Of a stretch of DNA of 64,000 bases, positions 1 through 64,000 are shown in pieces. The notes beneath the pieces were generated by a model. That model saw only the letters and a program-made list of their open reading frames with translations. It made no database searches and had not been told where the DNA came from. The position numbers were made by a program, and so were the translations under genes. Positions within the stretch are counted from its first letter, which is position 1; the number at the start of each line of letters is the position of its first letter. The stretch is from Escherichia coli (GTDB lineage Bacteria > Pseudomonadota > Gammaproteobacteria > Enterobacterales > Enterobacteriaceae), in assembly GCF_041248615.1 (NCBI RefSeq), contig NZ_CP158426.1. One strand, 5' to 3'.

Positions 1-249
1 GTTAAGCAGCTCTTCTTCCAGCACGTTTTCGCCGATAATCCCAAGGTCTACCACGCCGTCCATTACCAGACCGGGAATGTCGTCGTCACGCACGCGCAGA
101 ATATCAATCGGCATGTTTTCTGCCATCGCGATCAGGCGCTGGGTGTGAAGATTGATTTTAATGCCACAGCGCGCCAGCAATTCGCGTGAGTCATCACTTA
201 AACGGCCGGATTTCTGCATAGCTATGCGTAAACGAGTGTTGTCTGTCAT
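1..249 (-). CDS. hisG: ATP phosphoribosyltransferase HisG, N-terminal 83 codons; gene continues beyond window start
   Basis: Reverse-complement from 249 reads ATG ACA GAC AAC ACT CGT ([20 protein letters not shown]...), recognised as HisG N-terminus; lies downstream of hisL/attenuator. Confidence 0.9.
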
Positions 250-296
250 TTTCTTATTCCTCTTTAAACCTGTCTGAACCGTTATCAACAGCGCAA

Positions 297-330
297 TAAA
301 AAAGCCCCCGGAAGGTGATCTTCCGGGGGC
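297..330 (-). terminator. his operon attenuator (rho-independent terminator hairpin)
   Basis: GC-rich perfect stem gcccccggaag/cttccgggggc with 5-nt loop followed by T-run on minus strand, between hisL and hisG. Confidence 0.8.
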
Positions 331-394
331 TTTCTCATGCGTTCATGCACCACTGGAAGATCTGAATGTCTTCCAGCACACATCGCCTGAAAGA

Positions 395-445
395 CTAGTC
401 AGGATGATGGTGATGATGGTGGTGTTTAAATTGAACGCGTGTCAT
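395..445 (-). CDS. hisL: his operon leader peptide (MTRVQFKHHHHHHHPD)
   Basis: 16-codon ORF with 7 consecutive His codons immediately upstream of attenuator hairpin and hisG. Confidence 0.9.
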   Translation of the reverse strand: MTRVQFKHHHHHHHPD

Positions 446-694
446 AAAAGTCTCTGTGAATGTTTATTCAACTGATGTCTTTTAACCTAAACCACTTTCA
501 CGTTAGAAAGCAAGGGCTTTTTTATATATTTTATGGCGATGGATTTGTTTAATGAATGAGCGGGGAAAGGAGGGGGCTAAGAGGACTGTCCTCTAACCTG
601 ACGGCACCAAAAATAGCGAAGCCTGGATTTTCGTCTCACTGACAATATCTTGATCTACAAACTAATTAATAAATAGTTAATTAACGCCCATCAT

Positions 695-712
695 TGTACA
701 ATGAGCTGTACA
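695..712. promoter_or_regulatory. yefM-yoeB operator (paired TGTACA hexamers)
   Basis: tgtaca-atgagc-tgtaca 16-33 nt upstream of yefM start; TGTACA-core palindromes are the known YefM-YoeB autoregulatory sites. Confidence 0.6.
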
Positions 713-727
713 TAAGAGGAGATTGAT

Positions 728-979
728 ATGCGTACAATTAGCTACAGCGAAGCGCGTCAGAATTTGTCGGCAACAATGATGAAAGCCGTTGAAGATCATG
801 CCCCGATCCTTATTACTCGTCAGAATGGAGAGGCTTGTGTTCTGATGTCACTCGAAGAATACAACTCGCTGGAAGAGACGGCTTATCTACTGCGCTCCCC
901 CGCTAACGCCCGGAGATTGATGGACTCAATCGATAGCCTGAAATCAGGCAAAGGAACGGAAAAGGACATTATTGAGTGA
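728..979 (+). CDS. yefM: antitoxin YefM (type II TA)
   Basis: 83-aa [48 protein letters not shown]...; overlaps next gene by 4 nt. Confidence 0.92.
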
Positions 980-1230
980 AACTAATCTGGTCTGAGGAGT
1001 CATGGGATGATTATCTGTACTGGCAGGAAACAGATAAGCGAATTGTTAAAAAGATCATTGAACTTATCAAAGATACCCGCAGAACACCATTTGAAGGTAA
1101 GGGGAAGCCAGAACCCCTGAAGCATAATTTGTCAGGCTTCTGGTCCCGACGCATTACAGAGGAGCACCGTCTGGTATACGCGGTTACCGACGATTCACTG
1201 CTCATTGCAGCATGTCGTTATCATTATTGA
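976..1230 (+). CDS. yoeB: toxin YoeB (ribosome-dependent mRNA interferase)
   Basis: 84-aa ORF, GTG start overlapping yefM stop (GTGA); recognised YoeB sequence. Confidence 0.9.
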
Positions 1231-1312
1231 ACAGATTCATTCATAGAATGAATTGTCAGTTTTGATACGCTAGCGTAGCCTTATAGATCTAAGGTGTATC
1301 AGGAGATAACGG

Positions 1313-2137
1313 ATGAAAAAGGTCGCAATTGTCGGGTTAGGGTGGTTAGGCATGCCGCTGGCGATGTCACTTTCAGCGCGAGGCTGGCAAGTCACCGGGA
1401 GTAAAACCACGCAAGATGGTGTCGAAGCGGCCCGAATGAGTGGCATTGATAGTTATCTGCTTCGCATGGAGCCTGAGTTAGTTTGCGATTCTGACGATCT
1501 GGATGCCCTGATGGATACCGATGCGCTGGTCATTACGCTTCCGGCACGTCGTAGCGGCCCCGGCGATGAGTTCTATTTACAAGCGGTACAAGAGTTAGTG
1601 GATAGCGCGCTGGCCCATCGTATTCCCCGCATTATTTTCACCAGCTCAACATCTGTCTATGGCGATGCGCAAGGCACGGTGAAAGAAACTACCCCGCGTA
1701 ATCCGGTGACCAACAGTGGACGAGTATTAGAAGAGCTCGAAGACTGGCTGCACAATTTACCCGGTACTTCGGTCGATATTCTGCGTCTTGCGGGGCTGGT
1801 CGGACCGGGACGTCATCCCGGACGCTTCTTTGCCGGAAAAACCGCCCCTGATGGTGAACATGGTGTTAATTTAGTCCATTTAGAAGATGTTATTGGCGCT
1901 ATCACTCTGTTGTTACAGGCACCTAAAGGCGGACACATCTATAATATATGTGCGCCAGCTCACCCTGCGCGTAATGTTTTCTATCCGCAGATGGCCCGTT
2001 TACTGGGGCTGGAACCTCCGCAGTTCAGAAATAGTCTGGACAGCGGCAAAGGTAAGATTATTGATGGCAGTCGGATTTGTAATGAACTGGGATTTGAATA
2101 CCAGTATCCCGATCCGCTGGTAATGCCGCTGGAGTAA
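1313..2137 (+). CDS. yeeZ: NAD(P)-binding epimerase/dehydratase-family protein
   Basis: 274-aa ORF with N-terminal Rossmann motif VAIVGLGWLG; position next to yoeB as in E. coli. Confidence 0.85.
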   Translation: MKKVAIVGLGWLGMPLAMSLSARGWQVTGSKTTQDGVEAARMSGIDSYLLRMEPELVCDSDDLDALMDTDALVITLPARRSGPGDEFYLQAVQELVDSALAHRIPRIIFTSSTSVYGDAQGTVKETTPRNPVTNSGRVLEELEDWLHNLPGTSVDILRLAGLVGPGRHPGRFFAGKTAPDGEHGVNLVHLEDVIGAITLLLQAPKGGHIYNICAPAHPARNVFYPQMARLLGLEPPQFRNSLDSGKGKIIDGSRICNELGFEYQYPDPLVMPLE

Positions 2138-2182
2138 ACGATCACGCCAGCAGGACGCCGCATGCACTGCAAGGGGGCGTGT

Positions 2183-3112
2183 ATGAAACCACTGCTGGAT
2201 GTGTTGATGATCCTCGATGCCTTAGAAAAAGAAGGCAGTTTTGCGGCGGCGTCGGCCAAACTCTACAAGACGCCGTCCGCTCTGAGTTACACCGTTCACA
2301 AGTTGGAAAGCGACCTTAATATTCAATTGCTTGATCGTAGCGGACACCGCGCTAAATTCACCCGCACCGGAAAAATGTTATTAGAGAAAGGGCGGGAAGT
2401 TCTGCATACCGTGCGGGAACTGGAAAAGCAGGCGATCAAACTGCATGAAGGCTGGGAAAACGAGCTGGTGATTGGTGTGGACGACACCTTCCCTTTTTCT
2501 CTGCTTGCGCCACTCATTGAAGCTTTTTATCAACATCATAGTGTGACGCGCCTGAAGTTTATCAATGGCGTACTCGGTGGTTCCTGGGATGCCCTGACTC
2601 AGGGGCGAGCGGATATTATTGTTGGCGCGATGCATGAGCCACCATCTTCCAGTGAGTTTGGTTTTTCACGGTTGGGCGATCTGGAACAAGTCTTTGCGGT
2701 CGCGCCTCATCATCCGTTAGCCCTGGAAGAAGAACCGTTAAACCGTCGTATCATTAAGCGATATCGGGCGATTGTGGTGGGGGACACTGCGCAGGCCGGC
2801 GCTTCTACGGCCTCACAACTTCTCGACGAACAAGAAGCCATTACCGTTTTCGATTTTAAAACCAAGCTGGAGCTGCAAATTAGCGGCCTCGGCTGCGGCT
2901 ATTTACCCCGTTATCTGGCGCAACGTTTTCTCGATAGTGGCGCGTTAATCGAGAAGAAAGTGGTCGCCCAAACTCTCTTTGAACCCGTCTGGATTGGCTG
3001 GAACGAACAGACCGCAGGACTTGCCAGTGGCTGGTGGCGGGATGAAATTTTAGCAAATAGTGCGATCGCCGGTGTTTATGCAAAATCTGATGACGGAAAA
3101 TCAGCCATTTAA
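2183..3112 (+). CDS. yeeY: LysR-family transcriptional regulator
   Basis: 309 codons from internal ATG at 2183 (ORF track starts 2162); N-terminal HTH region typical of LysR family. Confidence 0.85.
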   Translation: MKPLLDVLMILDALEKEGSFAAASAKLYKTPSALSYTVHKLESDLNIQLLDRSGHRAKFTRTGKMLLEKGREVLHTVRELEKQAIKLHEGWENELVIGVDDTFPFSLLAPLIEAFYQHHSVTRLKFINGVLGGSWDALTQGRADIIVGAMHEPPSSSEFGFSRLGDLEQVFAVAPHHPLALEEEPLNRRIIKRYRAIVVGDTAQAGASTASQLLDEQEAITVFDFKTKLELQISGLGCGYLPRYLAQRFLDSGALIEKKVVAQTLFEPVWIGWNEQTAGLASGWWRDEILANSAIAGVYAKSDDGKSAI

Positions 3113-3195
3113 AGAAAAATTATTATGACAAGCCTCTCATTCTCTTGTCATTTCCCCCCCATTTAGGCACAATGCGCCGCTGTCAAAAAATGACT

Positions 3196-3231
3196 AAAAA
3201 CCGACGTTTCATCAGCGTCGGTTATTTTTTG
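3196..3231 (+). terminator. rho-independent terminator after yeeY
   Basis: ccgacg-tttcatcag-cgtcgg hairpin followed by ttattttttg. Confidence 0.6.
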
Positions 3232-3378
3232 CTTCAAACCAATCATTCATACCAAGAGGCCGGGCTTCGTACCGGATAGATATTTACTAAAAATCGACAG
3301 TTGTTGTCGCTGAGGAATCCAAAAAAATGGGGCAATTTTTTGCTTACGCGACGGTTATCACCGTAAAGGAGAATGACC

Positions 3379-4737
3379 ATGTCGCATAACGTTACTCCAA
3401 ACACCTCTCGCGTGGAATTGCGTAAAACGCTTACGTTAGTTCCGGTTGTAATGATGGGTCTTGCCTATATGCAGCCGATGACGCTGTTTGATACTTTTGG
3501 TATCGTTTCAGGCCTCACGGATGGTCATGTGCCGACAGCCTATGCGTTCGCATTGATTGCGATCCTGTTTACGGCTCTGAGCTACGGGAAGCTGGTTCGC
3601 CGCTATCCTTCTGCTGGCTCTGCATACACTTACGCCCAGAAATCCATTAGCCCGACTGTCGGCTTTATGGTGGGTTGGTCTTCTCTGCTCGACTATCTGT
3701 TCGCGCCGATGATCAACATTCTGCTGGCGAAAATCTATTTTGAAGCTCTGGTGCCTTCCATTCCATCGTGGATGTTTGTGGTGGCGCTGGTGGCCTTTAT
3801 GACCGCCTTTAACCTGCGTAGTCTGAAATCCGTAGCGAACTTCAACACTGTAATCGTCGTGTTGCAGGTAGTGCTGATCGCGGTGATCCTGGGCATGGTT
3901 GTTTATGGCGTATTTGAAGGTGAAGGCGCGGGTACGCTGGCGAGCACTCGTCCGTTCTGGTCTGGCGATGCGCATGTTATCCCGATGATTACCGGGGCGA
4001 CAATCCTGTGCTTCTCCTTTACCGGCTTTGACGGCATCAGCAACCTGTCGGAAGAAACCAAAGATGCAGAGCGCGTGATCCCGCGTGCGATTTTCCTGAC
4101 CGCGCTGATCGGCGGCATGATCTTCATCTTTGCAACTTACTTCCTGCAACTGTATTTCCCGGATATCTCTCGCTTTAAAGATCCGGATGCGTCACAGCCT
4201 GAAATCATGCTGTACGTTGCGGGTAAAGCGTTCCAGGTTGGCGCGCTGATCTTCTCCACCATTACCGTACTGGCGTCCGGTATGGCGGCGCACGCAGGCG
4301 TAGCGCGTCTGATGTACGTAATGGGGCGTGATGGCGTGTTCCCGAAAAGCTTCTTCGGTTATGTACACCCGAAATGGCGTACTCCGGCGATGAACATCAT
4401 CCTGGTTGGCGCGATTGCTCTGCTGGCAATCAACTTCGACCTGGTAATGGCTACGGCGCTGATTAACTTTGGTGCGCTGGTGGCGTTCACCTTCGTTAAC
4501 CTGTCGGTTATTTCGCAGTTCTGGATTCGTGAGAAGCGTAACAAGACGCTGAAAGATCACTTCCAGTATCTGTTCCTGCCGATGTGTGGTGCGCTGACCG
4601 TTGGTGCGCTGTGGGTTAACCTGGAAGAAAGCTCAATGGTTCTGGGTCTGATCTGGGCGGCTATCGGTCTGATTTACCTGGCTTGCGTCACCAAGAGCTT
4701 CCGTAATCCGGTTCCGCAGTACGAAGACGTAGCATAA
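3379..4737 (+). CDS. plaP: putrescine importer (APC-family amino acid/polyamine permease)
   Basis: 452-aa multi-TM protein starting [16 protein letters not shown] (second ATG of ORF 3373); conserved position. Confidence 0.88.
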
Positions 4738-4754
4738 TCATCTTTTCTAATAAT

Positions 4755-4792
4755 AAACCGGAGTCGAATGAATATTTGGCTCCGGTTTTTTT
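4755..4792 (+). terminator. rho-independent terminator after plaP
   Basis: aaaccggagtc...ggctccggttttttt hairpin plus T-run. Confidence 0.6.
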
Positions 4793-4915
4793 ATTCTTTT
4801 TTATCGACATCCTCATTGATAACCATTTGTTCTAATTTAGAGAATTTGGTTATTGGTCTGCATTCCACCAGTCATGAATAATTTCCCCATTAACATTCAT
4901 CTGGTTAATTAATTT

Positions 4916-5974
4916 ATGTTTTCAATGATATTAAGCGGGCTAATTTGTGGTGCTCTGCTGGGATTTGTCATGCAGCGTGGGCGTTTTTGCCTGACAGGTG
5001 GTTTTCGCGATATGTATATCGCGAAAAATAATCGCATGTTTTACGCCTTGCTGATTGCAATTTCGGTACAAAGCGTGGGGGTTTTTGCGTTAATTCAGGC
5101 GGGCCTACTGACTTACGAAGCCGGGGCGTTCCCGTGGCTTGGTACTGTTATAGGTGGGTATCTTTTCGGGCTGGGAATTGTTCTGGCGGGTGGATGTGCC
5201 ACCGGGACCTGGTATCGCGCGGGTGAGGGATTGATCGGCAGTTGGATCGCGCTTTTCACTTATATGGTGATGAGTGCGGTGATGCGTTCTCCACACGCCA
5301 GTGGTTTAAATCAAACCTTGCAGCACTACAGTACTGAACATAACTCTATTGCTGAGACTTTTAATTTGTCTGTGTGGCCGTTGGTTGCCGTTTTGCTGGT
5401 GATAACGCTCTGGGTAGTGATGAAAGAGTTGAAGAAACCAAAATTAAAAGTCGCGACCTTACCACCGCGCCGTACCGGGATCGCTCATATTCTGTTTGAA
5501 AAACGCTGGCATCCCTTTGTCACTGCTGTACTCATCGGTTTGATTGCGCTTTTAGCCTGGCCCCTGAGTGAAGCAACCGGACGCATGTTTGGGTTAGGAA
5601 TCACTTCCCCAACGGCCAATATTCTGCAATTTCTGGTCGCGGGTGACGTGAAATACATTAACTGGGGCGTTTTCCTGGTGTTAGGGATCTTCGTGGGGTC
5701 ATTTATTGCCGCCAAAGCGAGCCGTGAGTTCCGCGTTCGCGCTGCTGATGCACAAACAACATTACGTAGCGGGTTAGGTGGTGTACTGATGGGCTTCGGT
5801 GCCAGCATTGCAGGTGGTTGCTCTATCGGTAATGGACTGGTCATGACTGCAATGATGACCTGGCAGGGCTGGATTGGCCTTGTATTTATGATTCTCGGAG
5901 TCTGGACTGCGTCCTGGCTTGTGTATGTTCGACCGCAGCGTAAGGCGCGACTGGCAACTGCTGCGGCAAATTAA
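4916..5974 (+). CDS. yeeE: YeeE/YedE-family inner membrane transporter (thiosulfate uptake TsuA-like)
   Basis: 352-aa hydrophobic protein with two conserved Cys-containing motifs (GGCATG, GGCSIG); followed by TusA-like gene. Confidence 0.85.
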   Translation: MFSMILSGLICGALLGFVMQRGRFCLTGGFRDMYIAKNNRMFYALLIAISVQSVGVFALIQAGLLTYEAGAFPWLGTVIGGYLFGLGIVLAGGCATGTWYRAGEGLIGSWIALFTYMVMSAVMRSPHASGLNQTLQHYSTEHNSIAETFNLSVWPLVAVLLVITLWVVMKELKKPKLKVATLPPRRTGIAHILFEKRWHPFVTAVLIGLIALLAWPLSEATGRMFGLGITSPTANILQFLVAGDVKYINWGVFLVLGIFVGSFIAAKASREFRVRAADAQTTLRSGLGGVLMGFGASIAGGCSIGNGLVMTAMMTWQGWIGLVFMILGVWTASWLVYVRPQRKARLATAAAN

Positions 5975-5987
5975 GTAAGGTGTAAAG

Positions 5988-6215
5988 ATGGCGATTAAAA
6001 AGCTGGATGTGGTGACGCAGGTCTGTCCGTTTCCACTCATAGAAGCAAAAGCAGCACTGGCAGAAATGGCCAGCGGCGATGAGTTGGTAATTGAGTTTGA
6101 TTGCACCCAGGCAACTGAAGCAATCCCACAGTGGGCGGCAGAAGAAGGGCATGCCATCACCGATTATCAGCAGATTGGCGATGCAGCGTGGAGCATCACC
6201 GTTCAAAAAGCCTGA
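5988..6215 (+). CDS. yeeD: TusA-like sulfur carrier protein
   Basis: 75-aa ORF with CPFP motif (VCPFPLIEAK) characteristic of TusA family. Confidence 0.88.
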   Translation: MAIKKLDVVTQVCPFPLIEAKAALAEMASGDELVIEFDCTQATEAIPQWAAEEGHAITDYQQIGDAAWSITVQKA

Positions 6216-6227
6216 CTCAAAATTGTC

Positions 6228-6255
6228 CTCCGCCGTACTAGCGGCGGAGGCTTCA
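6228..6255. terminator. bidirectional terminator between convergent yeeD and sbcB
   Basis: cctccgccg-tactag-cggcggagg perfect hairpin. Confidence 0.55.
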
Positions 6256-6257
6256 CA

Positions 6258-7685
6258 TTAGACAATCTCTTCCGCGTACTGCCAAAGCGCTTTTAACAGC
6301 GCCACTTTTTCTTTATCGTCGGCATACTGCTGCGCCAGCATCTGAATCTCTTCTGCATAACCCTGCAAAAACTCTGGCGCGAAGACCTGGCGGCGGTGCT
6401 CCAGCCAGCGTTGCTGCTCGGCATAATCCAGCGTCCCCGGGAAGTTGCGCGCCCGATAATTGAACAACAGCTTTTCAATTCGTTTATCAACAAAAGTGAT
6501 ATCCAGTGCCGGTAAATTACGCGGCTCGGTTTCAAGCACAATTTTCATTGCTGCGCGATCGGCGTCACTGAAAAAGCCATTATAAAGCTGTGCATCCACG
6601 TTATCTGAAGGCGTAAACGGTTCGGCTTCCGCGAATATCGCCACCACTTTTTCACGCACTTGCGGATTTTCACGCAGAATTTTCAGGTTATCGAGGCAAT
6701 GCTGACGATTAATTCCCAGTCGGTCGGCATCTTCCGGGCGTAGCGTATTCGCCTGGGCCAGCACCGGACATTTATTGATATGCACCAGTTTAACCGGAAC
6801 GGCGGCGTTATCGCCAAGATCGGCTTTTGCGGTATATAGACGCTCGCGCAATGTGTCGCTATCCAGTTCCAGTAATGGCGAAATGTCTCCTGCCAAATCC
6901 ACCATAATTACGGCATTGCGATTTTCAGGATGCCACGCCAGCGGTGCCACCCAGCTGGTATTGCCGCGCCATGCCCCAAACATTCCGGAAACGTGAACCA
7001 GGGGTTTCATCTGCGGAACATCAATCAACGCCATCAGTTTGTGTTTATTACGATGGGTAAAGAGATAATCAAACAGGCGTGGCTGACGCGTTTTTACCAG
7101 TTTCGCCATCGCAATAGTGGCGTACACATCAGCCATCGCATCGTGGGCGTTGCTATGTTCAATACCATTCGCTTTGGTTAAATGCTCAAGGCGAAAGCTC
7201 GGTAGACCGTCATCATTTTCAGGCCAGTTTATTCCTTCCGGGCGCAGGGCATAACAGGCACGCATAACATCCAGTAAATCCCAGCGTGAGTTATCATGCT
7301 GCCAGCTCCAGGCGTAAGGATCGTAGAAATTACGATAAAAAACGTTGCGTGTGACTTCATCGTCGAAACGCACATTGTTGTAGCCCAGAATACAGGTCTT
7401 CGGTACGGTAAAAAGCGAGTGAATACGGGCGGCAAATGCGGCTTCGTTTTCTCCTTTCGCCCGAGCTTCCTGCGGGGTAATACCGGTAATTAATACGGCT
7501 CCAGGCTGGGGTAAATAGTCATCCGCGGGCTTGCAGTAAAAGACTTCGGGTTCGCCGATGACATTGAATTCGCTATCGGTGCGAATGGCTGCGAACTGTG
7601 CAGGGCGATCTAACGCGGGGTGCGTGCCAAAGGTTTCGTAATCGTGAAACAAAAAGGTAGATTGTTGCTTACCGTCATTCATCAT
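6258..7685 (-). CDS. sbcB: exodeoxyribonuclease I
   Basis: 475 codons from MMNDGKQQSTFLFHDYETFG (DnaQ-like exonuclease motif); ORF track has 16-codon upstream extension. Confidence 0.92.
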   Translation of the reverse strand: MMNDGKQQSTFLFHDYETFGTHPALDRPAQFAAIRTDSEFNVIGEPEVFYCKPADDYLPQPGAVLITGITPQEARAKGENEAAFAARIHSLFTVPKTCILGYNNVRFDDEVTRNVFYRNFYDPYAWSWQHDNSRWDLLDVMRACYALRPEGINWPENDDGLPSFRLEHLTKANGIEHSNAHDAMADVYATIAMAKLVKTRQPRLFDYLFTHRNKHKLMALIDVPQMKPLVHVSGMFGAWRGNTSWVAPLAWHPENRNAVIMVDLAGDISPLLELDSDTLRERLYTAKADLGDNAAVPVKLVHINKCPVLAQANTLRPEDADRLGINRQHCLDNLKILRENPQVREKVVAIFAEAEPFTPSDNVDAQLYNGFFSDADRAAMKIVLETEPRNLPALDITFVDKRIEKLLFNYRARNFPGTLDYAEQQRWLEHRRQVFAPEFLQGYAEEIQMLAQQYADDKEKVALLKALWQYAEEIV

Positions 7686-7887
7686 TAGGTTAAATCCGTT
7701 ATTTCTGCTGTCTGCCAGAGTATCAAATATCACCGTGCTAATCAGCTTTAGCGCAACAATTTGACAGCGAGTGGCAACAGATCATGTCAGATAAAAATGC
7801 GAGGGTAGTCACATTTTCTTGCACTTTATTCCAGCCAGTTCATAAGTATTTCCGTAAAAAGAACAGCTATTTGAAACTCCTGAGGGT

Positions 7888-9060
7888 TTGCTGTTGAAAC
7901 GCCGTCTTATTATTGCTGCTTCTTTGTTCGTTTTTAACTTATCGTCTGGTTTTGCGGCGGAAAACATTCCTTTTTCACCTCAGCCTCCAGAGATTCATGC
8001 CGGCTCCTGGGTATTGATGGATTACACCACCGGTCAGATCCTCACCGCGGGTAATGAGCATCAACAGCGCAATCCCGCCAGCCTGACAAAGCTGATGACG
8101 GGCTATGTCGTGGATCGCGCTATCGATAGTCATCGCATTACGCCAGACGATATTGTCACCGTGGGGCGCGATGCGTGGGCGAAAGATAATCCAGTGTTTG
8201 TCGGTTCTTCACTGATGTTTTTGAAAGAGGGCGATCGCGTATCGGTACGTGATTTAAGCCGTGGTTTAATTGTGGATTCCGGAAATGATGCTTGTGTTGC
8301 TCTGGCTGACTATATTGCCGGTGGGCAACGGCAGTTTGTTGAAATGATGAACAACTATGCCGGGAAGCTGCATCTCAAGGATACGCATTTTGAAACAGTG
8401 CATGGTCTGGATGCACCTGGCCAGCATAGCTCGGCTTATGATTTAGCCGTGCTTTCTCGCGCTATCATCCACGGCGAGCCCGAGTTTTATCATATGTACA
8501 GTGAGAAAAGCCTCACCTGGAACGGTATCACTCAGCAAAACCGTAACGGGTTATTGTGGGATAAAACCATGAATGTTGACGGCCTGAAAACGGGTCATAC
8601 TTCTGGTGCCGGGTTTAATCTCATTGCTTCGGCTGTGGATGGGCAGCGTCGTCTCATTGCAGTGGTAATGGGGGCTGACAGTGCAAAAGGTCGTGAGGAA
8701 GAGGCAAGAAAATTACTGCGTTGGGGGCAACAAAACTTTACTACGGTGCAAATTTTGCACCGTGGGAAAAAGGTCGGAACGGAACGCATCTGGTATGGCG
8801 ATAAAGAAAATATCGCCCTGGGAACGGAACAAGAGTTCTGGATGGTGCTACCGAAAGCCGAAATTCCACATATCAAAGCCAAATATACCCTTGATGGTAA
8901 AGAACTCACCGCGCCAATTAGCGCCCATCAGCGGGTAGGGGAAATTGAACTTTACGACCGTGATAAACAGGTGGCGCACTGGCCGCTGGTTACCCTGGAA
9001 TCTGTCGGGGAAGGCAGCATGTTTTCTCGCCTGAGTGATTATTTCCACCATAAGGCCTGA
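7888..9060 (+). CDS. dacD: D-alanyl-D-alanine carboxypeptidase (PBP6b)
   Basis: 390 codons, TTG start; signal peptide then SLTK active-site serine motif (NPASLTKLMT) and SGN, KTG motifs. Confidence 0.9.
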   Translation: MLLKRRLIIAASLFVFNLSSGFAAENIPFSPQPPEIHAGSWVLMDYTTGQILTAGNEHQQRNPASLTKLMTGYVVDRAIDSHRITPDDIVTVGRDAWAKDNPVFVGSSLMFLKEGDRVSVRDLSRGLIVDSGNDACVALADYIAGGQRQFVEMMNNYAGKLHLKDTHFETVHGLDAPGQHSSAYDLAVLSRAIIHGEPEFYHMYSEKSLTWNGITQQNRNGLLWDKTMNVDGLKTGHTSGAGFNLIASAVDGQRRLIAVVMGADSAKGREEEARKLLRWGQQNFTTVQILHRGKKVGTERIWYGDKENIALGTEQEFWMVLPKAEIPHIKAKYTLDGKELTAPISAHQRVGEIELYDRDKQVAHWPLVTLESVGEGSMFSRLSDYFHHKA

Positions 9061-9146
9061 CCTTTCTTTTGCAGCAGACTGGCAGGAGTGCGAGTCTGCT
9101 CGCATAATCAACACTCATTCCTTGTGGTTTTAATATTGCAACTATA

Positions 9147-9162
9147 CTGTATATAAAAACAG
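9147..9162. promoter_or_regulatory. LexA (SOS) box upstream of sbmC
   Basis: ctgtatataaaaacag matches CTGT-N8-ACAG consensus, 17 nt upstream of sbmC start. Confidence 0.75.
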
Positions 9163-9178
9163 TATTAATGGAGGCGTC

Positions 9179-9652
9179 ATGAACTACGAGATTAAGCAGG
9201 AAGATAAACGTACCGTTGCAGGTTTCCATCTCGTTGGCCCGTGGGAACAGACGGTAAAGAAAGGCTTTGAGCAGTTGATGATGTGGGTAGATAGCAAAAA
9301 TATTGTGCCGAAGGAGTGGGTTGCTGTCTATTACGACAATCCAGATGAAACACCCGCCGAAAAATTACGCTGCGACACCGTCGTGACGGTACCGAATAAC
9401 TTTACGCTCCCCGAAAACAGTGAGGGCGTCATTCTGACAGAAATTTCAGGTGGTCAGTATGCGGTGGCGGTGGCTCGTGTAGTCGGTGATGATTTTGCTA
9501 AACCCTGGTATCAGTTCTTTAATAGCCTCTTGCAAGACAGTGCTTATGAAATGTTACCAAAGCCCTGTTTTGAGGTTTATTTGAACAATGGCGCGGAAGA
9601 TGGGTACTGGGATATCGAAATGTATGTTGCGGTGCAGCCAAAACATCACTAA
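9179..9652 (+). CDS. sbmC: DNA gyrase inhibitor SbmC (GyrI)
   Basis: 157-aa [27 protein letters not shown]...; LexA box upstream. Confidence 0.9.
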
Positions 9653-9850
9653 TTCATCTCAGGGCGGTGTGTTGACGCGAAGACCACTCTTTTTTTTGAA
9701 AGCGAAAAGAGTAAGATGCGCCTTTCAATTTTTTCGCTCCTGCCGGGAAATTACACTGTTCCCGGTTTGTCCGTCGGATAATTCAGAGGCGCGCCTTCTG
9801 GCCGACAGATGAGTTATGAGCGCTTTTAATCTTCATTACGGAGTTTCTGC

Positions 9851-10909
9851 GTGCGTGCCGATAAGTCATTAAGCCCGTTTGAAATCCGGGTATACCGCCA
9901 TTACCGCATTGTGCATGGTACTCGGGTCGCGCTGGCATTCCTGCTCACTTTTCTCATTATCCGCCTGTTTACTATCCCGGAAAGCACCTGGCCGCTGGTC
10001 ACCATGGTGGTGATTATGGGGCCAATCTCGTTCTGGGGTAACGTTGTCCCTCGTGCCTTCGAACGTATTGGCGGTACGGTGTTGGGGTCGATTTTAGGTC
10101 TTATCGCTCTGCAACTGGAGTTAATCTCGTTACCGCTGATGTTAGTCTGGTGCGCGGCGGCGATGTTTCTTTGCGGTTGGCTGGCGCTGGGCAAGAAACC
10201 GTATCAAGGTTTATTGATTGGGGTGACGCTGGCAATTGTTGTTGGTTCCCCGACAGGTGAAATTGATACGGCGTTATGGCGAAGCGGCGATGTGATCCTC
10301 GGCTCTTTACTGGCAATGTTGTTTACCGGTATCTGGCCACAACGAGCGTTCATCCACTGGCGCATTCAACTGGCAAAAAGTCTGACCGAGTATAATCGGG
10401 TCTATCAATCTGCATTCTCACCGAACTTACTCGAACGCCCACGTCTGGAAAGCCATCTACAAAAACTCCTGACCGATGCCGTGAAAATGCGTGGGCTGAT
10501 TGCGCCCGCCAGCAAAGAAACCCGTATTCCAAAATCGATATATGAAGGTATCCAGACCATTAATCGCAATCTGGTTTGTATGCTGGAGTTGCAAATCAAT
10601 GCATACTGGGCCACGCGCCCCAGCCATTTCGTATTATTGAACGCGCAAAAACTGCGTGATACCCAGCATATGATGCAGCAAATACTGCTGAGCCTTGTTC
10701 ATGCGCTATACGAAGGTAATCCGCAGCCGGTTTTTGCCAATACGGAAAAATTGAACGATGCTGTGGAAGAGCTGCGTCAGTTGCTGAATAACCACCATGA
10801 CCTGAAGGTTGTGGAAACACCAATCTATGGTTATGTGTGGCTGAACATGGAAACGGCACATCAGCTTGAGTTGCTATCGAATCTGATTTGCCGGGCCTTG
10901 CGCAAATAA
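9851..10909 (+). CDS. yeeA: inner membrane protein YeeA (FUSC/aromatic acid exporter-like family)
   Basis: 352-aa ORF, GTG start, N-terminal half hydrophobic; conserved position between sbmC and yeeX. Confidence 0.8.
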   Translation: MRADKSLSPFEIRVYRHYRIVHGTRVALAFLLTFLIIRLFTIPESTWPLVTMVVIMGPISFWGNVVPRAFERIGGTVLGSILGLIALQLELISLPLMLVWCAAAMFLCGWLALGKKPYQGLLIGVTLAIVVGSPTGEIDTALWRSGDVILGSLLAMLFTGIWPQRAFIHWRIQLAKSLTEYNRVYQSAFSPNLLERPRLESHLQKLLTDAVKMRGLIAPASKETRIPKSIYEGIQTINRNLVCMLELQINAYWATRPSHFVLLNAQKLRDTQHMMQQILLSLVHALYEGNPQPVFANTEKLNDAVEELRQLLNNHHDLKVVETPIYGYVWLNMETAHQLELLSNLICRALRK

Positions 10910-11080
10910 TTCCTGAACTTCAGAATCATCTTGCTGCTGCTTCGATTCAGCAAGGATAAAGGGTATGATAGTGAAAAGGGATAAAAGCATTGTCATCTGC
11001 GGCAGCTATGAGTAATGTTGGCCCTAACGAATAGCGGTTGCTTAAACGAATCCGACTCTCACATTATCAGGGGTATAAAA

Positions 11081-11410
11081 ATGGAAACTACCAAGCCTTC
11101 ATTCCAGGACGTACTGGAATTTGTTCGTCTGTTCCGTCGTAAGAACAAACTGCAACGTGAAATTCAGGACGTTGAGAAAAAGATCCGTGACAACCAGAAG
11201 CGCGTCCTGCTGCTGGACAACCTGAGCGATTACATCAAGCCGGGGATGAGCGTTGAAGCAATCCAGGGCATCATCGCCAGCATGAAAGGTGACTATGAAG
11301 ATCGCGTTGACGATTACATCATCAAAAATGCCGAGCTCTCCAAAGAACGCCGCGATATCTCCAAAAAGCTGAAAGCTATGGGCGAAATGAAAAACGGCGA
11401 AGCGAAGTAA
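11081..11410 (+). CDS. yeeX: UPF0265-family protein YeeX
   Basis: 109 codons from [30 protein letters not shown]; coiled-coil-like small protein. Confidence 0.85.
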
Positions 11411-11423
11411 TTCCTGTTTTATT

Positions 11424-11452
11424 CAATGAGGGTTGCCTGGCAACCCTCATTG
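11424..11452. terminator. hairpin terminator between yeeX and pduV (convergent)
   Basis: caatgagggttgcc-tgg-caaccctcattg perfect inverted repeat. Confidence 0.55.
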
Positions 11453-11510
11453 CTCATTGTTTCTTTTCTGTGTATCACCGTCATCATTCCCATCTGATAA
11501 CCTATTGAAA

Positions 11511-11954
11511 TTAGCGACAGCCTTCTTCTGTATGCAGCAAGGCAAAAAGTTCTGCAACTCCATTGTTATTAACCGCACTGGTTACTAACACATTGTGCGC
11601 TCCAGCTTCCCGTAACCAACTTTTCACCAAAGATATTTGTTCCATGCTGGCTAAATCTGCTTTGGTGACTACTCCAATGACCGGGCGATTCATTGACGAG
11701 GTAAAGCCTGGCGAAAAAGGGGACCACGGTGCGTCCGCATTAAGCACCAGGGCGATAATGTCCGCTTCGCAGGCGCTGACCAACAGAGCACTGTAGAGGC
11801 TGCGGTTTTCGAGGTATTCGCCTGGTGTATCAATGGTGGTCGGGGACCAGACGATTGCCTGCGTTTTCTGATAATGAATATTTTCGCCACGCAGACATTG
11901 CGTGAGTGACGTTTTTCCGCACTGGCTGGGGCCGATGAGCATCATACGTTGCAT
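11511..11954 (-). CDS. pduV: EutP/PduV-family small GTPase
   Basis: 147-aa ORF with P-loop GPSQCGKTS; last gene of pdu operon. Confidence 0.85.
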
Positions 11955-11958
11955 AACG

Positions 11959-12309
11959 TCAGGTCCGCGTAATGGGGCAGGCGGTAAAGCGCATCATTTC
12001 ACCCAGCGTACGGGTAACCTGGCTAAGTGCATATTCAATGGCAGAAACATCACCAGTCAGCACTACGGCACCGGTAAAACGATCAAGAAAACCGATCTCT
12101 ACAGCGCCTGATTTTGTGGCGATATCACATGCGATGATAGATGCTTCGCTGGGGGTAATTGTCAGAATGCCAATAGCAGAAACGGTGTCTGGTAAACCCA
12201 ATTTCTTAAACAGATCCTTCCCTGGATTGGCGATGACATGTGCCAGCGTGACCTGCTTACCAGGGACATATTCCTGAATCATCCGTTCAGTTGTGTGCTG
12301 AGTTGTCAT
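11959..12309 (-). CDS. pduU: BMC shell protein PduU (circularly permuted BMC domain)
   Basis: 116 codons from [19 protein letters not shown]; start overlaps pduT stop by 1 nt. Confidence 0.85.
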
Positions 12310-12863
12310 TATCCCTCCACCATCTGACGCCACATGGCTTCATGTGGACGGGCAATCACCGACCGATAGACCAACAAACCTTTTTCTCCCGCACGCTCGC
12401 TGGCGACAGAGACCGCGTTATTAACATCTGAAATATCGCCAGCAACCACCATGTAGCATTTACCGCCAATGCCAAAAGCCATATGCACGCGAACAAGAAT
12501 GACATTCGCAGCTTTGACAGCACAATCGGCAGCGTCAATGCAGGCGGCGACACTCCAGGTTTCGACTACGCCGACAGCCCGGTGCTGTTCAACTTGGTTC
12601 AGTCCGCTGGTTGCAGAAAGGAGGCTGGGATGAATATTCGGCAGGACAAGACTGTCGACCAGCATTTCACCAGCAAGGGAAGCACCGCTGTTGATGGCCT
12701 GTTGCACCGCGCCCACATCGCCACCGAGCATCAGCAGAAATTTTCCGGGGCATAGCGTTTTGCTGACCAGTAACTCAACGTTGGCGCTTTTCAGCATGGC
12801 GTCGCCGGTTTCCATCCCTTTCGCGATACTGCTAAGTTCTAAAATACCTACCGCTTTCGACAT
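12309..12863 (-). CDS. pduT: BMC shell protein PduT (tandem BMC domains)
   Basis: 184-aa ORF with two BMC-like repeats ([11 protein letters not shown]..., [14 protein letters not shown]...). Confidence 0.88.
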
Positions 12864-12865
12864 CG

Positions 12866-14209
12866 TTAACCTCTCACAAGCGTAATCGCGTTTTCTGTCA
12901 CATCGCTGACCATGCCATCAATACTGGCATGAATGGGGGCACCTAATGTGCCGTGTGGAATTTGACCTACACATTGCCCATGAACGACGCGATCGCCTTT
13001 TTGTACACACGCAATTGCGCTGGCACCGATGTGCTGGCGTAACAATAACGTCACTTTTTCGGTCTGAGGCACCTGTTCAGACAATGGCGCATCCTGATAC
13101 CACGGGGTTAAGCCAAGTCTGGTTACCAGCCGTTTTACGGGAATCAGTCGATAATTTGCCATGGGATCTGCAGGATTTAAGGTACCTTCGTAACGGAGAT
13201 TTTGTGCGCGTAATTCTTGCTTAAGCAGGCGGTTTATGCGCATTGGTGAAATTCCTACCGGACAGGCGACGCTGGCGCAGACGTTGCACTCCGAACAGGT
13301 GAGCGCCGTCAGTAACAGTTGTGGCGTAGCGAGCTGTTGGTAGTTAACCGCACGTACTAATAAATGGGGTGCCAGTTCGTGACCGATTAAATGACGTGGG
13401 CAGAGATCGGTACACAAGCGGCATTGCTCACAAACAGTTTTCGCGACGGCAAGTACGCTGCGGTCATTCTGCATTCGACGTTGGATCAGTGAATGAGAGT
13501 TGGGTAAAACCAGCAAGCCGCCAGTGGTTTTGCTGACTGGTGTGTCGAGCGATGTGATCAAACTTCCCATCATCGGCCCGCCATTGATAAAACCAGGAGC
13601 ATCCACTGTTGCGCCGCCCGCCAGCGCCAGGACTTCACGTAAAGACATGCCGATGGGGACGGTTACCGTTATTGGTTTCGCCACTGCACCATTAACGGTG
13701 AGTGTGCGGCGCGTCACTGGATACTGTTGCTCGACGGCTCTGGCAATATTAAGTACGGTTTGAACATTATTGACCACCACACCGACGTTAACGGGTAATG
13801 CAGCGGGTGGAACACGGCGACCAGTTGCCATCCAGATGGTCAGCACTTCGTCTCCTGCGGGGTAAACGTCGGGCAAAATATGCAGGCGGATATCCGGTGG
13901 TAACAGTGGTGTGAGTGCGTTTATTGCCCGTTGATATTTCTCTTTCAGCGCGATGATTCCGCTACTGGCCCCGGTGGCTTTCATCGCATAGTGAACACCG
14001 CGAAGCAGGCGGCTGGCTTGCTGCGCCATTAACTGTTGATCCACTTTCAACATTGGTTCGCATTCCGCCGCATTCACCAGGAACGTGTCAACACGCGCTT
14101 GTAGCTTAATATGGGTTGGGAAACCTGCGCCGCCAGCACCCACGACACCAGCTGCCTGTACTCGCTCGCGGATGGTCTGGTCGTCGCAGGAGGTTAACTC
14201 GACGTTCAT
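12866..14209 (-). CDS. pduS: cobalamin reductase PduS (RnfC/NuoF-like Fe-S flavoprotein)
   Basis: 447-aa ORF with two CxxCxxCxxxCP ferredoxin motifs ([25 protein letters not shown]) and N-terminal glycine-rich nucleotide-binding motif. Confidence 0.88.
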
Positions 14210-15318
14210 AACAACTCCTCGAGCAGTTCTGCAATAGCGGTGGCATCAGCCGTACGCGGGTTGGTACGCAACGTTGCATCCGCCAGTGCCGCCTGAACCA
14301 TATCTGGTATGCGTATTGACCATTCTGCTTTTTTTTCTTTCAGCACATTGGTAAGAGTCGGTAGCTTACAGGTTGTTTTAAGCTGTTCAATATGTTGAAT
14401 AAGTATATTCAGGCTGGCGGTGTCATTGGCGTTGTCCGGGCATAAATGGCACGTTTTCGCCAGCCGGGCGTAGCGTTTGGCAGCGCGCGGATCGCCAGCA
14501 TTAAAGCGGATAACCGCCGTGAGCAGGAGCGCATTCGCCAGGCCGTGTGGCAGATGAAACTGTCCGCCGAGTTGATGAGCAATTGCATGGTTTAATCCCA
14601 GTCCAGCCTGGCTAAAGGCCATTCCTGCAAGTGTCGATGCATTATGCATTTTGCCACGGGTGGCGAGACAATCGCCTTTCTTCACTGCAGTGGGCAGGTA
14701 TTGAAAAACAATTTGCACGGCTTTTTCGACCAGTGCATCCGTGAAGTCGCTGGCGCGGGGAGAAACATAAGCTTCAAGCGCATGGGTTAAAACATCCATC
14801 CCGGTATTGGCCGTTATCGCCGGTGGCACGCTGACGATCAGAGATGGATCAAGGATCGCGATATCCGGATAAAGTGCATTATCGAAAAGGGGATATTTAA
14901 TCCCTTTCTCAGGATCGCTGATGACACAAGCACTGGTCACTTCGGAACCGGTACCGCTGGTGGTAGGAATGGCTACGCAGGTTTCAATTTCAATGCCACA
15001 CTGGCGACCGAACCAGACAATCGCTTTTGCGGCGTCCAGGGCAGAACCGCCGCCAAAACCGATAACCACATCCGGGCGTAAAGTCTGCATTTGCGCAATG
15101 CCTTTCACCACGGTCTGGATAGTTGGGTCGGGCGTTATTTCGCTAAAAATACTAAGACGATTACTGTCGGGCAGCGCCTGATGCAACGTGTTAATGAGTG
15201 GTGAGCGTGCCAGAAAGACGTCGCAAATAATCCAGATGTGTTTATGAGAGAAACGGCTAAGTACCTTGAGACTTCCCGGTCCGCTGTATAAACGCGTCTG
15301 CAGTGAAAAAGTATTCAT
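14206..15318 (-). CDS. pduQ: 1-propanol dehydrogenase PduQ (iron-containing alcohol dehydrogenase)
   Basis: 370-aa ORF with GGGS...D motif and His-rich metal site typical of Fe-ADH; overlaps pduS start. Confidence 0.88.
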   Translation of the reverse strand: MNTFSLQTRLYSGPGSLKVLSRFSHKHIWIICDVFLARSPLINTLHQALPDSNRLSIFSEITPDPTIQTVVKGIAQMQTLRPDVVIGFGGGSALDAAKAIVWFGRQCGIEIETCVAIPTTSGTGSEVTSACVISDPEKGIKYPLFDNALYPDIAILDPSLIVSVPPAITANTGMDVLTHALEAYVSPRASDFTDALVEKAVQIVFQYLPTAVKKGDCLATRGKMHNASTLAGMAFSQAGLGLNHAIAHQLGGQFHLPHGLANALLLTAVIRFNAGDPRAAKRYARLAKTCHLCPDNANDTASLNILIQHIEQLKTTCKLPTLTNVLKEKKAEWSIRIPDMVQAALADATLRTNPRTADATAIAELLEELL

Positions 15319-15328
15319 TTCCGTTTCT

Positions 15329-16714
15329 CTAGCGAATTGAAAAGCCGCTGGTTAACACGCAGCGTCGTGAGCGGGCAAAAGTCCGTGCTGACGTTGTCCC
15401 TTCTCCGGTCGGTGTTGCAATGGTAAAGGTCGTAAAGCCTTCGCCGCCGACGCCAATACCCGCCCAGGAGGGGCCGTTTTTGACAAAGATTGAGGTTTGC
15501 ATAACGCGTGCGGTAAGGTTGAGCCGTGAGACGTTCTGCGAGTGCATAATTGCCGTGTGGTGCAAGCCGTCTTCCACTTTCAGCGCCAGGGTGAGAGCGC
15601 TATCAAAATCGTTGACCTTCACAATGGGCAGCATTGGCATCAGTTGTTCACAAGTAACCCAACTATCATTGGCGTCGACAACAGCAATCAGTAGGCGCGG
15701 CGCTTTTGCGGGCAAAGGGAGGCCTGCCGCTTCCAGCAAGGCTGATGGGCTTTTCCCAACCAGTTTTTTGTTGGCGCTACCGTCTGGCAGGCAAATTGCA
15801 CGCAATTTCTCCGTTTGCTCATAGTTAAGAAGAAGCGCGCCAAAACTTTGCATCTGCTGAATTAAATAATCTGCCACTGATGCCACGACAATCAGGCTTT
15901 TTTCAGCAATACACGGCAGGTTGTAATCAAATGAAGCGCCGTTGATGATGTCCTCGGCGGCTTTCACAATATCCGCCGTTTCATCGACGATGCACGGAGG
16001 GTTACCCGCTCCGGCACCAATCACTTTCTTGCCACTTTTCATTCCCATGGCGACGATCCCCGGACCGCCGGTAATCGCCAGAACGCTGATTTTAGGGTGC
16101 GCCATCATCTGTTCGGTTGCAGCAAAGGTCGGTTCAGATACGGTAACGATCAGGTTATGAATGCCACTACAACGAAACGCGATGTCTTCGATTGTGGTAA
16201 TCAGTTTTAACGAAACGTATTTGGCTCCCGGGTGTGGACTGAAGTAGACGCTATTACCTGCTGCCAGCATGCTGATGCTGTTGTTAATGATGGTTTCCGT
16301 GGGGTTGGTGCTTGGCGTGACCGAGCCAATAACCCCAAACGGGGAGTATTCAAACAAAACCATGCCACCATCACCGGTTAGTGCAGTGGTGGTTAAATCT
16401 TCAATTCCTGGCGTGTTATCAAGTGCCGCTTTGTTTTTTAGGTACTTATCTTCTTTATTTCCCATCCCCGTTTCTTTGGCGCTTTCTTCTGCCAGTTCGG
16501 TCAGGCGGGGTATTAATTCTTCGCGAATGGCGCTGATAATGGCGCTACGGGTTTTAAGCGGGCACTGTTGAAAGCGTAAAAAGGCCTGGTGTGCTGCGCA
16601 GACCGCTTCATCAACAGTCTGGAAAATAGCGTTTCTTTGCATTCGTTGCGTAGCGGGGGCAAGCTGCTCACGCAGAATATTGCGGATCAGTGTTTCTAAT
16701 TCAGAGTTATTCAT
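15329..16714 (-). CDS. pduP: CoA-acylating propionaldehyde dehydrogenase PduP
   Basis: 461-aa aldehyde dehydrogenase-family ORF (catalytic Cys context PCIAEKS). Confidence 0.88.
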   Translation of the reverse strand: MNNSELETLIRNILREQLAPATQRMQRNAIFQTVDEAVCAAHQAFLRFQQCPLKTRSAIISAIREELIPRLTELAEESAKETGMGNKEDKYLKNKAALDNTPGIEDLTTTALTGDGGMVLFEYSPFGVIGSVTPSTNPTETIINNSISMLAAGNSVYFSPHPGAKYVSLKLITTIEDIAFRCSGIHNLIVTVSEPTFAATEQMMAHPKISVLAITGGPGIVAMGMKSGKKVIGAGAGNPPCIVDETADIVKAAEDIINGASFDYNLPCIAEKSLIVVASVADYLIQQMQSFGALLLNYEQTEKLRAICLPDGSANKKLVGKSPSALLEAAGLPLPAKAPRLLIAVVDANDSWVTCEQLMPMLPIVKVNDFDSALTLALKVEDGLHHTAIMHSQNVSRLNLTARVMQTSIFVKNGPSWAGIGVGGEGFTTFTIATPTGEGTTSARTFARSRRCVLTSGFSIR

Positions 16715-17718
16715 TGGTTTACTCCCACGTTAATTGCCGCCATTGCGCTTTGGGCAATATCCATGTCTTGTTCAACGCTACCACCGCTGATGCCAAGCCC
16801 CCCGAGCAATATTCCGTCACGCCAGAGGGGGAAGCCGCCACCAAAGGTGACGACTTTGCCTTGCATATGGCTTTCGAGCCCGTAAAGCGGCGCGCCGGGT
16901 TGCACGGTATCAGCAAGTTTGTGGGTTGCCGTTTTCATCGCCACGGCAGTCCAGGCTTTTTTCGGTGCCAGTTCACTGCTGACCAACAGGGCATCAGGCA
17001 TCCGCCAGGTAACACTTTCTGTTCCGTTGGCATCAACAATGCTGATGACAACGGGAATATGCAGTTCATCCGCGCGCATTGCCGCACTACGAATGAGCTG
17101 GTGAAGATCCTGAAAAGTGAGCGGCATTGTGCGTTCCTTCAATGCTGGTGTGTGGTTGGCTTTGTGATAACGTTTTGTGATTTCCTGAATTATCAGGTTT
17201 TGATGAGCGACGTTGTCTTCCACGCGGGCGAGGGCATACAGGCAATCGGAAAGTCGGTTGATATAGTGCAGCAAAACATTCCGGACGGTGATTTCCGTTG
17301 TCAGTTCAACCAGACGTCTTTCAGCACGTCGAGCCACCGTGCGGGCGAAATGCATACGGCTTGCAGCTTCACATCGCCCAGGCAGAATGAAGCTGTGAAC
17401 TGGGGGGACGGCGTTCATTGCGCTATCGATCGCGTTTTCCAGCGCGGCAATTTCTTCCGTACCGATGTAACGCAGCTGCGCTGACGGCTGTTCGCTTTCA
17501 CTGGCAAGTTCGGCGCTAAACCAAAATATCTGTTGTTGAATGGCTTCCAGTAAGATGCGATGGCTTTCGATGGCGGTGGCGCAATAACACAGACTGAGTG
17601 TCGCGTTCAGTTCATCCAGCGTGCCATAGGTTTCGACACGTAGATGAGTTTTGCTGACGCGCTGTCCGGTAAATAAAGACGTACTTCCTGAATCACCTGT
17701 TCGGGTATAAATTGCCAT
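16711..17718 (-). CDS. pduO: ATP:cob(I)alamin adenosyltransferase PduO (PduO-type ATR + C-terminal DUF336-like domain)
   Basis: 335-aa ORF beginning MAIYTRTGDSGSTSLFTGQRVSK (PduO-type ATR N-terminus). Confidence 0.88.
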   Translation of the reverse strand: MAIYTRTGDSGSTSLFTGQRVSKTHLRVETYGTLDELNATLSLCYCATAIESHRILLEAIQQQIFWFSAELASESEQPSAQLRYIGTEEIAALENAIDSAMNAVPPVHSFILPGRCEAASRMHFARTVARRAERRLVELTTEITVRNVLLHYINRLSDCLYALARVEDNVAHQNLIIQEITKRYHKANHTPALKERTMPLTFQDLHQLIRSAAMRADELHIPVVISIVDANGTESVTWRMPDALLVSSELAPKKAWTAVAMKTATHKLADTVQPGAPLYGLESHMQGKVVTFGGGFPLWRDGILLGGLGISGGSVEQDMDIAQSAMAAINVGVNQ

Positions 17719-17729
17719 CTTTCAGCTCC

Positions 17730-18005
17730 TTAGCGCGAAAGCGTATCGACAATGCCGACCACTGCCAGGTCGATGGCCTCGTTAGGGCCGGAAAACACAT
17801 GTCTGGCGCTGGAACCACTGCTGAGGAGTACCAACTCACCAACGCCTGCGCCGACTGAATCAACGGCAACTTCGTCGCCGGTTAATGGCGTGAGAGGCAG
17901 TTCGCCGTCAGCACTGACCCGGCGAACCAGCAGCAGTTTTTTCCCGATCAGAGATGGTGATTTTTGCGTGGATACTACCGCGCCAGTGACTCGAGCCAGA
18001 TGCAT
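17730..18005 (-). CDS. pduN: BMC vertex protein PduN (EutN/CcmL family)
   Basis: 91-aa [30 protein letters not shown]... Confidence 0.85.
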
Positions 18006-18008
18006 AGG

Positions 18009-18500
18009 TTACTCCTGCCTAATTAACTGAATATTTCGGGTAATTGCCGCTTCACGAGCCAGTGCGGTCACACAACATTTCCGCTGTAACACCAGTATTC
18101 CCGAGCTTAACTGTGCGATATCGGCATAACTTAAAAGTCGATCACGATGAAGGTAGATCGGTTGCCCTTGTTCGTCGCACCAGCTTAGCGGTAGACGGGC
18201 GAGAGTCTTCAATTCAATGGCGTTCAGGAAATGACGCTGCAACGACAATTGAATGTGCATTCCCCAGGCTAACGCTTCGTGTATCTGGATTGCTGCTCGA
18301 TCTGACGTTTCGTTCTCCGCAAGTTGTCGCAGCAGCGGCAGATCGACATATCGGATTTGTAATGACGCATACTGATGAACGCTCTCTTGAACGCTGGCGT
18401 CTCGCAGTTGAAAAACAGTCAGCACGAGTGCTTTTCTCGCACGTTGTTTAAGGCGAAAAACCACCTCGTCAACAATACGTTGCATCAGCATGTTATTCAT
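18009..18500 (-). CDS. pduM: microcompartment protein PduM
   Basis: 163-aa ORF in conserved position between pduL and pduN. Confidence 0.8.
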   Translation of the reverse strand: MNNMLMQRIVDEVVFRLKQRARKALVLTVFQLRDASVQESVHQYASLQIRYVDLPLLRQLAENETSDRAAIQIHEALAWGMHIQLSLQRHFLNAIELKTLARLPLSWCDEQGQPIYLHRDRLLSYADIAQLSSGILVLQRKCCVTALAREAAITRNIQLIRQE

Positions 18501-19129
18501 GGCACTGACACCAGTGTGGCAAAAACGTCAGGGCTATCAGCGCCTGCGGCGTTGGCCTCATCGGTATCAATATGCATTTCAAGACGCATATCCGGAGAGA
18601 CGCGAACAGCGACGTTTTCGAATATCAGTCGTCGCTCACCACCTTCAATGGCAACCGCCACTTTATCGCCATGCGTAACGCCATAAATCAGGGCATCCAG
18701 CGGAGACATATGAATATGCCGTTGCGCGACAATGACGCCAGATGTGATCTCCAGTTCCGCAAATGGGCTTATCAAACGAATCCCCGGAGTGCCGCTGAGA
18801 TCGCCTGACATGCGTAGCGGGGCGGTGATCCCTAACGTTCTGGCGTCCGTCCGGGAAATTTCCACCTGGCTTGCATTGCGTAGCGGCCCCAACAAGCGAA
18901 CGTTGTGCAATTTGCCTTTTGGTCCCTCCAGCGTAACAACCTGTTCAGCAGCGAATTGGCCAGGTTGCATTAACGGCTTTTTCTCGCTAATCGGTTGTTC
19001 AGGAAAAAGACGCAAATAATCCGCTGTTGAAAGATGAATATGGCGACTGGAAACGCCCAGTGGGATAGGGCGCTCGCGCATCTCATCCAGAATCTGGCTC
19101 ACTGTTTCCTGCAGGGTTTGTTTATCCAC
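18497..19129 (-). CDS. pduL: phosphate propanoyltransferase PduL
   Basis: 210-aa ORF; conserved position and size; His-rich metal-site residues (RHIHLS, RHIHMS). Confidence 0.85.
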   Translation of the reverse strand: MDKQTLQETVSQILDEMRERPIPLGVSSRHIHLSTADYLRLFPEQPISEKKPLMQPGQFAAEQVVTLEGPKGKLHNVRLLGPLRNASQVEISRTDARTLGITAPLRMSGDLSGTPGIRLISPFAELEITSGVIVAQRHIHMSPLDALIYGVTHGDKVAVAIEGGERRLIFENVAVRVSPDMRLEMHIDTDEANAAGADSPDVFATLVSVP

Positions 19130-19131
19130 TG

Positions 19132-19554
19132 CTACTCCCCTCGCTTATTGGCGTACAGGCAAAGTGAGCGGGGCTCACCTTTTTGCCGCTGACATGCCGG
19201 GTCAAGACACAAATTACAACTGATAATCTCTGAGGTGACGGTTGTTGCTGGTGTTTTGCTTGTTTCAACCGTCACGGTCAATGCTTCAATTGTGTGGGGC
19301 AGAATGCCGTCTCCCGGGCGGGCAATCACTTTGTGTGCGACAAGGCCATTTCGCTGTCCGGCGAAACTGGCTCCCGTCGCGATCGCCGCATTAACCGAGG
19401 CGACGTCACCGGTGATTTTGATGAGCGTCCAGCCTGAGCCATTGGTCTTCTCAAGGCCAACCAGCGTGATGGACGCGGCTTTTGCCATAGCGTCTGCGCA
19501 ACTGATGGCGAGAGCCAGACCACTGACTTCAAGTAATCCCAGTGATTGCTTCAC
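19132..19554 (-). CDS. pduK: BMC shell protein PduK (BMC domain + Cys-rich C-terminal tail)
   Basis: 140-aa ORF; N-terminal BMC domain (LGLLEVSGLALAISCADAMAKAA) and C-terminal CNLCLDPAC motif. Confidence 0.85.
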   Translation of the reverse strand: MKQSLGLLEVSGLALAISCADAMAKAASITLVGLEKTNGSGWTLIKITGDVASVNAAIATGASFAGQRNGLVAHKVIARPGDGILPHTIEALTVTVETSKTPATTVTSEIISCNLCLDPACQRQKGEPRSLCLYANKRGE

Positions 19555-19577
19555 GCTGTGCTCCTTAGCGAATGGGG

Positions 19578-19853
19578 TTATGCTGATTTAGGTAAAATAG
19601 CCTCAACATCACTGTGTGGGCGCGGGATGACATGGCAGGATTTCACTTCGCCAACGGCGCTTGCGGCGGCGCTTCCTGCATCAACGGCGGCTTTTACTGC
19701 GCCAACATCGCCACGGACCATCACCGTAATCAGACCCGAACCAATCTTTTCATAGCCAACCAGCTGCACGTTGGCGGATTTAACCATGGCATCTGCAGCT
19801 TCAATTGCGCCAACTAACCCTTTTGTTTCAACCAGTCCTAGTGCGTTGTTCAT
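19578..19853 (-). CDS. pduJ: BMC shell protein PduJ
   Basis: 91-aa canonical BMC-H protein [29 protein letters not shown]... Confidence 0.9.
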
Positions 19854-19872
19854 ACTGCATTTCTCCTGTGGA

Positions 19873-20223
19873 TTATGAGTGGAGTTCCCGGAAGGGAATC
19901 CCTTTTACCAGGCGGGCAGCGTTAGAGCCAATGCTGCGCCGGGCATGGTTATCTTGTTGATACATCAGCGTAAACAGTGGCGCTGATGCCGGTAAGTTTT
20001 TGTAATGCACAATCAGTTTTTCCTGATCGCAGGCAATGCCAACCAACAGGGGAGATTGACTAGCAGCCAGCCAGGCGCTATCGATAACTTCACCTGACGG
20101 AATGTGTTGAATGCGAAAGGGAATACCTTCCTCTTCAATGCCAAGAAGCACCTCATCCCATATAGTGATGCAGTTACCGATCTCCATGACGACGATGGCT
20201 GGTGCACGCTCTTTACTTTCCAT
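19873..20223 (-). CDS. pduH: diol dehydratase reactivase small subunit PduH
   Basis: 116-aa ORF overlapping pduG stop; conserved position. Confidence 0.85.
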
Positions 20224-22045
20224 GAATCGACTCCTTGTGCCAGGCGATGAGTAGCCCAGTAGCTACCGCGTTGCGCGGACCTTCGCTACCACGGATATTC
20301 CCCCGTCCGGCGACCAATCGATAATGCGCCAATGCATCGGTGACTAACTGCGGTACTTCGAAATCCAGCGAAGAACCGCCCACCAGAACGACGAACGGAA
20401 TATCGCGAATATTTCCGGCAGGGCTTACCTGACGTAGCGCGCGCAGGGCATTGGTTACGAAGACACGCTCTTTCGCACTGCGGCGGACAGCGCGTACTTT
20501 TTCCAGCGTCAAATCACCGGGAATGGGCACCAGTTCGTCGGGTTTCACTACACAGACGCGGGCAAATACATGGGGGGATAGGGGAGTAGGGAAGAACTGA
20601 ACGCTGCCATCTTCATGGCGTAAGTGGAACAGGCTTTCTACTTTTGCCAACGGGTACTTTTTGATTTCTTCTGCCAGATAACGATCATTTAAGCCCAGCT
20701 CACGAGCGATAATCATCGTTACCATGTCGCCCGCTCCCGCAAGGTGAGTGGCAACAATTTCTCCTTTCTGATTGATGATGGAGGCATCGGTAGAGCCTGC
20801 ACCTAAGTCCAGAATTGCCAGTGGACGTGTGGTTCCAGGGGTAGTCAAGGCCCCCTGAATGGCGGCTTCTGCTTCTGCGCCTCCGACCTGAACATCAACA
20901 TGCAGTTTTTGCTTAATTTCACTGGCGATCATTGCCATTTGCAGACGGTCGGATTTCACCATAGAGGCAATACCCACAGCCTGTTCCAGTGAAAATTCAC
21001 CTGCCAGACCGCCGGTTACGCTGACGGGGACAGAGGTATCTATCGCCAGCAAATCCTGAATAAAAATTTCGTTGCTGGGTTTGTTGGTCAGTTCCGCCAT
21101 GGTCTGGCGAACATGTTCCAGCATTCCGCCGATGTTGGTGCCTGGTTTTCCCGTCACGTTTTCCAGTTTTGGGCACTCACCGACCGCTTTCATAATGGCA
21201 TCGGCACCAGCAGCTACATCAACGCGCGTTGTGCGCCCGGCAGAAAGCAGTTCGATATTTCCGGCGGGTATCGAACGGGCTTTAACGTCGCCAGAAGGCG
21301 TTTTCACTACCACTGCTGAACGGTTGCCGATTAGCGCCCGCGCGACAGGAACAATATTTTTAGTCTCTTCAGCATTGAGGGCGAAAACGGTGGCAATCCC
21401 ATACGGGTTAGACAGGGTTTCGATAACTTTCCCGGGAACGGCAACTTCAATTGCAGCCAGCATGCCGAGCGGAATACGATCGATGTAGAGGACTTCATCA
21501 ACAATAGGTACAGCAATTTCCAGGCGGTTACTGACCAGCACGCCATCGTCGCGTTGCAGAATAACGCCAGTCAGCTGATATCCGGCACGTACGGAGGCGT
21601 TTATCATCGTCGCGATATCGGCAAAATCAAATGCCGATGACACCACCAGGATGTAAGGTGTGTCCGCCGGGCGTGTTAATAACTCTTGCGGAGTGATGGT
21701 GAGCCCTACGCCCAGCCCCACTCCGCCCGGAGTTTTCGGGTTGTGACCGATCATGGTTGATTCAGTGATGATGGTTTCAGTGATGGTTTCCATCGCCACA
21801 TCACCAATGACCGGAGTTGCTTCGTTGATACGAATAAGCGAAATATCGCTAACATTGATGCCGACTTTTTTCGTTGCCTGTGCGAGCGCCTCCTGAATAC
21901 CATGGACGTTACGCAACGTACCTTTAATTCCGGTGGTTTCCGCCAGGGCGCTACTCACGAACGACAACTCTCCAGTTGCACTGAGCGTTGCCAGCGCAAC
22001 CTCTGTTGATGAGTTGCCGATATCAATGCCTGCTATATATCGCAT
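20213..22045 (-). CDS. pduG: diol dehydratase reactivase large subunit PduG
   Basis: 610-aa ORF MRYIAGIDIGNSSTEVALA... (ASKHA/actin-like ATPase N-terminus). Confidence 0.9.
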   Translation of the reverse strand: MRYIAGIDIGNSSTEVALATLSATGELSFVSSALAETTGIKGTLRNVHGIQEALAQATKKVGINVSDISLIRINEATPVIGDVAMETITETIITESTMIGHNPKTPGGVGLGVGLTITPQELLTRPADTPYILVVSSAFDFADIATMINASVRAGYQLTGVILQRDDGVLVSNRLEIAVPIVDEVLYIDRIPLGMLAAIEVAVPGKVIETLSNPYGIATVFALNAEETKNIVPVARALIGNRSAVVVKTPSGDVKARSIPAGNIELLSAGRTTRVDVAAGADAIMKAVGECPKLENVTGKPGTNIGGMLEHVRQTMAELTNKPSNEIFIQDLLAIDTSVPVSVTGGLAGEFSLEQAVGIASMVKSDRLQMAMIASEIKQKLHVDVQVGGAEAEAAIQGALTTPGTTRPLAILDLGAGSTDASIINQKGEIVATHLAGAGDMVTMIIARELGLNDRYLAEEIKKYPLAKVESLFHLRHEDGSVQFFPTPLSPHVFARVCVVKPDELVPIPGDLTLEKVRAVRRSAKERVFVTNALRALRQVSPAGNIRDIPFVVLVGGSSLDFEVPQLVTDALAHYRLVAGRGNIRGSEGPRNAVATGLLIAWHKESIHGK

Positions 22046-22054
22046 AGTTCGTCC

Positions 22055-22573
22055 TTAATCGTCGCCTTTCAGTTTTTTGCGCTCGACATAAAGTTCCGCA
22101 GCTTCACGGACAAATGCAGCACAAATTTTGGCCTGATAACGCCGTTCAAGATCGTCAGCAATGGCAATAAGTTCTTGCTTAGTCGAACGATAAGGGCGTA
22201 ACGCATTGTAGATTTCGAGGATGCGATCATCCGGTACTGAGGTAAGCTCAGCGGCGCGTTCAAAATTCATCGCCAGGCGATCGCGACCAGCATCTCTGGC
22301 AATCGCGGCCTGAATACGCAATGTTTCAGGGGTTATACGCATATCCTGGGCGGTGACGTTATCGCTGAGTACATTTTCCAGAGTGAAATCGTCGAGCGTT
22401 TTATTGGTCGCCGTTTTAACCCATTCCGGATGTTTATTTGCCAGCGGATAATCCGTCACTTTGGCGCTCTGTATTGACGCGTTGGGTGCCGCAGAAACAG
22501 GAGCTGCATCCTGTAAACTGTTCATGCGATTCAACACGTCCCTGACCATCGACTCAATTGCATCGGTATTCAT
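22055..22573 (-). CDS. pduE: propanediol dehydratase small (gamma) subunit PduE
   Basis: 172-aa ORF in conserved order after pduD. Confidence 0.88.
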   Translation of the reverse strand: MNTDAIESMVRDVLNRMNSLQDAAPVSAAPNASIQSAKVTDYPLANKHPEWVKTATNKTLDDFTLENVLSDNVTAQDMRITPETLRIQAAIARDAGRDRLAMNFERAAELTSVPDDRILEIYNALRPYRSTKQELIAIADDLERRYQAKICAAFVREAAELYVERKKLKGDD

Positions 22574-22587
22574 GAAGGTTTCCTTTG

Positions 22588-23256
22588 TTAAAACGTCACG
22601 CGCAGTTCTTGCGGTTTTTTGCCAGTGACCACGTACTTCGTCTCTTTAATATGCAAAATGGCAGATTTGGCCTGGTATTTCGGCCGCGCCATTTGATCGT
22701 TGAGGGTCGGCACCGGTTGTGGAGACTCACGCTTTGCATAACGCGCGGCGTTTTTGCCAATCTGACGATAAGTTTCCAGCGTCAACAAAGGCGCTTGTGG
22801 GAATAGTTCCAGGTTAGACAAGGGAGGAAGACCTTGCTGGTGGATAACCGTTGTGCCTTTCGACTGAATACCGATAGCAATACCTGAACCACTAAGACGA
22901 TCGCCTTCGACTGCTACGAATGCGACATCGGACGATTTAAAGCAGCGAATCACACGGGCTTTAATGCCTTCTTCTTCGATACCAGCAATCACTTCGCGCA
23001 AGATGTTTTTATGCGGAATACCGATGATATTGACGGTTTGCGCCAGGCCGAACGCCGGGCCTACAGCAATAATGACTTCATCTTGCTGAGTGCCTTGTTG
23101 GGCTTCGCCAATTTCGGCCAGAAAAGTTCCGGTATCTGGCGCGGAAGAGACAGTTGCACAGGCAGGTGCGCGAAATGAAACGGGCTTGTCGCTGGTTTGC
23201 ATTTCTGCCAGCACGTCTTCGATAATCTGACGCAGTAATTTTTCGTTAATTTCCAT
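22588..23256 (-). CDS. pduD: propanediol dehydratase medium (beta) subunit PduD
   Basis: 222-aa ORF in conserved order after pduC. Confidence 0.88.
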
Positions 23257-23265
23257 TTCTCACCC

Positions 23266-24930
23266 TTAGTCAATTTCGTTGGGATCAAGTGCACCGGGAA
23301 TATTTTTGATCTCTTCCCAGCGTTCCCCTTGCAGGCGGTAACCTGTAGCCGGTCCGGCGTAATCATTGACGTCATTGACCGCAGAGAGCACTTGTCCGTC
23401 ATCGACGATGATGGCTGAGGTATGGAGATAATCGCCGGTCAGTTTTGCTTTTTGCATGTTGAGCATGTCTTGGGCGACATCGGTAAAACCGCCTTGCGCC
23501 AGGGCTTTCACCACTTCCAGGCTGTTCCGGTTTTTATTGATAATCTCCTGGGCGAACTTGATGTCTTCCACAATATTGCGCTCAGGCATATCTTTTGAAC
23601 CGTGGGCATAGGTTGCCGCTTCGACTTCTTCATCGGTAATAGGCGGTAGTCCCATACCGGCAAAGACAGCCTGTAAAGCGCGAGCGGCTTTATTGCGGAT
23701 AGCGATAACATCTTCTTCGCGTACTGGTCGCAGGCCGCCATCAACCTTCAGGTCACGCTGAATGACGTTGTAATCATCGAAGTCTTCAGCATCTTCGTTT
23801 GAACCAGCAAACATGTTGTCGTAGTTCGGCACAGCGGAAAAACCGGAAGAGATAAAGTCGGTACCTGGCAGAAACTGCATCAGGAAACGTGCGGTACGGC
23901 GCATATCCGAGTGGGTAAAGGTCTGGTCATTACTGGAGGCGCATTCCAGATCCAGCGATGAGCAAATTAAGTTTTCCGCTAATACTGCGCGGATGCCTGA
24001 TGGCACAGCCGATGGAACACCGATGCAGCTTACCGAACCATTCTGTAGACCCTGAACTCCTGCGGCTTTGGTGATGTAAATGCAACGAGCCTCGAGATAA
24101 AGCATTGATTTGCCTTCCGCGTAACCCATCTGTACTTCAGAGCCGGAGCCGGAAGTAAAGCGCATTTTTAAGCCGCGAGACGCATAGGATGACGCGAGAA
24201 ATCCTTTTGACCACGGGGTGTCATCGCCATCGGTGAAAACAGGTTCTGTACCATAGACAGAAATTGTTTCGGCGTAACAGGTGTGGCCTAACATACCGAG
24301 TTTCAGTTCGGTGGCTTCTTCCAGTGAACACTGGGTCAAGACGCCCGGACGTCCCACCTGTGAGCCGACCAGCAGGGCGATGGCGTTGAACGGGGCATAG
24401 CGAGCAACGGCAACGGTGGTTTCCTGTTCATCAAACCCGCGCCATGCGCCTTCAGCTGCGTCGGCGGCAATTTGTACCGGGTTATCTTTGACGTTGGTGA
24501 CGTGAGCCTGTTGTGATGGTGTTCGACGGGCGCGCATTTTCTGCATCGCCATCATCATCTCTACCACGTTCATCTGCGAAACAACTTCGACGATTTTTGC
24601 AGGCGTCATTGCTGTGGTAAGGGGAACGATATCGCTACGTTTGACATTTGGATCGCACAACATATTGGCAAGTTTTACCGAATCCATCGCGATGACTTCT
24701 TCTGCACGCGCGAGATTGATGCCGTAGCGGGCGATAAAGTGGTCGATCAGGTCAAACTGGCTGGCGGGTTTTCCATCCAGTTCGGTAACGACGCCGTTAA
24801 CAATTTTGATTGACGGTTTAGGATCGTTCGGGCTTTCCATCGCAATGAAGCCTTCTTCAATCCACTCTTTAACGAAACCGTCCTGGTTGACCGGGCGTTT
24901 TGCCAGTGCTTCAAATCTTTTCGATCTCAT
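23266..24930 (-). CDS. pduC: coenzyme B12-dependent propanediol dehydratase large (alpha) subunit PduC
   Basis: 554-aa ORF MRSKRFEALAKRPVNQDGFVKEWIEEGFIAMESPNDPKPSIK... Confidence 0.92.
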   Translation of the reverse strand: MRSKRFEALAKRPVNQDGFVKEWIEEGFIAMESPNDPKPSIKIVNGVVTELDGKPASQFDLIDHFIARYGINLARAEEVIAMDSVKLANMLCDPNVKRSDIVPLTTAMTPAKIVEVVSQMNVVEMMMAMQKMRARRTPSQQAHVTNVKDNPVQIAADAAEGAWRGFDEQETTVAVARYAPFNAIALLVGSQVGRPGVLTQCSLEEATELKLGMLGHTCYAETISVYGTEPVFTDGDDTPWSKGFLASSYASRGLKMRFTSGSGSEVQMGYAEGKSMLYLEARCIYITKAAGVQGLQNGSVSCIGVPSAVPSGIRAVLAENLICSSLDLECASSNDQTFTHSDMRRTARFLMQFLPGTDFISSGFSAVPNYDNMFAGSNEDAEDFDDYNVIQRDLKVDGGLRPVREEDVIAIRNKAARALQAVFAGMGLPPITDEEVEAATYAHGSKDMPERNIVEDIKFAQEIINKNRNSLEVVKALAQGGFTDVAQDMLNMQKAKLTGDYLHTSAIIVDDGQVLSAVNDVNDYAGPATGYRLQGERWEEIKNIPGALDPNEID

Positions 24931-24948
24931 AAATCTGCCTCAGAGAAT

Positions 24949-25761
24949 TCAGATGTAGGAAGGGCGATCGTTTTTCGGTGTATCGCCGAGAGTCGAAAGC
25001 ACGGTTTTACCGATTTCGCGTGCGGAGATGACCGCCTGGCGGACTGCGCCGGAGTCACCCGAGATAATCAGAATGACTTCATTGCTGTAGCTGGTGCCTT
25101 GAGCGGGGGAGCTGTATGCCACAACATCCACATTGGCGGACTTCAGCGCGGTGTCTGCCATCAGAACACCCACAGCAGCCGGAGCGCCGACAATAACGCC
25201 GCAAGCCCGTCCCAATGGTGCACCAAACGCTTTTTCCAGTGCATAGCTGGCGCGGGCGGTATATTGCAGCTCAAGATGTCCGGCTTCGTTGGCATAGACA
25301 TCGCCAAAGGTTCGATCGAGTTCTTTCAGGGCAACTTCAATACCGCGTTTCACGTCGGAAACATCGTTGCCACCTAAGAGGATCAATGAGCCGTGTCCGG
25401 CACCGCCTTTAGTATCGCGAGGAAGTTCAATGCTAATAACTTCAGTGTTGGTGGCTTTTACCGCTTCATCAGCGGCCATAATGTGTGGACCTGCGCCAAT
25501 ACGCGCACCCAGAATGCCAATGGAACGATAGCGTTTTTCAAGTTTCATTGCGTCCAACAGGGCGCTATCAACGTTCGCAATGACCAGACCTACAGTGTCG
25601 CCAATAGCGGTGCCAACAAATTCTGTTAATGTGCAGCTTTTTTCTGCCATAGCCGTCTCTCGTATTTGATGAGTGGTTTTCGGGAGAACCTCATGCTCTG
25701 GCGTCGCTACGCGAGCGATGACCTGCGCCATGATCTGTTCGACCAGTTCATTGCTGCTCAT
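24949..25761 (-). CDS. pduB: BMC shell protein PduB (tandem BMC; internal start at Met38 would give PduB')
   Basis: 270-aa ORF; second in-frame Met 37 codons in matches the known PduB/PduB' arrangement. Confidence 0.9.
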
Positions 25762-26042
25762 GGGTTAATTCCCTTTGGTAAGATTTTTTCGACATCGGTA
25801 TGTGGGCGGGGAATAACATGTACGGCTTTTACTTCGCCGACGTTACGCGCAGCTGCGGCACCTGCGTCTGTTGCCGCTTTTACCGCCCCGACATCACCAC
25901 GAACGATGACGGTCACCAGCCCGGAACCTATTTTTTCGTAGCCGACCAGCAAAACATTTGCCGACTTCACCATGGCGTCTGCGGCCTCTATGGCGGCAGT
26001 TAAGCCTTTGGTTTCTACCATTCCTAACGCTTCTTGTTGCAT
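25758..26042 (-). CDS. pduA: BMC shell protein PduA
   Basis: 94-aa canonical [34 protein letters not shown]...; first gene of operon. Confidence 0.92.
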
Positions 26043-26553
26043 AAAGACCTCGCCTGGATTTTTTTGACGATATGACTATAAAAAAAAGCGAGGAAAAAGA
26101 ATGGCTGACTTAATCGGCTAATGAGAAAAATTAATAGAGAACAAATATTATAAAATTGCTTTTATGAACTATATGTTGTTAATTTATTAGTTGTTTTGTG
26201 GATATTTCAATGTGAATTAATTGCGTTGGCTAGTGAGTTTAATCGCGAGTAATATTTCGTTGAGTTTAGTTCGAGGAAGGAACTGTGATATTTGTTTCAA
26301 TTTTATTATATCATGATGGCAATTTTTTATTGTGAAAGTTTGACAGTAATTATTACTTTCAACACTGATTAACGCTGTGTTGCATGATTCGGCAATGACA
26401 ATAATTTGTTATGTTAGCACGATTTTTACACGAGTCTGTCATGCATGTTGGCAATATTTTCTGCAGAGCAATTTTTTATAGTTGCGCTCGGTATACACAA
26501 CAATCAGCGCATAGTTGGCTGATAAAGAAAAACTCCGTAAAGAAGGTGTCACT
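26043..26553. promoter_or_regulatory. divergent pdu / pduF-pocR control region
   Basis: 510-bp AT-rich non-coding interval between divergently oriented pduA and pduF; in Salmonella this interval carries PocR-, CRP- and IHF-dependent promoters. Confidence 0.6.
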
Positions 26554-27363
26554 ATGAATGATTCACTCAAGGCGCAATGCGTTGCCGAGTTTTTAGGCAC
26601 CGGACTGTTCCTCTTTTTTGGCATTGGTTGTTTGTGCGCCCTGAAAGTTGCCGGGGCAAGTCTGGGACTGTGGGAAATTTGTATCATTTGGGGGTTAGGG
26701 ATTTCGCTTGCTGTTTACCTTACGGCAGGTATTTCCGGCGCTCATCTCAACCCGGCAGTTACCATTGCTCTGTGGCTGTTTGCCTCTTTCCCAGCCCGTA
26801 AAGTGCTGCCATTTTGTGTGGCGCAATTAGCGGGTGCTTTTGGTGGTGCGATTCTGGCATATTCTCTCTACAGCAGTTTATTTACCGATTTTGAATCTGC
26901 TCACAATATGGTGCGTGGTAGCGCAGAAAGTTTACAACTCGCCAGTATCTTCAGTACTTATCCGGCAGCGGCGATTAATGTATGGCAAGCTGCGTTGGTC
27001 GAAGTGGTCATAACGTCCATGTTAATGGGGTTGATTATGGCGTTGACCGATGACGGTAATGGCGTACCCAAAGGACCACTTGCGCCTTTACTTATTGGTA
27101 TTCTGGTTGCTGTTATTGGTGCTTCTACCGGACCATTAACCGGTTTTGCCATGAATCCAGCGCGTGATTTTGGACCTAAGATTTTCACCTGGCTTGCGGG
27201 GTGGGGAGAAATTGCGATGACTGGTGGACGCAATATTCCTTATTTCATTGTACCCATTATTGCACCGATCATTGGGGCATGTGTTGGTGCGGCGATTTAT
27301 CGCTATCTCATTGCAAAGAATTTACCTGTCAATAGTGTAGCGCCTAAAGAAATTAGCGAATAA
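26554..27363 (+). CDS. pduF: propanediol diffusion facilitator (MIP/aquaglyceroporin family)
   Basis: Two NPA motifs (HLNPAVT, AMNPARD); start placed at MNDSLKAQ (ORF track extends 13 codons upstream); start uncertain. Confidence 0.85.
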   Translation: MNDSLKAQCVAEFLGTGLFLFFGIGCLCALKVAGASLGLWEICIIWGLGISLAVYLTAGISGAHLNPAVTIALWLFASFPARKVLPFCVAQLAGAFGGAILAYSLYSSLFTDFESAHNMVRGSAESLQLASIFSTYPAAAINVWQAALVEVVITSMLMGLIMALTDDGNGVPKGPLAPLLIGILVAVIGASTGPLTGFAMNPARDFGPKIFTWLAGWGEIAMTGGRNIPYFIVPIIAPIIGACVGAAIYRYLIAKNLPVNSVAPKEISE

Positions 27364-27565
27364 CGAAATAATCTGGCAGTTATAAACGTTTATTTTTTTA
27401 CTGTTTGTGATCTGCTTTCCGAACTTATTAAAAAGTCTCCCGCTTCATGGAGGCTTTTGTTATTGTCCTTTGTGCTTCTCGTCAGTAAATCATCAGGGAT
27501 GATGTGAAGATTAAATGTAAAACAATTGTTTTGCTATAACAATAAATTAACTGGGAGGTTTTATC

Positions 27566-28480
27566 ATGATTTCTGCGGCGACACTTAATTCAGAACTCAT
27601 TAATAAAATCGCGCAGGATTTTGCGCAGGCGACCAGCCTTGCGGTTGTCGTGGTCAATATTCACGGCGATGAAATTTCCGAGCTGTTTAACTTCACTCCA
27701 TTTTGTCAGATGATGCGGCAACACCCTCAGCTAAGCACTCGATGTCGCATGAGCGATCGTTGTGGGGGCCTGGAAGCCTCTAAATCCGATCAGCCTTGTA
27801 TTTATCGCTGTCATGCCGGATTAACCGATTTCTCTATTCCACTGGTAATCGCCGGGCATTTAGTCGGTTTTGTATTGTGCGGGCAAGTTCGTCTGCGTAA
27901 TGATGATGTCGATTTGGTCGATATTCTGAATGTCGATGATTGCTGGCAGGCAGATCCCGAATTACTTAATGAATTCCGCAAAGTTCCTGAGATGGATTAC
28001 TCAAGAGTTATGGCCTCTGCTGATTTGTTGAAGTTGATTGTGGAAAATTGCCTCAAAAAACAACTCAATTTTGTGGTTATTAAAGAGAACAAATTTCAGT
28101 CAGATTCGGTGCGCCAGACTCGTGCGCCTAATCCCCACGACAATAAAATGAAAAAAGCTTTACGCTATATTGATGCGCATTTATCAGACGATTTGCGTCT
28201 GGAAGATGTCGCCTCGCACGTTTATCTAAGTCCTTATTATTTCAGTAAGTTATTCAAGAAATACCATGGAATCGGTTTTAATGCGTGGGTAAACCAACAA
28301 CGGATGGCCAGCGCTCGTGAGTTACTGTGCCATAGTGACTGGAGCATCGCCAGTATTGCGCGTAATTTAGGTTTTTCGCAAACCAGTTATTTTTGCAAAG
28401 TTTTCCGTCAGACTTATCAGGTTACGCCGCAGGTGTATCGACAGCAAGTGAGTGAAAATGCGGTGATGGAAACGGTATAG
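27566..28480 (+). CDS. pocR: AraC-family regulator of pdu/cob expression PocR
   Basis: 304-aa ORF, C-terminal AraC-type HTH (YLSPYYFSKLFKKYHGIGFNAWVNQQRM...), position next to pduF. Confidence 0.88.
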   Translation: MISAATLNSELINKIAQDFAQATSLAVVVVNIHGDEISELFNFTPFCQMMRQHPQLSTRCRMSDRCGGLEASKSDQPCIYRCHAGLTDFSIPLVIAGHLVGFVLCGQVRLRNDDVDLVDILNVDDCWQADPELLNEFRKVPEMDYSRVMASADLLKLIVENCLKKQLNFVVIKENKFQSDSVRQTRAPNPHDNKMKKALRYIDAHLSDDLRLEDVASHVYLSPYYFSKLFKKYHGIGFNAWVNQQRMASARELLCHSDWSIASIARNLGFSQTSYFCKVFRQTYQVTPQVYRQQVSENAVMETV

Positions 28481-28584
28481 AGTAAATGCCCCAAAAAAAG
28501 AGGACGGTTTAAATAAACTCTGCAATGAATAATTAACGTTATTTACCTGTTATGGGAAAAGTGAAATCAGCTCATAACATACGC

Positions 28585-28735
28585 TGACAGGTGTGGCACA
28601 TTTGTGCCTGGGAAGAGGGTGAAAATCCCTCGCAGCCCCCGCTGCTGTAATGCTGACAAACCCGAAAATGCCACTGATCGCGAGATTGGGAAGGTCGGGA
28701 GAGGATGACGCTAAGCCAGAAGACCAGCCAGTCAG
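28585..28735 (+). promoter_or_regulatory. cobalamin (adenosylcobalamin) riboswitch
   Basis: Conserved core gggaagagggtgaaaatccctcgcagcccccgctgctgtaa and B12-box-like gccactg...gggaaggtcgg...agccagaagaccagcc; same position as the Salmonella cob operon leader. Confidence 0.75.
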
Positions 28736-28964
28736 TCAATACCAACAACTTCGGTGGGAAGTGGGTTGCCCGGAAGCGTCCGGTAGAGTACCGGCGCGTC
28801 TTTATACCCCTACCACCCTGAAAGGATCAGGGTATGGCGGCATCATTTAGTTCTTTCATCGCAGTGCCGACAGGCACCAGGGCTGCACTTAAGGTGTGGC
28901 AATCTTGTTTCATGGCTCATCAACCAGACCGCCATTACAGGAAACTAAGTGGAGGGCGAGAGGC

Positions 28965-29402
28965 ATGAAAACGATAAAACCCGAATCGATAGCTCTTTTT
29001 TGCCTCTTATCTGGAGATGTGGATCTGGCGAAACATTTGGCTGAAATATTGCCAATAACTTGTTTTGTTGGTGAGGACTGGCAGCAAGATTTCCAGCCTC
29101 TTGACGGTGGGCCTGTGCAATCGTTATCAGATGTGTATGGCGATTATTCAGTGCTGCTATTGATAGCAGCTGAAAGCGAGATATCCGTACCAGAATGGCT
29201 CGCTCATTCTGAAGGAACGACGGTAATTGTGATTGCAGAACACAATACCCGTTTGCTGACTGGTCCGGCTGGTGGGGCTGTAGCATTGATCCATTATCTG
29301 AATGAAATCTGTCATTCCAGAGAAACCGCTGTCAATGACGCATTTTGTCGTACGTTAACACGAGGAAGTCTGGCTATTCCGCAATGCCATCTTCTTTCGT
29401 AA
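28965..29402 (+). CDS. hypothetical protein (146 aa) between B12 riboswitch and cobU
   Basis: ORF with SD-like gagagg 3 nt before ATG at 28965 (ORF track starts at 28896); no family recognised by eye. Confidence 0.45.
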   Translation: MKTIKPESIALFCLLSGDVDLAKHLAEILPITCFVGEDWQQDFQPLDGGPVQSLSDVYGDYSVLLLIAAESEISVPEWLAHSEGTTVIVIAEHNTRLLTGPAGGAVALIHYLNEICHSRETAVNDAFCRTLTRGSLAIPQCHLLS

Positions 29403-29535
29403 TGGATTGAGAATGCTGGATTTTTAATTATATTACGCGCAGTATTAATCGCGTAAATGTTTTGCGGTCAGCAACGGTGGGGGATCCATTGTTCTGTTCA
29501 ATGAATACCATCATACAATTGAATCAGGAGTCGGT

Positions 29536-30081
29536 ATGATGATTTTGGTGACAGGTGGAGCACGGAGCGGGAAGAGTCGCCACGCAGAGGCGCTTATTGG
29601 GGACTCTTCACAGGTTCTGTATATCGCCACCTCGCAAATCCTTGATGATGAGATGGCTGCACGGATAGAACATCATCGGCAAGGCCGCCCGGCGCACTGG
29701 CGCACGGTGGAGCGCTGGCAACATCTTGATGAATTAATTCATGCAGACATTAACCCGCATGAAGCTGTGTTGCTGGAATGCGTTACAACAATGGTGACTA
29801 ATCTGTTGTTTGATTATGGCGGCGATAAAGACCCTGATGAATGGGATTATCAGGCGATGGAACAGGCGATTAATGCTGAGATTCAGTCGTTGATTGCTGC
29901 CTGCCAACGTTGCCCCGCGAAGATTGTATTAGTGACTAACGAAGTGGGAATGGGGATTGTGCCGGAGAGTCGTCTGGCACGACATTTTCGTGATATTGCC
30001 GGGCGGGTAAATCAGCAGCTGGCCGCTGCGGCAAATGAAGTGTGGCTGGTGGTTTCGGGTATTGGAGTAAAAATCAAATGA
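29536..30081 (+). CDS. cobU: adenosylcobinamide kinase / adenosylcobinamide-phosphate guanylyltransferase
   Basis: 181-aa ORF with P-loop [10 protein letters not shown]. Confidence 0.92.
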
Positions 30082-30821
30082 GTAAATTATTTTGGGCGAT
30101 GCTCTCTTTTATTACGCGTCTGCCTGTGCCGCGTCGCTGGTCCCAGGGACTGGATTTCGAGCATTATTCTCGCGGTATTATTACTTTTCCTTTAATTGGT
30201 TTATTGCTTGGCGCGATTAGCGGGCTGGTCTTCATGGCGTTGCAGGCATGGTTTGGCGTACCACTGGCGGCACTGTTTAGCGTGCTGGTGCTGGCGCTGA
30301 TGACCGGGGGATTCCACCTGGACGGCCTCGCCGATACCTGTGATGGCGTATTTTCTGCACGTAGCCGCGATCGCATGTTGGAAATCATGCGTGATAGCCG
30401 TTTAGGCACCCACGGCGGTCTGGCATTGATTTTTGTTGTACTGGCAAAGATTCTGGTGTTAAGCGAGCTGGCTTTGCGTGGCGAACCGATCCTTGCATCG
30501 CTGGCGGCAGCATGCGCGGTCAGCCGCGGGACTGCCGCATTATTGATGTATCGTCATCGTTATGCCCGGGAAGAAGGACTTGGCAATGTGTTCATTGGCA
30601 AAATTGATGGGCGACAAACCTGCGTCACACTCGGCTTAGCCGCTATTTTTGCTGCCGTATTATTGCCGGGTATGCATGGTGTGGCTGCTATGGTGGTGAC
30701 GATGGTGGCGATTTTCATCCTCGGTCAGCTTCTCAAACGTACGCTGGGCGGGCAAACCGGCGATACGCTGGGAGCAGCCATAGAGCTTGGTGAACTGGTC
30801 TTCCTGCTGGCACTGCTATAA
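30078..30821 (+). CDS. cobS: adenosylcobinamide-GDP ribazoletransferase (cobalamin synthase)
   Basis: 247 codons from [18 protein letters not shown]; polytopic membrane protein; overlaps cobU stop. Confidence 0.9.
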
Positions 30822-30832
30822 AGAGACGTGAC

Positions 30833-31912
30833 ATGCAAATACTTGCCGATTTACTGAATACGATCCCAGCCATCGATCCTACCGCTATGTCGCGTGCACA
30901 ACGGCATATTGACGGGTTACTCAAACCTGTTGGTAGCCTGGGAAAGCTGGAGGCGCTTGCCATACAACTGGCGGGAATGCCGGGGTTGAATGGCATACCG
31001 CATGTGGGCAAAAAAGCGGTACTGGTTATGTGTGCCGATCACGGCGTCTGGGAGGAAGGGGTCGCTATTTCCCCAAAAGAAGTGACAGCCATTCAGGCTG
31101 AAAATATGACCCGCGGAACAACCGGCGTGTGTGTGCTGGCAGCACAAGCGGGCGCTAACGTCCACGTAATTGATGTTGGTATTGATACTGCTGAGCCTAT
31201 CCCCGGGCTTATCAACATGCGTGTCGCACGAGGTAGCGGCAATATTGCTTCAGCTCCGGCAATGAGTCGCCGTCAGGCTGAAAAGTTGCTTTTGGTCGTC
31301 ATATGTTATACGCGGGAGCTGGCAAAAAACGGTGTCACGCTGTTTGGTGTAGGTGAACTGGGGATGGCAAACACGACACCGGCAGCGGCAATAGTCAGCA
31401 CAATCACTGGCCGGGATCCTGAAGAAGTGGTTGGGATTGGCGCAAACCTGCCGACAGATAAACTGGCTAATAAAATTGATGTTGTGCGTCGGGCGATTAC
31501 GTTGAATCAACCAAATCCTCAGGATGGTGTTGATGTCCTGGCAAAAGTGGGTGGATTTGATTTGGTCGGAATAGCTGGAGTGATGTTAGGTGCTGCTTCC
31601 TGCGGTTTACCCGTGTTGCTGGATGGATTTCTTTCTTATGCTGCTGCGCTCGCAGCCTGCCAGATGTCTCCTGCAATCAAACCGTATCTCATTCCTTCTC
31701 ACTTGTCGGCAGAAAAAGGCGCGCGTATAGCGCTGTCGCATTTGGGGCTGGAGCCTTATCTCAATATGGATATGCGTTTAGGTGAGGGGAGTGGTGCAGC
31801 TCTGGCGATGCCCATCATCGAAGCTGCTTGTGCGATATACAACAACATGGGCGAACTTGCTGCCAGTAATATTGTTCTACCGGGGAATACGACTTCTGAT
31901 TTGAACAGTTAA
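30833..31912 (+). CDS. cobT: nicotinate-nucleotide:dimethylbenzimidazole phosphoribosyltransferase
   Basis: 359-aa [35 protein letters not shown]... Confidence 0.92.
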
Positions 31913-31976
31913 AAACGAAAAGTCTGATAAAAGCTATACTTAACCGATAGCTTTCGCGACTTAGGAAAGGGACATG

Positions 31977-32909
31977 ATGCGTCGTGTAAATATTTTTTGC
32001 TCATTTGCTCTACTTTTTGCCAGCCATAATAGCCTGGCGGTAACTTATCCATTACCTCCAGAGGGTAGCCGTTTAGTGGGACAGTCGCTTACTGTAACTG
32101 TTCCTGATCACAATACCCAGCCGCTGGAGACTTTTGCCGCACAATACGGGCAAGGGTTAAGTAACATGCTGGAAGCGAATCCGGGCGCTGATATTTTCTT
32201 GCCGAAGTCAGGCTCGCAACTCACCATTCCGCAGCAACTGATTTTGCCCGCCACTATTCGTAAAGGGATTGTGGTTAACGTCGCTGAGATGCGTCTTTAT
32301 TACTACCCACCAGACAGTAATTCTGTGGAAGTCTTTCCTATTGGTATCGGCCAGGCTGGGCGAGAAACCCCGCGTAACTGGGTGACTACCGTTGAACGTA
32401 AACAAGAAGCACCAACCTGGACGCCAACGCCGAACACCCGGCGCGAATATGCGAAACGAGGGGAGAGTTTGCCCGCATTTGTTCCTGCGGGGCCTGATAA
32501 TCCCATGGGGCTGTATGCGATTTATATTGGCAGGCTATATGCCATCCACGGTACCAATGCCAATTTTGGTATTGGGCTCCGGGTAAGTCAGGGCTGTATT
32601 CGTCTGCGCAATGACGATATCAAATATCTGTTTGATAATGTTCCTGTAGGTACTCGTGTACAAATTATTGATCAGCCAGTGAAATACACAACGGAACCGG
32701 ATGGATCAAAGTGGCTGGAAGTTCATGAGCCGCTGTCGCGCAATCGTGCTGAATATGAGTCTGACCGAAAAGTGCCATTGCCGGTAACCCCATCTTTGCG
32801 GGCGTTTATCAACGGGCAAGAAGTTGATGTGAATCGCGCAAATGCTGCGTTGCAACGTCGATCGGGAATGCCTGTGCAAATTAGTTCTGGTTCAAGACAG
32901 ATGTTTTAA
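31977..32909 (+). CDS. ldtA: L,D-transpeptidase (ErfK/YbiS/YcfS/YnhG family)
   Basis: Signal peptide, LysM-like region and catalytic motif [20 protein letters not shown]; start at second Met. Confidence 0.88.
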
Positions 32910-32919
32910 GAGCGTTGGT

Positions 32920-32950
32920 AATTAGAAAGCAAAAAGCCTGCTTGAAAGCA
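32920..32950. terminator. bidirectional terminator between ldtA and asnV
   Basis: aaaaagcctgcttgaaagcaggcttttttg hairpin flanked by A/T runs. Confidence 0.6.
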
Positions 32951-32964
32951 GGCTTTTTTGAATT

Positions 32965-33040
32965 TGGCTCCTCTGACTGGACTCGAACCAGTGACATACG
33001 GATTAACAGTCCGCCGTTCTACCGACTGAACTACAGAGGA
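32965..33040 (-). tRNA. asnV: tRNA-Asn (GUU)
   Basis: 76-nt sequence on minus strand tcctctgtagttcagtcggtagaacggcggactgttaatccg...gagcca with anticodon loop cuGUUaa. Confidence 0.95.
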
Positions 33041-33295
33041 ATCGTGTGAACGGGGCGCATATTAATGGCAGTACATGGTGATGTCAAAGGGTGAAATGCA
33101 TTTTTTTGTTTGTTTGCTGTCAATTTCAACAAAGTGGTGAGCTTTCAATCTTATTGGGCAATGAACCATCGTGGTGCATACCCTCCTTTTATGGGGCAGG
33201 GGAACGCGACTGCTGATAAAAAGAACCTATGACGAATCTATCATAATCTCTTATTTGACAGTTGGTTAGCTTGTACATCAACGCCAAAATAAAAC

Positions 33296-33311
33296 TGGCA
33301 AGCATCTTGCA
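33296..33311 (+). promoter_or_regulatory. sigma-54 promoter of nac
   Basis: tggcaagcatcttgca matches TGGCA-N6-TTGCA (-24 GG / -12 GC) about 55 nt upstream of nac start. Confidence 0.6.
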
Positions 33312-33366
33312 GTCTGGTTGTAAGTAATGGCGGCACTTGGGCCGATTCTTAAAAACCGGAGGCAAC

Positions 33367-34284
33367 ATGAACTTCAGACGCCTGAAATACTTCGTAAAAA
33401 TTGTAGATATTGGTAGCCTGACCCAAGCTGCTGAAGTATTGCATATCGCACAACCAGCGCTCAGTCAGCAGGTTGCCACACTGGAAGGTGAGTTAAATCA
33501 ACAACTTTTGATTCGCACAAAACGGGGCGTTACGCCAACTGACGCCGGAAAAATTCTCTATACCCATGCGCGGGCCATTTTACGTCAGTGTGAGCAGGCC
33601 CAACTGGCGGTGCATAACGTTGGTCAGGCATTATCGGGGCAAGTCTCGATTGGCTTTGCGCCAGGAACCGCTGCGTCATCCATCACCATGCCCTTATTAC
33701 AGGCGGTTCGCGCTGAATTCCCGGAGGTCGTTATCTATCTTCATGAAAATAGCGGTGCAGTGCTTAACGAAAAACTGATAAATCACCAACTCGATATGGC
33801 GGTGATTTATGAGCATTCCCCTGTGGCTGGTGTATCCAGTCAGGCTTTACTGAAAGAAGATCTTTTTCTGGTAGGAACCCAAGATTGCCCGGGGCAAAGC
33901 GTTGATGTTAATGCTATTGCGCAAATGAACCTCTTTCTCCCAAGTGATTACAGTGCTATTAGACTTCGTGTTGATGAGGCTTTTTCCCTACGGCGACTCA
34001 CGGCAAAAGTCATTGGTGAAATTGAGTCTATTGCCACGCTTACCGCAGCGATTGCCAGCGGCATGGGCGTTGCAGTATTACCCGAATCGGCCGCGCGTTC
34101 GTTATGTGGCGCAGTAAATGGTTGGATGTCACGCATTACCACTCCTTCCATGAGTCTCTCTTTGTCATTAAATTTACCCGCCAGAGCGAACTTATCGCCA
34201 CAGGCACAGGCAGTGAAAGAGTTGTTAATGTCAGTGATGAGTTCTCCAGTGATGGAAAAAAGGCAGTGGCAATTGGTGAGCTAA
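33367..34284 (+). CDS. nac: nitrogen assimilation control protein (LysR family)
   Basis: 305 codons from MNFRRLKYFVKIVDIGSLTQAAEVLHIAQPALSQQV; sigma-54 promoter upstream. Confidence 0.9.
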   Translation: MNFRRLKYFVKIVDIGSLTQAAEVLHIAQPALSQQVATLEGELNQQLLIRTKRGVTPTDAGKILYTHARAILRQCEQAQLAVHNVGQALSGQVSIGFAPGTAASSITMPLLQAVRAEFPEVVIYLHENSGAVLNEKLINHQLDMAVIYEHSPVAGVSSQALLKEDLFLVGTQDCPGQSVDVNAIAQMNLFLPSDYSAIRLRVDEAFSLRRLTAKVIGEIESIATLTAAIASGMGVAVLPESAARSLCGAVNGWMSRITTPSMSLSLSLNLPARANLSPQAQAVKELLMSVMSSPVMEKRQWQLVS

Positions 34285-34385
34285 GCGTTATATCGGGATG
34301 GAATAAGATGCGGGTTTTTATTATTTGTTATGCCGGGCATTAGACTTTAACAATAACGGGATATCTGAACTGCCCGGAGTTTACC

Positions 34386-35336
34386 GTGAATTTCCAACAA
34401 CTAAAGATAATCCGCGAGGCTGCACGTCAGGATTACAACCTGACAGAGGTTGCGAATATGCTTTTTACCTCACAGTCAGGCGTCAGCCGTCACATTCGGG
34501 AACTGGAGGATGAACTTGGCATCGAAATATTTGTTCGACGAGGTAAGCGACTGCTGGGCATGACTGAACCGGGCAAAGCATTACTGGTCATTGCAGAACG
34601 CATTCTTAATGAAGCCAGTAATGTTCGTCGGCTTGCAGACCTGTTTACCAACGATACGTCTGGCGTTCTCACTATTGCAACGACGCATACTCAGGCACGT
34701 TATAGCTTGCCTGAGGTCATTAAAGCTTTTCGCGAACTTTTCCCGGAGGTTCGGCTGGAGCTAATCCAGGGTACACCACAGGAAATTGCGACGTTGTTGC
34801 AAAATGGCGAAGCTGATATTGGTATCGCCAGCGAGCGTTTGAGTAATGACCCGCAGCTCGTCGCCTTCCCGTGGTTTCGTTGGCACCATAGTTTGCTTGT
34901 TCCACTCGATCATCCCTTGACGCAAATTACACCGTTGACGCTGGAATCAATAGCGAAGTGGCCGTTAATTACTTACCGACAGGGGATTACGGGGCGCTCA
35001 CGTATTGATGACGCATTTGTCCGCAAAGGTTTGCTGGCAGATATTGTATTAAGTGCGCAGGATTCTGATGTCATTAAAACCTATGTTGCTCTTGGGCTGG
35101 GGATCGGATTAGTTGCCGAACAATCCAGTGGTGAACAAGAGGAAAAGAATTTAATCCGTCTGGATACGAGGCATCTTTTCGATGCTAATACTGTCTGGTT
35201 GGGACTGAAGCGAGGGCAACTTCAACGTAACTATGTCTGGCGCTTTCTGGAACTTTGTAATGCAGGACTGTCAGTTGAGGATATCAAGCGCCAGGTGATG
35301 GAGAATAGTGAAGAGGAAATTGATTATCAGATATAG
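34386..35336 (+). CDS. cbl: LysR-family regulator Cbl (sulfonate/sulfur starvation, CysB-like)
   Basis: 316-aa ORF MNFQQLKIIREAARQDYNLTEVANMLFTSQSGVSRHIRELE... Confidence 0.9.
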   Translation: MNFQQLKIIREAARQDYNLTEVANMLFTSQSGVSRHIRELEDELGIEIFVRRGKRLLGMTEPGKALLVIAERILNEASNVRRLADLFTNDTSGVLTIATTHTQARYSLPEVIKAFRELFPEVRLELIQGTPQEIATLLQNGEADIGIASERLSNDPQLVAFPWFRWHHSLLVPLDHPLTQITPLTLESIAKWPLITYRQGITGRSRIDDAFVRKGLLADIVLSAQDSDVIKTYVALGLGIGLVAEQSSGEQEEKNLIRLDTRHLFDANTVWLGLKRGQLQRNYVWRFLELCNAGLSVEDIKRQVMENSEEEIDYQI

Positions 35337-35373
35337 CAAAAAGCCCGCTATAAAAGCGGGCTTTTCAGAAATT

Positions 35374-35449
35374 TGGCTCCTCTGACTGGACTCGAACCAG
35401 TGACATACGGATTAACAGTCCGCCGTTCTACCGACTGAACTACAGAGGA
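35374..35449 (-). tRNA. asnU: tRNA-Asn (GUU)
   Basis: Identical 76-nt sequence to asnV on minus strand. Confidence 0.95.
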
Positions 35450-35609
35450 ATCGCTGTTGAGGCACATCTTAACGGCGAAAAATCTTTTGTCAAACCCGAT
35501 TTTTAAATTTCCCAACTGTTTGCCGTTTCTATCAACAGTTTGTTGCATTTGCAGACAATTTGTTGGCGAAAATCTTTGCAGCTTTGCTGATTCTCCCTCA
35601 TTATTTGAA

Positions 35610-37097
35610 ATGTGGTTTCACTTTCTGCAATTAAGGTCGGCTTTGAATATCTCCTCTGCTTTACGCCAGGTTGTTCACGGCACTCGCTGGCACGCTAAAC
35701 GCAAGAGCTACAAAGTGTTGTTCTGGCGCGAGATAACCCCGCTTGCTGTTCCTATCTTCATGGAGAACGCCTGTGTCCTGTTGATGGGTGTCCTGAGCAC
35801 TTTTCTGGTCAGCTGGCTGGGAAAAGATGCGATGGCCGGCGTGGGATTGGCGGACAGCTTCAATATGGTCATTATGGCATTTTTTGCGGCTATCGATCTT
35901 GGTACCACTGTCGTTGTGGCATTTAGTCTCGGTAAGCGGGATCGACGACGAGCGAGGGTGGCGACGCGGCAGTCATTGGTGATCATGACGTTGTTTGCCG
36001 TGCTGTTGGCAACGCTTATTCATCATTTTGGCGAACAAATTATTGATTTCGTTGCGGGTGATGCCACGACAGAAGTTAAAGCACTGGCGTTGACTTATCT
36101 GGAGCTGACGGTACTTAGTTATCCAGCAGCTGCCATCACTTTGATTGGTAGCGGGGCACTTCGTGGTGCAGGGAATACGAAAATACCGCTACTGATTAAC
36201 GGTAGCCTGAATATTCTTAATATTATTATTAGCGGCATATTGATTTACGGCCTTTTCTCCTGGCCGGGACTGGGATTTGTCGGGGCTGGGTTGGGGTTAA
36301 CCATTTCTCGTTATATTGGCGCAGTGGCAATTTTGTGGGTGCTGGCGATTGGTTTTAATCCTGCGCTAAGGATTTCGTTAAAGAGCTATTTTAAACCGCT
36401 GAATTTTAGCATTATCTGGGAAGTCATGGGGATTGGTATTCCAGCAAGTGTCGAATCAGTATTATTTACCAGTGGTCGGTTATTAACCCAAATGTTCGTT
36501 GCCGGGATGGGGACCAGTGTTATTGCCGGAAATTTTATCGCGTTTTCAATTGCGGCTCTTATCAACTTACCCGGAAGTGCGCTCGGCTCTGCTTCTACGA
36601 TCATTACAGGCCGAAGGTTGGGAGTAGGGCAGATAGCGCAAGCAGAGATTCAGTTGCGGCATGTGTTCTGGCTGTCCACTCTTGGATTAACGGCCATCGC
36701 CTGGCTAACGGCTCCCTTTGCCGGGGTTATGGCATCGTTTTACACCCAGGATCCACAGGTTAAACATGTCGTTGTGATTCTGATTTGGCTAAATGCTTTA
36801 TTTATGCCTATTTGGTCTGCCTCATGGGTGCTACCCGCTGGATTTAAGGGTGCTCGCGATGCACGTTACGCCATGTGGGTTTCTATGTTGAGCATGTGGG
36901 GTTGCCGGGTTGTAGTCGGTTATGTGCTGGGAATCATGCTTGGCTGGGGTGTGGTTGGTGTCTGGATGGGAATGTTTGCCGACTGGGCTGTGCGGGCCGT
37001 GCTGTTTTACTGGCGAATGGTTACTGGACGTTGGCTGTGGAAATATCCTCGATCTGAGCCGCAAAAGTGTGAAAAAAAGCCAATTGTGTCGGAATAA
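35610..37097 (+). CDS. yeeO: MATE-family efflux transporter
   Basis: 495 codons from MWFHFLQLRSALN (ORF track start 35457 lies on top of asnU); 12-TM-like hydrophobic profile. Confidence 0.82.
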   Translation: MWFHFLQLRSALNISSALRQVVHGTRWHAKRKSYKVLFWREITPLAVPIFMENACVLLMGVLSTFLVSWLGKDAMAGVGLADSFNMVIMAFFAAIDLGTTVVVAFSLGKRDRRRARVATRQSLVIMTLFAVLLATLIHHFGEQIIDFVAGDATTEVKALALTYLELTVLSYPAAAITLIGSGALRGAGNTKIPLLINGSLNILNIIISGILIYGLFSWPGLGFVGAGLGLTISRYIGAVAILWVLAIGFNPALRISLKSYFKPLNFSIIWEVMGIGIPASVESVLFTSGRLLTQMFVAGMGTSVIAGNFIAFSIAALINLPGSALGSASTIITGRRLGVGQIAQAEIQLRHVFWLSTLGLTAIAWLTAPFAGVMASFYTQDPQVKHVVVILIWLNALFMPIWSASWVLPAGFKGARDARYAMWVSMLSMWGCRVVVGYVLGIMLGWGVVGVWMGMFADWAVRAVLFYWRMVTGRWLWKYPRSEPQKCEKKPIVSE

Positions 37098-37150
37098 ACG
37101 ACAAAGTGCAGATTATTTCAGCAAACGATTTCAAATTTAAAAAACAGGCT

Positions 37151-37179
37151 TTGACATTGTGGATGGGCATCGCTAATAT
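37151..37179 (+). promoter_or_regulatory. candidate sigma-70 promoter of asnW
   Basis: ttgaca-17 bp-taatat ending 19 nt upstream of mature tRNA 5' end. Confidence 0.5.
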
Positions 37180-37197
37180 TCGCCTCGTTCTCACGAT

Positions 37198-37273
37198 TCC
37201 TCTGTAGTTCAGTCGGTAGAACGGCGGACTGTTAATCCGTATGTCACTGGTTCGAGTCCAGTCAGAGGAGCCA
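37198..37273 (+). tRNA. asnW: tRNA-Asn (GUU); integration target of downstream island
   Basis: 76-nt sequence identical to asnU/asnV on plus strand. Confidence 0.95.
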
Positions 37274-37434
37274 AATTCAAGTTTTCATGCTTATCTGTAC
37301 GTCTCTATTTGTTTACGATTCAGTAAGTTAGCGTGAAAATCCTTCCCGGTGCGTATCTGGTTTTCTCTCTGTATCGGGATAATTTGGTGGTCAGATCTGG
37401 GGTCAGTTTGGTTCGATTCTGGAGTGACCCCCAA

Positions 37435-38696
37435 ATGTCTTTAAACGATTCTAAAATCCGCAAGTTAAAACCCTCTTCCCGTCTGGTAAAACTCTCCGAC
37501 TCTCACGGTCTGTATCTGCTCGTCAATCCGGGCGGTTCACGCATCTGGTATCTCAAATATCGTTTCAACGGAAAAGAATCCAGAGTCAGTCTTGGCGCAT
37601 ACCCGCTTGTCTCACTGGCAGAAGCCAGGCAACAGCGCGACGGTATCCGTAAGTTACTGGCGCAGAATATCAACCCGGCGCAGCAGCGCATGGCGGAGAA
37701 AGCGGCCTGCTCCCCTGAAAAGTGCTTTAAGGCAGTGGCGCTGGCCTGGCACAAAACCAACAAAAAATGGTCGGCTGATTATGCCGCCCGTATTCTCGCC
37801 AGTATGGAAAACCATATCTTCCCGGCGATTGGTCATCTGCCAGTTGCCACTCTTAAAACGCAGGATTTACTGCTTTGTTGCGGGTTATCGAGGATAAAGG
37901 CTTTCTGGAAGTCGCGTCCCGAACCCGGCAGCAACTCAGCAACATCATGTGCTATGCCGTTCAGCAGGGGCTTACCGAAAGCAATCCGGCGCAGCATCTG
38001 GATGGCGTTGTCGCCTCACCCGTAAAGAATCACTACCCCGCGTTACTGCTGGAGCGGTTGCCCGAACTGCTTGGCCGCATCGGTGACTATCAGCAGGGCC
38101 GGGAGTTAACACGGCTGGCGGTGGTGCTGACGTTGCACCTGTTTATCCGTTCCAGCGAACTGCGTTTCGCCCGCTGGAGCGAGATCGATTTCAGGCACAA
38201 AATCTGGACCATCCCCGCCACCCGCGAGGCAATCGACAAAGTACGGTTTTCGGGGCGTGGCGCAAAAATACGTACCCCGCATATCGTGCCGCTCTCCCGC
38301 CAGGCGATTGCCATTCTGAAACAGATACAGGAGCTTTCCGGCCATCTGGATCTGGTGTTTCCCGGTGATCATAACCCGTACAAGCCAATGAGTGAAAACA
38401 CCACCAACCGGGCGCTACGCCTGATGGGGTATGATACGAAAACTGAAATCTGCGGGCATGGACTCAGGGCGATGGCCTGTAGCGCCCTGGTGGAGTCGGA
38501 GCTGTGGTCACGCGATACGGTGGAGCGGCAAATGAGCCACCAGGAGCGTAACAGCGTGCGGGCAGCCTATGTGCATAAAGCGGAGCATCTGGAGGCCAGA
38601 AAGGCCATGATGCAGTGGTGGTCGGATTATCTGGATGTGTGCCGCGAGGGGTATGTTGCGCCGTACATTTATGCCCGGCAGCATAAGGCAGCCTGA
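37435..38696 (+). pseudogene. P4-type tyrosine integrase, interrupted by a frameshift near 37870
   Basis: N-terminus MSLNDSKIRKLKPSSRLVKLSDSHGLYLLVNPGGSRIWYLKYRFNGKESRVSLGAYP typical of P4-family integrases; reading frame changes between ORF 37333-38025 and ORF 37875-38696. Confidence 0.8.
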
Positions 38697-38849
38697 ATCA
38701 GAAATAACGGAAATCATTAAAAATGTAAAAGCAGATCCTGATTGACCGGGATCTGCTTATTGTATTGAGAAGTATTACCATTTTTCTGTTATTATCAATC
38801 GGAAAGTATCTAAAAATATTTGGCCCCAAATAATTTTGGTGAAAACCAA

Positions 38850-39270
38850 TCAATAAACCATTTATCAATAGGTAAGTACCGGAAATTATTCCAGTAGAAT
38901 ATTTTCAGGCGATTGCCTATTAATAAATACATTATTGATAGATAAGTGCCTTCTGTGATTTGTCCGCAAATCACAGAAGATGAAAACCTATCAATACGGG
39001 ATATTTTCACGGAAATACCAATTAATACTCCAGAATATCTCCTGACCATATACTCTGAAACCTGTAAGAACTGCATCAGATATTGAGAGACCATATAGAT
39101 ATAAGTCTGAAATTATTTTGTTTCCAATGATTTCAGGCGAAAACCTATCAATGCATCTGTTTTCAATAGGCAGCCACCTTCCGTGATTAACATGTTAATC
39201 ACGGAAGGTGAAAAGCTATCAATAATCGATATTTTCACGGAATTACCACTTAATACATCCCAAAAAATGC
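38850..39270. repeat. AT-rich array of ~110-bp imperfect direct repeat units, each containing a GTGATT-type palindrome
   Basis: Palindromes cttctgtgattt-gtccgc-aaatcacagaag (38950-38979) and ccttccgtgattaac-at-gttaatcacggaagg (39177-39208) with compensatory arm changes; flanking tatcaata and gatattttcacgg motifs repeated. Confidence 0.65.
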
Positions 39271-39852
39271 GCCATAAAATACCGGGCAATCTTTCCTGAT
39301 ACACATTATCACTGCACCAGCTATACAGAGACAAAATAATCTGCACCAGCCCCTGTAAATCGGTTATTTGTGCCAGTGTCCCGCCGCTCTACCTGTTCAG
39401 GGTTGTGCCAGTTTCTGGCCCTTTGGTTTTCGGCCCTTTCCGGTCAGGCGCTGTTACCCTTATTGCCCCTTAACCTTTATGACCCTTTCCCTTTCTGACG
39501 CAACCAGTTTATTTTGAAATGCTCCATGACAGTCTGCACCAGACTGTATTTTCACCACAGGATAACGATCACAAAGTGCAAAAAAATAACATGAAGCACC
39601 GAAGATTGTTAATCTATATGTAGCAGGTAATGATGTCAAAAACTGTCGCAGCATTTTTTATAAAATTATGAGACATTCTGTGGGCATATAATATATGTCA
39701 CAAGATGCAGGAAAACAAAGAGAGAGTTTTCAGATATAATCCCGCGTTAGAATTAATGTGATGCCCCGGTGAATTTACATTTTAAAATTTCCCTGTCCCG
39801 TAATATCGGTAAAAACGATTGAAACACCAACTATTAATCGGGAACGTCTCGA

Positions 39853-39871
39853 GTGATTACAGGGTAATCAC
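39853..39871. repeat. third GTGATTA palindrome
   Basis: gtgattac-agg-gtaatcac; same half-site as the two palindromes at 38950 and 39177. Confidence 0.55.
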
Positions 39872-40033
39872 TATAATATCCCGGCAAACTATATTGGTTA
39901 AGCAGGAGAATCTGATCAGTTGATATTTATTCGTCATGCTGTAACGATATTTTCACAATATAAACCCGTTCGCCCCCTGCGCCAGATCCGGTACAGAGGG
40001 TACGATAAATCGCTGTCGTTACGCAGTAACGTA

Positions 40034-40650
40034 CTATTTTGCGACATTCATGAATTCAGTCATTCCTCCCTCCAGCGGTAGCCGTACACCTGTTTCACCC
40101 AGCGACCGCGACCGTCGCCATGACCCAGATCCGTCGCCGTCAGCGCCAGTGACTCCTTTTCGCTGAATCCCTGCGCCAGTATCCAGGACTGTCGTATAAC
40201 GGGGACGCCCGCCTTTGGTGCCAAATACCACTTTTAGCCGGGTTTCACCGCGGGAAATGGCTTTCAGCCACGTTTTCAGCGACTGTGAACTCTGTACCGC
40301 CTCCTGCGAACGCAGCCCCATCAGCCGCGCAATCTCCAGGCTGCTGCCAGCCCTGCGTCCTGAGTACGGGCTTTCTCCATCACCTGCCTGCGTCCAGCCT
40401 GTCTCAGCACGGCCCGCAACGCTGCCATTTCGTTTTGCAACGTTCGTAAACCAATATCCAGCTCCAGCCGTTCCTCAATGTAGCATTCGATATGGCGAAC
40501 CTTGATCTGCTCCACCCGCTGGATCTGGATATTCAGCGCCCGTAAATGTTCACTGAACCGTTTTGTAATATGGATACGGTCATTCACCGTTTTGAAGCTG
40601 CCGCCCGCTTTCTTCGCCAGCGCCTTCATTTCACTGCTTAATTTACTCAT
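40034..40650 (-). pseudogene. tyrosine recombinase-like remnant (frameshifted, truncated)
   Basis: ORF 40321-40650 resembles integrase N-terminal SAM-like core-binding domain; adjacent ORF 40034-40321 in another frame carries a GTKGGRPR segment; total too short for an intact recombinase. Confidence 0.4.
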
Positions 40651-41416
40651 GAATCCCTCTGCAACAAAAACAAACAGTCTCCGGCGTGTGCTTTTTGGCT
40701 GCGCCAGAACGATACCTTTACGCCGGAGTGGTAGTTTGTTGAGGTTTAGGGAGTTTCAGGCTGTACGCAGTACAGACTGCCTGCGAAGCAGGAGTGTCTC
40801 CGGGGCTTCTTGCCCCCCTCGGTATCGATCTTTTTCTCCTTTACTCTTAGCTGACAGCGGCCCCAAAGGGCATGTCAGACGGCGGAAATATGGCGCAGGC
40901 CAGAACTGGCGCGGCTTGTGGCGGTGAGTTGTGCGGCGTCACTTTGCTTTTTCGCTGGCGCGACCAAAGTGACGCCTCGTCTGGTGCAGGGGGTAAACGT
41001 TACGTTTCTGGTGCAGGGTGACGGTCACGCGGCAGCAAAGCCTGACGGCAATGCAGGCCGCAGCCCGTCAATGTAAGGCGCTGGTTGTCAGCAGAAGATA
41101 AAACCCGGCAAAGCCAGAGTGTCAGCCCGTAAAGCCGGGTATCTGGTGCAGTGATGGTGTATATGTACGTCAGTCTCAGATGCAGGTATTTTTGCATCCC
41201 CGGCGTTTTCAGAGATCAACGCCGGTAAAGGATGCCATGCTGGCGAAGCCAGGCGCTTCTTTCAGACGTGAAGCGACAAAGGGACTGCCCGGAGGCAGTT
41301 TGTTGCAGGCGGGAGACTGCGCCATTATTTCTGGTGCAGGAAGGAAAAACTGTTTCCGGGTTTAAAAGATTGTTTGCTTACCTGGTGACGGAAAAACTGC
41401 CGCGCTTCGCTTGTCT

Positions 41417-41460
41417 TCTCCCGGCGCGCTGCCAGCAAAAGCAGGCAGCGCGCCGGGAGA
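41417..41460. repeat. perfect 17-bp inverted repeat with 10-nt spacer
   Basis: tctcccggcgcgctgcc-agcaaaagca-ggcagcgcgccgggaga. Confidence 0.7.
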
Positions 41461-41566
41461 GTCTGGTTTTACTGTAACAATGCGCCTGACGGTTCAGCCA
41501 TCAGGATCGGCGTTTATGCATGAGTCTTCCGGTACGGTTGCCCCGATCATCGATGTATCTGGACGG

Positions 41567-41755
41567 TCAGATAATTTCCGGTGATGTTTCCAGCGCATCC
41601 GCAATCAGTTTTTCGCCGCGCGGCCTGGAGCGGGTCAGCGCATTTGCCAGCGTGGAAGACGCCAGCCCGGCCCTGCGGGAAACCTCAGCCAGCGATGTTC
41701 CCTTTTTTCTCAGGCCCGCGATAATATCGGCGGGGTGCCAGTCGGGTTGCATCAT
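41567..41755 (-). CDS. Ner/Nlp-like HTH DNA-binding protein (short form)
   Basis: 62-aa ORF with DWHPADIIAGLRKKGTSLAEVSRRAGLASSTLANAL, close to the Ner/Nlp (SfsB) signature. Confidence 0.7.
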   Translation of the reverse strand: MMQPDWHPADIIAGLRKKGTSLAEVSRRAGLASSTLANALTRSRPRGEKLIADALETSPEII

Positions 41756-42213
41756 GCTGGCCTCCCGTCGATAACCTGTATGCCGTCAGCAGTACATATC
41801 CAGCGTGGGGCGTTCAGATTGGCGGCAAAATACCAGACCAGTTCGCACAGCAGCCCGGTCAGCGTGGTTTCGGTTTCCGGCAGCAGCACGTGGCCGTTCA
41901 GTATCTGCGTCAGCGCCAGGCAGTAATCGCAGAGTGATCCTGCATCAGGCTCAAAACCGGGTGAAACATCGGGAAGATCATTCGTAATAAACCCGTCAAT
42001 CAGATGTGGTGGGATCGGCTCGTTCAGCGTGGGCCGCAACAGTGCAAGACAGGTATTAAGCCTGCCACAGAGCGCCGTTTTCAGCGCCGGATCGCAGCAC
42101 TCGATGAGCGTTGTGGCAACGCGATCGCAGTACTCCGCCAGATCGGTGAAATCGGTAGCGGCACTAAAGGGAACAGCAAGTAAATTGCATTCAGAGGTGA
42201 GAGTAGTCGCCAT
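41752..42213 (-). CDS. hypothetical Cys-rich protein (153 aa), translationally coupled to Ner-like gene
   Basis: ORF overlaps downstream Ner-like start by 4 nt (ATGA); 9 Cys; no recognisable family. Confidence 0.45.
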   Translation of the reverse strand: MATTLTSECNLLAVPFSAATDFTDLAEYCDRVATTLIECCDPALKTALCGRLNTCLALLRPTLNEPIPPHLIDGFITNDLPDVSPGFEPDAGSLCDYCLALTQILNGHVLLPETETTLTGLLCELVWYFAANLNAPRWICTADGIQVIDGRPA

Positions 42214-42734
42214 AAGGCCGTCTACAGTGAGTGATAAATATTCCAGCCACTGGAGAGGCTAATCTCACGGGTGGTGGAACCGGACGGGGTTAGCCTTACC
42301 AGCCTCACTGACACTGGCGCGTCTTTCGACGCCCCCGCCCGATCCCGCCATTGAGATGAGACCGTGCGCGACACACAAATATTGTATCGTCAGTGAGGAT
42401 CTTCAGGAGGCTAATCCCGACGCCTGATTTTGCAGGCGCGGCGCAACAATACAATGTTCGGTAATTTTCAGCAAGAGGTTTAGCGGAAGCAGACGCACAG
42501 GAAAATACAATCACGCGATAAATATTAAATACAATTATATTTATATAAAATATATATTGAGCAATATGCAGACACTTTCCAGTAAATATCCTGTCAGTTA
42601 ATTCGTCCCGTTGATATCAGTCAAAAAAATAAATGTAAAAAGAGCGTATTTCGTTTCATACAGTAACGTTATTTATCATTTTGTCCGGTGTCGCCAGCAT
42701 CAGGCCAGATGAACCATAAAAAAGGATATCAGCG

Positions 42735-45700
42735 ATGAGCGGAAAACCGGCAGCACGTCAGGGCGATGCCACAATGAAAGGTGGCCCGATAGTCCAGGGG
42801 TCGGCAGGCGTGAGGATTGGCGCGCCAACCGGCGTGGCCTGTTCAGTGTGCCCCGGCGGATTCACTTCCGGTAACCCGGTGAATCCGCTGCTCGGTGCAA
42901 AAGTACAGCCCGGCGAAACCGATTTCGCGCTGCCCGGCCCGTTACCGTTCGTGCTCTCCCGCACCTACAGCAGCTACCGGACGAAAACCCCTGCGCCCGT
43001 CGGTATCTTCGGTCCTGGCTGGAAAGCACCCTTTGATATCCGCTTACAGATACGCGATAACGAACTGATACTCAATGATAACGGTGGCAGAAGCATTCAT
43101 TTTGAGCACCTGTTTCCCGGTGAGGATGGCTTCAGCCGCAGCGAATTATTCTGGCTGGTGCGCGGCGGCGTGGCGAAACTGAATGAAAGTCACCGTCTTG
43201 CCCCACTCTGGCAGGCTCTGCCGGAAGAACTCCGCATGAGTCCGCATATTTATCTGGCGACGAACAGTCCGCAGGGGCCGTGGTGGATACTCGGCTGGAG
43301 TGAGCGGGTACCGGGTGTGGATGAGGTGCTGCCTGCGCCATTGCCGCCGTACCGGGTGCTGACCGGCCTGGTGGACCGCTTCGGGCGTACCCTGACCTTC
43401 CGGCGTGAGGCAGTTGGCGAATTTACCGGGGAAATCACCGGCGTGACCGATGGCGCAGGCCGTCAGTTCCGCCTGGTGCTGACCACGCAGGCGCAGCGGG
43501 CGGAAGAGGCCCAGCAGCAGGCGGTTGCAGCCGGAGCAAAACGACCAGATATCCCGGTTTCATTGCCGGACTATACAGAATATGGCCGGGATAACGGCAT
43601 CCGCCTGTCAGCGGTGTGGCTGACGCATGACCCGGAATACCCGGAGAATTTACCTGCCGCGCCACTGGTGCGCTACGACTGGACGCCACGCGGTGAACTG
43701 GCGGCGGTGTATGACCGCAGCGGTACGCAGATGCGCCACTTTACTTACGATGATAAATACCGGGGCCGGATGGTGGCGCACCGTTACGCAGGCAGGCCGG
43801 AGATGCGTTACCGCTACGACGACATCGGGCGCGTGACGGAACAACGTAATCCGGCGGGTTTAAGCTACACCTATCAGTATGAGAAAAACCGCATCATCAT
43901 CACCGACAGCCTGAACCGGTGCGAGGTGCTGCATACAGAAGGCGAAGCCGGGCTGAAACGGGTGGTGAAAAAAGAGCACGCTGACGACAGCGTCACACAG
44001 AGTCAGTTCGATTCCATTGGCCGCCTTCAGTCACAGACGGATGCGGCAGGCCGGACGACAGAATACAGTCCGAATGTGGTGACGGGTCTCGTCACACGCA
44101 TCACCACGCCGGACGGCAGGAAATCGGAATTTTACTATAACAACCAGAACCAGTTAACCTCAGCATCCGGGCCTGACGGACTGGAAATGCGCAGGAAATA
44201 TGATGAGTACGGGCGTCTGACGCAGGAAACCGCTCGCAACGGCGATATCACCCGCTACAGTTATGATAATCCGCACAGTGAATTACCCTCTGCAACTGAA
44301 GATGCGACGGGTAGCCGCAAGCAGATGACGTGGAGCCGTTACGGGCAGTTACTGACTTTCACCGACTGCTCAGGCTACCAGACCCGTTATGAATACGACC
44401 GCTTTGGTCAGATGACGGCGGTCCACCGTGAGGAAGGTGTCAGTCTTTACCGCAGCTATGACAGCCGTGGTCAGTTAATCTCGGTGAAAGATACGCAGGG
44501 CCGTGAAACGCAGTATGAGTACAACGGTGCAGGCGACCTGACCGCCATTATCACGCCAGACGACAACAGAAGCGAGACACAGTACGATGCGTGGGGAAAG
44601 GCCGTCAGTACCACGCAGGGCGGGCTGACGCGCAGCATGGAATACGACGTTGCCGGACGTGTCATCAGCCTGACCAACGAGAACGGCTGTCACAGCGACT
44701 TCAGTTACGATGTGCTCGACCGCCTGATACAGCAGAGCGGCTTTGACGGGCGGACGCAACGTTACCGTTACGACCTGACCGGGAAACTCACGCAGAACGA
44801 GGATGAGGGGCTTGTCACCCTCTGGCACTACGACGAATCGGACCGTATCACACACCGCACGGTGAACGGCGAACCGGCAGAGCAGTGGCGGTATAACGCC
44901 CACGGCTGGCTGAAAGAAATCAGCCACCTGAGCGAAGGTCACCGGGTGGCGGTGCATTACGGCTATAACCGTAAGGGACGTCTCACCGGCGAGCGCCAGA
45001 CGGTGCATAACCCGGAGACGGGGGAACTGCTCTGGCTGCATGAGACAAAACACGCCTACAACGAACAGGGTCTGGCAAACCGCGTCACGCCGGACTGCCT
45101 GCCTGCTGTGGAGTGGCTGACCTACGGCAGCGGTTACCTGGCGGGGATGAAGCTGGGCGACACGCCGCTGCTGGAGTACGCGCGCGACCGCCTGCACAGA
45201 GAAACGGTGCGCAGCTTTGGCAGCATGGCAGGCAGTAATGCCGCATACGAACTGACCAGCACATACACCCCCGCAGGCCAGTTACAGAGCCAGCACCTGA
45301 ACAGCCTGGTGTATGACCGTGACTATGGGTGGAATGACAACGGCGACCTGGTGCGCATCAGCGGCCCGCGACAGACGCGGGAATACGGCTACAGCGCCAC
45401 GGGCAGGCTGGCGAGTGTGCGCACCCTCGCACCGGACCTGGACATCCGCATCCCGTATGCCACGGACCCGGCGGGCAACCGGCTGCCGGACCCGGAGCTG
45501 CACCCGGACAGTACACTCACAGTGTGGCCGGATAACCGCATCGCGGAGGATGCGCACTATGTCTACCGCCACGATGAATACGGCAGGCTGACGGAGAAGA
45601 CGGACCGCATCCCGGCGGGTGTGATACGGACGGACGACGAGCGGACCCACCACTACCACTACGACAGCCAGCACCGCCTGGTGTTCTACACGCGGATACA

Positions 45701-46916
45701 GCATGGAGAGCCACTGGTCGAGAGCCGCTACCTCTACGACCCGCTGGGACGGCGAATGGCGAAAAGGGTATGGCGGCGGGAGCGTGACCTGACGGGGTGG
45801 ATGTCGCTGTCGCGTAAACCGGAGGAGACATGGTACGGGTGGGACGGCGACAGGCTGACGACGGTGCAGACTGACACCACGCGTATCCAGACGGTGTACC
45901 AGCCGGGAAGCTTCACGCCGCTCATCAGAATCGAAACAGACGTGACCGAACTGGAGAAAGCGCAGCGGCGAAGCCTGGCGGAGAAGTTACAGCAGGAAGG
46001 GAGTAAAGATGGTCACGGCGTGGTGTTCCCGCCTGAACTGGTGCGGCTGCTGGACAGGCTGGAGGGGGAAATCCGGGCAGACCGTGTGAGTGACGAAAGC
46101 CGGGCGTGGCTTGCGCAGTGCGGGCTGACGGTGGAGCGGCTGGCGGCACAGATCGAGCCAGTTTATTTGCCTGAGCGAAAAATACATCTTTATCACTGCG
46201 ACCACCGGGGACTGCCGCTGGCGCTTATCAGTACTGAAGGTGCAACGGAATGGCGTGGGGAGTATGACGAGTGGGGGAATCAGCTTAATGAGGAGAACCC
46301 GCATCATCTGTTCCAGCCATACCGCCTGCCGGGGCAGCAGTACGATGATGAATCGGGGCTGTGCTATAATCGTTATCGTTACTACGAGCCGTTACAAGGG
46401 AGGTATATTACACAGGACCCGATTGGGTTAAATGGGGGGTGGAATTTATATAAATATCCGCTGAATCCAATAAATTATGCAGATCCTCTTGGCTTAGCCG
46501 TAGATATAAACCACTTCCCAGTCAACGAAGACATACGAAATTATGCAGAGAAAGTTTGGAATAATCCTAATATCATTACAATTGGAACACATGGTGATCC
46601 TCAATCAGTATATGATGAAAATTATAATAAGATAGATGTCAAGACATTAGCTAATGAGGTTCGAAATCATCCTAAATTTAAACCTGGAATGTCAGTAAGA
46701 CTGTTATCCTGTAATACAGGAAAAGGAAATAACTCTTTTGCACAGCAATTGGCAGATGAACTAGGTGTGAGAGTCTATGCTCCTGACCAATATGACTGGT
46801 ACTATTCAAATGGTAAGGTAGAGCCTTGGGGAGGATTCTATGATGCAAACAATCAATTGCAAATGGACACGAATCAGCCTGGACATGAGTTTACATTCAA
46901 GCGAAGGAAACCATAG
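42735..46916 (+). CDS. rhs: Rhs-family polymorphic toxin (PAAR-like N-terminus, YD-repeat core, divergent C-terminal domain)
   Basis: 1393-aa ORF; N-terminus [11 protein letters not shown]...[26 protein letters not shown] like E. coli RhsA-C; many YDxxGR repeats; DPIGL...DPLGL core/toxin boundary motif. Confidence 0.9.
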
Positions 46917-46918
46917 GT

Positions 46919-47521
46919 ATGAGGTATTTTCTCTTTATATTTATAACAATCCCCCTTATCTCTGGAGGTCATATGAGTAATGATAGCGAAAAGATAATAT
47001 CAACATATTCGCTCAATTTTTTATCACCAGATGATGTGAGGAAAGAAGAACTTAAGGCATCACAAGGTGATAGTGATGCTGCATTTAAATTGTACAAATA
47101 TTACCTTTTTTGCGAGCCAAAATCATACAGAAAACAGCACGAATGGTTAATAATATCGGCAAATAATGGAAATGCTATAGCTCAATATAACTTATCAAGA
47201 GAACTTGAGTCAGAAGGAAAAGTAGATGAATCAATACAATGGCTGAAAAAATCAGCGGAACATGGTAATAATTATGCACAATATCAGATGTCAAAATATT
47301 TATTAAAAATAGGTGATATTAGAGGATCGGAATATTATCTAAACTTATCTGCGGATAACGGATGTGTATTTGCAATAAAAGATATTATCAAAAATATGAT
47401 GGATAGTGGAAGGTACGATGACGCCCTCATTTGGGTTGAAAAATTGAAAAAATTGTATCCTGACACAAATACCGAACTTTACATACAAAAAATAACGCAG
47501 AAAAAAAAGCAATCCAAATAA
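46919..47521 (+). CDS. putative Rhs immunity protein (Sel1-like repeat protein)
   Basis: ORF starts 3 nt after rhs stop; low GC like the rhs C-terminal region; Sel1-like repeats; stronger SD (ggagg) precedes internal ATG at 46970, so true start may be there. Confidence 0.6.
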   Translation: MRYFLFIFITIPLISGGHMSNDSEKIISTYSLNFLSPDDVRKEELKASQGDSDAAFKLYKYYLFCEPKSYRKQHEWLIISANNGNAIAQYNLSRELESEGKVDESIQWLKKSAEHGNNYAQYQMSKYLLKIGDIRGSEYYLNLSADNGCVFAIKDIIKNMMDSGRYDDALIWVEKLKKLYPDTNTELYIQKITQKKKQSK

Positions 47522-47808
47522 TAATTATATATAATTACTCGCACAGAGTTACAGTATTGCAAGAAATATATCTAGCATATAAAGTCGCCGCCAGTAAAGA
47601 TAAAGTACTGTGTAATCCTTCCTCCCATATAGGGGTAAAAACTTAGCATCCAGTGCCCTCGACTTAATTTTTAGTATTTTCTCTGTGAAGTGACACTTCG
47701 TAGGATTCAGTTCATGTTTACCAGAAAAAAGGTGGTCATTCTGGTGGTCTTGACAATCTCGATTTTTTGTTTTAGCTTTCCAATCAGCCAATTAATGGCT
47801 ACGGCGAT

Positions 47809-47828
47809 CCCAGTCAGAGGAGCCAAAT
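47809..47828 (+). repeat. island-distal direct repeat (attR-type copy of asnW 3' end)
   Basis: ccagtcagaggagccaaatt identical to tRNA 3' end at 37258-37277. Confidence 0.8.
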
Positions 47829-48276
47829 TTTAGTTTTGAGACATCTCTATGAGTCTCAAGACAGTTAAAAAATAAAAATTATTTTTACCCGGTTACCTTG
47901 TAAAAAAGTGACCGGGTTTTTTGATTTCTGTGTTTCGTGCGCTTAATCGAGTCTCACGCTTCAGTGAGCAAATTGCCCCCCAACAGACATCACGATTCGC
48001 AAGGTCAAAAACTTCGTTCCGTGAAGTACCGTACAAAGGTATAGAGAAAAATACCTTATGCTGGATGTCGCTGTCGCGTTTTTATCGGGAAACTATGCGT
48101 AATTGCCACTTTGCCTTCTGTAATCAGAAAAAGAAGAACTGGAATTTTAATAAATATTATTTCTCTGGGAATGGGGATTTTTTATAATCAATATGACGAG
48201 TTGAACATTATATTTTTATAATGATTATATGAGATTAAAGAAATCTGCCATAAAGACAGATTTCTTTAAAATATAA

Positions 48277-48993
48277 TTAGAGATTTGCGACGTTATGATA
48301 AACTTTTTGTACATCGTCGTCATCTTCAAGGGCATCAACAAGCCCTTCAAAGATTTCTAAATCTTCTGGGGAAAGCTCAACTTCAGATTGAGCAATCATT
48401 TCTAATTCTGTTGTTGAGAACTCAGTGATTCCAGCTGCTTTTAGAGCCGCGATTCCTTTATGAAGGTCAGTAGGTTCAGTATAAATAACAATATTACCTT
48501 CTTCTTCAGTTACATCACGAACATCAACTTCAGCTTCAAGTAAAATTTCAAAAATATGGTCAGGGTCTGTTCCTTTAAATACAATCACACCCGTATTGTC
48601 AAACATATAGCTGACAGAACCTGCCGCTCCGATATTGCCGCCTTTTTTATTGAAAATTGTGCGAACGTTAGCAATCGTACGGTTAACATTGGAAGTCAAG
48701 GTCTCAGCGATAATCATTGAGCCATTAGGACCAAAGCCTTCATAACGGCCCTGCACGAACGTTTCATCTCCGCCGCCTTTGGCTTTATCAATTGCTTTAT
48801 CAATAACATGCTTTGGAACTTGTGCCTGCTTTGCTCGTTCAATAACGAATTTTAAAGATGTGTTTAATTCTGGATCGGGTTCACCTTGTTTGGCAGCGGC
48901 ATAGATTTCTACACCGAATTTTGCATAAATTTTAGACGTCGCACCGTCTTTAGCCGTTTTTTTAGCAACAATATTGGCCCATTTACGTCCCAC
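48277..48993 (-). CDS. yeeN: YebC/PmpR-family transcriptional regulator
   Basis: 238-aa [45 protein letters not shown]... Confidence 0.9.
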
Positions 48994-49335
48994 TGGAATG
49001 ATCTCCTCGAAAATTTATTTACATTACTGGTAAATCGTTAACATGTGTTAATTCGGCATATTATATCATAACAGGAAAAATCTCGTCTATTAGAAATAAA
49101 AATATTCTAAAGTCATAATCTTATATTTAATTTCATAAAAAATTATATTGTTGGCGGGATTTTTTATAATTGTGTTTTGAAAGCATACTTGCTTTTAATA
49201 TGTGGGAATTATTAAGACGATAATAAAACTCGCATCTGTCCAAGAAAGCAAACAGCCCGCGTTTATTGCAGGCTATTTGCCAGATGTCTTACTTACTCCT
49301 TCACATCTATTTCTGATAAGAAGGTTCAGAACTTA

Positions 49336-50790
49336 TTATCGGAACGGCGGCTCATTAAAGGTTCGTAATTTACGTGAATGCAGTCGGTCGCCTTCTGCGC
49401 GCAGCAAATCGATCGCCCGAATGCCAATTTGCAGGTGTTCGGAAATAGCGCCTTCATAAAAACGGTTAGCCTGACCGGGAAGTTTAATCTCACCATGTAA
49501 TGGTTTATCTGAAACACACAGTAGTGTCCCGTATGGCACGCGGAAACGATATCCTTGCGCGGCAATGGTTGCACTTTCCATATCAATTGCTACGGCCCGG
49601 CTTAAGTTAAAACGAAGTGCAGAAGCTGAGTAACGTAATTCCCAGTTCCTGTCATCTGTGGTTACCACAGTACCAGTACGTAGCCGCTGTTTGACTTCCT
49701 CACCGGGCCTGCCGCTGACTAACTTGGTGGCGTCATAAAGCGCACGTTGCACTTCAGCAATACTCGGAATAGGAATATCGGGCGGCAGTACCGCATCAAG
49801 AACGTGGTCATCGCGTAAATAAGCGTGTGCAAGTACATAATCTCCAATGGCCTGGCTTTCACGTAAGCCACCACAGTGACCAATCATCAACCAGACATCC
49901 GGGCGCAGCACCGCCAGATGATCGCAGATGGTTTTAGCATTTGACGGTCCCACGCCAATATTCACCAGAGTAATACCCTGACCATCGGCGGTAATTAAAT
50001 GCCATGCGGGCATCTGGTGTTTTTTCCATGCAAGGTCGGAAATGGCTTCTTCTGGCGCTTCGGTTTCGGCGGTGATCCAGTTCCCGCCAGCACAAGAAAG
50101 GGCAATGTAGGGACTATCAGGATCGAGGATCTGGCTGCATCCCCAACGAACGAATTCATCCACATAACGTGTGTAGTTGGTAAACAAGACGAACGGCTGA
50201 AAATGTTCAACTGGCGTACCGGTATAATGGCGCAACCGCGCAAGGGAAAAATCGACGCGGCGCGCATCAAAATGCGATAGCGGGGAGAATTCCGTTGGAT
50301 GATAAATGCCGTCTGCAGTTTCATCGCCAATTTGCGCCAGTTCTGTTGTCGGGAAATAGCGAGTTAACCCAGCGCTCATTGAGCGATCAAGTGTCAATTC
50401 AGAGCCATCGATGACATAAGGATAAGGGATTTCATGCTGCGAGGGTTGCACCGAGATATGCGCACCATAATCCTGATACAGCAACGTAAGTTGTTCATTG
50501 AGATACGAACGAAAGAGAGTAGGGCGAGTAATCGTGGTGGTGTAGCTGCCTGCGTGGGTAAAACGACCAAATGCGCGCGTTTTGGGGGGATTGGTTGTGC
50601 TACCGTCCCAGGTTACGGTCAGTGATGGATAGACAAAAAGACCTTGTTTGCGGGCGTTTTCATCAGGTAATTCGCCACTTGTAATATATTTGCCAATGGC
50701 GTTGCGTAAAGCGACTACAGATTGCTCATACAGCGCGTCGAGTTTATCCAGTGCCTGAGCTGGGGTCAGACCGGAGCCCTTATTATTCAT
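49336..50790 (-). CDS. amn: AMP nucleosidase
   Basis: 484 codons from MNNKGSGLTPAQALDKLDALYEQ (ORF track extends 52 codons upstream). Confidence 0.9.
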   Translation of the reverse strand: MNNKGSGLTPAQALDKLDALYEQSVVALRNAIGKYITSGELPDENARKQGLFVYPSLTVTWDGSTTNPPKTRAFGRFTHAGSYTTTITRPTLFRSYLNEQLTLLYQDYGAHISVQPSQHEIPYPYVIDGSELTLDRSMSAGLTRYFPTTELAQIGDETADGIYHPTEFSPLSHFDARRVDFSLARLRHYTGTPVEHFQPFVLFTNYTRYVDEFVRWGCSQILDPDSPYIALSCAGGNWITAETEAPEEAISDLAWKKHQMPAWHLITADGQGITLVNIGVGPSNAKTICDHLAVLRPDVWLMIGHCGGLRESQAIGDYVLAHAYLRDDHVLDAVLPPDIPIPSIAEVQRALYDATKLVSGRPGEEVKQRLRTGTVVTTDDRNWELRYSASALRFNLSRAVAIDMESATIAAQGYRFRVPYGTLLCVSDKPLHGEIKLPGQANRFYEGAISEHLQIGIRAIDLLRAEGDRLHSRKLRTFNEPPFR

Positions 50791-50891
50791 GTGTGTCTCC
50801 TGTTCCATACAATTACCGCACATCCGATAGTATGTCACAGGAATGTGAAACAAAAGTTTAAGGCGAAGATCGGATGATCTTCGCCAGGCTA

Positions 50892-52208
50892 TTAAGCGCG
50901 TTGATTGTCTTTCATCAACAAAGCGGTCATTGCGGAAATCAGGCATCCAGCCAGCAAATAAATAGCGACGCTATGCCAGTTCCCGGCAAAGTAAGTGATG
51001 AGTGCAGCGGCAATAAAAGGTGTAAATCCACCGCCAACCACACTGGCAACCTGATAACCGACTCCAGCGCCACTATAGCGATAACTGGCACCAAACATTT
51101 CGGTAAACATCGGTTGTTGTACACACACCACCATATCATGCGCAATGTTTGCCAGCATGATGGAGAAGAAAACTATCCAGAAAATAGATTGTGCTTCAAG
51201 CGCCATAAAGAAAGGAAATGCGCTCAACGTTCCGAATAACGCACCTGTGATATAAACCCTGCGGCGACCAAAACGATCGGCAAGCCAGGCAAAACAGGGA
51301 ATTGTCAGGCAGCTTAATCCACCGACCAGCAAACCAATATTAAGGAAAAGTTCGCGCGGTAACCCCATATTCTGGGTTGAATAATTAAGTGCAAAGGCAG
51401 TAACAATGTACATCGTCAGCAACTCGCACAGTCGTAGTGCAATAATCTTCAGGAAAGCACCGGGATGTCGTAACAGAGCTTCGATAACCGGGATGCGTTT
51501 TTTCGCGGCCGCTTGATTATGTTGCTGTTGTTCAAATTCCGCGGACTCCTCCATGCCATTGCGCACCCACAATGCTCCCAGTACCAGTACGATGCTAAAC
51601 AGGAAAGGAATGCGCCAGCCCCAGCTTAAAAACTGTTCGTCAGTCGTCATCATACTGATCAATGAAACCAGTCCGGTTGAAAGCAGTAAACCTACTCCGT
51701 AGCCAACTTGTACACCGCTACTGTAAAAGGCTTTTTTATTTTTCGGCGCACTTTCAACGGAAAGCAACGCTGCGCCTCCCCATTCGCCGCCGACGGCAAA
51801 TCCCTGAATGGCACGCAGTGTCACCAGCAAAATAGGTGCCCACCACCCAATGGTCGAGAATGAAGGAAGAATACCAATCAAGGCTGTCGCGATGCCCATC
51901 ATCCAGACGGTCAGCATTAACATGCGCTTACGTCCCAGTCGGTCGCCAAAGTGACCGAAAATGACACCGCCTAGCGGTCGGAAAAGGAAGCCGACACCAA
52001 AGGTGGCAAATGCGGCGAGCGTTCCCATCGCCGGGCTTACTTGCGGGAAAAACTCGCGATTAAACACCAGTGCGGCGGTAATGCCATAGAGTAAAAAATC
52101 ATACCAGTCGACGACGGCACCAGCGAAACTGCCTAACGCAGCTCGTCGGGCGCGACTTAACGAAAGCGTCCCTTCATCGGGACGAGTGGAGATGAGCGTG
52201 GAGTCCAT
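50892..52208 (-). CDS. shiA: shikimate:H+ symporter (MFS)
   Basis: 438-aa MFS transporter MDSTLISTRPDEGTLSLSRARRAALGSFAGAVVDWYDFLLYG. Confidence 0.9.
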   Translation of the reverse strand: MDSTLISTRPDEGTLSLSRARRAALGSFAGAVVDWYDFLLYGITAALVFNREFFPQVSPAMGTLAAFATFGVGFLFRPLGGVIFGHFGDRLGRKRMLMLTVWMMGIATALIGILPSFSTIGWWAPILLVTLRAIQGFAVGGEWGGAALLSVESAPKNKKAFYSSGVQVGYGVGLLLSTGLVSLISMMTTDEQFLSWGWRIPFLFSIVLVLGALWVRNGMEESAEFEQQQHNQAAAKKRIPVIEALLRHPGAFLKIIALRLCELLTMYIVTAFALNYSTQNMGLPRELFLNIGLLVGGLSCLTIPCFAWLADRFGRRRVYITGALFGTLSAFPFFMALEAQSIFWIVFFSIMLANIAHDMVVCVQQPMFTEMFGASYRYSGAGVGYQVASVVGGGFTPFIAAALITYFAGNWHSVAIYLLAGCLISAMTALLMKDNQRA

Positions 52209-52522
52209 AATGATCCTGTTTGTACTGTCTTTTTATAATTAGTATGGAAAAGGTAACTCACATTGCCGTCGATCTATAAACGAACCTTATGAGACTACCT
52301 CGACAGAGCGCATCTGCAAATGATTTTATGGCTGATTAGCGGCAACATGAAAAATTCGATGGAAGATGAAAGCACGGGCGTTGCTGGTGTTGTTTAAGGA
52401 TTAAGCAGAGCACCCACAGGTTCGAGATATGAAACATAAAAGTCCGCATATGTACAAAATAGCACCCTGATGAGTCTGATAGACTGCATTGCATTATAAC
52501 CAGTAGGGAGGCGAGGTTAGGT

Positions 52523-53575
52523 ATGTTTTTAGCATCATTGTTGAGACGTATTGCATTTAGTTACTACGATTATAAAGCTAATAATTTCAATATTGGAAAA
52601 ACAGACTTTGTTGTCATCCATATTCCCGATCAAATTGGCGATGCTATGGCCATCTTTCCAGTTATTCGGGCGATTGAAATGCATAAAATAAAGCATCTTT
52701 TAATTGTTACTTCGACTATTAATTTAGAAGTCTTTAATGCGCTCAAACTTGAACAGACTAAATTAACATTAGTTACAATGACTATGCAGGATCACGCAAC
52801 ATTAAAAGAAATAAAAAATTTAGCGAAGAACATAACACTGCAATACGGTACGCCGGATCTTTGTATAGAGGCGATGCGTAAAAAGAACCTGAAAACGATG
52901 ATATTTATCAGTCAGTTGAAAGCAAAAACGAATTTTCAGGTTGTTGGTTTAACCATGAAGTGCTATTCCCCTTTGTGTAAGGACGCGTCCCGGATGGATC
53001 AGAGTCTCCGGGCTCCCGTACCCATGACATGGGCATTTATGATGCGTGAGGCGGGTTTTCCAGCAGTCAGGCCAATATATGAATTGCCACTAAGTGAGGA
53101 TGTACTCGATGAGGTGCGCGAGGAAATGCGATCGTTAGGAGCTTACATTGCGCTCAATTTAGAAGGTAGTGCACAGGAACGTACATTTTCATTATCGATA
53201 GCAGAAAATCTAATAGCAAAAATTCAAAGTGAAACAGATATGCCAATAGTGATCGTTCATGGACCAAAAGGGGAAGATAAAGCCAGGGTATTAGTGGATT
53301 GTTATAATAATGTCTTCCGTTTATCCTTATCACCCTCGATTAAACGTTCGGCAGCAATCATAAAAGATGCTTATATCGCAATAACTCCTGACACCTCAAT
53401 ATTACATATGGCAAGTGCCTATAATACCCCCGTTGTTGCAATTTATGCTGATTACAAAACGCGATGGCCCGCAATGGCCGATGTTTCGGAGTCAGTCGTC
53501 GTTGGGCAAAAAATTGACAATATAAGTCTGGATGAATTCGCAAAGGCATTAAAAAGTGTTTTGGCGAGAATATGA
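52523..53575 (+). CDS. yeeL: glycosyltransferase family 9 (heptosyltransferase-like) protein, apparently intact
   Basis: 350-aa ORF with C-terminal GT9-type motif ITPDTSILHMASAYNTPVVAIY; position between shiA and yeeJ. Confidence 0.75.
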   Translation: MFLASLLRRIAFSYYDYKANNFNIGKTDFVVIHIPDQIGDAMAIFPVIRAIEMHKIKHLLIVTSTINLEVFNALKLEQTKLTLVTMTMQDHATLKEIKNLAKNITLQYGTPDLCIEAMRKKNLKTMIFISQLKAKTNFQVVGLTMKCYSPLCKDASRMDQSLRAPVPMTWAFMMREAGFPAVRPIYELPLSEDVLDEVREEMRSLGAYIALNLEGSAQERTFSLSIAENLIAKIQSETDMPIVIVHGPKGEDKARVLVDCYNNVFRLSLSPSIKRSAAIIKDAYIAITPDTSILHMASAYNTPVVAIYADYKTRWPAMADVSESVVVGQKIDNISLDEFAKALKSVLARI

Positions 53576-53836
53576 GGCAGTATTTATGCATATTAATGCC
53601 GATCTGTTATGAACGGTGGTGTCATCAATACTCTGTGGCTGGTCAATCATTACAGAAAGCCAGTCTTTGGAGCAAAGCTGTACTCACCGGATACAACCAT
53701 AGTCACACCGAACGCGAATCTGGCGGTATCGCATTTTTATTTATTCATTTTCTGTGAGAGAAGGGCAAGTTCTGTAGAGGGAATGTAAAAAAGAGTGCCC
53801 CGAATGGAGCACTCTTTAAGGAATTATAGCGGAAAA

Positions 53837-61802
<7,966 letters not shown>

Positions 61803-62101
61803 GCTTACCTTCCCTGAACGAGCTAACATAAATGCGCCCTTTCTAGCACAGCGAAAAAAAGTAAATCCTGATAGCAATATGATTGAAAATTAATAACTTT
61901 TCGTTAAGCAGTTTTGGGTGTGAGTTGCAAGAGGGGAGACTACTGAATTACTCAAGTTTTATAATCGAGGGGAAAATGGTGATGGCGTCCATAGCAAAAC
62001 GCCCTCAACCATAAAGGTCGAGGGCGCTTAAGATGTCAAAAACCCGCTATCCGTTAAAAAGCAATGCTCAACTAAGGTCAGTGACATTGCGCTAAAAAGC
62101 G

Positions 62102-62121
62102 AATTTTTAGAATTTGGCTCC
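62102..62121 (-). repeat. inverted partial copy of tRNA-Asn 3' end (distal att repeat of a second asn-tRNA island)
   Basis: aatttggctcctctgactgg is the reverse complement of ccagtcagaggagccaaatt; no tRNA body follows. Confidence 0.75.
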
Positions 62122-62479
62122 TCTGACTGGGATCGCCGTAGCCAATAACTGGCTAATAAATAAGCTAAACCTGAATTTCCTTTCTGTCAAGACCACCAAA
62201 CAGACCACCTTAAGTTATACATGTCATTCTGACCTGCTCTCAGTTGATTAGTACACCCTGAAATTAGTAATGTCATTCATATGACCCTGACCCCAAACCC
62301 TGCTCCATTCAGAAACAGAATTCCGGCATGATACATACTCCCCCTGAACCGAGGTGGTACTGATGAAAAAAATCTCGATTCACCGAAGAGCATATTGTGT
62401 TTGCCTTGACGCAGAAGTTACCAGCATGACTCAACTTCAGCCGACTCAACCACTATCCCAAACCTCTAGGATCAGAAAC

Positions 62480-63718
<1,239 letters not shown>

Positions 63719-64000
63719 CTTGGTCTGGAGCTAGTGAGCAGAATGTATGACAGTGCTGTATGGCATCTATACAGAATTACGGGCAAAACGATGCCGCGAA
63801 ATGCGGATAGACAGGCTGCTTGTCAGTTATCGGAAGGCGCTTGCGAAAGTTACTGCGCCTGCAATTCCCGCTCTGTACAATCTGAAAAAGGGTAGGGCTT
63901 TGAATGTATGTGAGAATTATAACCCATCAATGCAATCTCCTGCGATTACAGCATCAAAATCAGCATCTTTGATAGCCTCAAAGCAAGCCCCTAATACGGG

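Follow-up and report, generated by a model that had tools for sequence, protein, structure and literature searches.

Does the loss of one base from an island-borne integrase gene immobilise the island? The question is raised by a locus in a 64,000-nucleotide stretch of Escherichia coli DNA (the window, hereafter the whole stretch at its full length), for which an initial annotation had claimed that a reading-frame change near position 37870 splits a P4-type integrase of about 420 codons and that this change, together with a recombinase remnant at 40034-40650, suggests the island is immobilised. The region is a 100% match to the chromosome of E. coli NRZ14408 (NZ_LT599825.1), and positions in the window equal positions in that record minus 2,019,671.

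An integrase pseudogene at the head of a 10.55-kb islet at asnW

The genes of the region are arranged in the order pdu/cob genes, ldtA, asnV, nac, cbl, asnU, yeeO, tRNA-Asn, island, yeeN, amn, shiA and yeeJ. (Note that yeeJ, which encodes a large Ig-like adhesin at 53837-61877 on the minus strand, is split into two ORFs of 818 and 1702 aa and is called a frameshifted pseudogene by PGAP.) The integration target is a tRNA-Asn (GTT) gene at 37198..37273 on the plus strand, called by ARAGORN, Rfam tRNA and PGAP; it lies between yeeO and yeeN and is referred to here as asnW, following the naming in PMC8209727. A promoter scan places a sigma-70-like promoter of the tRNA gene at 37151-37179. The 3' end of the tRNA gene plus one nucleotide makes up a 17-bp direct repeat, CCAGTCAGAGGAGCCAA, that constitutes the attL core (37258..37274, plus strand), and a perfect second copy constitutes the attR core (47810..47826, plus strand). 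The two ends agree at 17/17 bp, at 20/20 bp when extended, and at 26/28 bp across 37258-37285, when only 0.08 chance matches to the 17-bp repeat are expected in the whole window. Moreover, the empty asnW site of strain TUM9812 (yeeO-asnW-yeeN) matches 36962-37285 and picks up again at 47810-49069. Because the 17-bp repeats bound the islet and the TUM9812 empty site rejoins at the same place, the asnW islet measures 10,552 bp from repeat to repeat. It thus has the insertion at a tRNA 3' end and the direct repeat at the far boundary by which tRNA-associated genomic islands are recognised, and, as with genomic islands in general, it is absent elsewhere, leaving a clean empty site in TUM9812.

The integrase pseudogene heads this 10.55-kb islet at 37435..38696 on the plus strand, and comprises 420 codons once repaired. 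Frame 1 is open from the ATG at 37435 to a stop at 38023-38025 (196 codons), and frame 3 is open from 37857 to a stop at 38694-38696. When the window gene was aligned with two intact alleles, WP_000055685.1 and WP_000055678.1, exactly one gap was found in both alignments: a C is missing at 37868..37869 (plus strand) from codon 145, which is TTC in intact alleles and falls in the middle of the core-binding domain. The context of the lesion is GATTT[C]ACT, with no homopolymer run at the site. (The intact references were the 1263-nt homologue of an O145:H28 strain, which is 94.9% identical, and the nearest allele, that of strain 1190 and of O166:H15 strains, which is 99.4% identical.) The nearest allele, WP_000055678.1, heads the same islet at the same locus; it differs from the window allele in having the codon-145 C and in lacking P17L, E89K and R173C. 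These three nonsynonymous substitutions are accompanied by three synonymous ones, which is too few to interpret in terms of relaxed selection on the integrase.

Translation from the native start (37435..38025, plus strand) would give a 196-aa product made up of native residues 1-144 followed by 52 out-of-frame residues; all of the arm-binding domain but only half of the central one is kept, and the product is without catalytic residues. These reside in the frame-3 continuation (residues 146-420; 37857..38696, plus strand), which is unlinked from the start codon and holds R239 (in IRSSE), H342-x-x-R345 (in HGLR), H369 and Y379, a set that is conserved in an intact paralogue at asnT; K278 is a candidate for the catalytic Lys, assigned by position only. 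In the repaired 420-aa protein we recognised Arm-DNA-bind_3 (DUF4102; PF13356; residues 3-87, E 1.9e-24), Phage_int_M (PF22022; residues 98-191) and Phage_integrase (PF00589; residues 225-384). In the real sequence the codon-145 frameshift cuts the central domain, and the arm-binding domain is still encoded because it lies upstream of the frameshift. A search of NCBIfam returned a below-cutoff generic integrase domain and nothing else. A terminator-like hairpin follows directly past the integrase stop codon (38729..38758, plus strand).

The repaired protein is 49.5% identical to the Int protein of phage P4 (X51522 / NC_001609) over residues 1-412, or 98% of its length (tblastn, E 1e-126). The two share the arm-binding, central and catalytic domains of tyrosine recombinases, as well as a tRNA 3' end as the insertion target and a short core that is duplicated on insertion, although P4 targets leuX whereas the islet integrase targets asn tRNA genes. 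Unlike P4, the islet is not a phage, is without P4 satellite genes, and has a pseudogene for an integrase: the single uninterrupted frame of an active P4-family recombinase is broken by a stop after 196 codons. Judged by its sequence, then, the window gene is a pseudogene member of the P4-family tyrosine integrases, and the reading frames, the alignments to intact alleles, the domains and the identity to P4 Int all bear out the frame change that had been claimed near 37870. The frameshift is already known to public annotation, RefSeq/PGAP listing the gene (2057106-2058367 of the record) as a pseudogene, "tyrosine-type recombinase/integrase; frameshifted", and the phenomenon itself is textbook.

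The missing base in other genomes

In a survey based on 5,426 complete E. coli genomes, an allele at least 99% identical to that of the window was present in 67. The best 48 of these 67 are gap-free matches of 1262 nt with 99.5-100% identity, and their carriers come from pigs, chickens, cattle, a swan, wastewater and humans, from many countries and from different laboratories. The next 12 among the matches listed are 99.4% identical and are all 1263 nt in length; two of the 12 were inspected, and both are annotated as intact and lie at asnW. By extension, about 19 of the 67 carriers hold the intact allele. PGAP calls the integrase frameshifted in NRZ14408 and in all of the sister genomes inspected.

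The frameshifted allele was accompanied by an intact pdu operon upstream in each of the three backgrounds where this was inspected (the pdu span of the window being 12309-25761), and in both of the genomes inspected that carry the intact, 99.4% identical allele deletion has left only a pduV remnant of the pdu operon. The alleles are thus markers of two chromosomal backgrounds, one pdu-positive and the other pdu-deleted. That the site is not a homopolymer, that the allele is shared, and that it occurs in a pdu-positive background fit a single event, and these observations together point to one ancestral deletion that was inherited by one clade.

Single-base indels are the commonest assembly error, and the initial annotation had itself raised the prospect that the frameshift is an error of sequencing, in which case the gene would be intact in the cell. 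We exclude such an error, and give an artefact of sequencing or assembly practically no credence, since the same 1262-nt allele is common to 48 complete genomes that were sequenced and assembled independently and the site is not a homopolymer; furthermore, three frameshifted copies that we compared base by base differ by substitutions only, with no gaps. Could the cell nonetheless obtain a functional integrase from the interrupted gene, either by programmed ribosomal frameshifting or as a split enzyme? The shift needed is indeed -1, and at the head of the downstream frame there is a TTG (37875) with an AGGA upstream of it at a 9-nt spacing, which could in principle start a separate C-terminal polypeptide of 273 aa. 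Against this, the 166-nt overlap of the two frames (37857-38022) contains no slippery heptamer of the form X XXY YYZ, and all close homologues are single uninterrupted ORFs, which argues against conservation of the frameshift. A split enzyme is in turn unlikely to retain activity, because the break falls within the core-binding domain. With the slippery site absent and the homologues in one piece, we reject programmed frameshifting and a split enzyme as vanishingly improbable.

Decay elsewhere in the islet and in its sisters

Downstream of the integrase pseudogene the asnW islet contains, in order, an AT-rich gap, the remnant of a second recombinase gene, a 52-aa ORF, an HTH_35 gene, a 153-aa ORF, an Rhs gene and a TPR gene; there are no transfer genes. 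The remnant, reported initially at 40034-40650, proved on comparison to be a gene of the Phage_int_SAM_2 plus Integrase_1 family at 40063..40650 on the minus strand that has suffered two deletions and a frameshift. Relative to the intact 294-aa protein WP_000041051.1, in which both Phage_int_SAM_2 (PF12834, N-terminal) and Integrase_1 (PF12835, catalytic) are present, it lacks residues 90-122 (a 33-codon deletion), is frameshifted near 40340, and lacks residues 194-255 (a 62-codon deletion that removes the H-x-x-R region), such that the 40063-40650 copy does not contain PF12834 and PF12835 in complete form. Both of the genomes inspected that have an intact P4-type integrase already carry the second recombinase as a pseudogene, and in one of them, strain 1190, it has the frameshift and the larger deletion. 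Thus, the second recombinase died before the P4-type integrase did, and its decay therefore adds nothing to the argument for immobilisation and is silent on the consequence of the frameshift. The remaining deletion, of 99 bp, is specific to the lineage of the window, the strain 1190/O166:H15 copy having kept those 99 bp; in the window it coincides with a 13-bp overlap of two alignment blocks at 40375-40387, and the sequence suggests a deletion between short direct repeats. The second recombinase gene is directly preceded by an EFASI RNA (RF02957; 40706..40833, minus strand; 100.8 bits against a gathering score of 51.2), which looks intact beside the dead gene it adjoins.

Two further genes form a backbone module at 41567..42213 on the minus strand, namely the 153-aa ORF (41752-42213), which matches no family, and a gene for a Ner-like HTH_35 regulator (41567-41755). 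A member of the C4 antisense RNA family (RF01695, 62.2 bits) lies directly upstream of the 153-aa ORF at 42267..42355 (minus strand), and the three together resemble an immunity or regulatory module of a phage, here on an islet that is not one. With Pfam and PHROGs we recognised no excisionase or recombination directionality factor (RDF) in the islet, their only results there being the Ner-like HTH_35 repressor and ORFs that belong to no family. As cargo the islet carries a gene for a 1393-aa RHS core protein (42735..46916, plus strand) with DUF6531, RHS repeats and the RHS core; after DPLGL (residues 1250-1254) comes a variable C-terminal tip of about 140 aa. Immediately downstream is a gene for a TPR protein (46919..47521, plus strand; PGAP start at 46973), and its position suggests that the TPR protein is the putative immunity partner of the Rhs toxin.

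The AT-rich gap that follows the integrase gene (38697-40062; 1.36 kb, 38% GC) is unannotated, and no Rfam family matched within it. It contains a 131-nt direct repeat, the copies of which (38898-39028 and 39126-39256) are 73% identical. A palindrome lies at the centre of each copy, and between the copies the changes in one arm of the palindrome are compensated in the other (CTTCTGTGATTTG/CAAATCACAGAAG versus CTTCCGTGATTAAC/GTTAATCACGGAAG). Conservation of the gap in sister islets is about 90-93%, which is no higher than that of the coding parts.

Related islets with a backbone that is 91-95% identical occur at three asn tRNA genes (asnT, asnU and asnW). The sister islet at asnT of an O145:H28 strain has an intact integrase gene, whereas in the asnT sister islets of TUM9812 and HCP6S3_I1 the integrase gene has been killed by an internal stop (positions 15001-16263 of locus L003, with the stop at codon 177, and 5151-6413 of locus L012). 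At asnU of TUM9757 both recombinase genes are intact, but the Rhs and HTH genes are frameshifted (positions 5150-15534 of locus L011). Because sister islets have lost the integrase independently, its inactivation is a recurrent form of decay. On the evidence of these sequences, members of the islet family have in the past changed from one asn locus to another, and different genes decay in different lineages, each independently. Independent gene decay is the usual fate of small tRNA-associated islands. In the literature we found nothing specific to the asnW Rhs islet itself, the matching work being on pks/HPI and ROD21-like islands only.

Those asn-tRNA islands (HPI at asnT, pks at asnW/U/V, ICEEc1/ICEKp1 and the ROD21-like EARL) use the same four identical asn targets as the islet. 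They are likewise flanked by a direct repeat of 17 bp, and their integrase gene likewise lies directly after the tRNA gene and so is read from the tRNA side (PMC8209727; PMC6035254). By contrast, the islet integrase gene has only about 72% nucleotide identity to those in HPI/pks-type strains, and the cargo of the islet is an Rhs element rather than siderophore, colibactin or T4SS genes. The HPI of E. coli is considered immobile because its distal repeat has been deleted (PMC8209727); the asnW islet is the opposite case, with its repeats intact and its integrase broken.

Autonomous mobility and excision in trans

The best explanation of these findings, in which we have high confidence, is that a one-base deletion ended the autonomous mobility of the islet and left a fixed Rhs locus in one clade. 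In this scheme, the islet entered asnW at its 3' end through a P4-family tyrosine integrase, with duplication of the 17-bp core, and a single C was lost from codon 145 in one clade of E. coli. The native start would from then on yield the 196-aa product, with its intact arm-binding domain, half core-binding domain and 52-aa nonsense tail; the islet would be unable to catalyse its own excision or re-integration, and would be inherited vertically as a fixed Rhs toxin/immunity locus. Because the product from the native start is without R239, H342, R345, H369 and Y379, its own excision and re-integration are presumably lost; we infer the loss of recombinase activity from the domain architecture and from the established mechanism of tyrosine recombinases.

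Whether the islet has become immobile is a different matter, for an integrase could act on it from elsewhere in the same chromosome. The asn tRNA gene asnT carries an integrative conjugative element (ICE) of about 51.7 kb (record 2081785-2133602) that runs off the right end of the window (window 62114-64000), with the 17-bp core of its distal end at 62114..62130 on the minus strand. It encodes a VirB-type T4SS, MobC, an AlpA-family regulator, an "ABC-three component system" with an AAA ATPase, and UbiD/UbiX, as well as an intact P4-type integrase of 423 aa. (A frameshifted IS3 transposase gene lies in this end of the ICE, at about 62488-63640.) Conceivably, this paralogous integrase excises and integrates the islet in trans, autonomy being lost and mobility kept. 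The integrase, WP_172408808.1 (2132094-2133365 of the record), adjoins asnT 75 kb from the islet and is 72% identical to WP_000055678.1 (which stood in for the islet integrase in this comparison, the two being 3 substitutions apart), the arm-binding domains agreeing at 61/85 residues and the catalytic domains at 124/160. Islet and ICE have an identical 17-bp core at each of their ends, and the 14 bp beside the distal core are also the same in the two elements. Both distal arms contain a pair of GGTGGTC motifs, at 47731..47749 (plus strand; 12 bp apart) in the islet and at 62191-62209 in the ICE, and the tRNA-proximal arms, identical at 139/190 positions, share one further GGTGGTC (37386..37392, plus strand, in the islet); we regard these motifs as putative arm-type sites. 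Any of the identical asn genes can serve as target for the P4-type integrases of asn-tRNA islands (PMC8209727), and cross-talk, in which the integrase of one island substitutes for that of another, has been reported in E. coli 536 (Hochhut 2006, as cited in PMC7545054). With a compatible integrase, an identical core, common arm motifs and reported cross-talk, excision in trans appears plausible. However, most island integrases of strain 536 act on their own island only (PMC7545054), we recognised no directionality factor in the islet using Pfam and PHROGs, and the frameshifted islet was at asnW only across all of the genomes inspected. On balance, we consider mobility in trans to be an unlikely alternative.

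A second alternative is that loss of the integrase was selected, "grounding" a useful Rhs toxin/immunity pair in the chromosome. Grounding has been put forward for Aux3, a truncated T6SS module of pandemic Vibrio cholerae and an effector island with reduced recombination that provides a precedent (PMC7721734), and in the asnW islet the cargo genes are intact, both recombinases are dead, and the allele is fixed in about 48 genomes from several hosts. Drift or hitch-hiking would, however, be equally expected to fix an allele in one clade. Moreover, the Rhs gene of the TUM9757 sister islet is frameshifted even though both of its recombinase genes are intact, which argues that decay strikes cargo and integrase alike. 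Selected loss is accordingly somewhat more doubtful still than mobility in trans, and we infer that neutral decay, not selection, lies behind the loss of the integrase. The parallel with Aux3 (PMC7721734) is nonetheless close in several respects: both are small att-flanked effector/immunity islands that originated from a mobile element, that have reduced site-specific recombination, in the islet by prediction, and that are retained clade-wide. Aux3 differs in that it keeps its integrase and has lost its RDF, whereas in the asnW islet the integrase itself is frameshifted.

Returning to the loss of autonomous mobility, the conclusion that the island is immobilised stands only in part. Self-catalysed excision would be lost, there being no catalytic domain in the product from the native start; yet neither att repeat is damaged and a compatible paralogue lies 75 kb away, for which reason the integrase pseudogene alone is insufficient for the term "immobilised", and the recombinase remnant is uninformative on the point. 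What the sequence records is routine island decay, with self-mobility lost but not necessarily all mobility.

There is also a far-fetched possibility that the truncated product, with its complete arm-binding domain, is retained to bind DNA at the GGTGGTC arm sites of the islet and of the asnT ICE, and thereby modulates the ICE integrase in a trans-dominant manner; we would be surprised if this were so. If it were true, a dead integrase would have found a second use in keeping a T4SS element and an Rhs islet where they are.

For the frameshift itself, the significance beyond annotation is small, and consists of the exact lesion, the boundaries of the 10.55-kb asnW Rhs islet, and the use of the lesion as a clade marker. 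For the family of islets at asnT, asnU and asnW, the repeated and independent loss of the integrase constitutes a natural series for the fixation of small effector islets.

Follow-up and report, generated by a model that had tools for sequence, protein, structure and literature searches.

Conserved palindromes with covarying arms in the unannotated gap between two recombinase genes of an Escherichia coli tRNA-Asn island

Genetic context

The window analysed here, the whole 64-kb stretch of DNA, comes from Escherichia coli, and the stretch is 100% identical to NZ_OW967178 (locus L001), where an island of ~11 kb lies at asnW and is flanked by yeeO and yeeN. First in island order is the tRNA-Asn gene (asnW, 37198-37273), adjoined by a P4-type tyrosine integrase gene (int, 37435..38696, plus strand) that the RefSeq annotation of L001 gives as a frameshifted pseudogene and whose intact homologue belongs to PRK09692 (NCBIfam). 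Behind int, a terminator-like scan detects a hairpin at 38729..38758 that alignments show to be kept across genera. With an A-run before it and a T-run after it, this terminator could end transcripts arriving from both sides, and it forms the left edge of an unannotated gap of 1.36 kb (1364 bp) that separates int from the convergent gene int2. The gap region has a GC content of 0.30-0.36 against 0.55-0.61 in the flanking genes, which bears out an earlier description of its setting as AT-rich.

The gene on the far side of the gap, int2 (40060..40651, minus strand; Pfam PF12834 and PF12835), is a frameshifted pseudogene; the intact protein, of 294 aa, is a tyrosine recombinase of the simple XerC/D-like type that lacks an arm-binding domain. 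Its relatives in a protein search number 1,611, and a sequence search with the int2 profile returned none with a solved structure. Directly upstream of int2, at a distance of 55 bp, lies an EFASI RNA motif (40706..40833, minus strand; Rfam, 100.8 bits), and 8 other loci have it in the corresponding place. Copies of a 9-mer with strong polarity, CTGCRCCAG, stand on either side of int2; the STAXI motif was considered as a source of these repeats and rejected, as the STAXI consensus does not contain them.

Further into the island is a gene for a Ner/SfsB-like helix-turn-helix protein (41568..41756, minus strand), placed in the Ner family by annotation and by family searches, in which a stop codon cuts the intact 84 codons to 62. 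Beyond it come an ORF of 153 codons and then a C4/isrK-like (C4/CI-like) immunity RNA region (42267-42452), of which this ORF lies downstream. The ORF was considered as a relative of P4 ORF151 and found to be unrelated, with no Pfam, NCBIfam or PHROG family. An Rhs toxin gene and a TPR gene downstream are the last in island order.

Three palindromes with a common half-site

An earlier note on this DNA had described three dyad-symmetric elements in the gap, and all three are present in the sequence, with the common pattern GTGATT(A/T)...AATCAC. P1 (38950-38979), CTTCTGTGATTTG-tccg-CAAATCACAGAAG, has 13-bp arms and a 4-nt centre here, and 14-bp arms around a 2-nt centre in most relatives. P2, CACCTTCCGTGATTAACA|TGTTAATCACGGAAGGTG, had been reported as a perfect palindrome of 32 bp; its perfection stands, but it is really 36 bp long (39175-39210) and is the longest perfect dyad within the whole 64-kb window. 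P3, AGTGATTAC-agg-GTAATCACT, has 9-bp arms and a 3-nt centre and spans 39852-39872, a slight correction to the 39853-39871 first given. It has the half-site GTGATTA in common with P2, its arms are conserved and its centre varies (AGG, AGGG, CGG). The two compensatory differences between P1 and P2 that were quoted earlier are also correct.

Such dyads are far more frequent than chance would lead one to expect. When perfect arms of at least 9 bp separated by a gap of at most 8 are counted, the 1364 bp hold 3 of them, against 0.05 +/- 0.22 in 300 dinucleotide shuffles, none of which reached a 12-bp stem. The z-scores for folding as single-stranded DNA are -8.2 for P1, -7.8 for P2 and -3.3 for P3, and no GTGATT dyad beyond these three was found in the rest of the 64-kb window. 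A fourth dyad near 39678, CTGTGA-N14-TCACAG, was left out of the count because only some orthologues have it and it is degenerate here.

Architecture of the array and of the remaining gap

P1 and P2 are members of a tandem array of ~70-bp dyad units, AT-rich and all in the same orientation, which extends over 38786..39300 on the plus strand and was delineated from two repeat families (D1 and D2), two long inverted repeats (I1 and I2) and a catalogue of motifs and hairpins. The units are similar to one another with z between 6.5 and 29.5. For P1 and P2 the repeat unit comprises 131 nt, 73% identical and 228 bp apart, and the earlier proposal that each dyad sits in a unit of ~110 bp thus holds for these two; it is not clearly valid for P3, around which only TAA.CGATATTTTCAC recurs from the array units (z <=3.8).

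The same array contains three further dyads that were missing from the earlier list, and their stems have nothing in common with GTGATT. These are h0 (38812..38837), AAAAATATTTGG cc CCAAATAATTTT; h0b (38882..38906), GAAATTATTC cagta GAATATTTTC, which has one T.T mismatch here and is perfect in Salmonella arizonae (L079); and h1.5 (39107..39136), CTGAAATTATT ttgtttcc AATGATTTCAG, with one T.G pair. To define the array by a GTGATTA half-site was therefore too narrow, since units with quite different stems also keep their dyad. After most of the array dyads, among them P1 and P2, comes GTGAAAACCTATCAATA. A conserved 17-mer after the dyad, ATGAAAACCTATCAATA, was recorded at 38980..38996 on the plus strand as repeat family D5 and in the motif catalogue; further copies lie at 38839-38855, 39137-39153 and 39208-39224, and across units it takes the form (G/A)TGAAAACCTATCAATA. 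The P1 and P2 units also have GATATTTTCACGG in common (38999-39012 and 39227-39240), and the imperfect inverted repeats I1 and I2, of 41-43 nt, overlap neighbouring units.

To the right of the array lies a segment defined by cross-genus alignments (39338..39545), with GGCCCTTT repeats and copies of CTGCACCAG. This core is the sole part of the gap that is common to other genera, where it adjoins the stop codon of int2. It is followed by a promoter-like site on the minus strand (39583..39612), TTAACA-18-TATTTT preceded by TG as in an extended -10 element, which was recognised by consensus match only and sits within an invariant block of 33 nt (39575-39607). Transcription from this candidate promoter would, as judged from its sequence, run to the left across the core and the array. 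Invariant non-palindromic blocks are also found at 39020-39047 and 39645-39666, so that the gap holds several (blocks of 28-33 nt among them); they are as invariant as the palindrome arms, which suggests that the gap is functional.

Distribution

The whole gap is present in 519 of 5,426 complete E. coli genomes by megablast, and the array alone in 461 of the same 5,426 by blastn, always on the chromosome and at 1-6 places per positive genome. The order tRNA, int, array, core, int2 was seen in every locus inspected, at asnT, asnU, asnV and asnW, so that the search of other asn-tRNA islands suggested by the earlier note finds the palindromes at all four asn tRNA genes; a T6SS island at aspV carries a reduced form with a single unit. 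A blastn comparison of the array with 72,556 plasmids and 50,697 phages gave no match. An Rfam scan of the gap at permissive thresholds gave only chance matches of P1 and P2 to microRNA hairpins (E 0.14-3.4, far below gathering scores), and in the literature searched on PF12835, EFASI, Ner operators, the CTGCRCCAG 9-mer and asn-tRNA islands no description of the array was found. Nearly all of the 65 genome records listed carry no annotation in the stretch.

Outside E. coli the array is rare. Of 77 int2 loci from other Enterobacterales, only those of E. whittamii, E. albertii and S. enterica arizonae contain the unit motif, the last with one or two units, and no GTGA-type dyad was seen elsewhere among the int2 loci examined; a metagenome scan for the unit motif yielded 40 loci with few new variants. 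The gap between int and int2 measures only ~200 bp in Klebsiella indica, Pseudocitrobacter, S. arizonae, Erwinia mallotivora and others, and these short gaps hold the int terminator and the conserved core (~39338-39545 of the window). The E. coli array to the left of the core and the AT-rich segment with P3 to its right are thus lineage-specific additions, and neither is required for int or int2 function in general.

Conservation and covariation

Among seven E. coli orthologues that are 80-100% identical overall, 4 of the 78 columns in the arms of P1-P3 are variable, compared with 259 of 1,190 (21.8%) in the rest of the gap (binomial p = 5e-5, Fisher p 1.3e-4, figures that ignore shared ancestry). 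The array as a whole diverges like the most variable codon position of int and int2 (pairwise identity 0.86 vs 0.88-0.91). Units have also been turned over: one deletion removed 71 bp, one duplication added 14 bp, locus L010 has a hybrid of P1 and P2, and the arrays of two other loci (L087 and L088) are short.

Covariation was assessed in five helices of 16 distinct arrays, metagenome copies included. In these, 93.5% of cells pair, as against 33-48% when the partners are slid, and the covariation score is 0.040 compared with 0.028 +/- 0.002; five pairs have changed on both sides, a number reached by 5 of 500 shuffles. The arms of P1 are unchanged in all 16 arrays. Symmetric double changes are seen both between paralogues and between orthologues: h0 reads AAAATTATTCAC..GTGAATAATTTT in other islands, which amounts to three such changes, and varies by island as TTTGG/CCAAA or TTCAC/GTGAA, while a P1-like dyad in L088 shows another three. 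In locus L117 an A-T pair of h1.5 has become C-G and a mismatch in h0 is repaired. At one pair of P2 most copies have G-C, the L006 lineage has G.T and L117 has A-T; in L117 the double change hits the GTGA core (CCATGA...TCATGG). The centre of P2 is ACATGT, and ACGCGT in L087, which has a shorter array. Mismatch columns comprise 6 G.T, 3 A.C and 9 of other kinds; the lack of a significant strand bias among the wobble-type mismatches means that they point to neither RNA strand. The paired arms leave a centre of only 0-4 nt, and the central dinucleotide looks unconstrained.

The small ORFs that overlap the dyads fare differently. An ORF of 94 codons on the minus strand possesses an ATG in this window alone, with frameshifts or stops in relatives; a 77-codon ORF on the same strand is likewise broken in relatives, and neither has a PHROG match. 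On the plus strand, an ORF of 46 codons lacks its start codon elsewhere, and one of 38 codons is open in 6 of 7 full-length arrays, with changes that are almost all non-synonymous. The earlier contention that it is the dyads and not these ORFs that are under conservation is borne out. The dyads are real, conserved, non-coding and restricted to this module, and their arms covary; conservation and covariation support selection on the dyad itself, as had been proposed, whether it acts as operator or as hairpin.

Possible roles of the array

Pairing-based selection, whether on REP-like hairpins in convergent transcripts or on cruciforms, fits best. We tentatively favour, at rather less than even confidence, a lineage-specific non-coding array of hairpin-forming palindromes that is kept for the pairing of its arms and has a role like that of REP or BIME elements. 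The array would have entered the integration module of a tRNA-Asn/Asp island, at the point where its two recombinase genes converge, and the property under selection would be the ability of the two arms of each unit to pair. Only the ends of two converging transcription units would extend into the gap: that of int on the left and, on the right, that of the Ner-like/EFASI/int2 operon or of a unit read from an internal minus-strand promoter. A palindrome would fold in a transcript of either direction, and the folded dyads could block read-through and 3' exonucleases and so insulate and stabilise both messages; a cruciform or a hairpin in single-stranded DNA would meet the same pairing constraint. 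We infer transcription across the dyads and an insulating or stabilising role on this basis.

Several observations argue for hairpins. Six units with unrelated stem sequences all possess a dyad, dyads are far above chance with P2 as the longest in the 64-kb window, and the covariation in 16 arrays includes the G-C/G.T/A-T series in P2 as well as the changed h1.5 pair and repaired h0 mismatch of L117. The monomer of a helix-turn-helix protein usually contacts roughly 6-8 bp, and the perfect 18-bp arms of P2 are longer than this. That unrelated stems keep their dyads, that double changes are symmetric and that the arms of P2 extend to 18 bp together indicate that pairing is retained, which makes hairpins in RNA or single-stranded DNA, or else cruciforms, a better fit than a single operator sequence. 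The location, in a gap between convergent genes beside a possibly bidirectional terminator and with no conserved ORF, is also REP-like.

Other observations sit less easily with hairpins. No T-run follows any of them: a scan for intrinsic terminators found that of int and none at P1-P3, whose 3' flanks have no T-run on either strand. Wobble-type mismatches show no strand bias, and an RNA hairpin has no need of pairing up to a 0-2-nt centre, which leaves fewer unpaired bases than an RNA loop requires. In P1-P3 the arms are invariant in sequence and not merely paired, and P2 and P3 have a half-site in common with no clear homology in their flanks, both of which suggest sequence-specific recognition; as these GTGATT sites are conserved in sequence too, protein recognition probably occurs in addition. 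In other genera, related modules manage without the array, and its units, unlike REPs, are not scattered through the genome.

The next candidate, possible but on balance unlikely, is that P1-P3 are operators for a dimeric DNA-binding protein that controls promoters in the gap, with the Ner/SfsB-like repressor of the island as the leading candidate. The common pattern, with arms invariant among orthologues and centres that vary, is what such sites would show; P3 has the half-site of P2 without demonstrable flank homology and overlaps promoter-like hexamers, and the island protein is a member of the Ner family. The D108 Ner operator, read from GQ357916, is CCGTGAGCTAC-N8-GTAGCTCACGG, and the P2 half-site CCGTGATTAAC matches CCGTGAGCTAC at 8 of 11 positions in the same orientation, a match that is only borderline once the arms and offsets tried are counted (~0.06 by our own estimate). 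Asymmetric mutations of P2 are seen only in lineages without the ner-like gene, and P2 is perfect in 9 of 9 lineages that keep it, a correlation that is weak because it reflects about two mutational events in related lineages; P1 and P3 are moreover intact in islands without this gene.

An operator is also hard to reconcile with the mode of change in the arms, as symmetric double changes, which do occur, would restore no binding by a fixed homodimer, and that of L117 falls in the GTGA core itself. Nor would an operator require a perfect palindrome as long as 36 bp. The sites lie between convergent 3' ends and not at the promoter of the ner-like gene, which is some 2.4 kb (1.7-2.8 kb) away, and modules of other genera, in which a ner-like gene is assumed from the conserved layout, have no such palindromes. 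To our knowledge, and as compared by eye, none of the IHF, CRP, FNR, Fur, LexA, lambda-operator, matS or SlmA consensus sequences fits the spacing. Protein binding at P1-P3 remains plausible, and going by sequence resemblance the Ner-like protein may be a real, if weak, candidate for the binder.

We regard it as unlikely, somewhat more so than an operator, that the array is a selfish or neutral AT-rich palindromic satellite without function that expanded by inverted and tandem duplication; that its symmetry is maintained by intra-strand template switching (quasi-palindrome correction) seems improbable to the same degree. The divergence of the whole array, equal to that of the most variable codon position, would agree with a neutral element, as would the gain, loss and recombination of units and the absence of the array from most related modules. 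Palindromes that reach a 0-2-nt centre might be expected from templated repair, and the dyads are perfect even though int, int2 and the ner-like gene are all pseudogenes in this window. Template switching, however, keeps symmetry and not sequence, and cannot explain the low substitution in the arms (4/78 against 21.8%, p = 5e-5), nor does a neutral satellite account for several non-palindromic blocks of the gap that are equally invariant.

Far less probable is that the dyads are DNA sites for int2, either lox/dif-like cores or folded single-strand sites that form an insertion hot spot. Their geometry would be suitable, with inverted arms of 10-11 bp that are constant and a centre of 7-8 bp that varies, and int2 has no arm-binding domain. 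The inserts in the int/int2 gap differ among genera, and the one in Cedecea (L018) has an ATPase ORF between the near-identical copies of a ~24-nt duplication. Against this, more than 60 int2 loci outside Escherichia and S. arizonae have no such palindromes. The centres differ (..GTGATT TGCCCGCA AATCAC.. in P1, AACATGTT in P2 and ACAGGGT in P3), so that the three sites could not recombine with each other, and they are largely self-complementary; neither an attC-type R/L box nor an extrahelical base is present, and no cassettes lie between the sites. A bolder version, which we consider slightly less probable again, would make the gap between int and int2 a platform for DNA capture, an integron-like or lox-array-like system on tRNA islands with the palindromes as folded recombination or landing sites of int2. 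Differing inserts do occur at the same junctions across genera, and, like the CTGCRCCAG 9-mers around int2, they are compatible with such a platform.

It is very doubtful that the array is a relic of the iteron region (crr/ori-like) of a P4-type satellite replicon. The P4 crr consists of two direct repeats of ~120 bp with motifs in both directions, here there are two 131-nt repeats that contain GTGAAAA/TTTTCAC motifs, and both a P4-type int and a C4/CI-like immunity RNA are present in the island. Local alignment to P4 crr/ori is nonetheless not significant (z <=3.2, from an AT-rich 16-mer only), and the homology suggested by GGTGAATAAT..GGGTGAA motifs was rejected, being not significant against shuffles. 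The TGTTCACC iteron is absent, with only TTTTCACG and GGTGAAAA as look-alikes, the annotation of the eight E. coli islands examined includes no primase/replicase (alpha) gene, and the position relative to int differs from that in P4. Least credible of all, and rejected, is that the palindromes are by-products of small protein genes: the ORFs exist, one RefSeq record annotates a 99-aa hypothetical protein there and the 38-codon ORF is mostly open, but starts are missing and frameshifts or stops present in most orthologues, changes in the open ORF are almost all non-synonymous, the 94- and 77-codon ORFs have no PHROG match and nearly all of the listed records leave the stretch blank.

Significance

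About one in ten complete E. coli genomes carries this 1.3-kb stretch, which annotation pipelines leave blank and which includes some of the longest perfect palindromes of the region, better conserved than their surroundings. The feature is real, conserved and unannotated, with a narrow distribution and no match in the collections or the literature searched. We prefer to think of it as a well-defined element with testable alternatives rather than as a demonstrated new mechanism; it would comprise either element-specific extragenic palindromic repeats or operator-like dyads. Should the dyads be hairpin insulators, the REP concept would gain an element-specific, AT-rich variant. As operators they would provide Ner-like regulators, which are common in P4-type islands, with a first target, and if they are sites for int2 they would explain how tRNA-Asn/Asp modules take up and shuffle their cargo of Rhs toxins, T6SS clusters and adhesins.

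Comparison with known systems

Integron attC sites are unlike the array: their RYYYAAC/GTTRRRY boxes (R''/L''-L'/R'), extrahelical bases and ORF cassettes have no counterpart in its perfect stems and ~70-bp units without a conserved ORF. Sites of the loxP/FRT/dif type resemble the array, with inverted arms of ~10-13 bp, a centre of 6-8 bp and, in the island, an adjoining recombinase without an arm-binding domain. Partner sites of this type, however, share an identical and usually asymmetric centre, which P1-P3 do not, and such a site travels with its recombinase, whereas outside Escherichia the array does not follow int2 except for the units in S. arizonae. The P4 crr is resembled in outline by direct repeats of ~120-130 bp, without significant sequence similarity, TGTTCACC iterons or the alpha primase. 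EFASI and STAXI (RF02957, RF01728) are, like the array, structured non-coding motifs tied to the same XerC/D-like module; the array differs from them in lying on the 3' side of int2, in matching neither model and in being more AT-rich and repetitive.

The Ner operators of D108 and Mu are inverted repeats to which a small HTH protein of the Ner family binds, and the likeness of the array to them includes the Ner-family gene of the island and the partial half-site match of P2; P1 and P3 match less well. Ner operators have half-sites of 11-12 bp separated by an AT-rich spacer of 6-8 bp (8 bp in D108, 6 bp in Mu), while the 11-mers of P2 are 2 bp apart and the dyads do not show this arrangement. 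They also lie between divergent promoters next to ner, and the array dyads lie beyond int2, between convergent 3' ends, where three to six dyads of differing sequence are present.

REP and BIME elements are imperfect extragenic palindromes of ~35 nt, often at the 3' ends of convergent operons. They are set apart from the array, by description, in being GC-rich with a GTAG/CTAC-type tetranucleotide and in having hundreds of dispersed copies; the array is AT-rich and confined to one island module, its stems are perfect around a 0-4-nt centre and differ from unit to unit, and a conserved 17-mer flanks its dyads. REPs are also associated with a RAYT transposase; no gene for one was seen in the loci examined, and the islands inspected have no annotated transposase. 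The array nevertheless has the location of REPs: short palindromes (21-36 bp) clustered in a non-coding gap between convergent genes, in which neighbouring long inverted repeats share arms, transcripts of either strand would fold and pairing is conserved.

The int/int2 gap and its repeat array

The gap between int, the P4-type tyrosine integrase gene at the tRNA-Asn gene asnW, and int2, the convergent minus-strand gene for a XerC/D-like tyrosine recombinase, looks like an insertion hot spot. It measures ~200 bp in some genera (related loci L013, L015, L029, L073 and L074), while others carry differing inserts at this position. These are an ATPase-like ORF in Cedecea (L018 4879-5873), with a ~24-nt near-identical duplication, GCGG(A/T)TCTGCTTTTTATTTGCAC, on both of its sides, an unrelated insert in Serratia (L012 4879-5603), and in E. 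albertii (L011 2892-4019) a small ORF with CGTTACGCAGTAACG palindromes on either side, one copy of which is present in the window at 40017-40031.

The array of tandem dyad units in this gap (38786-39300) itself turns over, as seen in E. whittamii (L010 5671-5950), at L004 and L007 and in several metagenome copies. One variant is a hybrid unit in which the dyad of palindrome P1 is fused to the downstream flank of palindrome P2, implying a 228-bp deletion between repeats; others have cleanly lost the unit of palindrome h0 (71 bp) or carry a 14-bp duplication (CCAGAATATCTGCA). Unequal recombination or slippage among the units would fit all of these variants.

A conserved core and putative leftward promoters

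A core of ~200 bp (39338-39545, corresponding to L013 4879-5081 and its equivalents) is kept across genera, with the int2 stop codon directly before it and the int terminator after it. It contains repeats of GGCCCTTT, which read AAAGGGCC on the int2 strand, and translating two short-gap versions by eye revealed no conserved ORF. The core may serve either as a DNA site or as an element of the int2 3'UTR.

Within 39575-39612 a block of 33 nt shows no variation among seven orthologues, and is overlapped by a minus-strand promoter-like site, TTAACA-18-TATTTT with TG upstream. A second such site, TTGACA-17-TAGATT, lies on the same strand at 39639-39611. Judged by their sequence, both would be putative start points for leftward transcription of the core and array.

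Repeats and hairpins around int2

The 9-mer CTG(C/T)(A/G)CCAG shows strong clustering and polarity around int2. Of its 14 copies across the 64-kb window, 10 fall within 39312-41331: those at 39312, 39341, 39534, 39977, 40171 and 40699 are on the plus strand, and those at 40981, 41008, 41143 and 41331 are inverted. Across 14 loci from several genera in the int2 clade of at least 70% identity (loci listed for the comparison: L010-L022, L073 and L074), its 8-mer occurs at conserved offsets both inside int2, in differing reading frames, and downstream of it, against a chance expectation of ~0.05 copies per gene; upstream of the Rfam RNA motif EFASI the 8-mer is inverted. The motif does not correspond to Chi, KOPS or STAXI.

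Relatives also carry perfect hairpins ~0.9-1.1 kb upstream of int2, with stems of 19-22 bp and loops of 3-4 nt (L019 3077-3119; L073 3074-3115; L030-L035 and L072 ~2870-2920; L040 3010-3053). Their stem sequences vary, but a GACAAGCG-like motif, reading GAGCCAAGCG in L073, comes after every one of them. A second family, with 19-bp stems, is found immediately 5' of int2 in a clade of ~49% identity (hairpins at L047, L052 and L054, 3934-3979). Both families look like covarying structured elements, and neither has an equivalent in the 64-kb window.

State of the island and relation to known elements

Three genes are inactivated in this strain, the P4-type integrase (37435-38696) and int2 (40060-40651) by frameshifts and the HTH Ner-like gene (41568-41756) by a premature stop. 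The Rhs toxin gene (42736-46917) and the TPR gene downstream of it remain intact. Overall, the island looks like a remnant that has become immobile. Nearby, three identical tRNA-Asn genes lie inside 4.3 kb (32965-37273), with nac, cbl and yeeO between them, and related islands use each of the three, as well as asnT, as attachment sites.

The operon holding a 153-aa ORF and the Ner-like gene has at its head a C4 antisense/isrK/c4-a1b1-like immunity region (42267-42452). Both in the window (40706-40833) and at all eight other loci scanned, EFASI lies upstream of int2 at a distance of 60-190 bp, and in Photorhabdus STAXI comes before int2 (coordinates given with these observations, L031 3068-3260). 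On this basis, the "XerDC integrase" with which STAXI and EFASI are associated is the int2 family.

Follow-up and report, generated by a model that had tools for sequence, protein, structure and literature searches.

What is the role of the segment 40651-41566 of the window (the whole stretch of 64,000 nucleotides of Escherichia coli DNA analysed here), in which the sequence-only reading had seen no credible ORF, together with palindromes and repeats suggestive of a structured RNA or an iteron-like control region? All the features listed in that reading are present, with coordinates shifted by 1-3 bp, and the palindromes and repeats are kept in related islands. The absence of a credible ORF was borne out: the longest frame does not exceed 81 amino acids, no continuous gene emerges, a Pfam scan of the seven longest six-frame ORFs of the segment returned zero matches, and the sole RefSeq annotation in it is a 52-aa 'hypothetical protein' (40918-41076). 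The segment had also been described as GC-rich, which holds only moderately (55.6% GC as compared to 49.3% window-wide, with values ranging from 49 to 63% across the segment). When compared with shuffled sequences, the folding of the minus strand is far more pronounced (z = -10.5) than that of the plus strand (z = -4.2). A consensus scan for sigma-70 promoters between 40300 and 42700 found none. On the minus strand, this intergenic segment precedes a broken PF12834+PF12835 gene.

This pseudogene (40060..40650, minus strand; identified with Pfam and annotated as frameshifted in RefSeq) survives as residues 1-108, 137-193 and 256-293, split into three pieces over two reading frames; about 60 amino acids of its catalytic domain (residues 194-255) are deleted. 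Pfam assigned the N-terminal ORF of the window copy to PF12834 (140 bits), and the homolog from the related locus L004, once repaired across its frameshift, to PF12834 and PF12835 (143 and 202 bits, respectively); both domains are also precomputed on intact homologs. Intact copies of 290-293 amino acids are common elsewhere, and the protein retains a recognisable tyrosine-recombinase C-terminal box. It is worth noting that PF12835 (INT_DTR_like) is the signature for the MpsA-like atypical relaxases (PMC10484663); judging from this signature as it is used in the literature, the window gene appears to belong to the MpsA/MobK/TcpM (MOB_M) kind. According to a preprint, no relaxases are more common on the chromosomes of E. 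coli and Salmonella than those encoded by the integrase-adjacent MOB_M genes; they were reported as the most common chromosomal relaxase family in six focal species, and their candidate oriTs were placed in the upstream intergenic region (bioRxiv 10.64898/2026.01.13.699239). One relative, on pSIO1, adjoins a T4 coupling protein gene, and the Pantoea plasmid bearing another relative is typed MPF_G, without a recognised relaxase. We know of no member of the enterobacterial subfamily that has been experimentally shown to nick DNA or to mobilise anything.

The pseudogene and the segment belong to a 10.6-kb tRNA-Asn island (37198..47825), bounded by the tRNA-Asn (37198-37273) at one end and by the direct repeat CCAGTCAGAGGAGCCA (47810-47825) at the other. 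The island also bears a frameshifted P4-type integrase (37435-38696), an Rhs toxin cargo (42735-46916) and, directly upstream of the non-coding segment, a Ner/SfsB-like HTH_35 gene (41567..41755, minus strand). Intact and widespread Salmonella islands exhibit the same layout, including the Ner/SfsB-like gene order. We found no T4SS genes in the window or in the Salmonella islands, and no rep or primase gene among the ORFs and RefSeq annotations of the island, which is most likely a decayed form of a small integrative mobilizable element. As both the relaxase and the integrase are broken, at most its DNA sites could be used in trans, and the window copy is probably immobile by itself. This dead remnant has little importance alone; what gives it value is the comparison of its anatomy with that of about 90 related loci.

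The idea of a structured RNA was checked by RNA homology search, which detected an EFASI RNA inside the segment (Rfam RF02957; 40706..40833, minus strand). This copy matches the motif, which was described by the Weinberg laboratory, in full (model positions 1-133 of 133) and with about twice the gathering score (100.8 bits vs 51.2). Its context is the one described in Rfam, where EFASI precedes an integrase-like gene and follows STAXI at a distance of a few hundred bp (PMC12370729). An HMM search of the window and related loci found one copy of EFASI, on the strand of the gene, in 79 of the 83 sequences, and Rfam itself found it in 13 of the 13 sampled loci. The 3' end of EFASI lies about 50-110 nt before the start codon across loci, and 56 nt before the pseudogene of the window. 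The association reaches beyond the Enterobacteriaceae proper, into Photorhabdus, Xenorhabdus, Rahnella, Pectobacterium and Zophobihabitans. Whereas Rfam presents EFASI as an RNA of unknown function, likely a trans-acting sRNA, it appears here (79/83) as an obligate neighbour of the PF12835 gene.

About 420-480 nt upstream of EFASI, a STAXI-like unit (41244..41313, minus strand) was recognised by pattern and synteny: it comprises the hairpin CTGCC-TCCG-GGCAG (41285-41298), followed by CTGAAAGAAGCGCCTG (41250-41265). About 30 loci have such a unit, with a covarying hairpin. The Rfam STAXI model (RF01728; threshold 40.5 bits) had no match in the window at E ≤ 10 and scored 33.7 bits in L004; it exceeded the threshold at the syntenic place in L066 (77.7 bits), L062 (45.6 bits), L006 (44.8 bits) and L026 (42.0 bits). 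The window unit keeps the UNCG-loop hairpin of STAXI, but it is single and does not reach an Rfam-level score, whereas STAXI proper is made of two or three tandem pseudoknot units. In homologous loci, STAXI and radC (RF01754) are found at the corresponding position, 550-900 nt before the gene. STAXI had earlier been noted near XerC/D-like integrases and C4 RNAs, and it was suspected of acting as single-stranded DNA. A P1/P4-style C4 antisense RNA (42267-42355) and its a1/b1 (isrK-like) targets (42377-42452), together 42267..42452 on the minus strand, form the head of the same minus-strand gene string, with the C4 RNA about 700 bp outside the segment; C4 and isrK recur upstream in L006, L021, L026, L037 and L042.

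The segment also contains two conserved hairpins. The distal one, IR-A (41417..41460, minus strand), had been reported as a palindrome with 17-bp arms; it is present and 17 of its pairs are perfect, but its arms (41417-41436 and 41441-41460, around a 4-nt loop) are actually 20 nt long and 95% complementary. Across genera, IR-A occurs in 29 distinct variants, in which the stem positions 4-18 use 2-4 Watson-Crick pair types each and remain paired at 66-100% (79-100% when G.T is included). The covariation check on related loci thus showed IR-A to be fully compensatory, the sequence of the stem changing completely while its structure is kept. The G.T wobbles are distributed 29:6 in favour of the gene-sense strand, and both this bias and the folding z-scores favour that strand. 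Immediately 3' of IR-A on the gene-sense strand is an invariant box of 20 nt, AGACAAGCGAAGCGCGGCAG (41397..41416, minus strand), the consensus of which, RRGACAAGCGWAGCGCGKCAG, persists from Escherichia as far as Photorhabdus and Rahnella, two genera with only about 54-57% identity in the relaxase. IR-A marks the upstream limit of the similarity between islands, and IR-A and the box are missing from several intact loci.

The gene-proximal hairpin, IR-B (GGCGTCACTTTG...CAAAGTGACGCC; 40935..40976, minus strand), was found as the sequence-only reading had it, with perfect 12-nt arms (40935-40946 and 40965-40976). Its pattern of conservation is that of an invariant arm core (GCGTCAC…GTGACGC) with a variable inner stem. 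IR-B is present in 71 of the 83 sequences (window plus related loci), about 320-370 nt before the start of the gene, and in five of the six plasmid-borne relatives, the proteins of which are 25-50% identical. The GCGTCAC..GTGACGC hairpin was found upstream of family members on the Vibrio plasmid pSIO1, three Burkholderiaceae plasmids and the Pantoea MPF_G plasmid. The arm core stays constant over a range (E. coli, Vibrio, Burkholderia) in which the protein identity falls to 26-36%. Each island has one IR-A and one IR-B, with loops of 3-5 nt. The segment further contains a block conserved in sequence (40966..41094, minus strand), comprising ACGGGCTGCGGCCTGCATTGCCG..GCTTTGCTGCCGCGTGACCG and two 9-mers, which is about 84% identical in many otherwise unrelated islands and constitutes the most widely conserved DNA of the segment within E. 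coli; its alignment contains 1-2-nt indels, and it is therefore non-coding.

The four-fold repeat consists of CTGGTGCAG / TCTGGTGCAG copies starting at 40981, 41008, 41143 and 41331 (span 40981..41339, plus strand), antisense to the relaxase gene. The four copies on a single strand were as claimed, but the first two are 27 nt apart from start to start, not 28. The exact CTGGTGCAG occurs seven times in the 64-kb window against 0.46 expected, and none of 100 shuffles reached seven. A second array (39312, 39341, 39534 and 39977; 39312..39985, minus strand) lies downstream of the pseudogene, inverted with respect to the upstream one, and a single sense copy, CTGGCGCAG (40699..40707, minus strand), overlaps the 3' end of EFASI; within the window-type subfamily, the copy at about -60 is kept. 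These opposite-orientation copies outside the segment or at its edge (39312, 39341, 39534, 39977, 40699) were absent from the sequence-only reading. Among the 72 loci scanned, the upstream 9-mers are mostly antisense to the gene (115 antisense, 21 sense), and the downstream ones mostly sense (79 sense, 6 antisense). The offsets from IR-B are fixed (-42, -15, +52, +70), and both the presence and the placement of the motif, which is 9-10 bp long and occurs in at least four copies with an irregular spacing of 18-190 nt, track the PF12835 gene and IR-B. We discarded the possibility that the 9-mers are arm-type integrase sites, the arrays being 2-4 kb off the att core in an island without internal att copy, as well as that of a sigma-54 promoter, a Chi site or a CRP-like site, none of which fitted when the consensus sequences were compared by eye. 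As a separate observation, the unpaired 3' segment of EFASI is only partially complementary to the 9-mers, in a clade-variable manner.

From these findings, we propose that the segment serves a mobilization module as its cis-acting, non-coding core and is most likely, by analogy with characterised systems, the origin of conjugative transfer of the island, a reading that we regard as probable. On the minus strand, this module would be ordered as follows: the 20-bp-arm hairpin with the invariant 20-nt box, the STAXI-type unit, the conserved block, EFASI and the gene, the conserved block being viewed as phased TCTGGYGCAG sites around the invariant-core hairpin (GGCGTCACTTT...AAAGTGACGCC). This anatomy is conserved, it covaries, and it is coupled to the gene family. 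By analogy with SGI1, the relaxase-like protein would recognise one or both conserved hairpins as the origin of transfer, IR-A and IR-B being both candidate nick-site hairpins; the 9-mers, through a protein that we infer to bind them, would organise a nucleoprotein complex around this origin; and a long minus-strand transcript would be processed to EFASI, which may be required for the reaction of transfer or for controlling it.

Upstream of mpsA in SGI1 lies an oriT of 125 bp, which is rich in GC and contains inverted repeats. The space between the two encodes an essential sRNA, the precursor of which is a 650-700-nt primary transcript with a GC-rich terminator-like inverted repeat near the 5' end (PMC6414798, PMC9299015). 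The features shared with this system (oriT_SGI1, sgm-sRNA and mpsA/mpsB; Kiss 2019, Nagy 2021) are a protein with a tyrosine-recombinase fold read as a relaxase, a GC-rich inverted-repeat region before its gene with a structured RNA encoded in between, a non-coding stretch of about 0.7-0.9 kb that has a GC-rich inverted repeat at the end away from the gene, and a small island with a separate, adjoining integrase. There are also differences. EFASI has no sequence similarity to the primer-reconstructed sgm region in a rough nhmmer test, so that the parallel between the two RNAs is positional and does not demonstrate homology. The SGI1 repeat IR1, as inferred from the oriTfor primer, reads CGCGCAC..GTGCGCG, as opposed to GCGTCAC..GTGACGC here; there is no separate mpsB, an N-terminal SAM-like domain being fused instead; 9-mer arrays were not described in SGI1; and the SGI1 functions are experimental, whereas those of the enterobacterial family would follow by analogy. 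Searches with SGI1 sequences gave no match, either with the KO-primer arms (PMC9299015 supplement; noisy OCR) against E. coli genomes or with the two-primer-confirmed 21-mers against metagenome and viral collections, and MpsA, sought by an N-terminus that was deduced tentatively from a primer, did not appear among the top 150 family-profile representatives.

The segment also fits the definition of the oriT_rM regions given in the 2026 preprint 'Genomic Islands as minimal hitchers of conjugative elements', where the term covers the large intergenic region that comes first upstream of a MOB_M relaxase in islands of E. coli or Salmonella (bioRxiv 10.64898/2026.01.13.699239), but these regions are defined by clustering only, and RNA motifs, hairpins and repeats are undescribed there. 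Similarly to the classical oriTs of RP4, R388 and RSF1010, IR-A and the box form a variable hairpin plus a conserved flank, with the hairpin 5' of the box on the wobble-biased strand. Unlike in these systems, the enzyme is not an HUH relaxase; a tyrosine-recombinase-like cleavage, if it occurs, would attach the protein to a 3' phosphate, and the polarity and chemistry may therefore differ from those of classical oriTs.

Among the rival explanations, the one to which we grant most weight, while holding it unlikely, reduces the segment to a long, structured 5' leader or regulatory RNA region that controls the PF12835 gene and plays no part as a transfer origin. It would account for EFASI lying on the strand of the gene about 56 nt before the start codon, for the unusually good folding of the sense strand and the wobble pairs favouring it, for the UNCG loops of the STAXI unit, which favour an RNA, and for the C4 antisense RNA switch upstream of the region. 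An IR-B core that remains invariant at 26-36% protein identity is better suited to a nucleic-acid site recognised by a protein than to a simple leader helix, however; an inverted 9-mer array occurs also downstream of the gene, and oriTs normally occupy exactly such a position. Moreover, the two roles are compatible, RNA and oriT overlapping in SGI1. That the hairpins and repeats are instead recombination sites, and the PF12835 protein a true site-specific recombinase (acting in resolution, inversion or attC-like cargo capture), we consider quite improbable. The single IR-A and single IR-B of each island leave no partner site, the loops of 3-5 nt are not the 6-8-bp spacer of a crossover, each island has a separate P4-type integrase for its integration, and pSIO1 pairs the protein with a coupling protein, even though the fold and the retained C-terminal box are those of tyrosine recombinases, the gene is flanked by inverted arrays of one motif, the similarity between islands stops upstream at IR-A, and IR-A, like attC sites, combines a conserved structure with a changing sequence.

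An iteron-type replication origin, or a P4-like immunity/ori region, was suggested by a short motif occurring at least four times with an irregular spacing of 18-190 nt, by a C4-type RNA nearby and by the replication of SGI1-type elements after excision. In kind, the earlier proposal of a structured RNA or iteron-like control region stands, given EFASI, the STAXI-like unit, the two conserved hairpins and the phased, iteron-like 9-mer; its comparison with P4 does not. The likeness to its immunity, ori and crr regions found no support: a blastn search with the region against 50,697 phage records retrieved neither P4 nor any real phage genome, the sole match being one unannotated, mislabelled 3.1-kb Salmonella fragment. 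Rep and primase genes are missing from the island, the repeated motif has 9-10 bp instead of the 17-22 bp of a tandem iteron and tracks the PF12835 gene and IR-B, the segment has no AT-rich unwinding element (GC 49-63%), and the C4 RNA falls outside it, so that this explanation is largely refuted and very improbable. As for a decayed protein-coding gene, RefSeq calls the 52-aa ORF mentioned above, and two 9-mers within it share its frame, encoding LVQG; but Pfam matches none of the ORFs of the segment, 1-2-nt indels separate homologous loci inside the conserved block, the distances of 27-35 nt between 9-mers do not keep to multiples of three, and what conservation follows is the hairpins and the Rfam RNA. 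We dropped this protein-coding reading, on the absence of Pfam matches to the six-frame ORFs, and give it a negligible probability.

Returning to the transfer-origin module, its anatomy ties EFASI, STAXI and radC to the upstream region of the MOB_M-type relaxase genes, a link that was not found in a literature search, where EFASI is rarely named. It also offers two precise oriT candidates, the family-wide GCGTCAC hairpin and the covarying hairpin with its invariant box, for a family in which the oriTs have so far been defined just as 'intergenic regions' (bioRxiv 10.64898/2026.01.13.699239). The module is carried by many small defence, toxin and virulence islands, and thereby bears on their movement. 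We tentatively suggest, as a broader reading in which we place less than even confidence, that EFASI, STAXI, radC and the GCGTCAC...GTGACGC hairpin make up one RNA/DNA apparatus of the MOB_M relaxases across Proteobacteria. EFASI would then be the functional counterpart of sgm-sRNA, an RNA cofactor of transfer and not a classical regulator; the hairpins would be recognised on the gene-sense single strand; and the inverted 9-mer arrays bracketing the gene would assemble the relaxosome. If true, this would provide a function for three long-standing orphan Rfam motifs, and establish how the oriT is built in the chromosomal relaxase family that the preprint reports as the most common in its six focal species.

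Finally, we noticed that the 11-mer GCGAAGCGCGT is common to the SGI1 deloriTfor primer and to variants of the invariant box, of which the window copy shares only 10 nt, and that its orientation relative to the relaxase gene is opposite in the SGI1 primer and in the box variants.

The GC-rich interval 40650-41566 (55.6% GC versus 49.3% for the window) makes up the non-coding core of a module that accompanies PF12835 genes. Its longest ORF spans at most 81 amino acids, no Pfam match was found among its ORFs, and its sole RefSeq annotation is a hypothetical protein of 52 amino acids (WP_000301065.1; 40918-41076, plus strand; identical sequence in E. coli NRZ14408). This annotation overlaps the short inverted repeat IR-B and two copies of a 9-mer, each encoding LVQG, and is probably spurious because it has no Pfam match and its reading frame is not conserved. 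The repeats, the palindromes and the absence of a credible ORF pointed out by the sequence-only reading were all confirmed, with positions corrected by 1-3 bp. The four exact copies of the 9-mer CTGGTGCAG stand on the plus strand at 40981, 41008, 41143 and 41331; the whole 64-kb window holds seven exact copies, versus 0.46 expected, a number reached by none of 100 shuffles. An inverted-repeat search placed the arms of the long inverted repeat IR-A at 41417-41436 and 41441-41460, and those of IR-B at 40935-40946 and 40965-40976. Compared with its own shuffles, the interval folds as a single strand with z = -10.5 for the minus strand and z = -4.2 for the plus strand. The proposed analogy with the control regions of P4-like elements fails, as a blastn search of 50,697 phage records found no similarity of the interval to P4 or real phage genomes; a C4-type antisense RNA system does occur beyond the interval, some 700 bp upstream of it.

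On the minus strand, the block 40966-41094 is shared, at about 84% identity, by many E. coli islands that are not otherwise related, among them T6SS, dnd and ABC-three-component islands, and coding is excluded by the 1-2-nt indels between loci. More than 100 large conjugative plasmids of Salmonella also carry the block, about 83% identical (hits H68-H71; e.g., S. Infantis pESI-like megaplasmids such as NZ_CP016411.1); on the one examined it adjoins a TerB-N/ATPase/DEAD-helicase cluster and a PemK toxin. One "plasmid" match, CP075030.1, bears the chromosomal genes yeeO and amn, and thus has the look of a piece of chromosome that was entered as a plasmid.

The gene accompanying the interval is a pseudogene in the window. 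Its N-terminal ORF matches PF12834, and it keeps residues 1-108, 137-193 and 256-293 of a 293-amino-acid protein, in three pieces and two reading frames. Once its frameshift was repaired, the homolog in the related locus L004 matched both PF12834 (143 bits) and PF12835 "Integrase_1" (202 bits), and the intact relatives (290-293 amino acids) carry both domains in precomputed annotation. A family profile search returned 960 clusters at 50% identity. In one classification scheme, PF12835 is the signature for MpsA of Salmonella Genomic Island 1 (SGI1), an atypical tyrosine-recombinase-type relaxase (PMC10484663). Such MOB_M relaxases are reported to be the commonest chromosomal relaxases in E. coli, Salmonella and other species and almost always to adjoin an integrase, and candidate oriTs have been placed in the first large intergenic region upstream of them (2026 preprint, bioRxiv 10.64898/2026.01.13.699239). 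Widespread Salmonella islands with an intact copy show the order HTH_35 gene, about 940 nt of non-coding DNA, PF12834+PF12835 gene, and P4-type integrase at the island end. The plasmid-borne relatives (25-50% identity) reside on plasmids called non-mobilisable by MOB-suite, such as the Vibrio plasmid pSIO1 (NC_006860.1; 4.9 kb, four genes); typing of a Pantoea plasmid gave MPF_G and recognised no relaxase. As a side observation, each of the four E. coli PF12835 copies inspected (that of the window and those of L002, L003 and L004) is a frameshifted pseudogene by annotation, whereas Salmonella, Citrobacter and E. albertii commonly have intact copies, which suggests that the module decays recurrently in E. 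coli.

Upstream of the gene, the best-defined element is the EFASI RNA (Rfam RF02957), found at 40706-40833 on the minus strand with 100.8 bits over the full model (gathering score 51.2). It was present in 13 of 13 loci sampled from a scan of species-representative genomes, and an HMM built from the Rfam matches and tested on 83 sequences (the window and related loci) detected exactly one copy in 79 of them, always on the gene's strand, with its end about 50-110 nt short of the start codon; of the four negative sequences, three are loci without upstream DNA. According to Rfam, EFASI follows STAXI and precedes integrase genes, and its function is listed as unknown (PMC12370729). In homologous loci, Rfam STAXI reaches its threshold 550-900 nt upstream of the gene. 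The window has no Rfam STAXI match and holds a single STAXI-like unit (41244-41313, minus strand), namely a UNCG-loop hairpin followed by CTGAAAGAAGCGCCTG; this hairpin covaries among about 30 loci. In Rahnella and Lonsdalea the STAXI slot is filled by the radC RNA motif. This motif (RF01754) holds STAXI's slot in L057 (4315-4457) and L045 (4351-4491), suggesting that STAXI and radC are alternatives for a single functional position. In L045, moreover, a retron msr RNA follows the relaxase gene at a distance of about 340 nt.

Of the 83 sequences, 71 have IR-B (GGCGTCACTTT...AAAGTGACGCC), about 320-370 nt ahead of the gene; its arm core is invariant and its inner stem variable, and its carriers include Photorhabdus, Xenorhabdus, Rahnella and Zophobihabitans. 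The same GCGTCAC..GTGACGC hairpin, which we estimate to be expected by chance about 0.003 times per locus, stands 269-562 nt upstream of the gene on pSIO1, three Burkholderiaceae plasmids and the Pantoea plasmid, and is absent from the Paenibacillus plasmid examined. On pSIO1 this hairpin (GCATGGCGTCACTGG/CCAGTGACGCCATGC) precedes the PF12834 gene by 562 nt; the plasmid also has a PAGEV RNA (122 bits). The motif TCTGGYGCAG keeps fixed offsets from IR-B (-42, -15, +52 and +70). Among 72 loci scanned, 115 antisense versus 21 sense 9-mers were counted upstream of the gene, and 79 sense versus 6 antisense ones downstream, so that EFASI and the gene are enclosed by inverted 9-mer arrays. The second array of the window follows the pseudogene in inverted orientation (39312-39985, minus strand; copies at 39312, 39341, 39534 and 39977), and it is kept in related loci. 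Nothing is conserved in the 9-mer flanks except a T (never C) at -1. Full arrays are limited to loci with a protein identity of about 67% or more; around IR-B, one or two copies of CTGGCGCA are kept in a related clade.

Across 29 distinct variants, the 20-bp stem of IR-A keeps three basal pairs (CTC/GAG), while the remaining positions use two to four Watson-Crick pair types each, with 66-100% Watson-Crick pairing (79-100% with G.T). At the non-Watson-Crick positions, G.T was counted 29 times on the gene-sense strand versus 6 on the opposite one, these counts not being phylogenetically independent. The stem is directly followed by an invariant box, RRGACAAGCGWAGCGCGKCAG (41397-41416, minus strand), giving the classical appearance of a hairpin beside a conserved nick region. 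IR-A is frequent and not universal, since it is absent from several loci with intact gene, EFASI and IR-B.

The layout parallels that of SGI1, where a GC-rich 125-bp oriT with inverted repeats lies upstream of mpsA, and an essential sRNA, whose gene lies between these two, is processed out of a 650-700-nt transcript whose promoter is followed by a GC-rich terminator-like inverted repeat (PMC6414798, PMC9299015). As here one similarly finds a far hairpin, structured elements, a hairpin-and-repeat block, a structured RNA and the gene, we read the interval as a putative oriT with a mobilisation RNA. The sRNA parallel is positional only, because the SGI1 sgm region (primer-reconstructed and noisy) shows no similarity to EFASI. 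A sigma-70 consensus scan (40300-42700) found no promoter. Being family-wide, IR-B is the best candidate for the protein-recognised site. Both the wobble bias and the asymmetry in folding suggest a functional single strand, RNA or transferred DNA, with the polarity of the gene. More speculatively, if the enzyme cleaves like a tyrosine recombinase (3' phosphate attachment), the polarity of transfer could differ from that of HUH relaxases.

EFASI and STAXI are already catalogued orphan motifs, and MOB_M relaxases with their upstream "oriT regions" were described in 2019-2026, so the window element is a decayed member of a known family type. In the literature searched, where the name EFASI comes up in just two papers, several features appear unreported: the link of the RNA motifs to MOB_M modules, the GCGTCAC hairpin shared across the family, the covarying hairpin and the invariant box beside it, and the phased, inverted 9-mer arrays.

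The module resides in the yeeO-yeeN region of the E. coli chromosome, on a 10.6-kb island (37198-47825) extending from a tRNA-Asn gene (37198-37273), one of three in the window (32965, 35374 and 37198), to a 16-bp direct repeat of the tRNA 3' end (47810-47825). The island comprises, in order, a frameshifted P4-type integrase, an AT-rich spacer, the minus-strand PF12834 pseudogene, the interval, a Ner/SfsB-like HTH_35 gene, a 153-amino-acid ORF, the C4 RNA with its targets, and the plus-strand Rhs toxin gene; its cargo is the 1393-amino-acid Rhs core protein (42735-46916) and a 200-amino-acid TPR protein (46919-47521). As relaxase and integrase are both broken, what remains of the module is a fossil; at most, its DNA sites could be used in trans. 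The C4 antisense RNA (62.2 bits), with a1/b1 targets and an isrK-like element (43.8 and 45.5 bits, just below threshold), occupies 42267-42452 on the minus strand and heads the minus-strand string orf153, HTH_35, non-coding region and relaxase; C4 and isrK also stand upstream of the module in five related loci (L006, L021, L026, L037 and L042). The AT-rich spacer (38700-39300; 38% GC), between the integrase and the downstream 9-mer array, contains a pair of related palindromes (at 38922-39007 and at about 39175-39210; CACCTTCCGTGATTAACATGTTAATCACGGAAGGTG), with ATTGATAG.TTTTCA in front of each, and parts of the spacer are kept beside the integrase 3' end in other loci. Finally, an A/G-rich block with repeated AAGGG (39429-39506, minus strand; …GGGTCATAAAGGTTAAGGGGCAATAAGGGTAACA…GGAAAGGGCCGAAAACCAAAGGGCC) is kept in most related loci, usually within a few hundred nucleotides downstream of the relaxase gene and in many directly after the gene end, and could be a 3'-UTR element or a terminator region.

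Follow-up and report, generated by a model that had tools for sequence, protein, structure and literature searches.

The two small open reading frames that lie divergently from rhs in the 64,000-nucleotide stretch of Escherichia coli DNA analysed here (the window) are probably the first cistrons of an early operon that is controlled by an antisense RNA and belongs to a P4-related integrative island at tRNA-Asn. The defining feature of the locus is a C4/IsrK-type antisense-RNA leader upstream of the first frame, and the invariant partner of that frame is the C4 RNA, not the Ner-like gene behind it. The copy in the window is decaying: the Shine-Dalgarno sequence of the first frame has changed from GGAGG to GTAGA, the Ner-like gene carries a nonsense codon and both integrases of the island are frameshifted.

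The ORF listing contains both frames as an earlier note on this DNA had described them (41752..42213 and 41567..41755, both on the minus strand), joined by a 4-nt ATGA overlap at 41755-41752. The Ner/Nlp-like nature of the shorter one was likewise borne out by its match to Pfam HTH_35 (E=1.5e-23, 83 bits against a cutoff of 25).

41752..42213, minus strand: 153-aa ORF, first cistron after the C4 RNA (ORF listing, family conservation, AlphaFold2, N-terminal match to P4 Kil)
41501..41755, minus strand: Ner/Nlp-like HTH_35 gene, of which 41567..41755 (62 aa) is open (Pfam HTH_35, 83 bits; codon comparison)

The pair is indeed divergent from rhs, which starts at 42735 on the plus strand beyond a spacer of 521 bp, but the spacer is not uniformly AT-rich as had been described: only 42456-42734 has a low GC content (34%), whereas 42214-42455 has 56% GC and encodes structured RNAs. 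The leader, of which the earlier note makes no mention, fills nearly half of this spacer. The AT-rich part of the spacer and, in the order in which a minus-strand transcript would meet them, the elements of the leader are the following.

42456..42734, no strand: AT-rich spacer (34% GC by GC computation) between the backbone and rhs (42735..46916, plus strand)
42446..42474, minus strand: putative P_LE-like promoter, with -35 TTGCTG at 42474-42469, a 17-nt spacer and -10 TATTGT at 42451-42446
42377..42452, minus strand: IsrK/seqA-like a1b1 target region (Rfam isrK and c4-a1b1; covariation)
42414-42408, minus strand: b1, TTAGCCT, in the a1b1 region
42398-42388, minus strand: a1, CCTCACTGACG, in the a1b1 region
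42267..42355, minus strand: C4/P4-CI-type antisense RNA gene (Rfam RF01695, 62.2 bits against a gathering score of 45)
42311-42304, minus strand: C4 loop a', TCAGTGAG
42296-42290, minus strand: C4 single-stranded b', AGGCTAA
42256..42262, minus strand: target b2, TTAGCCT, in the loop of a terminator-like hairpin at 42262-42243 (terminator scan)
42221..42231, minus strand: target a2, CTCACTGT (42231-42224), and degenerate Shine-Dalgarno sequence (alignment, specificity table, a':a2 covariation)

We propose that minus-strand transcription starts at the P_LE-like promoter, near 42470-42446. The element is weak by consensus and a simple sigma-70 scan called no promoter at the leader, so it was drawn from the alignment with P4: the promoter blocks CTTGC and TATCTT are conserved in the leader alignment and have aligned counterparts in the P4 sequence that precedes seqA. 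The transcript would then cross the IsrK/seqA-like region with b1 and a1, the C4/CI-type RNA gene and the second target pair, b2 and a2, with a2 abutting the Shine-Dalgarno sequence, before it reached the 153-aa ORF and then the Ner-like HTH gene, which the ATGA overlap joins to that ORF. The C4 RNA, presumably processed from this transcript, would pair through its a' loop and b' segment with a2 and b2, and this pairing would block translation initiation of the 153-aa ORF. Ner and the genes downstream would be silenced through coupling and polarity, as P4 CI silences kil, and the 153-aa protein would be the payload in the position of Kil. Which way the upstream element regulates is not certain, because IsrK is an activator in Gifsy-1, where it acts in trans (PMC4825925).

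In the window, isrK (45.5 bits, gathering score 50) and c4-a1b1 (43.8 bits, gathering score 46.7) both fall slightly below threshold, and in related loci both exceed it. The leader lay above the Rfam gathering threshold in all seven loci checked, with C4 (RF01695, clan CL00128) at 68-77 bits in seven related loci, and nhmmer placed it at about -140 and -250 upstream of the 153-aa ORF in roughly 70 of 80 copies. Most relatives have a terminator hairpin 3' of a1 which, by alignment, is deleted in the window copy. In the family consensus (CTTACTGGAGG), a2 overlaps the GGAGG and has two G residues in common with it; the window ORF has GTAGA at 42225-42221, and its a2 lies 11 nt 5' of the ATG.

Pairing between the RNA and its targets is conserved through change on both sides. 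Among 69 leaders from Enterobacterales, a':a2 was 98.7% paired, with six of the eight pairs changed on both sides, and b':b2 was 100% paired, with compensatory change in six of seven pairs. Like covariation was seen for a':a1 and b':b1, with loop-target pairing at 97-100% throughout; slid controls gave 30-45%, and the observed values were reached in none of 500 shuffles. The internal helices of the C4 RNA covary too. At the level of comparative sequence, these data establish the RNA genes of the leader and their covarying targets. The specificities comprise about 20 a' variants and seven b' variants in some 30 combinations, and none of 27 pairs of copies from the same genome shared both specificities (5% expected), which is suggestive but not significant.

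A close precedent is the satellite phage P4. Rfam places c4-a1b1, isrK and C4 of the P4 leader at 8705-8420, and the P4 immunity region (P_LE, seqA, CI RNA, seqC, kil/eta) is identical to the window in element order and strand. In both, targets lie on either side of the RNA gene, the downstream one at the ribosome site of the first ORF, and a P4-type integrase adjoins the tRNA. The position of the 153-aa ORF, as the first translated frame after the CI RNA, is that of Kil. The N-terminus of P4 Kil (MATTLTPSHPEF, 65 aa) also matches the MATTLT... of the 153-aa protein, with the first 6-10 residues in common, although hhalign aligns only 25 N-terminal columns (probability 65%) and the proteins differ in length (153 against 65 aa). 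Further differences are that the P4 payload is followed by epsilon, orf151, cnr and alpha and here by a Ner-like HTH gene, that the long Eta-like frame across the P4 leader is not conserved here, and that the window island has a second recombinase (Integrase_1) and a backbone with EFASI and STAXI RNAs. A long, Eta-like form of the 153-aa protein ('ash family') was considered and rejected, because the in-frame extension upstream differs between copies in length and frame and in the window spans only 15 codons. The 'ash family protein' annotations within the family are explained as read-through of the RNA gene.

The c4 RNA of P1 and P7 (RF01695, RF03163) is processed from the transcript that bears its targets. 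Its a/b target pairs are duplicated up- and downstream, the downstream pair masking the ribosome site of the first gene, and the immunity types differ by compensatory a/b changes. In P1, c4 silences icd/ant, and ant encodes an anti-repressor. The leaders of the 153-aa family share with these phages the duplicated target pairs and their compensatory a/b variation. In contrast, the payload proteins are unrelated, and the 153-aa family is found outside phages, in chromosomal islands with integrases or as stand-alone units of 0.7 kb.

The third relative, the isrK-orf45-anrP-isrJ locus of Gifsy-1 in Salmonella, resembles the window in having an IsrK-type 5' element, a C4-like processed RNA after it and coupled frames, with an AUGA that joins the upstream ORF to the next gene (PMC4825925). 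It differs in that orf45 overlaps the RNA and its protein is not conserved, whereas the first ORF here encodes a conserved protein that is predicted to fold, and in that the coupled gene is an anti-repressor rather than a Ner-type HTH gene. orf45 is conserved in nucleotides but variable in amino acids, and anrP depends on its being translated (PMC4825925). By this precedent the 153-aa ORF could be a leader ORF whose translation matters, through anti-termination or coupling, and whose product does not, and the first codons, common to unrelated payloads, do suggest an RNA-level constraint at its start. We nevertheless consider this extremely improbable, given a median dN/dS of 0.25 across genera (1247 pairs), a full-length identity of 58-88% among homologues with conserved length, a confidently predicted fold and the existence of stand-alone units that have no downstream gene to couple. 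As judged from these substitution patterns, the 153-aa ORF encodes a protein under purifying selection.

The family is sizeable: one search gave 196 homologues and a second gave 230 clusters at 50% identity, which answers the call for a homology check. The claim that it belongs to no recognisable family was upheld by searches of Pfam, NCBIfam, PHROGs, PADLOC and PDB sequences, all with zero matches. The description of the protein as Cys-rich, with nine cysteines, did not survive as a family trait: the window allele has ten, members carry 4-10, and the richness is mostly peculiar to this allele. C29 (74 of 75 members) and C95 (71 of 75) are the only near-universal cysteines; C98, C49 and C55 are present in 72-85% of the family, the remainder are variable, and C40 and C140 were found in the window allele alone. 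A metal- or Fe-S-binding Cys cluster would need at least three or four conserved cysteines, and because only C29 and C95 exceed 90% conservation this reading was rejected.

Structure prediction, which had also been called for, gave a confident AlphaFold2 model (pLDDT 85, pTM 0.80), in which the 153-aa protein is predicted to form an acidic four-helix bundle (pI 4.09) with a C-terminal beta hairpin. This fold is a generic one, and no informative relative was found for it. The most likely way for the protein to act is by binding another protein. One class of protein-binding product would be an anti-repressor or helper-derepression factor that binds the repressor of a phage or island instead of inhibiting growth, like P4 epsilon, P1 Ant or Gifsy-1 AnrP. 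The C4-family loci of P4, P1 and Gifsy-1 do control a downstream anti-repressor (epsilon by annotation, AnrP by PMC4825925), and a small acidic helical protein would suit such a role, yet we regard it as unlikely: a Pfam search found no Bro, Ant or KilAC domains in the protein, the ORF is in the position of Kil rather than that of epsilon, stand-alone copies are located in the core chromosome, at a great distance from prophages, and the protein lacks sequence similarity to P4 epsilon and orf151. Homology to orf151, prompted by its similar length, was rejected at an hhalign probability of 0.2% with the 153-aa family, and homology to epsilon was rejected on the lack of similarity.

Our preferred reading, held tentatively, is that the 153-aa protein may be a growth-inhibiting or switch-triggering effector kept silent by the RNA. 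Because the fold is generic and has no informative relative, the case for a toxic or switch role is one of position and analogy. Kil of P4 has been summarised as a cell-killing product that is translated on read-through (PMC10111431), IsrK-like elements of P4-like prophages were required in S. Typhi TraDIS (PMC3632133), and deregulation of the Gifsy-1 locus is toxic (PMC4825925). In Klebsiella pneumoniae, a SymE_toxin-domain protein takes the place of the 153-aa protein behind the same leader and with the same first codons. The payload behind the shared leader is thus exchangeable, and three are found there: Kil, a SymE toxin and the four-helix protein. The arrangement resembles type I toxin-antitoxin systems such as SymR/SymE in that a small antisense RNA would occlude the ribosome site of a protein gene; it differs in that C4 comes from the same strand as the protein gene, in cis and upstream of it, and would act through two short loop-target contacts, not as an overlapping antisense transcript.

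The second cistron is as short as the earlier note had it, but it is not an intact gene. A codon-by-codon comparison of the window with six relatives (L011, L019, L020, L025, L002 and L006) showed that the invariant IWPSRY motif is cut short at its Trp codon, where TGG has become TGA (41567-41569), and it is because of this nonsense change that the ORF has only 62 codons; intact relatives have 68-84 aa. The frame beyond the stop is still homologous, leaving a remnant to about 41501, and the window gene also has a W44R change. Its 62-aa product covers positions 1-58 of the 75 in the HTH_35 profile (PF13693) and misses 59-75, including the C-terminal IWPSRY. It shares HTH_35 with Mu Ner and E. 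coli Nlp (SfsB) without the C-terminal IWPSRY part, matches PHROG 769 ('transcriptional repressor') and scores 90 against an SfsB equivalog cutoff of 150. Most likely, the Ner-like protein would be a DNA-binding switch of the Cro/Ner type that acts on promoters of the island itself.

The suggestion that the pair is a regulatory module of the island holds insofar as it sits in a conserved backbone with integrases and a tRNA; the pairing itself is not obligatory, since Ner follows the 153-aa ORF in 38 of 80 copies. The other 42 have the 153-aa ORF without Ner, and among them are stand-alone units under the same purifying selection. These counts bear on the idea of a type II toxin-antitoxin system, with the 153-aa protein as toxin and the coupled Ner-like HTH protein as antitoxin and autorepressor. 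All 38 copies with Ner keep the ATGA overlap, both genes are small and part of a mobile island, and the window copy has lost Ner together with the Shine-Dalgarno sequence of the 153-aa ORF, which could be compensatory. Such a system is nonetheless very unlikely, in view of the 42 copies without Ner, the zero matches to PADLOC or toxin-antitoxin families and the fact that the ORF's invariant partner is an RNA. An AlphaFold2 model of a linker fusion of the two proteins, built from a paired alignment, had a pTM of 0.50 with the domains folded separately; it carried no interface score and lent no support to a complex of the two.

Downstream of Ner, the backbone in the window can be followed to the tRNA.

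37198..37273, plus strand: tRNA-Asn, integration site at the island end (ARAGORN; Rfam tRNA, 72.6 bits)
37434..38695, plus strand: P4-type tyrosine integrase, frameshifted pseudogene (RefSeq 'frameshifted' on an identical locus)
40059..40650, minus strand: second recombinase (Phage_int_SAM_2/Integrase_1), frameshifted with internal deletions; N-terminal ORF at 40321..40650
40706..40833, minus strand: EFASI RNA motif, upstream of the second recombinase (Rfam RF02957, 100.8 bits against a gathering score of 51.2)
41397..41472, minus strand: GC-rich long hairpin downstream of Ner, at the STAXI position of intact islands (inverted repeat)

The order 153-aa ORF, Ner, (STAXI), EFASI, Integrase_1, P4-type integrase, tRNA is that of the backbone in general: copies with Ner run on through STAXI, EFASI and two integrases to a tRNA, at which related islands likewise end. 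P4 Int is 54% identical to the window integrase over 266 aa (tblastn). The second recombinase (Pfam PF12834, E=3e-41; annotated as frameshifted in RefSeq) has intact 294-aa orthologues at the same position elsewhere, with which the window alignment is broken at 40383 and 40171-40179. EFASI occupies the same place in loci L047 and L058, and nhmmer found it in 13 distinct species-level loci and close E. coli relatives. A 73-77-bp block of the GC-rich hairpin is kept in six other islands; STAXI has no Rfam match in the window and lies at the equivalent place in L047. A distal att copy of the tRNA-Asn 3' end was looked for in the window and not found.

P4 alpha, epsilon, orf151, vis, sid, delta and psu had no tblastn match at E<=1e-5 in the 64-kb window, and the same genes had a single weak vis match (in L090) within 10 kb of about 80 related loci, in which the P4-type int was matched widely. 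Because the replication and capsid-hijacking core genes of P4 are absent near the copies, the island is not a strict P4-like satellite.

Beside this constant module the cargo changes from island to island. The neighbourhood is conserved, as had been proposed for checking, in its RNA leader and backbone; the adjacent cargo is hypervariable, with 53 Pfam families among 66 neighbouring proteins and none in more than three. It is rich in defence functions, with Type I RM, DarTG, AbiE, Avs2, DUF4917, T6SS genes and Rhs. The module is thus part of the conserved backbone shared by a family of defence and competition islands inserted at tRNA genes, and the tie between the pair and rhs is incidental. 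The earlier idea had been that the pair is a dedicated regulator of rhs, or a small accessory system tied to it. The divergent arrangement over a shared intergenic region would fit such a role, as would the Rhs cargo that several E. coli alleles of the island carry. We consider it highly improbable all the same, as the neighbouring gene differs between islands, homology to other islands ends at about 42440-42505, at the leader promoter and before rhs, and in the window rhs is intact while Ner is truncated. Regulation of rhs by this particular copy is unlikely because its Ner is truncated and the Shine-Dalgarno sequence of its 153-aa ORF is mutated. For the window, the practical message is accordingly modest: this is a decaying copy that probably has no part in regulating rhs.

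The wider interest lies in the module. The leader was found in 1357 of 5426 complete E. coli genomes, about a quarter, and in many other Enterobacterales. Recognising the module gives a widespread 'hypothetical protein' a likely mechanism, RNA-based immunity. Three orphan Rfam motifs (C4/IsrK, STAXI and EFASI) and two recombinases are joined in one island backbone. Exchangeable payloads and covarying specificities make the leaders a tractable natural set of orthogonal RNA switches, and the module could offer a handle on the silencing or induction of such islands.

Finally, the leader and the 145-153-aa ORF could be more than a P4-like remnant, namely an autonomous 0.7-kb cassette of RNA antitoxin and protein effector, with orthogonal specificities, which marks or nucleates defence and competition islands. 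We think this rather improbable; several heteroimmune leader copies do occur in one genome. If true, the 153-aa protein would be a new growth-arrest or phage- or satellite-sensing effector. The 3' end of the 153-aa ORF may also be an insertion site for further cassettes, since duplicated ORF ends bracket a GNAT cassette in locus L060.

The two overlapping ORFs form the start of what is probably a P4/P1-type operon controlled by RNA-mediated immunity; this operon is the conserved backbone in a widespread island family whose members are inserted at tRNA genes. The earlier finding of the pair is real and is explained by this context; both ORFs (41752-42213 and 41567-41755, minus strand), their coordinates and the 4-nt ATGA overlap at 41755-41752 were correctly described. 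Directly 5' of the 153-aa ORF, on the same strand as the ORFs, lie three Rfam matches, and the exposed segments a' and b' of the C4 antisense RNA are complementary to sites upstream (a1, b1) and downstream (a2, b2).

Features of the RNA leader in the window
42355-42267, minus strand: C4 antisense RNA (Rfam, 62.2 bits against a gathering score of 45)
42439-42377, minus strand: isrK-like match (Rfam, just below threshold)
42452-42400, minus strand: c4-a1b1 match (Rfam, just below threshold)
C4 hairpin loop: a', TCAGTGAG, complementary to a1 and a2
42397-42390: a1, CTCACTGA, complementary to a'
42231-42225: a2, CTCACTG, complementary to a', ending 11 nt 5' of the ATG of the 153-aa ORF
Single-stranded segment: b', AGGCTAA, complementary to TTAGCCT at b1 (42414-42408) and b2 (42262-42256)

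The interval towards rhs, described in the earlier note as 520 bp and AT-rich, is a 521-bp spacer that is AT-rich at 42456-42734 (34% GC) but not at 42214-42455, where the RNA leader has 56% GC. In the family consensus, a2 extends into the Shine-Dalgarno sequence (CTTACTGGAGGCTGCC..ATG); the window reads CTCACTGTAGACGGCCTTATG in its place, and the GGAGG is gone. The alignment of 69 leaders also places a terminator hairpin 3' of a1 in P4 and most relatives, which is missing from the window. A terminator-like hairpin lies at 42262-42243 (minus strand) between b2 and a2, and b2 falls within the hairpin's 5' arm and loop. The family consensus would also let the 3' strand of the outer C4 stem (CCACCACC) pair instead with a downstream GGTGGTGG, and these pairing options suggest that alternative structures could form around the target.

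The identical three Rfam matches (c4-a1b1, isrK and C4) are found in P4, in the order seen in the window and upstream of the P4 early genes. In the literature, IsrK corresponds to P4 seqA and C4 to the CI immunity RNA of P4 (PMC3632133; PMC4825925). At its N-terminus, MATTLT.THPLL, the family aligns with residues 75-86 of the old P4 'cI ORF', and the matching P4 stretch opens a 65-aa ORF (MATTLTPSHPEF...VSRA) that has AGGAGG and the downstream target in front of it. The 65-aa product is P4 Kil, a truncated form of Eta which 'functions in cell killing' and whose translation depends on read-through of a terminator (PMC10111431). In S. Typhi, TraDIS showed that the IsrK-like elements of P4-like prophages are required (PMC3632133), as would be expected if loss of immunity were harmful. 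A strict P4-like satellite was rejected, since alpha, epsilon, sid, delta, psu and vis of P4 are all absent. The 153-aa protein was likewise rejected as a relative of P4 orf151 or epsilon, having similarity to neither.

The leader was then followed by script across 79 related loci, each species contributing one genome. In approximately 70 of 80 copies the ORF has a C4-like sequence near -140 and an a1b1-like one near -250, and all seven loci submitted to Rfam scored above gathering (C4, 68-77 bits; isrK, 55-73 bits). Covariation was calculated from the 69 aligned leaders, P4 among them. The C4 helices were 99.5-100% paired; a':a2 was 98.7% paired, with both sides changed in six of eight pairs, and b':b2 was 100% paired, with six of seven compensatory. 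The upstream sites a1 and b1 covaried in the same manner, while slid pairings gave 30-45% and none of 500 shuffles reached the observed values. The leader RNA contacts therefore have formal covariation support. Around 20 a' variants and seven b' variants occur in 30 combinations, a diversity that represents many immunity specificities; a specificity difference of this kind separates P1 from P7. Of 5426 complete E. coli genomes, 1357 carried the leader; it was rare in plasmid records and essentially absent from the phage records searched.

Occupying the position of Kil, the 153-aa ORF is a genuine gene. It is widely conserved, with 196 homologues in Escherichia, Salmonella, Klebsiella, Citrobacter, Enterobacter, Dickeya, Pectobacterium, Brenneria, Hafnia and others, and 230 clusters in a profile search of 1.84 billion representatives. 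The median pairwise dN/dS was 0.25 (1247 pairs), and the window allele deviates at two of 52 highly conserved columns, the family median. That it belongs to no recognisable family was borne out: no homologue carried a Pfam domain, save for 'Phage_ASH', which appears only where the gene call extends upstream. The in-frame extension varies in both length and frame, and the 'ash family protein' calls in this family are therefore read-through across the C4 gene. Such calls (PF10554), at 42214-42351 (minus strand) in the window and in the homologues P0004, P0018, P0071, P0073 and P0101, are N-terminal extensions translating that gene. AlphaFold2 with the family alignment confidently predicted a four-helix up-down bundle with a C-terminal beta hairpin (pLDDT 85, pTM 0.80), for which structure searches returned only generic helical bundles. 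The protein is acidic (pI 4.09; 19 D+E against 6 K+R). Its cysteines number ten rather than the nine first counted, and cysteine richness does not characterize the family: 75 members have 4 to 10, with only C29 and C95 nearly universal and C40 and C140 confined to the window allele.

Searching plasmid records with the leader identified a K. pneumoniae replicon (NZ_CP129771, 2497-3030; isrK-like, 53.6 bits; C4, 66.7 bits) with a different protein at the equivalent ATG: 97 aa, starting MATTPIQTD, with a SymE_toxin domain (63 bits against a gathering score of 29). Kil, a SymE-family toxin and the 153-aa family, at least three payloads unrelated to one another, thus share one leader together with the first few codons. 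The leader is a module whose payload can be exchanged, and two of these three payloads are known to inhibit growth. Because of these co-payloads and the requirement for IsrK-like elements in S. Typhi, we prefer, by analogy only, a role for the 153-aa protein as a silenced growth-inhibiting or switch effector.

The Ner/Nlp-like assignment of the shorter ORF was confirmed (HTH_35, 83 bits, with a score under the SfsB equivalog cutoff). Its 62 codons are an ORF but not a complete gene: relatives read ATT ATC TGG CCG TCC AGA TA (IWPSRY), where the window has ATT ATC TGA CCG TCC AGA TA, and the frame past the TGA is still homologous to them. A second conserved Trp is also lost (W44R). The window copy is decaying, having lost its Shine-Dalgarno sequence, acquired this nonsense codon and suffered frameshifts in both recombinases. 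A Ner-like gene with the identical 4-nt overlap follows the ORF in only 38 of 80 copies, so an obligatory two-gene system was rejected; copies lacking it have no conserved gene 3' of the ORF. An AlphaFold2 model of the ORF, a linker and Ner (paired alignment, 26 natural pairs) showed each part well folded and, at a pTM of 0.50 in what is a weak test, did not support a fixed complex. The simplest reading of the Ner-like protein is as a Cro/Ner-type DNA-binding regulator that would act on promoters of the island itself. The earlier suggestion of a regulatory module of the island holds in that the pair opens the backbone operon, probably under RNA-immunity control, but not as an obligatory pair or as a regulator of rhs, a reading that was rejected. 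Homology between the window and other islands ends at about 42440-42505, short of rhs.

Two architectures were distinguished. In class A, which includes the window, the order is cargo, putative promoter, IsrK-like, C4, ORF, Ner, (STAXI), EFASI, Integrase_1-type recombinase, P4-type integrase and tRNA. This agrees with Rfam, which places EFASI between STAXI on its upstream side and integrases on its downstream side, and notes that STAXI sometimes occurs close to c4. Neighbourhood conservation holds for the leader and integrase side but not for the cargo side, which is hypervariable (Type I RM, DarTG, AbiE, TacAT, DUF4747, Avs2, DUF4917, Dcm, T6SS parts, Rhs): 53 Pfam families occur over 66 neighbour proteins, none in more than three. 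The window is E. coli DNA, and its sequence in this region shows 100% identity to swine ETEC/O139-type chromosomes, where RefSeq annotates, in order:

tRNA-Asn
frameshifted P4-type integrase
frameshifted 'phage integrase N-terminal domain' gene
small hypothetical gene
HTH gene
153-aa hypothetical gene
on the divergent side, Rhs protein, TPR protein and yeeN

From this gene order and the tRNA-Asn, the pair can be placed in a small, degenerate island located at an asn tRNA gene. A distal repeat of the tRNA-Asn 3' end was not found in the window, and the far boundary is therefore undefined. Three tRNA-Asn genes lie within 4.3 kb (32965-33040 and 35374-35449, minus strand; 37198-37273, plus strand), the island sitting at the third. 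A full-length EFASI motif (40706-40833, minus strand, 100.8 bits) lies immediately 5' of the frameshifted Integrase_1-type recombinase gene; in intact relatives, EFASI separates that gene from Ner/STAXI. Some 100 nt past the end of Ner, a perfect, GC-rich, 16-bp inverted repeat (41397-41472), kept as a block in six other islands, may be a STAXI remnant or a terminator; in loci L002, L006 and L025, Ner is followed by equivalent hairpins whose stems differ. Among E. coli alleles with an intact island, the closest (L011, 10816-11474) encodes an extra HTH_3/HTH_31 protein of 99-118 aa between Ner and EFASI; the window lacks this gene and has approximately 305 bp of unrelated sequence in its place (41092-41397). 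The Rhs protein (1393 aa, 42735-46916, plus strand) differs in its C-terminal region from its counterpart in strain K_EC180, which is otherwise identical. Starting 3 nt past the rhs stop, a 200-aa ORF (46919-47521, plus strand), annotated as a TPR protein in relatives, is probably the cognate immunity gene.

In class B the ORF variant is about 145 aa long and lacks the C-terminal hairpin, Ner and integrases are absent, and homology between copies is limited to about -260 to +415/480. The unit is a 0.7-kb segment of promoter, IsrK-like, C4 and 145-aa ORF (L098, L099, L021/L022/L026/L027/L034), located in core regions, for example between MCP genes (tar/tap) and cheW or beside a HigBA-like pair. 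A single genome has up to five copies, all of different a'/b' specificity; none of 27 within-genome pairs shared both specificities, against 5% expected, a difference that is not significant. In locus L060 (10383-10601 and 11855-12073), and also in L022 and L054, the ORF 3' end and a REP-like hairpin are duplicated about 1.5 kb downstream. The duplicated ends, at 95% and 84% identity, flank a 95-aa ORF and a GNAT-like gene, and the duplication may reflect a cassette inserted at the ORF 3' end.

Follow-up and report, generated by a model that had tools for sequence, protein, structure and literature searches.

Results

An orphan rhs gene on a decayed island

The window, by which we mean the whole 64,000-nucleotide stretch of Escherichia coli DNA analyzed here, contains a gene for an Rhs polymorphic toxin, namely an RHS element core protein with a variable C-terminal tip (Table 1). 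All 1,393 codons of the ORF are intact, a Shine-Dalgarno sequence precedes it, and RefSeq lists its product as "RHS element core protein" (WP_089570725.1). Residues 1 to 1254 scored 2592.7 bits against the NCBIfam equivalog model NF041261 (RHS_core; cut-off 2000), which places the protein in that family over the full length of the core model; TIGR01643 also matched in the NCBIfam search. Pfam recognized thirteen RHS_repeat stretches with DUF6531 and RHS. The RHS match (PF03527) lay at residues 1150 to 1186, and TIGR03696 matched residues 1177 to 1254. The YD-repeat protein thus has an Rhs-associated core that ends in DPxGL: the segment from residue 1228 to 1254 holds DPIGL at 1228 and DPLGL at 1250, corresponding to the aspartyl autoprotease and its cleavage motif. 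The closest solved relative was Pseudomonas aeruginosa Tse5 (8cp6_B, E = 8.5e-119), and the DUF6531 plug aligned with the N-terminal plug of the Tse5 shell (E = 3e-8).

Table 1. Features of the rhs locus, in window coordinates
Feature	Position	Strand	Basis
Degraded integrative island at tRNA-Asn carrying the rhs-immunity pair	37197..42734	.	annotation
rhs, Rhs polymorphic toxin (RHS element core protein + variable C-terminal tip), 1,393 aa	42735..46916	+	ORF list, translation
Single PAAR repeat, residues 2-29, proposed VgrG-docking tag	42738..42821	+	alignment to PAAR repeat 3
Linker/anchor segment, residues 30-47, conserved C-x-x-C-P	42822..42875	+	conservation; position relative to Tse5-NT
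Predicted N-terminal autocleavage junction N47/P48	42873..42878	+	alignment to Tse5 shell start
N-terminal plug domain (DUF6531), residues ~48-124	42876..43106	+	Pfam PF20148 72.6 bits, residues 46-123
YD-repeat cage + C-terminal Rhs core	43107..46496	+	RHS_repeat 204 bits, 13 stretches
Variable C-terminal toxin tip, residues 1255-1393	46497..46913	+	after DPLGL; 37% GC
Putative cognate immunity gene, TPR/Sel1-like, 200 aa	46919..47521	+	position; weak TPR, Sel1 matches

The GC content falls from 60% in the Rhs core to 37% in the tip and 32% in the downstream ORF, the layout of a GC-rich core followed by an AT-rich variable tip and a small putative immunity ORF. The tip matched no family in Pfam, NCBIfam, or the PDB sequences. 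The downstream ORF begins 2 nt past the rhs stop codon (RefSeq sets its start at 46973) and is listed as a tetratricopeptide repeat protein (WP_001578539.1); its position suggests a role in immunity. In the close relative EC556, the toxin tip bears a nonsense mutation that creates a premature stop, and a patch of 29 substitutions between the two sequences is confined to positions 44849 to 45557.

The island comprises tRNA-Asn, two frameshifted integrase genes, an HTH gene, and a hypothetical gene, along with an EFASI RNA (40706 to 40833) and a P4-type C4 antisense RNA (42267 to 42355). No vgrG, eag (Eag/DUF1795), or PAAR gene lies near rhs in the annotated island. Nor are any type VI secretion system (T6SS) genes annotated in the 64-kb window (1 to 47 kb from the near-identical EC556 and 36 to 64 kb from its own genome), in agreement with the sequence-only reading that preceded this work.

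The N-terminus carries one PAAR repeat

That reading had described the Rhs N-terminus as Gly-rich and PAAR-like and had proposed delivery by a T6SS. The Gly-rich stretch is real: the string it quoted corresponds to residues 17 to 42 (window 42783 to 42860), and 11 of the first 47 residues are Gly (23%, vs 9% in the whole Rhs protein; binomial P = 0.0025). The boundary it had drawn at 43200 has no structural meaning, as 42875 is the last position of the N-terminal module and the DUF6531 plug extends to about 43106.

For residues 1 to 47, PAAR was the sole non-Rhs match in three independent libraries, namely Pfam PAAR_motif (E = 0.006), NCBIfam T6SS_PAAR_dom (E = 0.0095), and the solved PAAR proteins 9rce_c and 4jiv_D (E = 0.011 to 0.012). 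By sequence comparison, this resemblance exceeds chance. The match falls on the third and last repeat: residues 2 to 29 align with residues 67 to 93 of 4jiv_D and 71 to 98 of 9rce_c, cover positions 51 to 69 of 70 in the Pfam PAAR model and 68 to 94 of 94 in the NCBIfam model, and also align with repeat 3 of three-repeat Rhs relatives. Conversely, a profile built from the short N-termini matched all three repeats in seven long forms. The P-A-A-R-x-x-D signature is present (K4-PAARQGD-11) and is followed by a G-x-I-x-x-G-S-x-x-V-x-I-G hairpin. The N-terminus is strongly conserved across 35 relatives (46 to 85% identity), among which R8, D11, I19, G22, V26, and G29 are invariant.

The same region failed the family thresholds. 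For Pfam PF05488 (PAAR_motif), where the cut-off is 27, it scored 17.2 bits (15.5 when placed in 100 aa of context), and for NCBIfam NF033420 (T6SS_PAAR_dom), where the cut-off is 124, it scored 16 bits, whereas three-repeat Rhs relatives scored 65.7 to 142.4 bits at the same position, above the PAAR thresholds. Instead of three tandem repeats (approximately 90 aa forming a pseudo-threefold cone), we observed one motif with approximately 28 matching residues. The position four residues past the motif Asp, which is H, H, and C in the three-repeat relatives, is K15 here, and residues 1 to 29 contain no His or Cys as an apex ligand. In the 4JIV structure, His/Cys ligands near the apex of the PAAR cone form the metal site. 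As judged from these alignments, residues 2 to 29 are one PAAR repeat of three and not a PAAR domain. Of the PAAR-like N-terminus originally claimed, the homology of this segment stands, while a full domain does not. Since the family thresholds were failed and only one of three repeats is present, "capping" of the spike is not established.

The short form is widespread: a one-motif N-terminus of at most 55 residues starting at Met was found in 101 of 150 representatives. Relatives carried either one repeat (101) or three (7), and none carried two. Upstream of the rhs ATG, no motif of decayed PAAR repeats was detected in the six frames of 41000 to 42734, and a coding extension in that direction is impossible because the reading frame meets a stop codon 18 nt before the ATG. 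AlphaFold2 (AF2) run on residues 1 to 135 with a 35-sequence alignment gave a mean pLDDT of 52, with residues 1 to 66 below 50 and no secondary structure in the modeled N-terminus, a confidence too low to inform on its fold. An artificial three-copy construct of residues 3 to 29 reached a pLDDT of 35, which lends no support to a homotrimeric cone; this is a weak test, as the alignment was one of tripled relatives with no inter-repeat covariation.

The linker and junction correspond in position to those of Tse5

In the linker that follows the repeat, C36, C39, and P40 are conserved at 90% or above among relatives, and P48, V49, and P51 of the junction are invariant. Three-repeat Rhs relatives likewise have the Cys-x-x-Cys linker and the PVNP junction. 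Chain B of Tse5 (8cp6) starts with PVNPMLGSK, and its first residue aligns with Rhs residue 48. The N-terminal fragment directly ahead of PVNP, where the DUF6531 plug starts, is accordingly 47 residues long. Tse5 is cleaved at K47/P48, and residues 30 to 47 of its N-terminal fragment (Tse5-NT) thread into the shell, where the DUF6531 plug holds them (PMC10684867). By analogy, the E. coli Rhs may cleave itself at N47/P48. Tse5-NT (residues 1 to 47) has been called PAAR-like and is required for VgrG1c-dependent secretion (PMC10684867; PMC7376260). Searches with our Rhs N-terminus did not recover Tse5-NT at significant similarity, and therefore the two N-termini are equivalent in position and length only.

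A complete T6SS and a vgrG-linked paralogue in the same genome

The genome examined for a T6SS was that of E. coli NRZ14408 (NZ_LT599825.1), which is 100% identical to the window over 24 kb. A complete cluster is present at aspV, approximately 2.2 Mb from the window, comprising hcp, tssA, B, C, E, F, G, H, J, K, L, and M, tagH, vasI, and vgrG. The locus elsewhere on which delivery had been said to depend thus exists. The earlier suggestion to look for vgrG beside other rhs copies was also borne out, as the gene directly after the aspV vgrG encodes an Rhs paralogue whose N-terminus is of the same short form. The two Rhs proteins share 74% identity over the first 200 aa (E = 7e-105), and their N-termini differ at several positions and in the linker. 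No separate PAAR gene is annotated in the aspV cluster, and the two small hypothetical ORFs checked there gave no PAAR match. The rhsA-locus copy in NRZ14408 is broken by IS elements.

Of 5,426 complete E. coli genomes, 2,026 have the same vgrG-rhs junction as at aspV. Beyond the species, a short-N-terminus rhs directly follows vgrG in an unrelated metagenomic lineage (P0092), and a three-repeat relative (P0111) directly follows vgrG within a T6SS cluster. Three distant short-N-terminus relatives are orphans as well. E. coli K-12 is not known to have a T6SS and yet keeps Rhs genes with this N-terminus.

Discussion

The present analysis suggests that the orphan Rhs is probably a T6SS effector with a single-repeat PAAR tag that sits on a VgrG spike, a caged toxin, an adjacent immunity gene, and delivery through the T6SS at aspV. 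Residues 2 to 29, equivalent to the last of the three repeats of a canonical PAAR cone, would dock the protein on the spike. Residues 30 to 47 would thread into the cage and be held there by the DUF6531 plug, thereby tethering the PAAR tag. The chain is probably auto-cleaved at N47/P48, as for P. aeruginosa Tse5. The cage would enclose the C-terminal toxin (residues 1255 to 1393) until the DPxGL aspartyl autoprotease releases it, and the downstream TPR/Sel1 gene would protect the producer. No spike gene adjoins rhs, so the protein would be delivered on the VgrG of the aspV cluster, which is of the T6SS-2 type and lies approximately 2.2 Mb away in the same genome. The original proposal of T6SS delivery is thus supported, and the orphan copy itself would be exported by this route.

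As a class, such proteins are already known: T6SS effectors have been described under the names "PAAR-Rhs" and "neighborless Rhs" and with "cryptic PAAR-like" N-termini. Ma et al. 2017 described "PAAR-Rhs" in E. coli, among them neighborless Rhs (Rhs-Nb) and T6SS2-Rhs, as summarized in PMC6730261 and PMC7216683. According to the same two papers, neighborless Rhs-CT are related to T6SS2-Rhs, the killing by Rhs-CT3 was lost in a clpV2 mutant, and antagonism was reported for the EHEC orphan Z5014 (PMC6730261; PMC7216683). Our Rhs belongs to the same species and the same core family (NF041261), its N-terminus is the same as that of K-12-type RhsA-D and of the T6SS2-cluster Rhs of NRZ14408, and it has the defining traits of Rhs-Nb, namely the lack of a vgrG/eagR neighbor and relatedness to T6SS2-cluster Rhs. 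It differs in its tip, which matches no described family in Pfam, NCBIfam, or the PDB sequences.

Tse5 (PA2684; PDB 8cp6), an Rhs effector whose export route is VgrG1c, shares the 47-residue N-terminal fragment, the Pro48 junction, the DUF6531 plug, the YD cage, and the DPxGL-released toxin. However, Tse5 adjoins its own vgrG whereas our rhs is an orphan, and the toxin tips are unrelated. Furthermore, the Tse5 N-terminus, which has been termed a "cryptic PAAR-like" domain and is required for secretion, reportedly has no P-A-A-R signature, whereas ours keeps KPAARQGD and is detectably PAAR-like. In canonical PAAR proteins (VCA0105, 4JIV; c1882, 4JIW) and three-repeat PAAR-Rhs (P0096, P0111, P0066), it is the third repeat that aligns with residues 2 to 29; by comparison, two repeats are missing here, and a single Lys stands for the His/His/Cys positions.

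The one-repeat N-terminus could also be a distinct minimal VgrG-docking tag and not a degenerate cone, a tentative idea that we consider rather doubtful. A homotrimeric PAAR-like cap might be built from three Rhs proteins with one repeat each, so that each spike would carry three toxins; alternatively, a single repeat might bind asymmetrically to one face of the VgrG tip and leave the spike uncapped. That relatives have strictly one or three repeats, and that the His/Cys position at the apex is lost, would fit such a separate docking mode. The papers we consulted gave no structural description of it.

An unlikely alternative is that the orphan rhs is not exported and serves as a silent reserve, either as a recombination reservoir of toxin/immunity modules or as a gene kept mainly for immunity. 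The tag would then be vestigial, and its apparent conservation would reflect only gene conversion with the active vgrG-linked copy that homogenizes the GC-rich core. The degraded island without a spike gene, the premature toxin stop in EC556, the IS-broken copy at the rhsA locus, and the retention of such rhs genes by K-12, which is not known to have a T6SS, are in line with this scenario; the substitution patch relative to EC556 also suggests recombination among rhs copies. On the other hand, the ORF is intact over its full length with the immunity gene in place, and conservation reaches distant taxa where the gene is an orphan too. Moreover, several positions and the linker set the N-terminus apart from that of the vgrG-linked paralogue, so it is not simply homogenized. 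Activity of orphan E. coli Rhs in competition has also been reported (PMC6730261).

Much less probable is a canonical cap, in which the N-terminus folds as a complete cone and sharpens one VgrG trimer like the stand-alone VCA0105. E. coli papers do name such proteins "PAAR-Rhs" with a "PAAR domain" (PMC7216683), and the P-A-A-R-x-x-D motif is there. However, this view is already contradicted by the sequence. The approximately 28 matching residues are one of three repeats; the scores (17 bits vs 27 in Pfam, 16 vs 124 in NCBIfam), the likely use of residues 30 to 47 as a cage-anchored linker by analogy with Tse5, and the stop 18 nt upstream of the ATG speak against it as well. We give hardly any credence to a prePAAR-type effector or to export by a different route (Sec, T5SS/CDI, T7SS). 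Ahmad et al. reportedly described in 2020 a prePAAR motif, AARxxDxxxH, whose first six positions AARQGD fits, but the final position is Lys instead of His. A class I prePAAR effector was rejected: that His, a transmembrane segment, a downstream PAAR domain (DUF6531 starts at residue 46), and a nearby Eag/DUF1795 gene are all lacking, and Pfam prePAAR_I gave no match on the short N-terminus. As for other routes, the N-terminus has no hydrophobic, signal-peptide-like stretch. No model showed the N-terminus as anything but PAAR; AF2 was uninformative there (pLDDT below 50), and the sequence evidence puts residues 2 to 29 on a PAAR repeat.

In weighing delivery through the aspV T6SS, we counted the failed PAAR thresholds, the single repeat without an apex His/Cys, the lack of a nearby vgrG, eag, or PAAR gene, and the decayed island against it, as well as the distant orphan relatives, the AF2 model without an N-terminal fold, the K-12 case, and the nonsense mutation in EC556.

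The orphan Rhs effector-immunity pair is probably one more toxin for the T6SS of this strain, a well-described situation in E. coli. What is worth keeping is the anatomy: the "PAAR domain" of the E. coli Rhs literature corresponds, as far as sequence comparison tells, to one repeat of three and falls below the PAAR thresholds.

Results

The rhs ORF encodes a textbook enterobacterial Rhs protein. It scored 2,592.7 bits over residues 1-1254 against the NCBIfam equivalog NF041261, 'RHS element core protein' (cut-off 2,000), and Pfam recognized DUF6531 (residues 46-123), 13 RHS repeats, and the RHS core, closed by the motifs DPIGL...DPLGL (residues 1228-1254). GC content falls from 60% in the core to 37% in the tip and 32% in the downstream ORF, a pattern typical of Rhs elements. 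The ATG has an AGGA Shine-Dalgarno sequence in front of it, and an in-frame stop 18 nt upstream makes a longer N-terminus impossible. The stretch 42735-43200, for which the sequence-only reading had proposed a Gly-rich, PAAR-like N-terminus, is the 5′ end of this ORF; the peptide cited there corresponds to residues 17-42 (42783-42860). The Gly-rich character was borne out (23% Gly in residues 1-47 versus 9% in the whole protein).

Positions of the rhs gene and of accompanying features in the window
Feature	Position	Strand	Remarks
Cobalamin riboswitch (pdu region)	28572-28746		
tRNA-Asn genes (three)	32968-33040; 35377-35449; 37198-37270		identical scores, within 4.3 kb
Frameshifted integrase genes	37434-38695; 40059-40650		
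EFASI RNA	40706-40833	-	Rfam, gathering score passed, 100.8 bits
P4-type C4 antisense RNA	42267-42355	-	Rfam, gathering score passed, 62.2 bits
rhs ORF	42735-46916	+	4,182 nt, 1,393 aa; ORF call; RefSeq WP_089570725.1
Rhs toxin tip	46497-46913		residues 1255-1393 (139 residues), after core end

Searched alone against all PDB sequences, residues 1-47 matched genuine PAAR proteins only, namely SalCis10 (9rce_c, E = 0.011), Vibrio cholerae VCA0105 (4jiv_D, E = 0.012), and E. coli c1882 (4jiw_D, E = 0.3). In all three, residues 2-29 pair with the last ~27 residues of a ~93-residue PAAR protein. Only the final part of the profile was matched in Pfam PAAR_motif (17.2 bits versus a threshold of 27) and in NCBIfam T6SS_PAAR_dom (16 bits versus 124). 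With residues 1-125 as the query, 462 relatives at E <= 0.001 were obtained from 1.84 billion representative proteins. Among the best 150 of these, 101 have a one-motif short N-terminus starting at Met, 7 have a three-motif N-terminus of 101-108 residues, and none has two motifs. The long forms (for example, MARPAARKGD...ING-LPAARMGD...ING-KPAARVTD...) clear the Pfam PAAR_motif threshold with 65.7-142.4 bits, and the E. coli N-terminus aligns exactly with their third repeat plus Cys-x-x-Cys linker. Furthermore, a profile built from short N-termini only (residues 1-31) matched all three repeats in 7/7 long forms, repeat 3 always scoring highest. Judged by sequence, the N-terminal segment is truly PAAR-related, yet it amounts to a single repeat out of three rather than a PAAR domain. 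The proposed PAAR likeness thus holds as homology of residues 2-29, but only for a single repeat scoring below the family thresholds.

In 35 short-N-terminus relatives (46-85% identity), R8, D11, I19, G22, V26, G29, P48, V49, and P51 are invariant, and conservation reaches 90% or more at P5, A6, A7, C36, C39, and P40, which indicates that selection acts on the N-terminal module. Four residues past the motif Asp, six long forms carry His, His, and Cys in their successive repeats; short forms mostly carry Lys (K15 in the window Rhs), and P0066, a natural three-repeat relative, has Tyr in all three repeats. AF2 gave a pLDDT of 52 for residues 1-135 (residues 1-66 below 50) and of 35 for an artificial construct with the repeat in three copies. 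At these values the models define no fold with confidence, and neither points to a non-PAAR fold.

No match to the toxin tip was found in Pfam, NCBIfam, or PDB sequences. It has ...ITIGTHGDP... and a second stretch that together give a His-then-Cys order after hydrophobic strands, an arrangement that may resemble that of clan-CD-type cysteine peptidases. A TPR/Sel1-like ORF, the putative immunity gene, begins 2 nt 3′ of the rhs stop codon. In the near-identical strain EC556, rhs carries TGG -> stop (W1355*) at 46797-46799 (L001, same coordinates) and loses the last 39 toxin residues, apparently a toxin inactivated in a relative; the immunity gene is unchanged. The two rhs genes differ at 30 positions, the thirtieth being W1355* and the other 29 lying within 44849-45557 (~700 nt of core), a cluster suggestive of recombination or gene conversion between rhs paralogues.

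With yeeO/tRNA-Asn on one side and yeeN on the other, the rhs-immunity pair sits in a decayed island that also holds an HTH gene, two integrase genes with frameshifts, an EFASI RNA, and a P4-type C4 antisense RNA. The island, at tRNA-Asn, appears to be P4-like. The tRNA-Asn trio flanks nac-cbl and yeeO, and its last member is the attachment site. Elsewhere in the window, pocR and cobUST accompany a complete microcompartment operon for propanediol utilisation (pdu) at 11500-32000. This operon is accessory in E. coli, and its pduS-like 4Fe-4S gene is frameshifted in EC556. An Ig-like-domain giant adhesin gene (~8 kb, 53837-61802, minus strand), split in the ORF list into 53837-56293 and 56769-61877, carries a frameshift according to the NRZ14408 annotation and is intact in EC556.

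As the sequence-only reading had stated for structural genes, no T6SS gene is annotated within the window. The system was sought in E. coli NRZ14408 (NZ_LT599825.1), which is 100% identical to the window over 24 kb (record position = 2,019,671 + window position). Here, a complete cluster lies at aspV (record positions 4,245,203-4,266,346), with hcp, tssB, C, E, F, G, tagH, tssJ, K, L, tssH, vasI, tssA, tssM, and a VasL-domain gene; the only internal stop is in the second hcp copy, at the cluster end (L006 37865-38347). Delivery from a locus elsewhere, therefore, does not fail for want of a T6SS. A vgrG beside another rhs copy was also found: 75 nt 3′ of the cluster's vgrG lies the gene of an Rhs paralogue with the same short N-terminus and 74% identity to the window Rhs over 200 residues. 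This junction occurs at >=80% coverage in 2,026 of 5,426 complete E. coli genomes. The domain make-up of this VgrG is ordinary, and the annotation of the aspV cluster lists no separate PAAR gene. In the same genome, the rhsA-locus copy beside yibF is fragmented by IS1397 and ISEc12 (L003 706-4204; NZ_LT599825.1 215705-219203), and a Flag-2 lateral flagellar cluster near dinB appears intact (L005 16798-50000).

In other lineages, a short-N-terminus rhs lies directly 3′ of vgrG in P0092 and inside a vgrG island in P0068, and is an orphan in P0053, P0058, and P0116; the P0040 contig is too short to show the neighbourhood. The three-repeat P0111 lies directly 3′ of vgrG within a T6SS cluster.

Discussion

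The best solved homologue is Tse5 of Pseudomonas aeruginosa (8cp6_B, E = 8.5e-119), whose shell chain starts with PVNPMLGSK, aligned to Rhs residue 48. Tse5 is cut at K47|P48 and yields the shell, the toxin, and an N-terminal fragment of 5 kDa; residues 1-29 lack order, the DUF6531 plug holds residues 30-47, which thread into the shell, and killing does not require the N-terminal cleavage (PMC10684867). The Tse5 N-terminus has been named a 'cryptic PAAR-like domain' (PMC7376260), and the P-A-A-R signature is missing from it (PMC9637101). Domains of this kind on Rhs proteins also appear in a general review (PMC10433429). Position and length make the E. coli N-terminus the same module as that of Tse5; the equivalence is positional because a sequence search with it did not recover Tse5-NT.

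The class of the window Rhs is already known. The part of Ma et al. 2017 relayed by PMC6730261 describes >400 E. coli Rhs-CT proteins that bear a 'PAAR motif' at the N-terminus, abolished Rhs-CT3 killing in a T6SS2 (clpV2) mutant, antagonism mediated by the EHEC orphan Z5014 (Rhs-CT5), and a 'neighborless' class (Rhs-Nb) akin to T6SS2-cluster Rhs. The window gene fits Rhs-Nb exactly. An in-silico EHEC study regards rhsA-D as 'orphan' PAAR-Rhs that any VgrG would presumably carry (PMC7216683). In the Rhs and T6SS effector literature cited here, we found no description of how one PAAR repeat engages the trimeric spike.

T6SS delivery as an interpretation of the PAAR-like N-terminus is thus supported. 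The main rival, that this orphan copy is a silent reserve, draws on the decayed island, the recombination-like patch of 29 substitutions, the nonsense mutation W1355* in the EC556 copy, and the IS-disrupted rhsA-locus copy in NRZ14408; we consider it rather unlikely. A full PAAR cap at the N-terminus is contradicted by the sequence and highly improbable, and a prePAAR or other export route, contradicted likewise, is less probable still.

For T6SS delivery, we regard the following scheme, taken as a whole, as likely. Residues 2-29 would attach the Rhs cage to a VgrG, probably the one encoded in the aspV cluster, while residues 30-47 would tether the tag inside the cage, with probable cleavage at N47|P48. 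After delivery, the DPxGL autoprotease would free the toxin tip, and the TPR/Sel1 protein would confer self-protection. The mechanical ORF start of this putative immunity protein lies 54 nt 5′ of the RefSeq start (46919-46972) and would add the hydrophobic leader MRYFLFIFITIPLISGGH. If this upstream start is real, the putative immunity protein could be exported or membrane-anchored.

What the first reader, a model, noticed from the sequence alone, without database searches (positions are those of the whole stretch)
52523..53575. yeeL appears intact
A single uninterrupted 350-codon GT9-type glycosyltransferase ORF is present. As I recall, K-12 annotates yeeL as a split pseudogene, so this may be the functional ancestral allele.
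Basis: partly seen in the sequence, partly recalled or inferred. Interest (0 to 1): 0.3.

Follow-up and report, generated by a model that had tools for sequence, protein, structure and literature searches.

The report
Intact yeeL glycosyltransferase gene, ordinary allele
The window carries an uninterrupted copy of yeeL, a sugar-transferring enzyme gene that laboratory E. coli K-12 has lost to one premature stop codon; the intact form is the normal state in most E. coli and is already annotated, although nobody has tested what the enzyme does.

Summary
Window 52523..53575 (+) is one 350-codon ORF (ATG to TGA), with a GAGG ribosome-binding site 6 nt upstream.

The K-12 recollection is also right. 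MG1655 yeeL (b4497) is flagged as a pseudogene of the same 1053 bp. Its only lesion is CAA to TAA at codon 235 (window base 53225).

The intact state is ordinary:
- The locus is in 5284 of 5426 complete E. coli genomes.
- An allele-specific probe finds Gln235 in 3628 genomes and the stop in 770.
- The stop carriers include K-12, BL21/B, strain C and many wild isolates.
- RefSeq already annotates the identical DNA as "glycosyltransferase family 9 protein" (WP_000477867.1).
- Homologues in other genera never have a stop at that codon, so the stop is the derived state.

It belongs to a small, strongly conserved, low-GC family found at unrelated loci in Enterobacterales. More distant relatives sit in LPS-core/O-antigen-ligase contexts.

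It is not coupled to the neighbouring adhesin gene yeeJ, which is frameshifted in this window.

The most likely function is an accessory heptosyltransferase acting on the LPS core. That is inference, not a tested result. Interest is low.

The parts
52523..53575 (+). yeeL, an intact 350-codon GT9-family glycosyltransferase gene (identical DNA is annotated as WP_000477867.1)
   Evidence: ORF list. 100% DNA match to an annotated CDS. Pfam PF01075. GT-B/GT9 fold model with pLDDT 85.
53225..53227 (+). Codon 235, CAA (Gln). This is the site of the K-12/B/C nonsense mutation (TAA).
   Evidence: Translation of K-12 yeeL and pairwise alignment. Allele probes: 3628 genomes CAA, 770 TAA. BL21(DE3) is annotated 'internal stop'.
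52506..52516 (+). Purine-rich Shine-Dalgarno region (GGGAGGCGAGG), with GAGG ending 6 nt before the ATG
   Evidence: Read from the sequence. Inferred to act as the ribosome-binding site.
52637..52642 (+). Codons G39-D40, the 'GD' motif aligned to the catalytic Asp13 of WaaC
   Evidence: MAFFT alignment with WaaC, WaaF, WaaU and WaaQ: Asp in all 24 sequences. Key-residue list from PMC3559599.
53390..53407 (+). Codons D290-H295 (DTSILH), a heptosyltransferase-type donor-binding signature D(T/S)(S/A)XXH
   Evidence: hhalign against WaaC. Alignment map D261 to D290 and H266 to H295. Signature from PMC3559599.
52943..53008 (+). Codons 141-162, a strongly conserved loop with invariant C147 and C152 that the model cannot place (pLDDT below 50). 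A candidate acceptor- or metal-binding element.
   Evidence: Family alignment. Structure confidence profile. The role is speculative.
53790..53817 (-). Strong hairpin terminator of the convergent yeeJ gene, in the yeeL-yeeJ intergenic region
   Evidence: Terminator scan: 12-bp stem followed by a T-run.

Best explanation
This is the ordinary, intact allele of yeeL. It encodes a cytoplasmic GT-B-fold family-9 glycosyltransferase. Most likely it uses ADP-heptose as donor and adds an accessory, non-essential sugar to the LPS core oligosaccharide while the core is built on the inner face of the inner membrane. It acts as a stand-alone gene outside the waa cluster. K-12, B and C lineage strains carry a derived null allele (Gln235 to ochre stop), which removes the last 116 residues, including the donor-binding DTSxxH motif. 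Shown: the ORF is intact, K-12 has a single nonsense change, and the intact allele is common. Also shown: the family is conserved, the fold is GT9, and the catalytic-type residues are present. Inferred: enzymatic activity, heptose as the donor, and LPS core as the acceptor.
For: - Intactness and the K-12 lesion.
- Population: the locus is in 5284/5426 genomes; CAA in 3628 and TAA in 770; PGAP marks BL21(DE3) 'internal stop' but O157 and ST131 as intact.
- Purifying selection: 94 invariant columns across E. coli, E. albertii, Pseudocitrobacter, Erwinia and Rosenbergiella at 52-95% identity; dN/dS is 0.25 against K-12.
- Decay in K-12: the K-12 allele has substitutions at the family-invariant A117 and the near-invariant L143 and R157.
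- Residues: D13 to D40, K192 to R220, D261 to D290 and H266 to H295 are kept in all members, judged against the residue list in PMC3559599.
- Acceptor clue: distant full-length relatives occur as a fusion to an O-antigen-ligase (Wzy_C) domain. They also occur inside a waa-like cluster with GT9, GT2, GT4, a kinase, Wzy_C, WecG and Bac_transf genes, and directly after a GT8 gene.
Against: - No experiment or paper links yeeL to any glycan.
- NCBIfam scores for WaaC, WaaF and WaaQ are far below their cutoffs (38 against 185 bits and so on), so it is not an orthologue of any named heptosyltransferase.
- The acceptor-binding N-terminal half is not alignable by profile methods.
- WaaC E222 is not kept (G250), and the third signature position is Ser, not Gly/Ala.
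- GT9 also contains non-heptose transferases, so the donor is uncertain.
- In Enterobacterales the gene has no glycan-synthesis neighbours.
- No convincing sigma-70 promoter was found upstream, and expression is untested.
- The LPS context comes from relatives that share only distant similarity.
Confidence: 0.5

Rival explanations
1. YeeL is a protein glycosyltransferase of the TibC/AAH (autotransporter heptosyltransferase) type. It would glycosylate a surface adhesin, most obviously the adjacent inverse autotransporter YeeJ.
Against: - The genes are convergent, not co-transcribed.
- yeeJ is present in only about 40% of E. coli (PMC5595812), against 97% for yeeL.
- yeeL is intact where yeeJ is decayed (ST131; this window). 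yeeJ is intact where yeeL is dead (K-12).
- YeeJ works when expressed in K-12, which lacks YeeL.
- Homologues in Erwinia, Rosenbergiella, E. albertii and an Escherichia variant have no adhesin neighbour.
Confidence: 0.07
2. YeeL is a horizontally moving cargo gene, akin to a phage moron. Its role would be to alter a surface glycan used as a phage receptor, so the intact/null polymorphism would reflect phage-driven selection.
For: GC is 39% against 49% for the window. The gene sits at four or more unrelated loci in different genera. In Erwinia aphidicola it lies inside a P2-like prophage between the tail-fibre and tube genes. PHROGs holds a full-length family, phrog_27389. The E. coli locus sits between tRNA-Asn island-integration sites.
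Against: There is no match by tblastn in 50,697 deposited phage genomes and no PADLOC defence-model hit. Only one of the sampled contexts is prophage, and that prophage looks degraded. In E. coli the gene is chromosomal, at a fixed position and nearly universal. This idea is compatible with the main explanation (LPS modification) and does not replace it.
Confidence: 0.15
3. The ORF is open but the protein is not functional or not expressed. It would be a silenced horizontally acquired gene on its way to loss, or a non-catalytic GT9-fold protein like plant PnsB1.
Against: There are 94 invariant columns across genera, including every catalytic-type residue. dN/dS is 0.25. The full-length form is retained in thousands of genomes.
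Confidence: 0.2

Closest known systems
E. coli K-12 yeeL (b4497; formerly b1979/b1980, yeeL_1/yeeL_2)
   Same: Same locus (between shiA and yeeJ), same 1053-bp length, 95.6% nucleotide identity, same start and stop.
   Different: K-12 has TAA at codon 235 where the window has CAA. K-12 also has 21 amino-acid differences, including three at family-invariant or near-invariant positions: A117G, L143I and R157S.
RefSeq WP_000477867.1 'glycosyltransferase family 9 protein' (E. coli CFSAN018748)
   Same: The encoding DNA is 100% identical over window 52300-53800, with the same CDS coordinates.
   Different: Nothing at the gene level. In that strain the neighbouring yeeJ is intact, whereas the window has a 1-bp deletion in it.
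LPS heptosyltransferases WaaC (HepI), WaaF (HepII), WaaQ (HepIII) and WaaU (HepIV)
   Different: Only 11-15% identity. NCBIfam scores are far below the equivalog cutoffs. The N-terminal acceptor domain is not alignable by profile. E222 is not kept. The signature is DTS, not DT(G/A). The gene is encoded outside the waa cluster.
TibC / AAH bacterial autotransporter heptosyltransferases
   Same: GT-B fold related to GT9. An adhesin gene is adjacent in E. coli.

Membership tests
Glycosyltransferase family 9 (Pfam PF01075, GT-B fold) | Significant match to the family profile | tested here: met
   PF01075 scores 29.1 bits against a gathering cutoff of 22, E 7.6e-7, residues 233-321 only.
Glycosyltransferase family 9 (Pfam PF01075, GT-B fold) | Two-Rossmann-domain GT-B fold closest to solved GT9 structures | tested here: met
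ADP-heptose heptosyltransferases | Catalytic Asp equivalent to WaaC D13 | tested here: met
   D40 aligns with D13 and is invariant in 24/24 sequences. The alignment is sequence-based; I did not check it by superposition.
ADP-heptose heptosyltransferases | Signature D(T/S)(G/A)XXH (WaaC D261-H266) | tested here: inconclusive
   YeeL reads D290-T-S-I-L-H295. D and H are kept, but the third position is Ser. That matches the WahD variant D(T/S)(S/A)XXH, not the strict consensus.
ADP-heptose heptosyltransferases | K192 and E222 donor contacts | tested here: inconclusive
   K192 is replaced by an invariant R220, and E222 by G250. PMC3559599 notes that both positions vary among proven heptosyltransferases.
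ADP-heptose heptosyltransferases | Transfer of heptose from ADP-heptose to an acceptor | not testable with these tools
   This needs an enzyme assay or LPS structural analysis.
Named LPS core enzymes WaaC / WaaF / WaaQ (NCBIfam equivalogs) | Score above the curated equivalog cutoff | tested here: not met
   38.1 against 185.3 bits (HepI), 18.7 against 134.6 (HepII), 16.9 against 170.2 (HepIII) and 15.3 against 467 (RfaQ).
BAHT (TibC/AAH) protein heptosyltransferases | Closest structural or sequence similarity to TibC, and genetic linkage or co-occurrence with its autotransporter substrate | tested here: not met
K-12-type yeeL pseudogene | In-frame stop at codon 235 | tested here: not met
   The window has CAA at 53225-53227, and the whole ORF is open.

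The most novel reading that the evidence does not exclude
YeeL is an active accessory heptosyltransferase that puts a so-far unassigned, non-stoichiometric side-branch on the LPS core (or another envelope glycan) in most wild E. coli. The activity has gone unnoticed because K-12, B and C laboratory lineages all share the same null allele. The recurrent loss (nonsense allele, IS insertions, Shigella truncations) would reflect selection by phages or host immunity acting on that decoration.
Probability: 0.3. Interest if true: 0.45.

Novelty: already known. Interest (0 to 1): 0.15.

Why it matters
As a finding about this window it matters little. The intact gene is the common allele, it is already in RefSeq, and K-12's pseudogene status is textbook annotation that metabolic engineers exploit as a neutral integration site.

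The residual value is practical. A near-universal, strongly conserved E. coli glycosyltransferase of unknown acceptor is dead in all three standard laboratory lineages (K-12, B, C). Work on envelope glycans, phage receptors and serum resistance in those strains therefore cannot have seen its activity. Repairing one base in K-12 (TAA to CAA at codon 235) would be a clean gain-of-function test.

Tried and rejected
- **Phage-borne gene.** tblastn against 50,697 phage genomes found nothing and PADLOC found nothing. The PHROG hit probably comes from prophage-boundary predictions. I did not verify that.
- **Sequence search of the PDB.** The single sequence gave only WaaF at E 1.5. The profile gave WaaC at E 0.07. 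Both are too weak to use alone.
- **Literature.** Searches for yeeL gave only author-name noise, strain tables where yeeL is an integration site, and an H-NS position study. None has functional data.
- **Promoter scan.** No site lay in the shiA-yeeL intergenic region, and the count did not exceed shuffles.
- **Short contigs.** Those for P0109 and P0114 gave no usable context.

Full report
**Observation**

The window has a single uninterrupted ORF at 52523..53575 on the + strand: 350 codons, ATG start, TGA stop. A purine-rich stretch (GGGAGGCGAGG) ends 6 nt before the ATG. Given the segment's 39% G+C, the chance of 350 stop-free codons is about 1.4e-11. The longest open run in 2000 shuffles was 159 codons. 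The same coordinates are an annotated RefSeq CDS (WP_000477867.1, 'glycosyltransferase family 9 protein') in E. coli CFSAN018748, whose DNA is 100% identical over window 52300-53800.

**K-12 comparison**

MG1655 annotates yeeL (b4497) as a pseudogene at 2052276..2053328, on the strand opposite to shiA. It lies between yeeJ and shiA and is exactly 1053 bp long.

Translation shows one in-frame stop at codon 235. A gap-free alignment shows this is CAA in the window against TAA in K-12, at window base 53225. There are 46 nucleotide and 22 amino-acid differences in all. There is no frameshift.

**How unusual is the intact allele?**

It is not unusual.

- The locus is found in 5284 of 5426 complete E. 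coli genomes.
- I used 41-mer probes centred on codon 235. Megablast needs a 28-base exact word, and every such word in a 41-mer spans the SNP, so the probes are allele-specific.
- The CAA probe hit 3628 genomes and the TAA probe hit 770. About 886 genomes with the locus matched neither probe, presumably because of nearby SNPs.
- TAA carriers include MG1655, DH1, MC4100, BL21(DE3), strain C and many isolates from humans, pigs, dogs and poultry. PGAP flags the BL21(DE3) copy 'internal stop'.
- O157 and ST131 copies are annotated as intact 1053-bp genes.

The stop is therefore a natural polymorphism of the lineage that contains the three classic laboratory backgrounds. In 23 homologues from E. 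coli, E. albertii, Pseudocitrobacter, Erwinia and Rosenbergiella, the column is Q, K, T or R and never a stop, so the stop is the derived state.

Other independent disruptions exist in sampled genomes: ISSen4 and IS1 insertions, truncations, and partial forms in Shigella sonnei.

**What the protein is**

- **Profile matches.** Pfam assigns GT9 only over residues 233-321 (29.1 bits, cutoff 22). NCBIfam hits to HepI, HepII, HepIII and RfaQ are far below their cutoffs. It is therefore not an orthologue of any named LPS heptosyltransferase.
- **Family.** Homology search shows a compact family: E. coli/Shigella 93-96%, a second Escherichia variant 73%, E. albertii and Pseudocitrobacter about 66%, Erwinia about 61%, Rosenbergiella about 54%. 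After that, scores drop sharply to generic GT9 at E about 1e-3.
- **Conservation.** The family alignment has 94 invariant columns. dN/dS between the window and K-12 is 0.25.
- **Signs of decay in K-12.** The K-12 allele has substitutions at invariant A117 and near-invariant L143 and R157. This is suggestive of relaxed constraint, not proof.

**Catalytic residues**

PMC3559599 lists the key WaaC residues as D13, K192, E222, D261 and H266, and the heptosyltransferase signature as D(T/S)(G/A)XXH. In a MAFFT alignment of YeeL, 19 relatives and K-12 WaaC, WaaF, WaaU and WaaQ, the mapping is as follows:

| WaaC residue | YeeL residue | Status |
|---|---|---|
| D13 | D40 | Asp in all 24 sequences |
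| K192 | R220 | invariant Arg within the YeeL family |
| E222 | G250 | not kept |
| D261 | D290 | kept |
| T262 | T291 | kept |
| G263 | S292 | Ser, not Gly |
| H266 | H295 | kept |

hhalign independently gives D290 to D261 and R220 to K192. The signature DTSxxH equals the variant reported for the D,D-heptosyltransferase WahD. The paper notes that only D13 and H266 are universal among proven heptosyltransferases, and both are present here. This supports a working GT9 enzyme, probably heptose-specific, but the donor is not proven.

**Acceptor: context evidence**

Within Enterobacterales the gene is a lone, low-GC (39% against 49%) insertion at unrelated loci:

- between shiA and yeeJ in E. coli;
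- beside mtfA, with no yeeJ, in the 73% variant;
- between tonB-side genes and yciA in E. albertii;
- after an MFS transporter gene in Erwinia persicina and Rosenbergiella;
- inside a degraded P2-like prophage tail module in Erwinia aphidicola.

None of these has glycan-synthesis or adhesin neighbours.

A profile search of 1.84 billion representatives found more distant full-length relatives. Of those on contigs long enough to judge:

- one is a fusion of a Wzy_C (O-antigen ligase type) domain to the YeeL-like module, next to a GT4/deacetylase gene;
- one lies in a waa-like cluster with a second GT9, two GT2, a GT4, a kinase, two Wzy_C genes, WecG and an initiating transferase;
- one directly follows a GT8 gene.

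This is the basis for proposing the LPS core as acceptor. It is guilt by association from distant relatives, so I give the full mechanism about 0.5.

**Relation to yeeJ**

The adjacency invites a TibC/AAH-style hypothesis, but the evidence is against it.

- The genes are convergent.
- yeeJ is in about 40% of E. coli (PMC5595812), against 97% for yeeL.
- ST131 has intact yeeL beside a decayed yeeJ remnant.
- K-12 has the reverse pattern.
- This window has intact yeeL beside a yeeJ with a 1-bp deletion near 56390. The deletion splits it into ORFs 53837..56293 and 56769..61877.
- YeeJ promotes biofilm when expressed in K-12, which lacks YeeL.

**Mobility and phage link**

PHROGs contains a full-length family of unknown function (phrog_27389, 749 bits). 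However, tblastn against 50,697 phage genomes found nothing, and PADLOC has no model for it. The single prophage context and the low GC suggest horizontal movement, not a phage-borne gene family.

**Allele divergence**

Against K-12, yeeL (95.6%), the yeeL-yeeJ spacer (91.2%) and yeeJ (95.5%) are about twice as divergent as yeeN, amn and shiA (about 98%). Only 102 of 5285 genomes are at least 99% identical to the window over this region. The window therefore carries a minority intact allele in a fast-evolving segment.

**Literature**

No functional study was found. yeeL appears only as a neutral integration site in K-12 engineering strains and as a landmark for a reporter insertion.

**Verdict**

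Novelty: already known. Interest: 0.15. The remaining open question is what this conserved orphan GT9 enzyme glycosylates. A one-base repair in K-12 together with LPS mass spectrometry would answer it.

Noticed in passing
window 53837-61877 (break near 56390): The inverse-autotransporter adhesin gene yeeJ (long, UMN026-like form) is frameshifted in the window. A 1-bp deletion ('CTCAGGTGAAG' against 'CTCAGCGTGAAG' in CFSAN018748) splits it into ORFs 53837..56293 and 56769..61877. It could be a real pseudogene or a sequencing error.
   Followed up: partly
window 37434-47500: There is an island remnant next to the third tRNA-Asn (37198-37273). By homology to CFSAN018748 it holds frameshifted integrase genes, small hypothetical genes, a 4-kb RHS core protein gene and a TPR protein gene. 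It is absent from the K-12 asnW-yeeN interval.
   Followed up: no
window ~11500-28500: A complete pdu propanediol-utilisation microcompartment operon with pocR/pduF and a cobalamin riboswitch is present, which K-12 lacks at this position. One pduS-like gene is annotated as frameshifted in the near-identical strain. I did not check this in the window.
   Followed up: no
window 1-7300: This is the end of a P22-like prophage (DNA ejection proteins, Arc/antirepressor genes, a tailspike-like 'head-binding' protein) abutting dacD.
   Followed up: no
window 52943-53008 (YeeL residues 141-162): One of the most conserved stretches of the family (VGLTMKCYSPLCKDASRMDQ, with invariant C147 and C152, plus C114) is the only part the structure model cannot place (pLDDT below 50). 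The cysteines are specific to the narrow Enterobacterales clade. It may be a metal site or an acceptor-binding lid.
   Followed up: partly
L003 9001-10134 (Erwinia aphidicola CP188307.1): The YeeL homologue sits on the opposite strand inside a P2-like prophage, between a truncated tail-fibre gene and the tail tube gene. The sheath gene appears to be missing. This is the slot where P2-like phages carry morons.
   Followed up: partly
L013 1955-4288 (metagenome contig SRR5023860_205744): A 777-aa protein fuses an O-antigen-ligase-type Wzy_C membrane domain to a complete YeeL-like GT9 module. I am not aware of this ligase-glycosyltransferase architecture having been described.
   Followed up: partly
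window 53576-53836: The yeeL-yeeJ intergenic spacer is only 91% identical to K-12, the most divergent stretch in the 10-kb comparison. Many lineages (for example ST131) lose homology to the window about 140 bp past the yeeL stop.
   Followed up: partly
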